A stretch of 24,000 nt of DNA from an uncultured beta proteobacterium (lineage in GTDB: Bacteria > Pseudomonadota > Gammaproteobacteria > Burkholderiales > Burkholderiaceae_C), in NCBI GenBank assembly GCA_963810395.1, contig CAWENC010000002.1, forward strand, positions 790,004 through 814,003, written 5' to 3'. The notes under the pieces were generated by a model. The model did no database searches. It saw nothing but the letters and a program-made list of their open reading frames with translations, and was not told the origin of the DNA. The first letter of the stretch is position 1; the number at the start of each line of letters is the position of its first letter. The translations under genes and the position numbers were made by a program. Shown one piece after another: positions 1 to 24,000 of the stretch.

Positions 1-2
1 CG

Positions 3-677
3 GCCGAAAAGCAACGGGTGGTGATCGACTGGTATGTGCGTTGGCGGATTTCGGAGCCGACCGAGTACATTCGCAACGTCGGCACCAACGAATCGGCGGG
101 CGCCAGTCAGCTCAATCGCGTGGTTCGCAATGCCTTCCAGGAAGAAATCAACAAGTGGACCGTGAAAGAGCTGCTTGCGCTCAAACGGGAAACCTTGATG
201 GCGGACGTGAAACGCGAAGTGCTGGGACAAGTGCGGGGCGCCAAGCCCTGGGGTGTGGATGTGGTTGATGTACGCATCACGCGGGTTGACTATGTCGAGG
301 CCATCACCGAGTCGGTGTATCGCCGCATGGAAGCCGAGCGCAAGCGCGTGGCCAATGAGTTGCGCTCCACGGGCGCCGCCGAAGGCGAAAAAATTCGGGC
401 CGATGCTGACCGGCAGCGCGAGGTGGCGGTAGCGAATGCCTATCGGGATGCCCAGAAGATCAAGGGTGAAGGTGATGCCGAAGCAGCTCGCACTTATTCG
501 GAAGCGTTTGGTCGTGACCCTCAATTTGCCCAGTTCTATCGCAGTCTGGACGCCTACAAGGCGAGCTTCAACAAGAAATCTGACGTCATGGTGGTTGATC
601 CGTCAAGCTCGGAGTTCTTCAAGGTGCTTCGAGGTAACACGAGCGCGACGCCCACCCCGGCGCGCGCCCGGAAATAG
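3..677 (+). CDS. hflC: HflC, membrane protease modulator (SPFH/band-7 domain); C-terminal part, 5' end outside the window
   Basis: The frame is open from nt 3 (AEKQRVVIDWYVRWRISEP...), so the listed ORF 18..677 is an internal fragment. The sequence resembles E. coli HflC (..DSYIKWRISD.. followed by a charged coiled region). It is followed by yjeT-hisZ-purA, as in the conserved hflKC neighbourhood. Stop codon TAG at 675-677. Confidence 0.9.
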   Translation, partial: AEKQRVVIDWYVRWRISEPTEYIRNVGTNESAGASQLNRVVRNAFQEEINKWTVKELLALKRETLMADVKREVLGQVRGAKPWGVDVVDVRITRVDYVEAITESVYRRMEAERKRVANELRSTGAAEGEKIRADADRQREVAVANAYRDAQKIKGEGDAEAARTYSEAFGRDPQFAQFYRSLDAYKASFNKKSDVMVVDPSSSEFFKVLRGNTSATPTPARARK

Positions 678-695
678 AACTCGAAGACCGATAAA

Positions 696-884
696 TTGGA
701 CAGTGACACCTTCTGGCTCGCCCTGGCCCTTGTTCTGGTGATCGAGGGGCTGTCTCCGTTTTTATCCCCGGCCGGCTGGCGCCGGATGTTTTTGCAGATT
801 CTTCAACTCAGCGATGGCCAACTGCGTTTTTTTGGAATGTGCAGCATTCTGGCCGGAGCCTTGCTGATTTGGTATCTGCTTTGA
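696..884 (+). CDS. yjeT: DUF2065 small membrane protein (YjeT family)
   Basis: 62 aa with a TTG start. FWLALALVLVIEGLSPFLSPAGWRRM matches remembered E. coli YjeT (IWLALALVLVLEGLGPMLYPKAWKKM). Its position directly after hflC is typical. Confidence 0.75.
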   Translation: MDSDTFWLALALVLVIEGLSPFLSPAGWRRMFLQILQLSDGQLRFFGMCSILAGALLIWYLL

Positions 885-941
885 GAATTTCCGCGCTCCA
901 AGCCCGGTAAAATTGCGCTTTTAACAGCTCCCCAAAATCAC

Positions 942-3492
<2,551 letters not shown>

Positions 3493-3512
3493 TCTAATTC
3501 AGGAGCAATTTG

Positions 3513-4037
3513 ATGTTGACGGAAGACGGCAAACACCTGTATGTGAGCTATGACGAGTACCACAACCTGATCGAAAAGCTGGCCATCAAGATTTACCAAT
3601 CAGGCTGGGAATTCGACACCATTTTGTGCCTGGCGCGTGGCGGCATGCGCCCCGGTGACATTCTGTCGCGCATCTTCGACAAGCCACTGGCCATCATGTC
3701 GACCAGCTCCTATCGCTCCGATGCCGGCACGGTGCAGGGGGTTCTGGATATTGCACGCTTTATCACCACGCCCAAGGGCGAGATCGCCGGCAAGGTTCTG
3801 CTGGTCGATGATCTGGCGGATTCCGGCCATACGCTCAAGGCTGTCATGCATCAGCTCAAGACCGACTATGCGCCCATTACCGAGCTGCGCAGCGCCGTGA
3901 TCTGGACCAAGGCGCTGTCGATCTTCACGCCCGATTATTCGGTCGAGTTCTTGCCGACCAACCCCTGGATTCATCAACCGTTCGAAAGTTACGATGCCCT
4001 GCGCGCCGAGCAGCTGATTCAAAAGTGGAGCGTATGA
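3513..4037 (+). CDS. phosphoribosyltransferase (Gpt/Hpt-like, purine salvage type)
   Basis: The PRPP-binding loop is VLLVDDLADSGHTL. The ATG at 3513 sits 7 nt after AGGAG (3501-3505), so I prefer it to the TTG at 3510 used by the ORF track. Its stop overlaps the next gene's ATG (ATGA at 4034-4037). Confidence 0.8.
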   Translation: MLTEDGKHLYVSYDEYHNLIEKLAIKIYQSGWEFDTILCLARGGMRPGDILSRIFDKPLAIMSTSSYRSDAGTVQGVLDIARFITTPKGEIAGKVLLVDDLADSGHTLKAVMHQLKTDYAPITELRSAVIWTKALSIFTPDYSVEFLPTNPWIHQPFESYDALRAEQLIQKWSV

Positions 4038-5257
4038 AGGCGCGGCGCACCATGACCGATCTCACGACCACGCTGATCCATCACCCCTACACGCCGCCGG
4101 AAGGCTTCCGTGCGCCACAACCCGGCGTGTTCAAGGCCTCCACCGTCATCTTTCCCAGCGTGGCGGCGATGCGCCACTTTGAGTGGAAGGACAAGACCGC
4201 CTACACCTACGGCCTGCACGGCACGCCGACCACTTATCAACTGGAAGAGCGCCTGTGCACTTTGGAAGGTGGCTTGCAGTGCCTGCTGGTGCCGAGCGGT
4301 CTGGCCGCCATCGCCAATGTTGCTCTGTCCTTGCTGAAAACCGGCGACGAGGTGCTGATTCCGGACAACGCCTACGGACCCAACAAGGCGCTGGCTGAAG
4401 CTGAACTCAAGGCTTGGGGCATCACGCACCGGTTTTACGACTCGATGAATCCGCCCGATCTGGCGGCCAAAATCAGCGCACGGACGCGTCTCGTGTGGCT
4501 GGAGGCAGCCGGATCGGTGACGCTTGAGTTTCCTGACTTGTGCGAACTGCTGCGTCTATGCAAGGCGCGCGGCGTGCTCACCGCCCTGGACAACACCTGG
4601 GGCGCCGGCCTGGCCTTTGCACCGTTTGACCTGACACCTGGCAGCAGCCCGACCCTCGGTGTCGATGTCTCGATCCATGCGTTGACCAAATACCCCAGCG
4701 GCGGCGGCGATGTGCTGATGGGCAGTGTCATCACCCGCGACGCCGCGCTGCACCTCAAACTCAAGCTGACTCACATGCGCCTGGGCCTGGGCGTCGGCGC
4801 CAACGATGCCGAAGCTGTGTTGCGGGCCTTGCCCAGCCTGGCGCTGCGATACCGGGCGCATGACGAAACGGCCCGCACTTTGGCCAGGTGGTGCCAGACC
4901 CGTGCCGAATTTGTCCAGGTGTTGCATCCGGCTTTGCCAGACTCGCCCGGACATGCGCATTGGCGCAATCTGTGCCGCTCCGGCTCGGGTGGCGCGGCCG
5001 GGTTGTTGAGCGTGATCTTTGATGCCCGGTACAGCCAGGAGCAGATTGATGCATTTTGCGACGCGCTGAAGTTGTTCAAGCTCGGCTATAGCTGGGGTGG
5101 ACCGATGAGTCTGGTGGTGCCCTATGAACTGGCCGCCATGCGCGGTGTCTGGCCAAAGCATTTGAAGCCGGGCACTTTGGTGCGTTTTTCCGTCGGACTG
5201 GAAGCGGCGGCCGATTTGCAGGCCGATCTGGAGCAGGCACTGCAGGCAGTGGCTTGA
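4034..5257 (+). CDS. metC: cystathionine beta-lyase (PLP-dependent Cys/Met metabolism family)
   Basis: Strong resemblance to remembered E. coli MetC: YGxxGTPT, DVSIHALTKY (PLP lysine), HPALPDSPGHAHW and YSWGGPMSL. The start is uncertain: GTG 4025, ATG 4034 (ATGA overlap with the upstream stop, chosen here) or ATG 4052. Confidence 0.86.
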   Translation: MKARRTMTDLTTTLIHHPYTPPEGFRAPQPGVFKASTVIFPSVAAMRHFEWKDKTAYTYGLHGTPTTYQLEERLCTLEGGLQCLLVPSGLAAIANVALSLLKTGDEVLIPDNAYGPNKALAEAELKAWGITHRFYDSMNPPDLAAKISARTRLVWLEAAGSVTLEFPDLCELLRLCKARGVLTALDNTWGAGLAFAPFDLTPGSSPTLGVDVSIHALTKYPSGGGDVLMGSVITRDAALHLKLKLTHMRLGLGVGANDAEAVLRALPSLALRYRAHDETARTLARWCQTRAEFVQVLHPALPDSPGHAHWRNLCRSGSGGAAGLLSVIFDARYSQEQIDAFCDALKLFKLGYSWGGPMSLVVPYELAAMRGVWPKHLKPGTLVRFSVGLEAAADLQADLEQALQAVA

Positions 5258-5367
5258 TGCCGATGCGCCACCGTATGCACCACCTGCCGCAACAAAAAAC
5301 TTGGCCCGCTGCGCTGGACGGAGGCCGTGCAATGGTAAAGTTGCCTCCATCAACCTGAAAGAATACC

Positions 5368-5553
5368 TTGGCAACACCAAATTACGGCTACGAGAAGCGT
5401 CAAAAAGAATTGGCGAAGAAGAAGAAGAAAGAGGAAAAACTCAAGCACAAGGCTGAGCGCAAGGTCGGTGAAGGGGCCGACGATGGGGTCGCGGATGGCA
5501 ATGATGCCACTCAAACGCCCGAGCCTGGCGCCGATACCCCGGCGCAAGGCTGA
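5368..5553 (+). CDS. small Lys/Glu-rich hypothetical protein (61 aa)
   Basis: The N-terminus ATPNYGYEKRQKELAKKKKKEEKLKHKAERK resembles small basic proteins I recall from Burkholderiales. The only available start is TTG, directly after an in-frame stop, and there is no good SD. The call is therefore tentative. Confidence 0.4.
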   Translation: MATPNYGYEKRQKELAKKKKKEEKLKHKAERKVGEGADDGVADGNDATQTPEPGADTPAQG

Positions 5554-5565
5554 GTCCTCGCCGGA

Positions 5566-8523
5566 TCAGCTCGAATGAAGTGACAAAACCTTGTCCAGTT
5601 GATCGCCATGCACAGGTTTTCCAAAATAATCCCCCTGAAACGTATGGCAACCGTTGCAGGTTAGCTGTGCCCGTTGTTCCCCGGTTTCCACTCCTTCAGC
5701 AATGACGTTCAGACCGAAGGCCTCGGCCATCGTGATGATGGCGTGCACTATGGCCTGATCGTTCTGATCCGTCACCAGATCGGACACAAATGACTGGTCG
5801 ATCTTCAACTGATCGAGAGGCAGTTTTTTCAGCAGCGACAGGGATGAAAAACCGGTGCCAAAATCATCCATCGCGAAGCCGACCCCGAGGGCCTTGATCT
5901 GATGCATTTTGTCAATCACGCGACTGACGTCATGGAGCATCAGACTCTCGGTCAGTTCAAGTTTGAGTCGGGTCGCATCGATGCCCGACTGTTCCAGAAT
6001 TCCCTTTACTTGCGCCACAAAATCGTCCTGTGAAAATTGCAGCGGACTGACATTGACCGCGACCCGCAAATGACGTTTGGCCGGATTGGCGGACCAAACC
6101 TTGATCTGGTCGCAGGCGCTGCGCATGACCCATTCGCCAATCGGCAGTATCAATTGGGTTTCTTCGGCCAATGGAATGAAGTTGGCCGGCAGGATGAGGC
6201 CCCGTTCAGGGTGCATCCAGCGCAACAGGGCTTCAACGCCGATGACGCCCAGCCCGTCTTTCACCTGTATCTGGTAGTGCAGCTGAAATTGCTGCTCGTT
6301 GATGGCCTTGCGCAACTCTTCTTCCAGAGTGATGCGCGTCTCCAGCACGGACTGCATGGTGACATCGTAAAACCGCACGGCATTGCGTCCCGCAGTCTTG
6401 GCTTGATACATGGCGATTTCGGCATGCTTGAGCAAATCGGTCATGCTTTCTTCGTGACCCTGGAACAGCGCGATTCCGATGCTGGGAGTCGAGTGGAATT
6501 CCTGGCGTGCCAGCAGATACGGTTTGCCCAAAGCGACGCGTATCGTTTGTGCCACCAGTTCGGCTTGAGTCGCGGCTTCTATCGGGTTGCCACTCGACGA
6601 TTCCATCAGCACCACAAAATTGTCACCCCCAAGATGCGACACCGTGTCGAAATCGGGTACGCAACATGGCAGGCGCTTGGCAACTTCGATCAGCATCAAG
6701 TCGCCCACTTCGTGGCCTTTGGTTTCATTGATGCTCTTGAAATTGTCCAGGTCAATGAAAATGACGGCACCGTAATGCCCGTGACGTGCGCTCGCGGCCA
6801 TCGATTGATGCAGCCGGTCCAATAGCAGACGACGATTGGGCAGTCGGGTCAGGGAGTCAAAAAAGGCCAGGCTGTGGATCTTTTCTTCATTCTTCTTTTG
6901 CTGCGTGATATCAGCAAAGTTTGCAACGTAGTTGATAACGTCGTTGGCCTGGTTGGTGACCGCAGTGATGGTCAGTTGCTCGGGATAGACCGACGCGTCT
7001 TTGCGCCGGTTCCAGATTTCCCCGTGCCAGAAACCATGTTGATTCAAGGCGGCCCACATCGCCTGGTAAAACCGGGCATCGTGTTTCCCCGATTTCAACA
7101 GGGCGGGTGTTTTGCCCACCGCCTCACCGGCGCTGTAACCGGTAATGCTGGTAAATGCCTGATTGACCTTGAGGATGATGCCTTGCGCGTTGGTCACCAG
7201 GATACCTTCCTGGGTTTCAAAAGCAATGGCGGCAACGCGCAGATCGCGGTCCAGCCGCTTGCGCTCCGAAATATCACGGCACGAGCCATAGACCTGCTGA
7301 TTCGGCAGCACCGAGGCATTCAATTCCATCGGGATCTTGCTGCCATCTTTGCGTAGCAGGTAAATTTCCCTGATTTGAGGCTCGCTGCTGCTGGCAATCG
7401 ATTTGGCGGCCTGGCGATAACGCGCGCGCCAGTCCGGCGGCACCAGATCGAATACCGTCATGGCATACAGTTCTTCGTGACTGTAGCCGAGCAGGGAAAC
7501 GGCATGGTCGTTGGCGTAACTGATTTGACCCTGCTGCGAGCAGATGAACACGGCGTCTGGTGCGCACCTCAGAATCATCTGCAGCGTGTTCTTGTTTTCG
7601 CGCAGGGACTCGTTCGTCAACTTGCGTTCGATGGCAAAGGCGATATGAAAAGCAATGGTGCTGGCCAGCCGGCTGTCGGTGGTTGAGAAGCGATGCGGCT
7701 GGTTGAAATACACCATGAATTTCCCCAGCAGCCGCCCCTGCTGTACCAGTGGAACAAAGCCAAATGCACGCAACCCTTCAGCTTTGGCCAGCGGTCGAAA
7801 GTGCGCCATGCCCGCGTCGAGCTCAATGTCATCGATAAAGATCGATTCCGGCTTCTCGGCGTCCCGGGTCCAGGGTGAATGCCCGTCGGCGCCCTGACGA
7901 TAGGCGTCCGAGAGCCCGCGCCAGGCCTTGAAGCGCATCACTGAATCGACATCGAACAGCAGGATCGAGACGCGGTCGGCTTTCAAAAGCTTGAGGATGG
8001 CATCCATGGCCGCGGCGTACACCTGTTCAAGTGAACTGGCGGTGCTGACGGTGTTGCTCAACAGGTAAAGCGCTTCGAGCTCGCTCAGGCGTCGAGTCTC
8101 CTGCAATTCCATTCGCTTGCGATCGGCGATGTCTTTGCCGACGACGTAAATCGCCTGTGGGTCCACCGAGGGGATGGCGATGCCGGTGGTCTCGATCCAG
8201 GTCTGGCTGCCGTTTTTGCAGACAAGTTTGAGCTCGACCGATTCGACGTTCGGTTCACCCTGCAGGATGCGCTGCACGCGTGACATGGCGGCAGCCCGAT
8301 AGTCCGGATGGATCACGTCCAGGATCGAGCTCCCGATGAACTCCCCGGCGTTGTCGCCGCCCAGCAATTTCACGCATTCCTGGTTGACGTAGCGGATGAC
8401 ACCCGCCACATGGATCAACATCGGAAGCGGCAGCAGTTCAGTCAACACCCGGTAGCGCTCGGCATTTTCAGCCGCCGACGCCTGTCGCTGGGTGGCCGGT
8501 GCGTCATACGTTGGGGTTTTCAT
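5566..8523 (-). CDS. c-di-GMP signalling protein, PAS-GAF-PAS-PAS-GGDEF(degenerate)-EAL
   Basis: 985 aa. PAS-like segments lie at about 25-135, 310-425 and 430-545, and a GAF-like segment at about 150-300. The GGDEF domain carries GGDNF at residues 632-636. The EAL domain has EALLRW, DDFGTGFSSL and AEGVET. Confidence 0.93.
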   Translation of the reverse strand: MKTPTYDAPATQRQASAAENAERYRVLTELLPLPMLIHVAGVIRYVNQECVKLLGGDNAGEFIGSSILDVIHPDYRAAAMSRVQRILQGEPNVESVELKLVCKNGSQTWIETTGIAIPSVDPQAIYVVGKDIADRKRMELQETRRLSELEALYLLSNTVSTASSLEQVYAAAMDAILKLLKADRVSILLFDVDSVMRFKAWRGLSDAYRQGADGHSPWTRDAEKPESIFIDDIELDAGMAHFRPLAKAEGLRAFGFVPLVQQGRLLGKFMVYFNQPHRFSTTDSRLASTIAFHIAFAIERKLTNESLRENKNTLQMILRCAPDAVFICSQQGQISYANDHAVSLLGYSHEELYAMTVFDLVPPDWRARYRQAAKSIASSSEPQIREIYLLRKDGSKIPMELNASVLPNQQVYGSCRDISERKRLDRDLRVAAIAFETQEGILVTNAQGIILKVNQAFTSITGYSAGEAVGKTPALLKSGKHDARFYQAMWAALNQHGFWHGEIWNRRKDASVYPEQLTITAVTNQANDVINYVANFADITQQKKNEEKIHSLAFFDSLTRLPNRRLLLDRLHQSMAASARHGHYGAVIFIDLDNFKSINETKGHEVGDLMLIEVAKRLPCCVPDFDTVSHLGGDNFVVLMESSSGNPIEAATQAELVAQTIRVALGKPYLLARQEFHSTPSIGIALFQGHEESMTDLLKHAEIAMYQAKTAGRNAVRFYDVTMQSVLETRITLEEELRKAINEQQFQLHYQIQVKDGLGVIGVEALLRWMHPERGLILPANFIPLAEETQLILPIGEWVMRSACDQIKVWSANPAKRHLRVAVNVSPLQFSQDDFVAQVKGILEQSGIDATRLKLELTESLMLHDVSRVIDKMHQIKALGVGFAMDDFGTGFSSLSLLKKLPLDQLKIDQSFVSDLVTDQNDQAIVHAIITMAEAFGLNVIAEGVETGEQRAQLTCNGCHTFQGDYFGKPVHGDQLDKVLSLHSS

Positions 8524-9586
8524 GAATCTTCGAATTTCGCATTATTTCTTGAGCCAAAAGCGCCATGGCGCCCGTTGAATGGTCGCGAGGCGCTATCATT
8601 TGTGCAGCACTGAAGTGCTGGAAGTTGCGCTGCATTGACTCTGTATAGCTTGGATCATAGTGCTGCGTGAGCAGCGCCTGCACCACCGGCGCGAACTCTC
8701 CGGCGCGCACCTGCGCCTGCCAGCCCTCGACCAGCGCCTTGCCCTTGAACGTGGCCAGTACCTGCAAGCGTTCGCAGAAACTCTCCACGTCGCGCACAAA
8801 AAAATCGTAGTCCTCCATCAATAGGGCAACGCGCTCCGCGTCGGGCAGCACCAGGTTCAGGCAGGGGCTTTGGCGCATGGCTTCGATCAGCGTGGCCGGG
8901 ACCGCAACATTGCCGACTTTTTTGCTTTCGCTTTCGATGTACACCGGCCGCGCAGGGTCGAGGTGGCGCAGCGATTCCCACACCAGCGTGTCAAAGCGCT
9001 TCTGGGTCGGCTGTGGTCGTCCCGGAATGGCGCCCAGCACCGAACTGCGGTGGCACGCCAGCGCTTCCAGATCGACCACCTGTGCCCCCTGTGCTGCCAG
9101 AGCCTGCAGCAGGCGGGTTTTGCCCGAGCCGGTGGTGCCGACAATCACGCGCCAGTCCAGGGCGCCGACCAGACGCGGGATGTCTTGCACCACAGCGGCC
9201 CGAAACGCCTTGTAGCCGCCTTCCACCAGAGTGACCCGAAAACCGATCTGGCTCAGGATCAGGGACAGCGCGCCGCTGCGCTGGCCACCGCGCCAGCAGT
9301 AGGCCAGCGGCTTCCAGTCTTTCGGTTTGGCGATCACTTCACGCTCGATGTGGTCGGCAATATTGCGCGCCGCAATCGCCGCGCCGCGCTTTCGGGCCTC
9401 AAACGGATTCACCTGCTTGTAGAGCGTGCCGATGACGCGCCGCTGCTCGTCATTGAGCGTGGGCCAGTTCACGGCGCCTGGCAGGTGGTCTTCCTGGTAC
9501 TCGCTTTCGCTGCGGGCATCGATCAGGGTGTCAAACTCATGCAATCGCCCGATGAGCTCGGACGCGCTCAGGGTGCTAAGACTCAT
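8504..9586 (-). CDS. selU: tRNA 2-selenouridine/geranyl-2-thiouridine synthase
   Basis: 360 aa. The N-terminal rhodanese domain has the catalytic Cys loop YCWRGGQRS, and a P-loop GTTGSGKT follows. The start ATG overlaps the tesA-like stop (ATGA, 9583-9586). The 3' end overlaps the next gene by 20 nt. Confidence 0.9.
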   Translation of the reverse strand: MSLSTLSASELIGRLHEFDTLIDARSESEYQEDHLPGAVNWPTLNDEQRRVIGTLYKQVNPFEARKRGAAIAARNIADHIEREVIAKPKDWKPLAYCWRGGQRSGALSLILSQIGFRVTLVEGGYKAFRAAVVQDIPRLVGALDWRVIVGTTGSGKTRLLQALAAQGAQVVDLEALACHRSSVLGAIPGRPQPTQKRFDTLVWESLRHLDPARPVYIESESKKVGNVAVPATLIEAMRQSPCLNLVLPDAERVALLMEDYDFFVRDVESFCERLQVLATFKGKALVEGWQAQVRAGEFAPVVQALLTQHYDPSYTESMQRNFQHFSAAQMIAPRDHSTGAMALLAQEIMRNSKIHENPNV

Positions 9587-10272
9587 TTGAGCAACTTCTT
9601 CAATTCAGGCCAGACATTTGCGAGCATCAGGGGGTGCGCTTCTTCCTTGGGGTGAATCCGGTCGGCCTGAAACAGCCGGGTAGCGTCAGGCTGGTCGGCA
9701 ATGCCTTTGAGCAGGAACGGCACCAGCCCAGCCTTGTTTCTCTTCGCTACGCTGTCAAACAGGGCGGCAAAGTGCTCGCCGTAGTCGCGGCCGTAATTGG
9801 GCGGCACCTGCATGCCGATCAGCAATACCCTGGCACCGGCTTTCTGGGCCGTCTGCGTCATGAAAGTCAGGTTATCTTCGGTCAGTTGCAGCGGCAGGCC
9901 GCGCAGCGCGTCGTTGGCGCCGAGCTCAAGGATCACATGCGTGGGCAGATGTTGCGCCAGCAGCGCCGCCAGCCGCGAGCGCCCGCCCGCCGTGGTGTCG
10001 CCGCTGATGCTGGCATTGATCACGCTGGCGCTGACATTTTCGGTTTTCAGCTTTTGTTCCAGCAATGCCACCCAGCCGCTACCGCGTTTGAGGCCATATT
10101 CGGCACTCAGCGAGTCGCCCAGCACCAGAATGGCTGCAGGCCGGCTGGCCTGGACCTGCCGGCCTGACGTGGCCGCGCCAGACGCCAGCGATAGCCCCGC
10201 CACGGCGGCCAGTACGCCGGCCGCGATACAGTAGCGTCGATTCAAGTGATTGCTATACAAAGAAAGCCCCAT
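9583..10272 (-). CDS. tesA: SGNH/GDSL arylesterase / acyl-CoA thioesterase I-like, secreted
   Basis: Block I is ILVLGDSLSAEYG, followed by GDTTAGG, ELGANDALRG and DRIHP. A signal-peptide-like N-terminus is present. The 353-aa track ORF (to 10644) is an antisense extension into the ABC gene. The likely start is ATG 10272 or TTG 10245 (MNRRYCIAAGVLAAVAGLSLASG). Confidence 0.85.
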   Translation of the reverse strand: MGLSLYSNHLNRRYCIAAGVLAAVAGLSLASGAATSGRQVQASRPAAILVLGDSLSAEYGLKRGSGWVALLEQKLKTENVSASVINASISGDTTAGGRSRLAALLAQHLPTHVILELGANDALRGLPLQLTEDNLTFMTQTAQKAGARVLLIGMQVPPNYGRDYGEHFAALFDSVAKRNKAGLVPFLLKGIADQPDATRLFQADRIHPKEEAHPLMLANVWPELKKLLK

Positions 10273-10957
10273 GTCTGATTCAATTATTTCGGTCGAACAC
10301 ATGTTCAAGTCGGTGACAGATTCCACCGGCACGCTCGACATTTTGCGCGATATTGATTTTGTCCTGAACGCGCGCGAGACGGTGGCCATTGTCGGTGCTT
10401 CCGGCTCTGGCAAAAGCACGCTGCTGTCGATCATCGCCGGGCTGGATACGCCCAGCCGCGGCACCGTGCGGCTGGCGGGCCAGGACCTGTTTGCCATGGA
10501 TGAGGACCAGCGCGCCGAGTTGCGGGCGCAAAAAGTGGGATTTGTGTTCCAGAGTTTCCAACTGCTGGGCAACCTGAGTGCGCTGGAGAATGTCATGCTG
10601 CCGCTCGAACTGGCGGGCCGGCGCGATGCGCGCCAGGCTGCCACCGAGATGCTGGCGCGCGTCGGCCTGTCCGAGCGCCTTGGCCATTACCCCAAGGTCC
10701 TGAGCGGCGGCGAGCAGCAGCGAGTGGCGCTGGCACGCGCCTTTGTCGTCAAACCGGCCGTTCTGCTGGCGGATGAGCCCACTGGCAGCCTGGACTTTGC
10801 GACCGGGGAAAAAGTCATGGAACTGATGTTTGACCTCAACCGCGAGCAGGGCACCACGCTGGTGCTGGTGACGCACGACAACGCCATTGCCGCGCGCTGT
10901 GCACGCTCAATCACGATCGAGGCCGGGCAGGTGCTTGCTGCGACGCCGGTTTCTTAA
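10271..10957 (+). CDS. ABC transporter ATP-binding protein (YbbA/LolD-like)
   Basis: Walker A GASGSGKST, signature LSGGEQQRVALARA and Walker B LLADEPTGSLD are present. It is divergent from the tesA-like gene, as ybbA is in E. coli. I prefer ATG 10271 to TTG 10250. Confidence 0.9.
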   Translation: MSDSIISVEHMFKSVTDSTGTLDILRDIDFVLNARETVAIVGASGSGKSTLLSIIAGLDTPSRGTVRLAGQDLFAMDEDQRAELRAQKVGFVFQSFQLLGNLSALENVMLPLELAGRRDARQAATEMLARVGLSERLGHYPKVLSGGEQQRVALARAFVVKPAVLLADEPTGSLDFATGEKVMELMFDLNREQGTTLVLVTHDNAIAARCARSITIEAGQVLAATPVS

Positions 10958-11031
10958 GGAGTTTCGGCCTGTGGCACCCGTGCAGTATGCGCAAGCAGCT
11001 ACTTAAAAGATAGCAAATACGATAACTCGTA

Positions 11032-11182
11032 CCAGGCGGGTGGCGTGGCTTGCGGACTCCGGCCCTCGCTCGCGGGCGGGCTGAACTGGTCCTCCGGTGT
11101 GACAGCGTCAAGACGACCCTTGGTGCGCCGATTCTGGGGTGACCGCGAATCGGGCCTGCGCTCGCAATCCGCACCACCCACC
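11032..11182 (-). ncRNA. candidate structured RNA / structured repeat element, left copy (family not identified)
   Basis: An 11-bp terminal helix pairs 11035-11045 with 11172-11182, with two G:U pairs only on the minus strand. A 7-bp hairpin (11128-11134/11147-11153) has a 12-nt loop. This copy is homologous to the inverted copy at 12108-12260, with compensatory changes. No plausible protein is encoded. Confidence 0.45.
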
Positions 11183-11350
11183 TTTAGTGACGGACTTGGT
11201 CTCGCCTTGGTCCCCCAAACTCATCGGCTTGACGTCATTGATGGTGAAGTTGCCAATTAGAGCTCTAGACTGCGACCGGTCGTTCGACTTGGCCGATTGA
11301 TGACATTCGAGATTGTTAACTCGCCTATATCAGCGGACTAATTCAATAGA

Positions 11351-11408
11351 ATTAAGCGCTTAACACGCGCTTAACACGCGCTTGACAATCGCTTATTAAG
11401 CGCTTAAT
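11351..11408. repeat. 11-bp-phased GCGCTTAA-type repeats with two perfect palindromes
   Basis: Copies start at 11356, 11367, 11378 (GCGCTTGA), 11389 (degenerate TCGCTTAT) and 11400. The palindromes are TTAAGCGCTTAA (11352-11363) and ATTAAGCGCTTAAT (11395-11408), with centres 44 bp apart. Confidence 0.85.
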
Positions 11409-11410
11409 AT
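11382..11410 (+). promoter_or_regulatory. sigma70-type promoter of the seqA-like gene, with an overlapping operator-like palindrome
   Basis: TTGACA (11382-11387), a 17-nt spacer, then TAATAT (11405-11410), about 46 nt upstream of the ATG at 11456. The 14-bp palindrome covers the spacer and the -10. Confidence 0.55.
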
Positions 11411-11455
11411 TCTTTCACGCGCTGCTTTAGCGTGGTTGAGAACGAAAGGGTGAAC

Positions 11456-11944
11456 ATGAAGACGATTGAAGTTGAAGACGATGTGTACCACTACATCGCA
11501 GCGCAAACGAAGGAAATAGGCGAACCGGCAACAAGCATTTTGCGGAGGTTGCTGAACGTTCCTGTTGGCGTGCCAGTCAGCAAGCCAATGCCAGCGCCCC
11601 AAGCACACGAACTGGCTTCGCTTCTTGCGCAGCCGATGTTCAGTAGTTCGACCACAGCCGTTGCAAGAATGCTGAGGGTATTTAAAGAAGTTCATGCTCA
11701 AAAGAAGCAGAACTTCGACAAGGTGCTCTCGATCCAAGGGCGCAACAGAGCGTACTTTGCGAAGAGCGAGCATGAAATTTTGAAGTCGGGTAAGAGCACT
11801 CAACCGCGTGAGATTGAAGGGACCGGCTTCTGGGTTATGACGAACTCCCCGACGCCGCAAAAGCAGCAAATGGTACGTGAAGTGCTTGAAGGGCTCGGTT
11901 ACAGCCAGGCGGCGGTGAATGCGGCAGTGGCGGTGATCCAGTAG
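11456..11944 (+). CDS. seqA: SeqA-like protein (homologue of the hemimethylated-GATC-binding replication sequestration factor)
   Basis: 162 aa from the ATG at 11456 (AAAGGG SD 5 nt upstream). The N-terminus MKTIEVEDDVYHYIAAQTKEIGEPATSILRRLL matches remembered E. coli SeqA [33 protein letters not shown]. In the C-terminal domain, GRNRAYFAKSEHEILKSGKSTQPREIEGTGFWVMTNSPTPQK aligns with [42 protein letters not shown]. G+C is lower than in the flanks. Confidence 0.8.
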   Translation: MKTIEVEDDVYHYIAAQTKEIGEPATSILRRLLNVPVGVPVSKPMPAPQAHELASLLAQPMFSSSTTAVARMLRVFKEVHAQKKQNFDKVLSIQGRNRAYFAKSEHEILKSGKSTQPREIEGTGFWVMTNSPTPQKQQMVREVLEGLGYSQAAVNAAVAVIQ

Positions 11945-12107
11945 CTGAAGTGAATGGAACGCGATCCCGTCTTTCGGGGCCTCAGTCTGGCAGCCTTGGC
12001 AGAAGGCGAGCTCGAATGACTCCTCGCTGCAAGCGCGTCTTTCACACCGCAAACATTCGCACCCATGAAGGACCCAATTTGAATTCGGCATAGCCGTCAC
12101 TTTGTTC

Positions 12108-12260
12108 GGCAGGTGGATTGGGTGTCCGGTCGTCGGCCCCATTCGCGGTTGCCACGGAGTGGGCTTGCCAGCAAAAATGTTAACGCAGTAGCGACCGCGA
12201 GCAAAGCAATCGGGCCCGCGAGCGTGGGCCAGAGAACGGATACCCGGTCCGCCTGCCTGG
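12108..12260 (+). ncRNA. candidate structured RNA / structured repeat element, right copy (inverted homologue of 11032-11182)
   Basis: A 10-bp terminal helix pairs 12108-12117 with 12248-12257 (one G:U, on the plus strand). A 7-bp hairpin (12138-12144/12157-12163, one G:U on plus) has a 12-nt loop. It shares conserved blocks with the left copy, with the same 64-nt spacing between the block B and block C equivalents. It ends about 40 nt before the rlmB ATG. Confidence 0.45.
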
Positions 12261-12298
12261 CCACCGGCAGTCGCTTGGCAAGCCGCGATAATCACGGC

Positions 12299-13078
12299 AT
12301 GTCTTCCCCCAAAGTCCTGTTCGGCTTTCATGCCGTCGGCGTGCGCCTCAAAACCGCGCCCCAATCCATCATCGAGATCTATTTCGAGCCGACGCGCCGC
12401 GATGCGCGCATGCGCCAGTTCCTGGAAAAAGCCAATGAGGCAGGCATCCGTCTGATCGAGGCCGATGGCATGCGGCTGGCCAAGCTCTGCGGCGGCCACG
12501 GGCACCAGGGCGTGGCGGCGCGGGTGCAGGAGCTGGCTCAGGTCAAGTCGCTGGACGAACTGCTGGAACAGCTCGAAGCCGCGCAAGCCGACAAACCGCC
12601 GACCGAGCGCGAAGCGCCGCTGATTCTGGTGCTCGATGGCGTGACCGACCCGCATAACCTGGGCGCCTGCCTGCGCGTGGCTGACGGCGCCGGTGTGCAT
12701 GCCGTGATTGCGCCCAAGGATCATGCGGCCGGCATCAACGCCACCGTGGCCAAGGTGGCCAGCGGCGCGGCTGAGACCGTGCCTTACTTCATGGTCACCA
12801 ATCTGGCGCGCACCCTGAATGAACTGAAGGAACGCGACATCTGGATCATCGGCACCAGCGACGTGGCGCCGAAGACAATCTACCAGGCGGACCTGAAAGG
12901 CCCGGTGGCATTGGTGCTTGGCGCGGAGGGCGAGGGCATGCGCCAGCTCACGGCCAAGACCTGCGACGAGCTGGTGAGCATTCCAATGCGCGGCGCGGTC
13001 GAGAGCCTGAATGTGTCGGTCGCCAGCGGTGTCTGTCTGTATGAGGCGCTGCGTCAGCGCTCAACCGGAGCGAGTTAG
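12299..13078 (+). CDS. rlmB: 23S rRNA (guanosine-2'-O-)-methyltransferase RlmB (SpoU/TrmH family)
   Basis: The N-terminus is [11 protein letters not shown], and the SpoU motifs are [33 protein letters not shown] and [14 protein letters not shown]. The start is set at ATG 12299. The upstream 62 codons of the track ORF are not RlmB-like and coincide with the structured element. Confidence 0.9.
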
Positions 13079-13947
13079 AGACTGTAGAACGTCCGGATGA
13101 CATCCCAGGCGGCTTCGGCATCGTCAACGTAGGTGAACAGTTTGAGGTCCTGCGCGGAGATTGCGCCTTCCTCCACCATCACGTCCATATTGACCAGTCG
13201 CTTCCAGTAGGTGCTGCCAAACAGAATGATCGGTACCGGTTTGGATTTGCGGGTTTGCACCAGCGTGATGACTTCAAACAGTTCATCCAGTGTGCCAAAG
13301 CCACCGGGGAAGGCCACCAGTGCCTTGGCACGCATCATGAAGTGCATCTTGCGCAGTGCAAAGTAGTGAAACTTGAAACTCAGGCTGGGTGTGACGTAGG
13401 GATTGGCCGTTTGCTCATGCGGCAGCGCGATATTCAGTCCCACGCTCGGTGCACCCATTTCGTGTGCGCCGCGATTGGCCGCTTCCATGATGCCCGGGCC
13501 GCCACCGGTGGCGATAAACAGGCGTTCATCGTGCCGCCGTTGCGCGCTATGACTGGCCACGAGTCGGGCAAACAGGCGCGCCTGGTCATAGTAGTGGGCG
13601 TTGCGCTGCTGGCGTTGGGCCAGCGCCAAAGCACTGGCATCACCGTTTTGCTGCGCCTGCAACAAAGAAGCTTGCGCCTCTTCCGGTGACGGGAAGCGGG
13701 CGCTGCCAAAAACGACGACCGTGCTCTCTATGCCTTGCTCGCCCTGGTCCAGATCAGGCTTGAGCATTTCCAGTTGAAAGCGGATGCCGCGCGTTTCACG
13801 GCGCAGCAAGAATTCGGGGTCGGCGAATGCCAGCCGGTAGGCATCGGCTTGAAGTGCATTGCCCTGCTCGGAGTAGTTTTGAAGCTCGGCCCAGGCATCG
13901 GCCAGGCGGTTTTCGGAAAGTTTCTGAGTCATGTTCATGGCCGCCAT
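13075..13947 (-). CDS. LOG / TIGR00730-family Rossmann-fold nucleotide-binding protein (nucleotide 5'-monophosphate nucleosidase-like)
   Basis: Motifs [14 protein letters not shown] and [12 protein letters not shown] are present. The start is taken at ATG 13947 (MAAMNMTQK; 13938 and 13932 are also possible). The longer track ORF to 14166 runs into yqjK in another frame. The stop overlaps the rlmB stop (convergent, 13075-13078). Confidence 0.85.
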
Positions 13948-14003
13948 TGTGAGCGGAAAACAGAACACATCGACCCAGCCAGGATGGAAAAATCGATGGC
14001 GGG

Positions 14004-14303
14004 CTAAAAACGCTGCGAGGGCCGGGTGGCGATCCAGTTGCGCGCCCGATCGAATGATTTCCAGGCCAGCCACAAACGGCTGCCCCAAAGCATGGCGCGC
14101 TGCGGCCGCAGCACCAGAACAAGCATCAAAGCACCTATGGGCCATACCGGATTGCGGTAAAGCCACTGCAGGCTGTCTTGGGCCCGGTCGGCCAGAGCCA
14201 GGGGCTTCTTGACGATTTGCAGCTGGTCTGCCAGGTTGAGGCGCAATTGCGCACTGCGCGCCAGCAGCGCCTGCTGGCGCAGCACAAGCTCATCGGGCTT
14301 CAT
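14004..14303 (-). CDS. yqjK: YqjK-like small membrane protein
   Basis: 99 aa from the ATG at 14303 (MKPDELVLRQQALLARSAQLRLNL...). It resembles E. coli YqjK and follows yqjE with a 14-nt overlap. Confidence 0.6.
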   Translation of the reverse strand: MKPDELVLRQQALLARSAQLRLNLADQLQIVKKPLALADRAQDSLQWLYRNPVWPIGALMLVLVLRPQRAMLWGSRLWLAWKSFDRARNWIATRPSQRF

Positions 14304-14691
14304 GTTGACCCGATGTCTGGAGTCCGGCCCGATCCCGCTCCAACTCCTTGACGCTGGTGCTGAACATGCCGCCGGCGCTGCGCAGACGTTGCCGGGACTG
14401 GCGCAGCAGCAGCGCGCCGCCGCCAAGAAACAGCAGCGTCATCACGCCGACCGCCGCCAGGCGATAACCGTCCCAAAACAGCAGGATGACGAAGCCGCAC
14501 AGCAACACCAGACCCAGACCGACCACCAGCAGGCCCGCCGCACCCCAGAGCAGCCCGTCGAACAGACGCCGCTTCTCCAGTTCGACCTCGGTACTCAGAA
14601 GATCCAGCCGCACTTGCGCCATTTCCAGCGCGGTGGCCAGCAAGCGCCGCACGGACGCGAAGAGGCCGGTCTCCTTGACAGGTTCGCTCAT
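14290..14691 (-). CDS. yqjE: YqjE-like / DUF1469 (phage-holin-family) membrane protein
   Basis: Start at ATG 14691 (MSEPVKETGLF...). AQVRLDLLSTEVELEKRRLF parallels E. coli YqjE VETRLRLAVVELEEEKANLF. Two hydrophobic segments are present. Confidence 0.7.
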   Translation of the reverse strand: MSEPVKETGLFASVRRLLATALEMAQVRLDLLSTEVELEKRRLFDGLLWGAAGLLVVGLGLVLLCGFVILLFWDGYRLAAVGVMTLLFLGGGALLLRQSRQRLRSAGGMFSTSVKELERDRAGLQTSGQHEAR

Positions 14692-14716
14692 GGAAGCTGC
14701 AGGTTTCGCGCGCGCT

Positions 14717-15028
14717 TCAACGCCGGCCAATCAGCAAACCGACCACCAGACCAACACCGGCGGCGATGCCAACTGATTTCCACGGGTTGTCATGGACGAA
14801 CTCATCCGTGGCGTGTCCCGCCTCCTTGGCCCTCGCCACCGCCGCATCCTGCAAATGCACCAGATCAAGCTTGGCTTGATTCATCCTGGCCTGGACCCGG
14901 CTGCGCAGTTCGGCGGCGCTTTCACCGGCCTGGTCCGCAGTCATGCGCAGCAACTCCTCAGCATCGGCAATAACCACGCGCAAGTCGCTCATCAATTTGT
15001 CTTTGTTGACAGCAGTCAATTCAGTCAC
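14717..15028 (-). CDS. yqjD: DUF883 ElaB/YqjD/YgaM-family ribosome-associated, C-tail-anchored stress protein
   Basis: 103 aa. The GTG start is preceded by GGAGGTG. The C-terminus NPWKSVGIAAGVGLVVGLLIGRR is the family's hallmark tail anchor. It is the first gene of a yqjD-yqjE-yqjK arrangement, as in E. coli. Confidence 0.8.
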   Translation of the reverse strand: MTELTAVNKDKLMSDLRVVIADAEELLRMTADQAGESAAELRSRVQARMNQAKLDLVHLQDAAVARAKEAGHATDEFVHDNPWKSVGIAAGVGLVVGLLIGRR

Positions 15029-15159
15029 GGTACACCTCCATTGTTTTGAAAACCTTTGTAAATAGTAGTCCCTATCAAGTTCGATAGCCAGAAGAAAATG
15101 TAACTGGCTTGATCAATCACAAACGCCGGCGTTCCTGCGGACCATAACATGCCCACCTC

Positions 15160-16569
15160 ATGGCCTCAGTTTTTGATCCGCTGCGCTGGGGTGCGGTTGC
15201 GCTGGATGTGCTGGCCAGCGGGCGTGCCACGCCGGCTGCGCTGGCTGCGCGCCGGCAGAGTCGGCTTGCCCGGCTGCTTGAAGCATCCGTGCGGGGCTCG
15301 CGGCTTTACCGTGAACGCCTGCAAGGCATGGCGCCAGGCGCTACGCCACTGAGCGCCTTGCCGGTGGTCTCCCGAGCCGAGCTCATGGCCCGATTCGACG
15401 ATTGGGTGACCGACCCGAAACTCAAACTGGCCGAGCTCGGCGCCTTCACCGCAGACCCCCGGCGCATCGGCGAGCCTTACCTGAACAAGTACCTGATTTG
15501 GGAGAGCTCGGGCACCAGCCATCAAGCTGGCGTGTTCGTCCAGGATGCGCAGGCGATGGCGGTTTACGATGCACTGGAGGCGCTGCGGCGCAGCACGCCA
15601 CGTCCCCTGCAACGCTGGTTTGATCCCTTGATGCTGGCCGAGCGCATCGCCTTTGTTGGCGCCACCAGTGGCCATTTCGCCAGCATGGTGTCGATGCAAA
15701 GGCTGCGCCAGCTTAACCCGGTCATGACGCAAAACCTGCGCTGCTTTTCGATCCTGCAATCGACCGGCGCCCTGCTTGACGAACTCAATGCTTTCGCGCC
15801 GACCGTGATCGCTACCTATCCGACCGTGGCTGCACTGCTGGCGGATGTCGCCGCTCAAGGCCTGCTGCACTTTGCGCCCAGGGAAGTCTGGACCGGGGGC
15901 GAAACCTTGAGCCTGGCCGTGCGCCGGCGCGTGGGGCAAATGCTCGGCTGCAGCGTCCACAACAGCTATGGCGCCTCCGAATTCCTGTCGATCGGCTGGG
16001 AGTGCAGTCGCGGGCATATGCATGCCAACACGGATTGGTTGATCCTGGAGCCGGTTGATCGACAGGGACGGGCGGTGCCAGCCGGTCAGCCGTCCTTTTC
16101 GACGCTGCTGACTAATCTGGCCAATCGGGTGCAGCCCCTGATTCGTTATGACCTGGGTGACCAGGTGACGATGCACCCGGGGTGCTGTGACTGCGGTTCG
16201 GCACTGCCGGTGATCGAGGTGCAGGGGCGCAATGATGATTCTCTGCTGATGGCCGGGCCAGACGGGCAATTGCGCACGGTGTTGCCGTTGGCGCTGACCA
16301 CCGTGCTTGAAGAAGAGGCGGGAGTGTTCGATTTTCAACTGCGCCAGCAGAGCGGCCGCACGCTGGTGCTTCGGCTGGACTCGCACGGCGCAGAGGCCGC
16401 GCCGGCCGTGGCCCGTTGCCGCAGCACTCTGGAGAAGTTTGCCCTGGCGCAAGGCCTGGCGCCGATACGGGTGGTGGTCGAACTGGGCCGAGCCATCTCC
16501 CGGGGCCAGAGTGGCAAGGTGCAACGGGTACTGGCACAGCCCGCGCAAAAGCGGCGCCAGGGTCGCTAA
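15160..16569 (+). CDS. adenylate-forming enzyme, PaaK/CapK/F390-synthetase-like ligase
   Basis: 469 aa. It has the AMP-binding-type motif WESSGTSHQAG, plus YGASE and a C-terminal GK. The substrate is unknown. Confidence 0.7.
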   Translation: MASVFDPLRWGAVALDVLASGRATPAALAARRQSRLARLLEASVRGSRLYRERLQGMAPGATPLSALPVVSRAELMARFDDWVTDPKLKLAELGAFTADPRRIGEPYLNKYLIWESSGTSHQAGVFVQDAQAMAVYDALEALRRSTPRPLQRWFDPLMLAERIAFVGATSGHFASMVSMQRLRQLNPVMTQNLRCFSILQSTGALLDELNAFAPTVIATYPTVAALLADVAAQGLLHFAPREVWTGGETLSLAVRRRVGQMLGCSVHNSYGASEFLSIGWECSRGHMHANTDWLILEPVDRQGRAVPAGQPSFSTLLTNLANRVQPLIRYDLGDQVTMHPGCCDCGSALPVIEVQGRNDDSLLMAGPDGQLRTVLPLALTTVLEEEAGVFDFQLRQQSGRTLVLRLDSHGAEAAPAVARCRSTLEKFALAQGLAPIRVVVELGRAISRGQSGKVQRVLAQPAQKRRQGR

Positions 16570-16585
16570 GGCGGCCTGCTGGCGC

Positions 16586-17497
16586 TCATGGCGTCGCCAC
16601 TTTCAGTTGGGCCAGAGCGGCGGCGATCGGGCTGGCCATGCTCACGGCATTGCTTGGATGCTGGATGCAGTCGGTACTCCACACCTCACCGACGCCGGCC
16701 TGCGAAATAATCTGCAAGGCGTCACCGGCGAAAAGAGCATGGGTGACCGCCACATCCACCGAGGCCGCCCCCGCCCCCAGCAGCAAACGCGCCGTCTGGG
16801 CCAGGGTCTGGCCGGTGCTGGCGACATCATCGAGCAGCACCACCTGGCGGTTTTTAACAGCGACATCGGGCAGGGTGATTTGCACCGAATGGTCGCCGTG
16901 GCGTATCTTGTGGCACAGCGCATGCTCAAAACCATGGCGTGATGCGGCCAATGCCAGCCACTGCGCCGACTCTTCGTCCGGGCCGACCAGCAAGGGCTGG
17001 TGTCGGCGTTGGGCAATCAGGTCGGACAGCGCGGGTGCGCCGCTCAGCACAATGGCGTTAGCGACCGGCAGCGCTTCTTGCAGCGAGGCGACCCGGTGCA
17101 GATGCGGGTCAACCGTAATCACCGCGTCAAAAAGGCCGGCCAGAAAATTGCCCACGATGTGCTGACTGACAGACTCGCCGGGAAGAAAAGCAATATCCTG
17201 ACGCATATAGGCGAGATAAGGTGCCACCAGCGTCAGGTGTCGCGCGCCCAGGTCGCGTGCGCACTGGGCCGCCAGCAGCAGCTCGATCAATTTTTCGTTG
17301 GGCTGATTGAGTGTGCGCAGAATGACCACTCGTTCAGGCAGGGTGGGGGGCAGGCGCAGCTTGATTTCTCCATCGGGAAAGCAGTGGCGAACGATGCTGG
17401 AATGATTCATGCGGCCGGCCCGGGCGATAGCGGCGGCGCTGCTGCGCTCATCGTCGAAACACAGCAGCATCGATTCGGATGCGGATTTTGACGTCAT
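16586..17497 (-). CDS. ribose-phosphate pyrophosphokinase-like protein (Prs paralogue)
   Basis: Start at ATG 17497 ([14 protein letters not shown]), sharing one nt with the upstream stop (TGATG). Prs-like features are VVILRTLNQPNEKLIELLL, ITVDPHLH and the PRPP loop VVLLDDVASTGQTL. Confidence 0.85.
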   Translation of the reverse strand: MTSKSASESMLLCFDDERSSAAAIARAGRMNHSSIVRHCFPDGEIKLRLPPTLPERVVILRTLNQPNEKLIELLLAAQCARDLGARHLTLVAPYLAYMRQDIAFLPGESVSQHIVGNFLAGLFDAVITVDPHLHRVASLQEALPVANAIVLSGAPALSDLIAQRRHQPLLVGPDEESAQWLALAASRHGFEHALCHKIRHGDHSVQITLPDVAVKNRQVVLLDDVASTGQTLAQTARLLLGAGAASVDVAVTHALFAGDALQIISQAGVGEVWSTDCIQHPSNAVSMASPIAAALAQLKVATP

Positions 17498-19089
17498 CAG
17501 AATTCCACGAACACATGCGGCACTTCTTCGAGCCCGCCAATCGTGTATCCGGTCGATTTGGCGCAAGCCTGGCGCGCAAATGCAAGGTCACTCTGAAATC
17601 CGGCATAGACGCGGTACAGGATATCGCCGACCGACACCGGGTCACCGAGCTTGCGGAGCAGGTCAACGCCGGCACCGATGACCTTGGGCGCACCGGCCAC
17701 ACGGGCGATTCGCGCTACCTGAAGGTTGTCGACCCCGGTCACGACACCCGACTCGGTGGCGCGAACGTCAAACGTCAATGCACCGAGTGGCGGGTTGTTG
17801 TGGTCGAAGGATTTGCTGCCCTGGGCCTGGATGATGGCGTTCATTTTGGCCAGTGCGCGGCCCGAATCCAGAATGTCCCGGGCAATGGAAAATCCGTCGC
17901 CACCACGCACGTCCGGATCACTTTCGATCAAGCGGCCGGCCAGCCGCAAGGCCTTCTGTCGGAGGTCGTTGGGCGCACGAGGGTCGTTCTCCAGCACCCG
18001 CATCACATCGCGGGCTTCGAGCACCGGGCCGATGCCAAAGCCGACCGGCTGGCGCCCATCGGTGATCACCACATCCAAGGCCAGATTCATTCGTCTGGCG
18101 ACATACTCAAACAGGCGGCGCAGGCGCTGTGCGTCCGGCATGGAGCGCACCTTGGCGGTCGGACCGATCGGGATGTCAAGCACCAGGTGGCTGGATCCGG
18201 CGGAAATCTTTTTCGACAGGATCGAGGCGACCATCTGTCCGGGTGAATCAAGCGACAGCGGGCGTTCGACGGAAATCAGCACATCGTCCGCCGGCGACAG
18301 ATTGGCGGCACCACCCCAGGCCACGCAGCCGCGATGCTTGCGCACGATCTTGGCGAGTTGGTCGAATGGCAGTTCCACATTGGCGAGCACTTCCATGCTG
18401 TCGGCGGTACCTGCGGGGGATGTGATGGCGCGCGAGGACGTTTTGGGGCACAGCATGCCATGCGCCGCCACAATCGGCACCAGCAGCATGGACGTGCGGT
18501 TGCCCGGAATGCCACCGATGCAGTGTTTGTCAACCACCAGGCGCTCGTGCCAGTCGAGTTTTCGTCCGCTGGCGATCATCGCCTCGGTCAGGAAATACAC
18601 TTCTTCCCGGTCCAGCTCGTCCCGGTTGGTGGCCACGACGAAGGCGGTCAGCTCGATCTTGGAGTAGTGGTGTTCGGCAATGTCGCGCACGATGGCGCGG
18701 AAATCATCCAGATCCAGGCGCTCGCCATTGAGCTTGCGGTGCAAGGCGCCGATGGATTCGGGCGGTTCGGCCTGCGACACCGTGGCGGTCTGGCCTTCTT
18801 TCGCGCCGAGCTGTGCAAGCGCCGCTTTGGACAGACCGAGCTCGTCGCAGGCGACGATAGTCTGGTCATCGACGACGTTCAGGGTGGACAGAATGCTGCG
18901 CCCGTTGGCCCGGATTTCCACCTTGGCCAGTGCCTTGAAACCCTCGGCCCGGTACACCGCACAGTCGCGGTGCAGGTAAGCGACATTCTCATGATAAGTA
19001 TCGATCCGGACACGGCGCAGCACCAGCGTGGAGGGGCCAGGCGCGTTGTCCGGCTTCGGGGTGGTGGCGGGAGAGGCAACTTTTCTCAT
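17497..19089 (-). CDS. thymidine-phosphorylase-family protein of the AMP-phosphorylase-like type (with extra N-terminal domain)
   Basis: 530 aa. The glycosyl-transferase family 3 core has [31 protein letters not shown] and [22 protein letters not shown] roughly 100-aa N-terminal extension matches the archaeal AMP phosphorylase / TIGR02645-type architecture. Confidence 0.88.
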
Positions 19090-19167
19090 GCCAATAGCCT
19101 ACACCCGTTTTGCCGGCTGCTTCGATGCGAAGCGTGGGTGCGACTTGACTTGGGTCGAAGGGCAAAT

Positions 19168-19197
19168 AAAAAAAGGCTTCCCGGGGAAGCCTTTTTT
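19168..19197 (-). terminator. rho-independent (bidirectional-looking) terminator downstream of efp
   Basis: AAAAAAA-GGCTTCC-cgg-GGAAGCC-TTTTTT: a 7-bp GC-rich stem flanked by A and T runs, 13 nt after the efp stop. Confidence 0.8.
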
Positions 19198-19209
19198 GCG
19201 GTGAGCGGG

Positions 19210-19764
19210 TTAGACCCGTTTTCTGTATTCGCCGGTTCGGGTGTCAATCTCGACCTTGTCGCCCTGTGCCACAAAAATCGGCACGCCAACGCTGAAGCCG
19301 GTGGAAATCTTGGCCGGCTTGAGGACCTTGCCGGAGGTGTCGCCTTTGACGGCGGGCTCTGTCCAGGTAATTTCGCGCACCACACTGGTCGGCATTTCAA
19401 CCGAGATCGCTTTCTCGTTGTAAAACACCACTTCGAGCTCCATGCCGTCTTCGAGGTAGTTCAGTGAGTCGCCCATGTTTTCGGCTTCGACTTCGTACTG
19501 GTTGAAGTCACTGTCCATGCAGATGTACATCGGCTCGGCAAAATAGCTGTAAGTGCAATCCTTTTTGTCCAGGATGACCTGTTCGAGCTTGTCGTCGGCC
19601 TTGTACACGACTTCGGTGTTGAAGTTGGCAATCAGGCTCTTGAGTTTCATGCGGACGGTCGAAGAGTTGCGGCCGCCGCGGCTGTATTCGGTCTTGAGCA
19701 CGACCATTGGGTCCTTGCCGTACATGATGACGTTACCAGCGCGAATTTCTTGTGCAGTTTTCAT
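19210..19764 (-). CDS. efp: elongation factor P (Arg32 type)
   Basis: 184 aa from the ATG at 19764 ([15 protein letters not shown]...). The loop is YSRGGR(32)NSSTV, in place of the Lys34 loop of E. coli. The longer track ORF has a non-homologous N-terminal extension. Confidence 0.97.
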
Positions 19765-19853
19765 AGCAATTGTGTGAAGATAGGCCGCGTATCTGGGCGG
19801 CGAGGGCGGGTAGGATTGGAGAATTCCGATCGAGTTCCGCAAAGCCTTATATT

Positions 19854-20990
19854 TTAACGGCTTTTTGACGCAAAGCGCATCATTTGAGTCACCAGATCGT
19901 CGTGCCGGAGTTGTTCATTTCGTGCCCTGACGGCGGTTTTTTGCCATTCGAGCAGCTCAATCGCGGGCAAGCGCGCCTGGCTTTTGTCGTTTTCAGTCCC
20001 CACATCCTTGATGCCGTTCCAATAATAGTGAAAGGCGCGCAGCGATGGCGGCGCATCGAGCAGGTCCAGGAAGGCATCAAGTTTGTCGTGGTGCGCTGCG
20101 TCTTGTTGCGGGTAGATTTGCCAGATGAAAGCCTGACCGGCCCACAAGGCGCGTACCAGCGAGTCCTCTCCGCGCACAAAATTCAGGTCGCAAGTCCACA
20201 ACAGGTGATCGTAGTGCGCTTGAGTCAGGGCTGGGAGATATGAAAATGATAGCGCCTCACGCTTGTTCCACAAGGGTTGCAGTCTGGTTTTACGCTCAAT
20301 GCAGGCTTTGACGGCGTTCGTCGCGCGTCCGCTGGTGACCAGCAGACGGGTCGGTCGTGTGTCATTGGCGAGTTGGCCCAGCAGCTCGTCGAGCGCCGCT
20401 GGTTCGTAGCAAAACAGCGAAACCAGACGTTCGCCTTGCCATGCGATACCCTGTTGTTCCAGCCAGCCGGCGCGGTCAAAGCGGGATTGACGGCTTGCCA
20501 GATCGGCTTCGCGCAGCAGGCCGCCGGTGGCGGCGCTGAAGCCGGGGTAGAAAAAATACTTGCTCAGGCCGGCCCCGGGCCCCTTGGTAACCGGTGAGCG
20601 CAGCCCGTGACTGCGCGCCACAAAACTTTCGGCACTCAGGTATTCAAGGTTGATCCATAAGCTTTTTCGCCCTCTAGACTCCGTCCAGTAGGCGTAGGCA
20701 GCTATGAATTCAGGAGCGATTTCACAGCCGAAGGTTTCCACCAGAATGTCGCCTGGCTCCAGATTTTCGATCACGACCGGCTGCGTCCAGGGCCGGACTT
20801 CCACGCCTGGCGCACCTTCGGGCGCCATCCAGTCGAGCGCGCTGGCATCGTCCACCCACAAACGCACCCGTTCACCGCGCGCCGCCAGACCGGCCGCCAG
20901 ACGCCAGCACACGCCGATGTCACCGAAGTTGTCGATGACTTTGCAAAAGATGTCCCAAAGTTTTCCGGTTTCCACGCCTGAATTGTCCAC
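19854..20990 (-). CDS. earP: EF-P arginine-32 rhamnosyltransferase EarP (DUF2331)
   Basis: The N-terminal signature [21 protein letters not shown] is present, and the gene lies directly upstream of an Arg32-type efp. The start is GTG 20990, or possibly GTG 20975. Confidence 0.9.
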
Positions 20991-21001
20991 AATACGCAGC
21001 T

Positions 21002-23002
21002 ATGACTGTTTTGCCCGATTCCCTGCCACCCGACCCCGAGCCGCTGACCGAAGCAGCGGCGCGACCCGCCTATCCCGAACAACTGCTCAGCGACATCGCG
21101 GGATTGCCGGCGCTGCCCGGCGTCTACCGCTATTTCGACGCGCAAGGCGCAGTGCTTTACGTCGGCAAGGCCATCAATTTGAAGAAGCGGGTCAACAGCT
21201 ACTTCCAGAAGAATCACGGCGGCACGCGCATCGGCCACATGGTGAGCAAAATTGCCCGCCTCGAAACCACGGTGGTGCGCTCGGAAGCTGAGGCGCTGCT
21301 GCTGGAAAACAACCTCATCAAGACGCTCAATCCAAAGTACAACATCCTGTTTCGGGATGACAAGAGCTATCCGTACCTGAAGATGAGCGGTTCGAGTCAT
21401 TCGGCCAATCCGGGAACCAGTTTTCCGAGGGTGTCGTATTACCGGGGTGCTGTGGAAAAAAAGCATCGCTACTTCGGGCCGTATCCCAGCGCCTGGGCGG
21501 TGAAGGAAGCGATTCTGCTGATGCAAAAGGTGTTTCACCTGCGCACCTGCGAAGATTCGGTATTCAACAACCGCACGCGTCCCTGTCTGCTGTACCAGAT
21601 CAAACGCTGCTCGGCACCTTGTGTCGGGCATATTTCTGCAGCCGACTACGCGCAGGACGTGGCCAACGCCGAGCGTTTCCTGCAGGGCGATGCCGGTCAG
21701 GTGATGGTGACGCTCGAGGCCCGCATGATGGCGCACGCGGATCGCCTGGAGTTTGAGCAGGCCGCGCAGTTGCGCGACCGGGTGGCGGCACTGTCCAACG
21801 TGTTGCATCAGCAGTCGGTGGATAACGTATCGGACCGTGACGTCGACATTCTGGCGGTGAAAGTGCAGGGCGGGCGGGCCTGCGTCAATCTGGCCATGGT
21901 GCGCGGTGGTCGGCACCTGGGCGATCGAGCCTATTTTCCGGTGCATGTGGAAGACGCCGCCGGCGTCTACAGCGAGACGGTCGAGAGGGCCGGCGCAGCG
22001 TCTGTAGCACCTTCGATCGAGGCCCAGGTGCTTGAAGCGTTCGTCGCGCAGCACTATCTGAACGTACCGGTGCCGCCGTCGCTGGTCGTGAGTGAGCCGG
22101 TGAGCAAGGATTTGCTCAGTGCACTGTCGATCCAGTCGGGAACCAAAGTAACGGCCGTGCATCAGCCGCGTGAACAGCGCCGCGTCTGGCTGGAGATGGC
22201 ACAGACCAATGCCGGTTTGCAGTTGGGCCGGTTGCTGGCGGAAGAAGGTTCGCAACAGGCACGGACCCGGGCGCTGGCCGAGGCACTCGATCTTGAAGTT
22301 GAAGATCTGGCGGGGTTGCGGGTCGAGTGTTTCGACATTTCCCACACCGCCGGCGAGGCGACCCAGGCCTCATGTGTGGTGTTTCACCATCACAGGATGC
22401 AAAACGCCGAATACCGCCGCTACAGCATTAACGACATTACGCCAGGGGATGATTACGCCGCGATGCGCCAGGTGCTGATGCGCCGCTACGGCAAGCTGGC
22501 CGAAGCTCTAAACGCTGCAAAGCAGAGCGGGGAGGCGCCCGCCGGCACGGGCCGGTTGCCGGATTTGGTGCTGGTCGACGGTGGAAAAGGCCAGGTCTCC
22601 ATGGCACGCGAAGTGTTTGAACATCTGGGCTTGAGCCTGGCGCTGATCGTCGGGGTTGAGAAAGGCGAGGGGCGCAAGGTCGGGCTGGAAGAACTGGTGT
22701 TTGCCGATGGCCGCGAGAAAGTCTATCTGGGCAAAGACTCGGCCGCCCTGATGCTGGTGGCACAGATTCGGGATGAGGCCCATCGTTTTGCCATCACCGG
22801 GATGCGCGCCAAAAGGACCAGGGTGCGCATGGATGGCGGCAAACTGGAGGAAATTCCTGGCATTGGTCCGAAGCGGCGCGCCAAACTCCTGCAGCATTTC
22901 GGTGGCGTGCGCGGCGTGGCGCTGGCGGGGGTTGAAGATATGGCGACGGTGGAAGGCATCTCAAGAGAGTTGGCCGAGGAAATATACCGGGCTCTTCATT
23001 GA
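21002..23002 (+). CDS. uvrC: excinuclease ABC subunit C
   Basis: 666 aa. The GIY-YIG domain has [30 protein letters not shown] and [17 protein letters not shown] domain ([14 protein letters not shown]) and a C-terminal (HhH)2 ([15 protein letters not shown]) are present. Confidence 0.97.
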
Positions 23003-23046
23003 CCATCTGACGTGGTCAGGCGGCCGGCCCGTGCCACAATCAAGCC

Positions 23047-23613
23047 ATGTTTTTCAATATTCCGACTCTCATGACCTGGGCTCGCATTGTTGCCATCCCG
23101 CTGATCGTCGGTGTCTTTTACCTGCCGGTTGAGCCCGCCACCCGCAACCTGGTGGCGACCATCATGTTTGTGGTGTTTGCGGCCACCGACTGGCTGGATG
23201 GCTATCTGGCACGCAGGCTCAATCAGGTCTCGTCTTTTGGCGCGTTCCTGGACCCGGTGGCGGACAAGTTTCTGGTGTCCGCCTGCGTGTTGGTGCTGGT
23301 GCACCTCGGACGCGCCGATGTGTTTGTGGCGCTCATCATCATTGGCCGCGAAATTGCCATCTCCGCGCTGCGTGAATGGATGGCTCAAATTGGCGCTTCC
23401 AAGAGCGTGGCGGTGCACATTGTCGGCAAGCTCAAAACCACGGTGCAGATGGTGGCGATTCCATTTCTGTTGTTCGACGGCAAGTTGCTGGGTGTGATTG
23501 ATACCCATCTTTGGGGTGTCTGGCTGATCTGGATTGCGGCCGTGATGACGGTCTGGTCGATGGTCTACTACCTGCAAAAGGCACTGCCTGAAATCCGGGC
23601 GCGGGCCAAGTGA
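23047..23613 (+). CDS. pgsA: CDP-diacylglycerol--glycerol-3-phosphate 3-phosphatidyltransferase
   Basis: 188 aa with the CDP-alcohol phosphatidyltransferase motif DWLDGYLARRLNQVSSFGAFLDPVADK. The uvrC-pgsA adjacency is common. Confidence 0.95.
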   Translation: MFFNIPTLMTWARIVAIPLIVGVFYLPVEPATRNLVATIMFVVFAATDWLDGYLARRLNQVSSFGAFLDPVADKFLVSACVLVLVHLGRADVFVALIIIGREIAISALREWMAQIGASKSVAVHIVGKLKTTVQMVAIPFLLFDGKLLGVIDTHLWGVWLIWIAAVMTVWSMVYYLQKALPEIRARAK

Positions 23614-24000
23614 GGGCGCACGACGATGGGGCCTTGATCCGGGCCATGCCAGCGGTGTTTGTCCTGATCTGGAGCACCGGTTTTATCGTGGCGCGTTATG
23701 GCATGCCCCACGCTCCGCCATTGAAGTTTCTGAGTGTCCGTTACGCGCTGTCGATCGCGTGTTTCGTGCCGTGGATTGTGCTGGCGCGGGTCAAGTGGCC
23801 AGCCAGCCGCACGCAATGGGCGCATCTGGCGGTCACCGGCATCTTCATGCATGCCTGCTACCTGGGCGGTGTCTGGGCGGCTGTCAAGGCCGGCATGGGG
23901 TCCGGGCTTTCTTCGTTGATCGTGGGTCTGCAGCCGGTGCTGACGGCCTTGTGGCTGGCGGCTACCGGAGGCAAAATTGCCCTGCGGCAATGGCTTGGGC
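23610..24000 (+). CDS. EamA/DMT-superfamily transporter, N-terminal part (runs off the window)
   Basis: The frame is open from GTG 23610 (GTGA overlap with the pgsA stop) or ATG 23646 to the window end. The translation AVFVLIWSTGFIVARYGMPHAPPLKFLSVRYALS...GLSSLIVGLQPVLTA is typical of the first EamA repeat. It is absent from the ORF track because no stop is reached. Confidence 0.7.
   Translation, partial: MRAHDDGALIRAMPAVFVLIWSTGFIVARYGMPHAPPLKFLSVRYALSIACFVPWIVLARVKWPASRTQWAHLAVTGIFMHACYLGGVWAAVKAGMGSGLSSLIVGLQPVLTALWLAATGGKIALRQWLG

Follow-up and report, generated by a model that had tools for sequence, protein, structure and literature searches.

Paired inverted hairpins beside rlmB as the probable arms of a dispersed, apparently undescribed intergenic repeat of Burkholderiales

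In the 24,000-nt stretch of beta-proteobacterial DNA analysed here (the window), a seqA-like gene lies between an ABC-ATPase gene and rlmB, flanking genes that were called by codon log-odds, and is bracketed by two diverged, inverted elements with an apparent common fold. An earlier note on this DNA regarded these elements as a functional RNA or single-stranded DNA structure. The question raised by the locus is whether they are dedicated to it, represent the ends of a mobile unit, or belong to something more widely distributed. In this article, it is argued that they are probably the two arms, A and B, of one copy of an intergenic repeat that is dispersed in Burkholderiales and resembles REP, REPIN and BIME sequences. 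This hairpin-doublet repeat is apparently undescribed; no published description of such a repeat was found for the genera concerned, and its core sequences were absent from the literature searched.

Homology and fold of the two elements

The two elements, located at 11025-11194 on the minus strand and 12097-12269 on the plus strand, are diverged inverted homologues. Their reverse-complement homology, originally proposed from a hand alignment, was confirmed by sensitive blastn, in which 11032-11178 matched the reverse complement of 12112-12260 with 63% identity over 151 nt (E=2e-7 in the 24-kb window), and by MAFFT, with which the homology reached ~190 nt; sensitive blastn found no third copy in the 24-kb window. 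The three blocks said to be shared, A (11032-11040 and 12252-12260), B (11061-11077 and 12214-12230) and C (11142-11156 and 12135-12149), were all present at these positions, with a distance of 64 nt from B to C in both copies. RNAalifold applied to the two copies recovered the 11-bp terminal helix with 7 pairs altered on both sides, reproducing the shared helix with compensatory changes, and predicted for each copy a single long interrupted hairpin with ~34 pairs in its stem, blocks B and C being paired with each other. A 7-bp hairpin with a 12-nt loop, which had been proposed as a second common helix, can be formed in both window copies but is not part of the conserved fold; over 130 arms of the family described below, 38.9% of its cells pair, compared with 39.1% in shuffles.

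The outward direction of the folding strand on both sides, which had been deduced from a few G:U pairs, agrees with the folding energies of each copy. For the left copy, the values were -77.6 kcal/mol (z -3.4) on the minus strand and -76.0 kcal/mol (z -1.7) on the plus strand, and for the right copy -91.0 kcal/mol (z -6.6) on the plus strand and -73.3 kcal/mol (z -3.2) on the minus strand; the excess of G:U pairs throughout the family points in the same direction.

The view that the elements are not coding sequence was likewise supported, and searches with Rfam 15 covariance models and ARAGORN agreed with the earlier lack of a match to tRNA, tmRNA or other familiar RNAs. No Rfam match reached the gathering score in the whole window or in 15 further loci (~28 arms), ARAGORN found neither tRNA nor tmRNA, and the Rfam matches at E<=10 were palindrome artefacts only. 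U-tracts are absent from the arms. The suggestion of a CsrA/Rsm sponge found no support: the sole conserved GGA of each arm is that of GGAGAAC, situated in an internal loop, and the remaining GGA motifs of the window copies occupy variable positions.

A family of heterotypic hairpin doublets

Loci of the family were collected from species-representative genomes with an exact core pattern, which gave at least 120 matches, among the matches listed almost all from Burkholderiales. The family is present in Rhodoferax, Hydrogenophaga, Hylemonella, Rubrivivax, Rhizobacter, Piscinibacter, Ideonella and their relatives, including the isolates Hydrogenophaga taeniospiralis NBRC 102512, H. aromaticivorans D2P1 and Rubrivivax albus ICH-3. 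No match to the repeat was found in plasmids or phages; the pattern match of one viral contig, whose core of 80 nt is atypical, is probably a chance event.

An nhmmer profile search of the window and the collected loci (842 kb) identified 201 arms, with outward-facing (-,+) doublets accounting for 81 of the 85 neighbouring arm pairs and a median spacer of 34 nt. When the arms were typed by clustering of their basal helices, each typed doublet (44/44) consisted of one A arm and one B arm. In the family unit, a head-to-head doublet, two ~170-nt hairpin modules that are homologous but in no case the same lie on opposite strands, as a rule separated by 20-100 nt; typical spacers measure 21-40 nt, are GC-rich and lack promoter-like sequence. 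Each module is made up of a basal helix of ~22 bp, free in sequence and conserved in pairing, an internally looped core (CGGGCGCAGGCCCCAUUCGCGGU ... CCCGCGAGCGUGGGCCGGAGAACG) and an apex of ~65 nt that varies; the core is near-invariant, which is in part a consequence of collecting the loci with an exact core pattern. The element forms a mosaic with further repeat modules, and 13 doublets in one MAG align over ~520 nt, extra outer inverted repeats included.

The doublets lie ~70-90 nt past the upstream stop codon, and their gene contexts (30 tandem, 16 convergent and 4 divergent, against a background of 271/85/78) favour the 3' side of genes. Contig ends coincide with 54 of 116 units, and a Logan contig matching the window terminates within the right arm. 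The finding that the earlier note had named as contrary to its own reading, an abundant REP/MITE-type repeat with random strand usage, is largely what emerged: the element is abundant, dispersed and random in orientation relative to its neighbouring genes.

The conservation of the fold despite sequence drift, asserted from two copies, was borne out by covariation in the family alignment. Across 130 arms, 96.2% of the cells of the 22-bp basal helix are paired, compared with 77.2% after shuffling (0/500) and 40-45% when the partners are slid; covariation scores 0.491 versus 0.141 in shuffles, and both-side changes occur in 19 of the 22 pairs. On the outward strand of these arms, G:U pairs outnumber A:C by 349 to 27 (13:1), and in 122 of 130 arms the folding strand has the lower energy (mean -91.0 vs -79.2 kcal/mol). 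Helices of the core are conserved as well, and the conserved halves GGCCCCATTCGCGG and CCGCGAGCGTGGGCC are asymmetric partners that are themselves not palindromes. The apex carries a conserved GGUGUUGAY motif and has no consensus fold, showing only a weak tendency to a small hairpin around this motif. In folding predictions, the strand carrying the whole doublet prefers one giant inter-arm hairpin, and therefore the intra-arm fold would need separate or co-transcriptional folding.

Four Hydrogenophaga species have kept a doublet at one shared position, rsmG-[doublet]-lysE. Among the orthologous B arms of the window and the loci L116 and L137, stem and core are identical at 84 of 86 positions (98%), compared with 64-76% identity in the apex and 65-69% at rlmB third codon positions (~67% at silent sites). 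This contrast in substitution shows that the stems and cores of the doublet have been kept by purifying selection since its insertion.

Layered insertions between the ABC-ATPase gene and rlmB

Comparison with relatives allows the locus to be resolved into native spacer, repeat arms and foreign content. The native spacer on the left, 10958..11020, is found in the arm-free relatives L143, L147, L176 and L141 and includes the module AAGCAGCTAC...ATAGCA at ~10993-11015; on the right, the native segment AAGCCGCGATAATCACGGC at 12279..12298 abuts the rlmB ATG and is conserved in the twelve spacers compared. Between them, the left arm occupies 11021..11194 with its folding strand on the minus strand (nhmmer family-profile match 11025-11194, 99.7 bits); unsupervised clustering places its basal helix in class A, and its outer tail CTGGTACGAGTT agrees, by eye in the alignment, with the A-arm tail consensus. 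The right arm with its outer tail occupies 12097..12278, folds on the plus strand (nhmmer match 12097-12269, 105.8 bits) and falls into class B by the same clustering; it stops ~20 nt ahead of the rlmB ATG (12299), the outer boundary having been set by empty-site comparison.

Two inner modules adjoin the arms. The A-side module (11195..11272, ...CATCGGCTTGACGTCATTGATGGTGAAGTTGCCAATTAGAGCTCTAGAC) is conserved both at the orthologous locus L116 and in the non-orthologous doublet L007, whose spacer measures 101 nt; by eye, it might be a coding remnant, ...LDVIDGEVAN. The B-side module (12046..12096, CACCGCAAAC...CCCATGAAGGACCCAATTTGAATTCGGCATAGCCG) is common to L116 and L093 and partly to L007 and L137. 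The content inserted between them, 11273..12045, has a GC fraction of ~0.52 versus 0.60 for the window, is missing from L007, a doublet whose alignment covers window 10982-11270 and 12079-12278, and is replaced by different sequence in the orthologous L116 and L137. The promoter scan detected no outward promoters in the spacer modules of the window, and within the arms a promoter-like site occurs only at 12149-12178, in the non-conserved apex.

The seqA-like gene module spans 11380..12031 on the plus strand and comprises a promoter/operator, the coding sequence 11456-11944 (or from a GTG at 11432), with Pfam SeqA_N and SeqA matches, and a 3' tail. A repeat search revealed five 11-bp palindromic repeats of the TTAAGCGCTTAA type (families D1, I2 and I4) at 11343..11417 on the plus strand, overlapping a TTGACA-17-TAATAT promoter-like site found by promoter scan. 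These palindromes probably form the operator of the seqA-like gene and lie outside the repeat element; the weak matches of miRNA models at this position are artefacts of the palindrome. The boundaries 11380-12031 recur in L122-L124, L134 and L127-L129 with 74-91% DNA identity, shorter stretches are matched by L125/L126, L130-L132 and L135, and all of these homologues (L122-L132, L134 and L135) are without arms and in other contexts. These comparisons show the promoter-plus-gene module to be a separate, later insertion between the arms. The arms do not belong to the seqA-like gene and are the two halves of one pre-existing repeat unit between which the gene landed; the fold is therefore real and selected, but it is that of a dispersed repeat and not of a locus-dedicated RNA.

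The doublet itself is also an addition. Of 80 orthologous rlmB loci, about 45 are arm-free and follow the ABC ATPase at a distance of 20-130 nt, the 1.26-kb block is missing from the ABC-ATPase/rlmB spacers of most relatives, and arms are sparse in the clade of the window, with L137 the only case among 80 related loci. At the same position, the doublet of L137 encloses a GrpB gene, and that of L116 encloses 480 nt devoid of ORFs. Alignment of filled and empty sites thus shows an insertion of the doublet into this spacer within a narrow lineage. No target duplication was visible when the filled sites (window, L116, L137) were compared with the empty ones (L143, L147, L176, L141) at this one locus; the candidate pair CGATAAC/CGATAAT was discarded, as the bases before the right copy are native in the empty sites. 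Variable islets also occur in this spacer in relatives without any arms, so the locus itself is a hot spot, and the window and L116 have cargo ends in common, so these two may descend from one insertion.

Single-gene cargo is frequent in one subfamily. In the subfamily of the window type, ~6 of ~13 doublets carry at least 480 nt between the arms, and several enclose one foreign gene each; the cargo types are SeqA, GrpB, GNAT, an AAA_33 kinase-like gene, a DUF4160/DUF2442 pair and small ORFs, with a maximum of one gene or one gene pair between two arms. Among the high-GC-type doublets, none of ~70 carries cargo.

With regard to a mobilising enzyme, all-against-all blastp clustering revealed neither a transposase nor an integrase that recurs within 1.5 kb of the arms, the largest clusters being spurious GC-rich ORFs or orthologous housekeeping genes, and no transposase-bearing version was seen among ~88 doublets. 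A tblastn search of the 842 kb of flanking loci with E. coli TnpA-REP, a query verified against 4ER8, gave only chance matches inside acyl-CoA synthetase/dehydrogenase genes.

Competing explanations and comparison with known systems

The features described above can be set against several other explanations. Genes for a new class of ~170-nt structured non-coding RNA, two paralogues transcribed outward and acting in trans or as protein partners, would accommodate the strong covariation, the one-strand predominance of G:U over A:C, the purifying selection on stem and core in orthologues, the invariant internal loops with the conserved apical GGUGUUGAY, and the locus conserved across four Hydrogenophaga species. 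This explanation is nevertheless unlikely, considering the short GC-rich spacers without promoter-like sequence, the many copies per genome that break assemblies, the random orientation relative to neighbours, the mosaic with further repeat modules, the apex without a consensus fold and the lack of an Rfam family match. A locus-specific cis-regulatory RNA, serving as rlmB leader and ABC-ATPase 3'-UTR element as the earlier note had envisaged, has next to no likelihood: the B arm does lie in sense orientation ~20-30 nt before the rlmB ATG and has been kept there in the window, L116 and L137, but in ~45 relatives the same two genes are separated by an arm-free spacer of 20-130 nt, and the element also stands beside unrelated genes in either orientation.

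Two further explanations make the arms part of a machinery for gene movement. A composite transposon or mobile insertion cassette that has the arms as its terminal inverted repeats and the seqA-like gene as passenger is very improbable: at this very locus, the same arms in relatives enclose a GrpB gene or 480 nt without an ORF, the seqA module keeps its recurring ends in several arm-free contexts, most doublets have only 21-100 nt between their arms, and neither a target duplication, at the one locus compared, nor a transposase near the arms was seen, all of which stands against the inverted arrangement around a lower-GC single gene, the absence of the whole 1.26-kb block from most relatives' spacers and the single foreign genes in other doublets of the subfamily. 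The doublet could instead be a cassette-docking site, whose hairpins, bound by a putative trans-acting protein, would be used in an attC-like manner to insert or exchange single-gene cassettes. The three contents between the same arms in three close relatives, the share of window-type doublets with at least 480 nt, the strand-specific hairpins with conserved unpaired bases, and the resemblance of GNAT, GrpB, the DUF4160/DUF2442 pair and small ORFs to what is generally known of integron cassette contents are consistent with this proposal. It remains improbable, however, given that no conserved R''/R' (GTTRRRY) boxes are visible, the arms are inverted and not direct, no integrase recurs near them, variable islets occur at the locus in arm-free relatives, the window and L116 possibly stem from one insertion, and high-GC-type doublets are devoid of cargo; the notion that attC-like logic was built here from unrelated parts is correspondingly doubtful.

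Under the preferred explanation, a dispersed intergenic repeat, selection would act on the hairpin that the outward-reading strand forms when single-stranded, whether as RNA or as DNA, and the outward folding strand means that any transcript, or lagging-strand template, leaving the inter-arm space would carry a stable hairpin. The invariant internal loops may constitute the recognition site of a putative trans-acting protein. Most likely, the repeat would be inherited vertically and copied rarely by a single-strand-specific enzyme encoded elsewhere; in cis, its hairpin at the 3' end of transcripts might prevent their read-out or decay. We infer this mechanism, including mobility and a role in termination or stabilisation, by analogy with known repeats.

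For annotation, an apparent locus-specific pair of structured RNAs has turned out to be one copy of an assembly-breaking repeat. The family offers a clean case of a bacterial dispersed repeat with RNA-like evolution, which together with the obligate A/B pairing argues for a specific single-strand-binding partner and a function at the level of the host or of the element, and the isolates that carry the repeat make this question testable. Additionally, the single-gene cargo of the subfamily and the three contents at one locus provide a system for studying the entry of small foreign genes into compact genomes.

Among known systems, ERIC/IRU of enterobacteria and Correia/NEMIS of Neisseria are long palindromic MITE-like repeats. 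The arms resemble them as intergenic imperfect palindromes of 100-170 nt in either orientation, and a further likeness is that ERIC and Correia elements are co-transcribed with neighbouring genes and able to form long RNA hairpins. In Correia elements, the terminal inverted repeats are defined and accompanied by a TA duplication and an IHF site, and ERIC copies are conserved over their whole length, whereas the arms have termini that vary and covary, an internal conserved part and obligate pairing. Unlike MITEs, their outermost bases vary, they lack terminal inverted repeats matching a parent insertion sequence, and at the one locus compared no target-site duplication was seen.

The attC sites of integrons are 57-141 nt long, with R'' (RYYYAAC) and R' (GTTRRRY) at the hairpin base and successive sites in direct orientation. 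The arms share with them the conservation of structure over sequence, a strand-specific single-strand fold and conserved unpaired bases, and, as in CALIN arrays, single-gene cargo that is often of lower GC adjoins them; they differ in their 170-nt length, in having no R''/R' core sites by eye and in the inverted sites around cargo (81/85 pairs), and, unlike integrons, they come with no recurrent integrase nearby and no multi-cassette arrays, most doublets being empty. Passenger and ends do not move as a unit, unlike in a mobile insertion cassette. For minimal mobile elements of Neisseria, all that is required is homology of the flanking genes, and the pdif sites of Acinetobacter plasmids are Xer sites of 28 bp. 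In contrast to pdif, inspection by eye revealed nothing Xer-like in either the arms or the inner modules, but both systems similarly place alternative single-gene cassettes at one position between conserved flanks, and in pdif modules the bounding sites are likewise inverted.

BIMEs are E. coli mosaics of REP sequences; a REP unit is a short palindrome of 20-40 nt, two inverted units make a REPIN, and the RAYT is a single-copy Y1 HUH transposase gene flanked by repeats. REPINs have been characterized as REP doublets that form hairpins, with RAYT transposases (PMC3116915, PMC3337134), and the REP palindrome has a conserved GTAG or CGTC tag at one end (PMC3733652). The present repeat differs from REPINs in its unit hairpin, which measures ~170 nt and combines invariant internal loops with a covarying basal helix of 22 bp, compared with two REPs of 20-40 nt, in having no GTAG/CGTC tag by eye and arm termini that vary and covary in the 130-arm alignment, in its always heterotypic doublets (A plus B) with 13:1 strand asymmetry, and in that the 842 kb of flanking sequence searched yielded no RAYT. 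It resembles REP sequences in its high copy number (at least 120 loci, and at least 13 doublets in one MAG) and its extragenic, 3'-biased location, and REPINs and BIMEs in comprising many extragenic copies per genome, with inverted units that form long hairpins when single-stranded, conserved flanks around a less conserved middle, a hairpin kept by compensatory change, a mosaic organisation, no target duplication and mostly vertical persistence at orthologous sites.

Inverted hairpin arms of a Burkholderiales repeat

The two structured elements on either side of the seqA-like gene are homologous in inverted orientation, as the earlier note had proposed from hand alignment: in sensitive blastn, 11032-11178 and the reverse complement of 12112-12260 share 63% identity across a 151-nt alignment (E=2e-7), and each copy matched only the other, with no third copy in the 24-kb window. 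The homology reaches approximately 190 nt in a MAFFT alignment, and the coordinates of the three shared sequence blocks (A, B and C) and the 64-nt B-C spacing in both copies are correct. When RNAalifold was applied to both copies on the strands proposed earlier, each formed a single long interrupted hairpin, in which the 11-bp terminal helix was recovered, additional helices appeared, and block B paired with block C; seven pairs were altered on both sides between the copies. In each copy the proposed outward-pointing strand folds more stably than its complement (left, - strand -77.6 kcal/mol, z -3.4, versus + strand -76.0, z -1.7; right, + strand -91.0 kcal/mol, z -6.6, versus - strand -73.3, z -3.2). 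Rfam and tRNA/tmRNA searches returned no match.

A scan of one genome per species with the pattern ATTCGCGG-N50-80-CCGCGAGCGNGGGCC yielded at least 120 matching stretches; those listed are narrowly 88-92 nt long and nearly all from Burkholderiales (Rhodoferax, Hydrogenophaga, Hylemonella, Rubrivivax, Rhizobacter, Piscinibacter, Ideonella, Pseudorhodoferax). A profile made from these matches and searched against 842 kb of loci found 201 arms, hairpin modules of about 170 nt; their median score is 102 bits, and the window arms score 99.7 and 105.8. Neighboring arms are separated by a median of only 34 nt, and 81 of 85 are arranged (-,+), facing outward as in the window. Two arm classes emerged from unsupervised clustering of the basal-helix columns, all 44 typeable doublets (paired arms on opposite strands) contain one arm of each, and the left and right window copies belong to classes A and B, respectively. 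Since 13 doublets of one MAG align over approximately 520 nt and have another inverted-repeat pair on their outer sides, the element is a nested, mosaic palindrome. In MAG MFD04651.bin.1.131 (loci L011, L012, L023, L033, L057, L059, L067, L078 and L090), many doublets are flanked outside their two arms by inverted repeats that form a third layer (GGCCCATTGCTGnCGTTCGCnGCTGCGnGCA), and pieces of further arms occur in some.

Conserved fold, covariation and strand

The consensus fold and pair statistics come from alignment A3, which contains 130 distinct arms. The fold comprises a basal helix of 22 bp, a near-invariant core (CGGGCGCAGGCCCCAUUCGCGGU ... CCCGCGAGCGUGGGCCGGAGAACG) of two short helices with internal loops between them, and an apex of about 65 nt that varies except for the conserved GGUGUUGAY. 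Paired cells amount to 96.2%, compared with 77.2% in shuffled alignments (0 of 500 reaching the observed value) and 40-45% with slid partners; the covariation score is 0.491, against 0.141 and 0.06-0.09, respectively, and both sides have changed in 19 of the 22 basal pairs. Part of the core's invariance is built in, since an exact core pattern was used to find the loci; this leaves the basal-helix statistics unaffected, and locus L137, found via rlmB and not via that pattern, has the same core. The 7-bp hairpin described earlier is not conserved (38.9% of cells paired, versus 39.1% in shuffles).

Non-Watson-Crick cells on the named strand are predominantly G:U (349, against 27 A:C), and this strand is the more stable in 122 of the 130 arms. 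A mutational strand bias is ruled out as the source of this asymmetry, because each doublet has its arms on opposite strands and both doublet orientations occur. We infer from these alignments that selection acts on the hairpin in single-stranded form, on one strand. A strand bearing both arms folds into a single giant inter-arm hairpin, and the intra-arm fold must therefore form on a lone single-stranded arm or during synthesis. Owing to the outward-pointing sense strands, the stable hairpin is present in any transcript, or lagging-strand template, that runs out of the space between the arms.

The ABC-ATPase/rlmB spacer and its contents

Comparison with empty sites delimits an inserted block in the window from approximately 11019/11021 to 12278, and no convincing target duplication was detected between filled and empty sites at this locus. 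In the orthologous locus of a related MAG, L116 (amino-acid identity: selU 80%, tesA 79%, ABC ATPase 92%, rlmB 89%), the same A(-)...B(+) doublet lies between the ABC ATPase and rlmB without the seqA-like gene, enclosing 482 nt of other sequence; its A arm (6944-6992) has lost apex and core by deletion between direct CGCTCGC repeats. The complementary basal stem is retained there. A metagenome scan with RlmB provided 80 orthologous loci (80-95% identity), approximately 45 of which have the ABC ATPase 20-130 nt upstream and no arms; among the 80, arms are present only in L137 (95% identity), which has a GrpB-family gene, read from the other strand, between the same arms. The ABC ATPase appears disrupted in L137 (1-260): the contig opens with an additional B arm, and a piece of the gene's 3' portion (LNREQGTTLV...) separates that arm from the A arm. 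When the orthologous B arms of the window, L116 and L137 were compared pairwise, 84 of 86 positions in stem plus core agreed each time (binomial P ~1e-12 against a neutral 0.67); identity was 64-76% in the apex and 65-69% at rlmB third codon positions. Similarly, rsmG-[doublet]-lysE is kept in four Hydrogenophaga species.

The spacer itself (window 10958-12298; L136-L215) is a hot spot in the clade. Upstream of rlmB, roughly 5-12 nt from the ATG, 8 of the 12 spacers displayed (L141-L215) keep CGATAAT (window 12285-12291) and the others have GATAAT or CATAAT. By eye, these twelve show no obvious Shine-Dalgarno sequence, and the motif could serve as the -10 box for an mRNA with little or no leader. 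A low-GC module, AAGCAGCTAy-N8-10-ATAGC, repeatedly adjoins arms (window 10993-11015, both outer flanks of L007, the L034 and L092 spacers), occurs also in related armless spacers (empty sites L143, L147, L176 and L141), and may represent a protein-binding site or a preferred insertion neighborhood.

The gene enclosed differs from one long-interior doublet to the next and usually has a lower GC content than the DNA around it: SeqA-like in the window, AAA_33 kinase-like in L093, a GNAT acetyltransferase in L107, GrpB in L137, a DUF4160/DUF2442 pair between two + arms in L083, and ORFs without Pfam match in L114 and L048. Except for L114, nearly all filled doublets have window-type arms; approximately 6 of about 13 doublets of this subfamily are filled, against 0 of about 70 of the high-GC type. 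This pattern should not be over-read, as armless relatives also have variable islets between the ABC ATPase and rlmB (DUF1330 plus a 126-aa ORF in L167/L168, a thioredoxin-like ORF in L186, low-GC unknown ORFs in L203 and L207, and several genes over ~3 kb in L169 and L180), and the interiors in the window and L116 have their outermost 20-30 nt in common and could derive from a single insertion.

The seqA-like product belongs to the true SeqA family, with both SeqA_N and SeqA domains. Its module (11380-12031) comprises the gene with a tail of 87 nt, together with a TTGACA-17-TAATAT promoter-like site and a portion of the 11-bp operator-like repeats; five palindromic 11-bp repeats, TTAAGCGCTTAA (11343-11417), overlap the promoter-like site. 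The module recurs with the same ends in L122-L124, L134 and L127-L129 at 74-91% identity, and shorter stretches match in other loci. The contexts are unrelated, namely a PemK/TumE/HVO_A0114/dnstrm_HI1420 islet, a Sulfuriferula site beside a PIN gene and an IS110-type fragment, and a thiS-DUF1631 locus, and arms are absent from all of them; some are toxin-antitoxin or defense-like islets. Judged from these sequences, the seqA-like gene is a separate arrival from the arms; it is a full SeqA homologue on a mobile, compact module in Burkholderiales. L007, a non-orthologous doublet of the window's arm subfamily with a 101-nt spacer, aligns to 10982-11270 and 12079-12278, leaving about 808 nt as window-specific content. 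The A-side inner module (11195-11272, with equivalents in L116 and L007) shows some third-position-like substitutions (frame ...HRLDVIDGEVAN), both strands fitting about equally, and could be a remnant of a gene end. The only public contig with an identical SeqA-like protein, L001 (Logan contig ERR12037365_3507472; 1,284 nt), agrees with the window over the stretches inspected visually and stops within the right arm, where assembly broke at the repeat.

Genomic context and affinity of the doublet

Doublets favor the 3' side of genes (tandem 30, convergent 16, divergent 4, versus a background of 271/85/78), lie about 70-90 nt past the upstream stop codon, are frequent at contig ends, and are randomly oriented (A/B) relative to neighboring genes. 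Typical inter-arm spacers are GC-rich and contain no promoter-like sequence; the promoter scan was done on the window. What stands of the earlier note is the observation, stronger than claimed, with its structure and strand; the tie to the seqA-like gene, whose homologues elsewhere lack arms, the small hairpin, and the suggested rlmB leader or 3'-UTR and CsrA roles find no support. The doublet would be propagated by an enzyme and would exert an effect in cis.

Regarding known systems, the spacer with its alternative islets resembles the minimal mobile elements of Neisseria. Several defining tests for REP, MITE and attC elements exclude the doublet, which is therefore not a member of those families. 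Searches for a RAYT, transposase or integrase close to the arms, for plasmid or phage copies of the repeat and for a match in the literature were all negative. The doublet is therefore filed, on sequence grounds, as a REPIN/BIME-like hairpin-doublet repeat, apparently of an undescribed kind.

Follow-up and report, generated by a model that had tools for sequence, protein, structure and literature searches.

SeqA and Dam are conserved together in a subset of the Gammaproteobacteria, and seqA has served as a proxy for Dam (PMC4786541). The residues that form the filament of Escherichia coli SeqA have been named, its N150A/N152A mutant loses DNA binding, and a linker-deleted variant, SeqA(del41-59), binds only pairs of sites that lie about one helical turn apart (PMC2691817). 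Here we analyse a 24-kb stretch of DNA, referred to below as the window, that carries a SeqA-like gene in a Rhodoferax-like betaproteobacterium (Comamonadaceae; the named relatives of its pgsA and rlmB are Rhodoferax sp.). Our best reading, which we hold with somewhat more confidence than doubt, is that the gene encodes a mobile, negatively autoregulated, sequence-specific DNA binder. The protein belongs to a separate, rare, undescribed and horizontally moving branch of the SeqA family; it is not an orthologue of canonical SeqA and, on this reading, would not act as a Dam-coupled sequestration factor.

The SeqA-like gene (positions 11456 to 11944, plus strand) encodes 162 amino acids. The protein consists of a ribbon-helix-helix-like (RHH-like) SeqA_N dimerisation and filament domain (residues 1–36, positions 11456–11563; Pfam accession PF17206, E=2e-17), a short linker and a SeqA C-terminal DNA-binding domain (residues 52–155, positions 11609–11920; Pfam accession PF03925, E=1.2e-29). 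Both matches lie above the Pfam gathering scores (62.6 bits against 23 and 103.1 bits against 25.5), and a phmmer search with the protein as query matched E. coli SeqA (PDB 3FMT) at 3.9e-25 across residues 1–151. An AlphaFold model (pLDDT 84.8) lies 1.4 Å from 1LRR_A over 108 columns, and superposition on 1LRR_A, 3SK7_A and 1IU3_C gives rmsd values of 1.4–1.5 Å with a TM score of 0.85. The product is a genuine two-domain SeqA-fold protein. The first-pass annotation had proposed SeqA homology along the whole length of the product, in a host outside the Dam clade, and had named profile searches as a check; both parts of that proposal stand, with profile, sequence and fold evidence in agreement.

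All homologues begin with MKTIE at the ATG at 11456, and translation therefore does not start at the GTG upstream of it (11432). Comparison with relatives gives dN/dS values of 0.06–0.18, indicating purifying selection. Membership of a defence system was considered and rejected, since the protein has no match in PADLOC or PHROG. An ORF of 442 amino acids on the minus strand (11396–12724), antisense to the SeqA-like gene and rlmB, was judged spurious. JGI labels proteins of this kind ‘negative modulator of initiation of replication’.

Alignment in E. coli numbering locates two loops. The loop GRNR (11738–11749, plus strand) corresponds to G115-R116-T117-R118, and TNSPT (11840–11854, plus strand) takes the place of T149-N150-T151-N152-T153, the loop that reads m6A and GATC in canonical SeqA. 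R116, T117, R118 and N152 are residues that we take to make atom-level DNA contacts in E. coli SeqA. The residue assignments made from the letters alone proved right: R116, R118 and N150 are kept, T117 is Asn and N152 is Pro, so that the canonical pair of asparagines at 150 and 152 is reduced to the first. In an alignment of 33 members of what we call the TNSPT clade (42–90% identity), R98 (E. coli R118), T129 and N130 are invariant, while at least 90% of sequences retain G95 and R96 (E. coli G115 and R116) as well as S131, P132 and T133. The motifs WVMTNSPT and STQP are conserved across this alignment, in which N152P is the signature of the entire clade and no private mutation. In the best 150 cluster representatives, the residue equivalent to E. 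coli 152 can be N, D, S, P, A or E.

The TNSPT clade is rare. We found it in 23 of 185,579 species genomes (~0.01%), scattered over Beta-, Gamma- and Zetaproteobacteria, with an 84%-identical member in a Methylomagnum MAG. Carriers include Sulfuriferula sp. GW1 (CP170197), Marinobacter vulgaris F01 and Aidingimonas lacisalsi. The SeqA-like protein scores 159.2 bits against the NCBIfam SeqA equivalog model NF008389, below its cut-off of 185. The Rhodoferax-like host, the scattered loci and an empty site in a sister genome (L123, described below) do not fit vertical inheritance at a fixed position within the Dam-clade Gammaproteobacteria. The rarity and the empty site likewise count against a common, vertically inherited core gene, which the first-pass annotation had offered as its own alternative.

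Core genes in the window are hisZ, purA, a tesA-like gene, an ABC ATPase gene, rlmB, LOG, efp, earP, uvrC and pgsA; no RNA genes turned up when the window was scanned with Rfam and for tRNAs. The chromosomal neighbours of the SeqA-like gene are the ybbA-like ABC ATPase gene on the left (10250–10957, plus strand; Pfam accession PF00005) and rlmB on the right (12299–13078, plus strand; SpoU_methylase and SpoU_sub_bind domains). In sister genome L123, whose RlmB is 96% identical, these two genes adjoin, separated by 83 bp. Similarity between the window and L123 extends to 11001 and resumes at 12279, and the whole insertion relative to this empty site spans 1.26 kb (11026–12285).

Inverted repeats of ~190 bp bound the insertion. 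The left arm (11026–11212, 67% GC) aligns with the reverse complement of 12100–12290, the right arm lies at 12077–12278, and unique 15–17-mers are common to the two arms only. In another sister genome (L122), ~190-bp inverted repeats at the same chromosomal spot enclose a different gene; the left and right arms of the window are 76% and 83% identical to L122 positions 3741–3924 and 4784–5000, respectively. A candidate 6-bp direct repeat, CGATAA, at 11020 and 12286 is present as a single copy in L123 and is not clear in L122; we regard it as tentative. The SeqA-like gene is the cargo of this 1.26-kb insertion, which encloses a passenger gene between terminal inverted repeats, lacks a transposase and corresponds to an empty site in a relative.

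Within the insertion, a promoter-plus-gene cassette (11279–12031) is 87% identical by blastn and alignment to locus L008, and its right end is also common to locus L033; the flanking DNA is unrelated. In the synteny comparison, the window outside the cassette has nothing in common with other SeqA-like loci. These sequences show the gene moving together with a strong promoter of its own. Flanking inverted repeats occur at 7 of 30 clade loci, compared with 1 of 59 canonical loci, and comparable ones were seen at L010, L012, L016 and L120. The first-pass annotation had suspected an acquired islet of low GC. The empty site, the different gene in L122 and the recurrence of the cassette in unrelated contexts bear out the acquisition. 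The composition is lower than that of rlmB, as claimed, but the drop is smaller than the ~50% GC then estimated would imply: the gene has 53.2% GC (GC3 62%), rlmB 65.1% (GC3 81%) and the window 60.2%, with a minimum of 0.495–0.50 at 11201–11800 in a 400-nt profile.

Genomic contexts vary from one clade locus to the next. Among 136 neighbouring ORFs at 23 loci we found no conserved partner gene and only scattered matches to AbiE, MADS, PARIS and DRT; at the level of gene content, conserved neighbours point to no function beyond self-regulation. A phage or plasmid origin was considered and rejected: IMG/VR and INPHARED phages hold no relatives, PLSDB plasmids hold canonical SeqA alone (≤35% identity), and no plasmid match was obtained for the left flank.

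The main new result of our analysis is a set of conserved box arrays in the promoters of the clade. In the window, five 11-bp-phased units of one tandem-repeat family form a putative operator (11354–11408): AAGCGCTT at 11354, ACGCGCTT at 11365, ACGCGCTT at 11376, AATCGCTT at 11387 and AAGCGCTT at 11398. The upstream palindromes that had been noted from the sequence are thus real and non-random. Boxes 3–5 are overlapped by a sigma-70-type promoter, TTGACA-17 nt-TAATAT (11382–11410, plus strand; 10 of 12 consensus matches), which is followed by a small inverted repeat, CACGC...GCGTG (11416–11435, plus strand), read in the sequence where the 5' end of the transcript is predicted. The -35 element is fused to a box (GCTTGA) at 26 of 34 clade loci.

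Nearly all full-length genes with a TNSP loop carry two to five AAGCGCTT boxes, spaced by 9, 11 or 22 bp, across the -35 and -10 elements; the genes that lack this pattern are L027 and the weak type-C loci. Exact AAGCGCTT occurs 26 times in 3,000 bp of clade upstream regions and six times in the remaining 266 kb, or 8.7 compared with 0.02 per kb, an enrichment of ~375-fold. In 47% of clade loci an 8-mer is repeated at a distance of 9 bp; the corresponding shares are 29% for 11 bp and 26% for 22 bp. Canonical loci reach at most 8% and shuffles at most 3%. Of about 65 canonical genes with a TNxNT loop, none has an exact box, and the E. coli seqA promoter has no boxes. Conserved, repeated sites thus overlap the gene's own core promoter, as operators of a repressor do. 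From this phylogenetic pattern, the sites that the TNSPT clade recognises are probably the phased AAGCGCTT boxes of its own promoters, not hemimethylated GATC. Together with the clade-wide N152P, the pattern supports the earlier idea that the specificity has changed or that the protein does something other than sequester. The cassette, its flanking inverted repeats and the clade-wide candidate operator are new relative to the first-pass annotation.

We propose that the boxes are binding sites of the protein itself. Dimers or short filaments joined through the N-terminal domain would place one C-terminal domain on each box, on roughly one face of the helix, an occupancy modelled on E. coli SeqA at paired GATC sites. 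Phylogenetic footprinting across the clade suggests that the bound protein would block RNA polymerase and so repress its own gene. In this proposal recognition would depend neither on GATC nor on Dam methylation. The SeqA-like protein is as long as the linker-deleted construct SeqA(del41-59), and by analogy its targets are probably several sites separated by about one helical turn. The 9-bp spacing seen at many clade loci is not exactly one turn, which counts against the one-face model. As to a wider role, we would guess that the protein organises DNA or has a regulatory function, in a sequence-specific way, at boxes scattered through the host or on incoming DNA.

In this model the box reader would be the C-terminal domain. 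We favour it because clade-D proteins (loop TNNDT) have the same N-terminal strand as the TNSPT clade (in clade D, MRTIEIEDDVY) yet different, ACTCGTTAG-type tandem repeats, and because type-C proteins, whose N-terminus is unrelated to SeqA_N, keep 9-bp TAAGC repeats at three of four loci; this covariation spans five clade-D loci of moderate conservation and four type-C loci, two of them weak (L113 and L056). The alternative is that the N-terminal domain reads the boxes, as RHH proteins such as MetJ, Arc and CopG read theirs, and that the C-terminal domain binds another mark, sequence or partner. AAGCGCTT is a perfect 8-bp palindrome, and its tandem repetition at 9–11 bp is the classic operator layout of RHH dimers, a class that SeqA_N resembles, so that the N-terminal domain may be the reader instead. 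Type-B N-termini match Pfam RHH_1 (E=7e-4) as well as SeqA_N, and type-B loci carry exact AAGCGCTT boxes. Against this, the strand and helices of canonical SeqA are near-identical (MKTIEVDxxLY...IGESASxILRR), yet its ~65 loci have no boxes, and if the domain packs as RHH proteins do, the exposed T3, E5 and E7 would make a poor DNA-reading face. We consider an N-terminal reader unlikely.

Reading of the box could also depend on its methylation. The protein would then recognise, for example, hemimethylated AGCGCT or GCGC, as a SeqA analogue for another methyltransferase. The palindromic box resembles type II methyltransferase targets, the protein shares its fold with the one well-known hemimethylation reader of this type, and several clade loci lie in defence or toxin-antitoxin islands. 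No methyltransferase accompanies the cassette, however, and its neighbours are not conserved over the 23 loci; the hosts belong to three proteobacterial classes; the window shows no depletion of AGCGCT (9 occurrences, 10.3 expected); and the type-C and clade-D repeats are not palindromic. These observations make a box-methylation reader quite improbable.

A functional SeqA orthologue that binds hemimethylated GATC produced by a Dam-like enzyme encoded elsewhere, and that sequesters oriC, strikes us as very improbable. It would account for the shared domains, the equivalents of R116, R118 and N150 and the retained filament residues. The window has slightly more GATC than expected (121 occurrences, 97 expected), and a D12 adenine methyltransferase is encoded 3.4 kb from the SeqA-like gene at one related locus (L021), which was the sole match to E. 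coli Dam in a tblastn search of 1.03 Mb of fetched loci, the flanks of ~45 clade loci included. But the proline at position 152 replaces a residue whose mutation together with N150 kills DNA binding in E. coli (PMC2691817), the score falls under the equivalog cut-off, the gene is missing from the closest relatives of the host genome and the clade has the patchy distribution typical of horizontal transfer. GATC is absent between 10915 and 11731. There is no seqA-pgm synteny, and the 24-kb window contains no dam, mutH, pgm or mukBEF, confirming an absence noted in the first-pass annotation. Least credible of all is that the boxes are promoter architecture or sites of a host regulator, unrelated to the protein: box 3 overlaps the -35 hexamer and its conservation may partly be the promoter's, but boxes also lie upstream of the -35 element and inside the spacer, they are kept at 43–100% protein identity across Beta-, Gamma- and Zetaproteobacteria, and phased pairs are nearly confined to clade promoters (48, compared with 1 elsewhere in 1.05 Mb).

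A clade that is widespread but rare, and whose reading loop has been rewritten, shows that seqA can mislead when it stands in for Dam or marks the Dam-MutH clade. The TNSPT clade also provides a natural specificity experiment, with the same fold and oligomerisation module, a different loop and a candidate cognate site in the promoter. It opens to test the means by which SeqA-type domains recognise DNA, and whether the reading of methyl marks arose from sequence-reading or the reverse. We suggest, tentatively and at somewhat less than even confidence, that the SeqA fold serves as a DNA-reading module whose target can be changed. Alongside the Dam-dependent GATC reader there would be a broad, unstudied radiation of short SeqA-like proteins, each with its own phased, unmethylated motif; for the TNSPT clade, which would spread as a single-gene cassette under its own regulation, this motif is AAGCGCTT. 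On that view canonical SeqA would be a specialised branch within a family of sequence-specific, filament-forming DNA binders.

The closest described system is SeqA of E. coli and Vibrio (PF17206 and PF03925; 1LRR, 3FMT, 3SK7 and 1XRX), with which the SeqA-like protein shares both domains, the fold (C-terminal domain at 1.4–1.5 Å) and 34% identity. Equivalents of E. coli G115, R116, R118, Y120, F121, W146, T149, N150, T153 and K156 are conserved, as are the filament residues T18, I21 and A25. It differs in the TNSPT loop (T151 to Ser, N152 to Pro), in SGKSTQP in place of NGNQTKP and in a linker ~20 residues shorter. Unlike canonical SeqA, it falls below the equivalog cut-off, lies outside the Dam clade and apart from pgm on a mobile cassette, has AAGCGCTT arrays in its own promoter and, judging from those arrays, probably has a target other than hemimethylated GATC.

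The protein also invites comparison with RHH autorepressors (MetJ, Arc, CopG and omega). By analogy it would be small, dimeric and self-regulated, with an RHH-like N-terminal domain and a candidate operator of short tandem or palindromic repeats 8–11 bp apart over the core promoter. In contrast to those proteins, its RHH-like domain is the oligomerisation domain of SeqA, clade D, type C and the canonical controls favour a C-terminal reader, and the gene has no linked partner toxin or plasmid function.

The insertion itself resembles mobile insertion cassettes and MITE-like elements, which likewise have long inverted repeats, no transposase and a single passenger gene; the empty site in one sister genome and the same arms around a different passenger in another fit this likeness. 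Its arms differ from those of such elements in being ~190 bp long and imperfect, in their variation between lineages and in a target-site duplication (CGATAA) that is only tentative. The result is an unusual mobile unit, in which a single regulator-like gene moves with its candidate operator inside inserts bounded by inverted repeats.

We identified a SeqA-like gene (11456-11944, plus strand) that lies between an ABC ATPase gene and rlmB and encodes a 162-aa member of the SeqA superfamily. All homologues begin with MKTIE at the ATG at 11456, which follows an AAAGGG ribosome-binding site by 7 nt; this rules out the GTG at 11432 as the start. Pfam matches to SeqA_N (aa 1-36, E=2e-17) and to the SeqA C-domain (aa 52-155, E=1.2e-29) score far over the gathering thresholds. 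A phmmer search of PDB sequences matched E. coli SeqA 3FMT (3.9e-25, aa 1-151), along with V. cholerae 3SK7, 1LRR, 1IU3 and the N-domain 1XRX. An AlphaFold model built from an alignment of 57 sequences (pLDDT 84.8) overlays 1LRR_A with an rmsd of 1.4 Å over 108 columns (TM 0.85) and has no other significant structural match beyond SeqA structures. These results bear out the first-pass annotation of a whole-length SeqA homologue. Numbered by alignment with E. coli SeqA, the protein retains G115, R116 and R118, with Asn for T117, and T149, N150, T153 and K156, with Ser for T151 and Pro for N152, in agreement with the earlier reading of R116, R118, N150, T117 and N152.

The protein belongs to a clade in which TNSPT replaces the E. 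coli loop TNTNT (the TNSPT clade). It scores 159 bits against the NCBI SeqA equivalog model, under the cut-off of 185. An alignment of 33 relatives (42-90% identity) shows three nearly invariant motifs, IQGRxRxYFA, SGxSTQP and WVMTNSPTxQK, and dN/dS between the gene and its relatives is 0.06-0.18. In the literature, SeqA is described as conserved together with Dam in some of the Gammaproteobacteria (PMC4786541). Pattern scanning of 185,579 species, each represented by one genome, located 23 clade loci. Hosts of the clade include Betaproteobacteria (Thiobacillus, Sulfuriferula, Piscinibacter, Methylophilus, Alcaligenaceae, Hydrogenophilales), Gammaproteobacteria (Methylomagnum at 84% identity, Rhodanobacter, Halieaceae, Porticoccaceae, Marinobacter, Aidingimonas, Steroidobacteraceae) and Zetaproteobacteria.

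HMMER, run in full against 1.84 billion representatives, identified 952 SeqA-family clusters. At the position of E. coli residue 152, the best 150 of these have N in 50 cases, D in 32, S in 19, P in 16, A in 4 and E in 1; a large and unstudied part of the family therefore has a non-canonical loop. Our literature search found no paper on SeqA-like proteins of this non-canonical kind. Many representatives among P0259-P0406 have other loops (TNNDT, TNADT, TNAST, TNTDT and others) and are short (~160-180 aa); in some, the N-terminus is extended by a longer fused segment (up to 311 aa).

The window is otherwise core chromosome, encoding hisZ, purA, a PAS-GGDEF-EAL protein, a tesA-like gene, a ybbA-like ABC ATPase, rlmB, LOG, efp, earP, uvrC and pgsA; its pgsA and rlmB have close relatives named Rhodoferax sp. 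As had been proposed, these are ordinary chromosomal neighbours, and dam, mutH, pgm and mukBEF are absent from the 24-kb window. The SeqA-like gene has 53.2% GC (GC3 62%), compared to 65.1% (GC3 81%) for rlmB and 60.2% for the window. The dip first put at ~50% against ~63% is real but smaller than estimated.

Comparison with related contigs identifies the SeqA-like gene as acquired cargo of an arm-bounded insertion. In the Logan contig L123 (RlmB 96% identical), the ABC ATPase gene is followed by 83 bp and then rlmB, constituting an empty site; its homology to the window ends at 11001 and restarts at 12279. A 2.9-Mb contig (L122, ERZ25039499 contig_4265; RlmB 95% identical) has an insertion at the same place (3741-5000). 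Its ~190-bp arms match the window at 11026-11212 (L122 3741-3924, 76% identity) and 12077-12298 (L122 4784-5000, 83% identity) and enclose a different AT-rich gene, a 172-aa minus-strand ORF (3964-4482) that lacks a Pfam match. This pairing suggests that a single inverted-repeat element has exchanged its cargo. In the window, the left and right arms form an imperfect inverted repeat and have in common 15-17-mers that occur only there. A CGATAA hexamer at both insertion ends (11020 and 12286) is single-copy in the empty site and is tentatively a candidate target duplication.

Between the arms lies a unit of promoter plus gene (11279-12031). Locus L008 has this unit at 87% identity, flanked by a DUF4143-like gene and a DTW gene; locus L033 shares it from 11380 to the same right end as L008. 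Other clade genes have unrelated surroundings: between a ubiE-like gene and PIN7 with IS fragments (Sulfuriferula sp. GW1), between thiS and DUF1631 (Thiobacillus group), or beside HicAB, MazE or DruA. Flanking inverted or hairpin repeats occur at 7 of 30 clade loci, plus L016, versus 1 of 59 canonical loci (TNxNT loop). In the syntenic Thiobacillus/Hydrogenophilales loci L004, L012 and L016, the SeqA-like segment is 87-89% identical and flanking housekeeping genes are 70-81% identical.

Several individual loci have further features. Only the last ~200 bp of the gene is present in L029 (9999-10199) and L030 (3761-3977); these apparently decaying remnants fit a history of repeated gain and loss. 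On both flanks, L010 (480-640, 1198-1350) and L120 (80-240, 814-960) have a self-complementary hairpin element of ~130 nt (CTAACG...GGGTTAG), and the cassette of L009, L010 and L120 is bracketed by the junction motif GTTAGGCCTCGC ... GCGAGGCCTAAC. The Sulfuriferula sp. GW1 gene (CP170197, L001:10001) adjoins an IS110-type transposase fragment and the PIN7 gene; it lies ~46 kb into the record of a complete chromosome, a position that may be close to oriC should the record begin at dnaA. A Transposase_20 fragment directly follows the L005 gene. In a Halieaceae MAG (L021, OZ271856), the gene adjoins a minus-strand operon (10555-18383) encoding a 1238-aa ResIII helicase, a D12 N6-adenine methyltransferase, a HerA-like DUF87 ATPase and a 435-aa protein, which looks like a defence system; apart from this D12 gene, no Dam-like gene was found in the vicinity of clade members. 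On a JGI 3300047160 contig (P0113), a SeqA-like gene with an unrelated N-terminus (type C) precedes an ORF of 165 aa and a DruA (Druantia) protein of 697 aa.

Upstream of the SeqA-like gene, we identified five 11-bp-phased boxes, starting at 11354 (AAGCGCTT), 11365 and 11376 (both ACGCGCTT), 11387 (AATCGCTT) and 11398 (AAGCGCTT). They overlap a near-consensus promoter (TTGACA at 11382, 17-nt spacer, TAATAT). Almost all full-length clade genes have the same boxes upstream, even at 43% identity and including those of Zetaproteobacteria, Halieaceae, Marinobacter and Porticoccaceae; L027 is an exception. The upstream regions (3,000 bp) contain 26 exact AAGCGCTT sites, versus 6 in 266 kb of other locus sequence, and phased box pairs number 48 at clade promoters versus 1 elsewhere in 1.05 Mb. 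No exact box was found at about 65 canonical seqA genes in a metagenome scan or upstream of E. coli seqA, and L074 (loop TNSQT) is the sole box-bearing locus with a non-TNSP loop. Repeated 8-mers are present in 47% of clade loci for a 9-bp shift, in 29% for 11 bp and in 26% for 22 bp; canonical loci reach at most 8% and shuffles at most 3%. GATC is not enriched in clade upstream regions and is absent between 10915 and 11731 of the window. AGCGCT is not depleted in the window and so gives no hint of a cognate restriction system.

The window contains four exact AAGCGCTT versus 0.61 expected, two of them within genes (8068-8075, PAS-GGDEF-EAL; 8994-9001, rhodanese-domain). The sole phased pair away from a SeqA-like promoter (AATCGCTT/AAGCGCTT, 11 bp apart; L056 7310-7335) is located in the gap between two convergent genes. 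A type-C gene is 4.7 kb away, and its promoter has no clear boxes; the pair could be what is left of a promoter, or a second target. A small hairpin (CACGC...GCGTG, 11416-11435) directly follows the -10, with equivalents in L001, L004, L012, L018, L019 and L020; distant clade members have another (CCATCGAG...GATGG) at the equivalent position.

Which domain might read the boxes? A serious rival to the C-domain is an RHH-type N-domain: the diverged N-termini of type-B members match both RHH_1 and SeqA_N, indicating that SeqA_N is RHH-like, and type-B loci have exact boxes. However, canonical SeqA has the same N-terminal strand and helices yet no boxes. Relatives with the loop TNNDT (clade D, SGxSVYP) share the N-terminal strand but have other tandem repeats after the -35 (consensus ACTTGACAAACTCGTTAGACTCGTnTAACCTGTT), and type-C loci retain 9-bp TAAGC repeats in three of four cases despite the unrelated N-terminus. 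These three observations, from small samples, favour the C-domain as the putative box reader.

The window protein departs from canonical SeqA in equivalog score, N152, inheritance and synteny. The earlier proposal, that it may recognise something other than hemimethylated GATC or have a role unrelated to sequestration, is supported. It is best regarded as a mobile SeqA-like DNA binder, probably sequence-specific and regulating its own gene. In the proposed mechanism, dimers or short filaments formed by the N-domain would set C-domains on successive boxes; the bound protein would occlude the -35/-10 and repress its own gene, and recognition would need neither GATC nor Dam. The E. coli SeqA filament is built by T18, I21 and A25 (PMC2691817), all of which the window protein keeps. 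An E. coli SeqA linker deletion (41-59) binds only site pairs about one helical turn apart (PMC2691817), and the window protein has the same length as this variant and aligns with it almost without gaps. N150 and N152 lie in the DNA-binding loop of E. coli SeqA, and N150A/N152A abolishes binding (PMC2691817); the window protein has Pro in place of N152.
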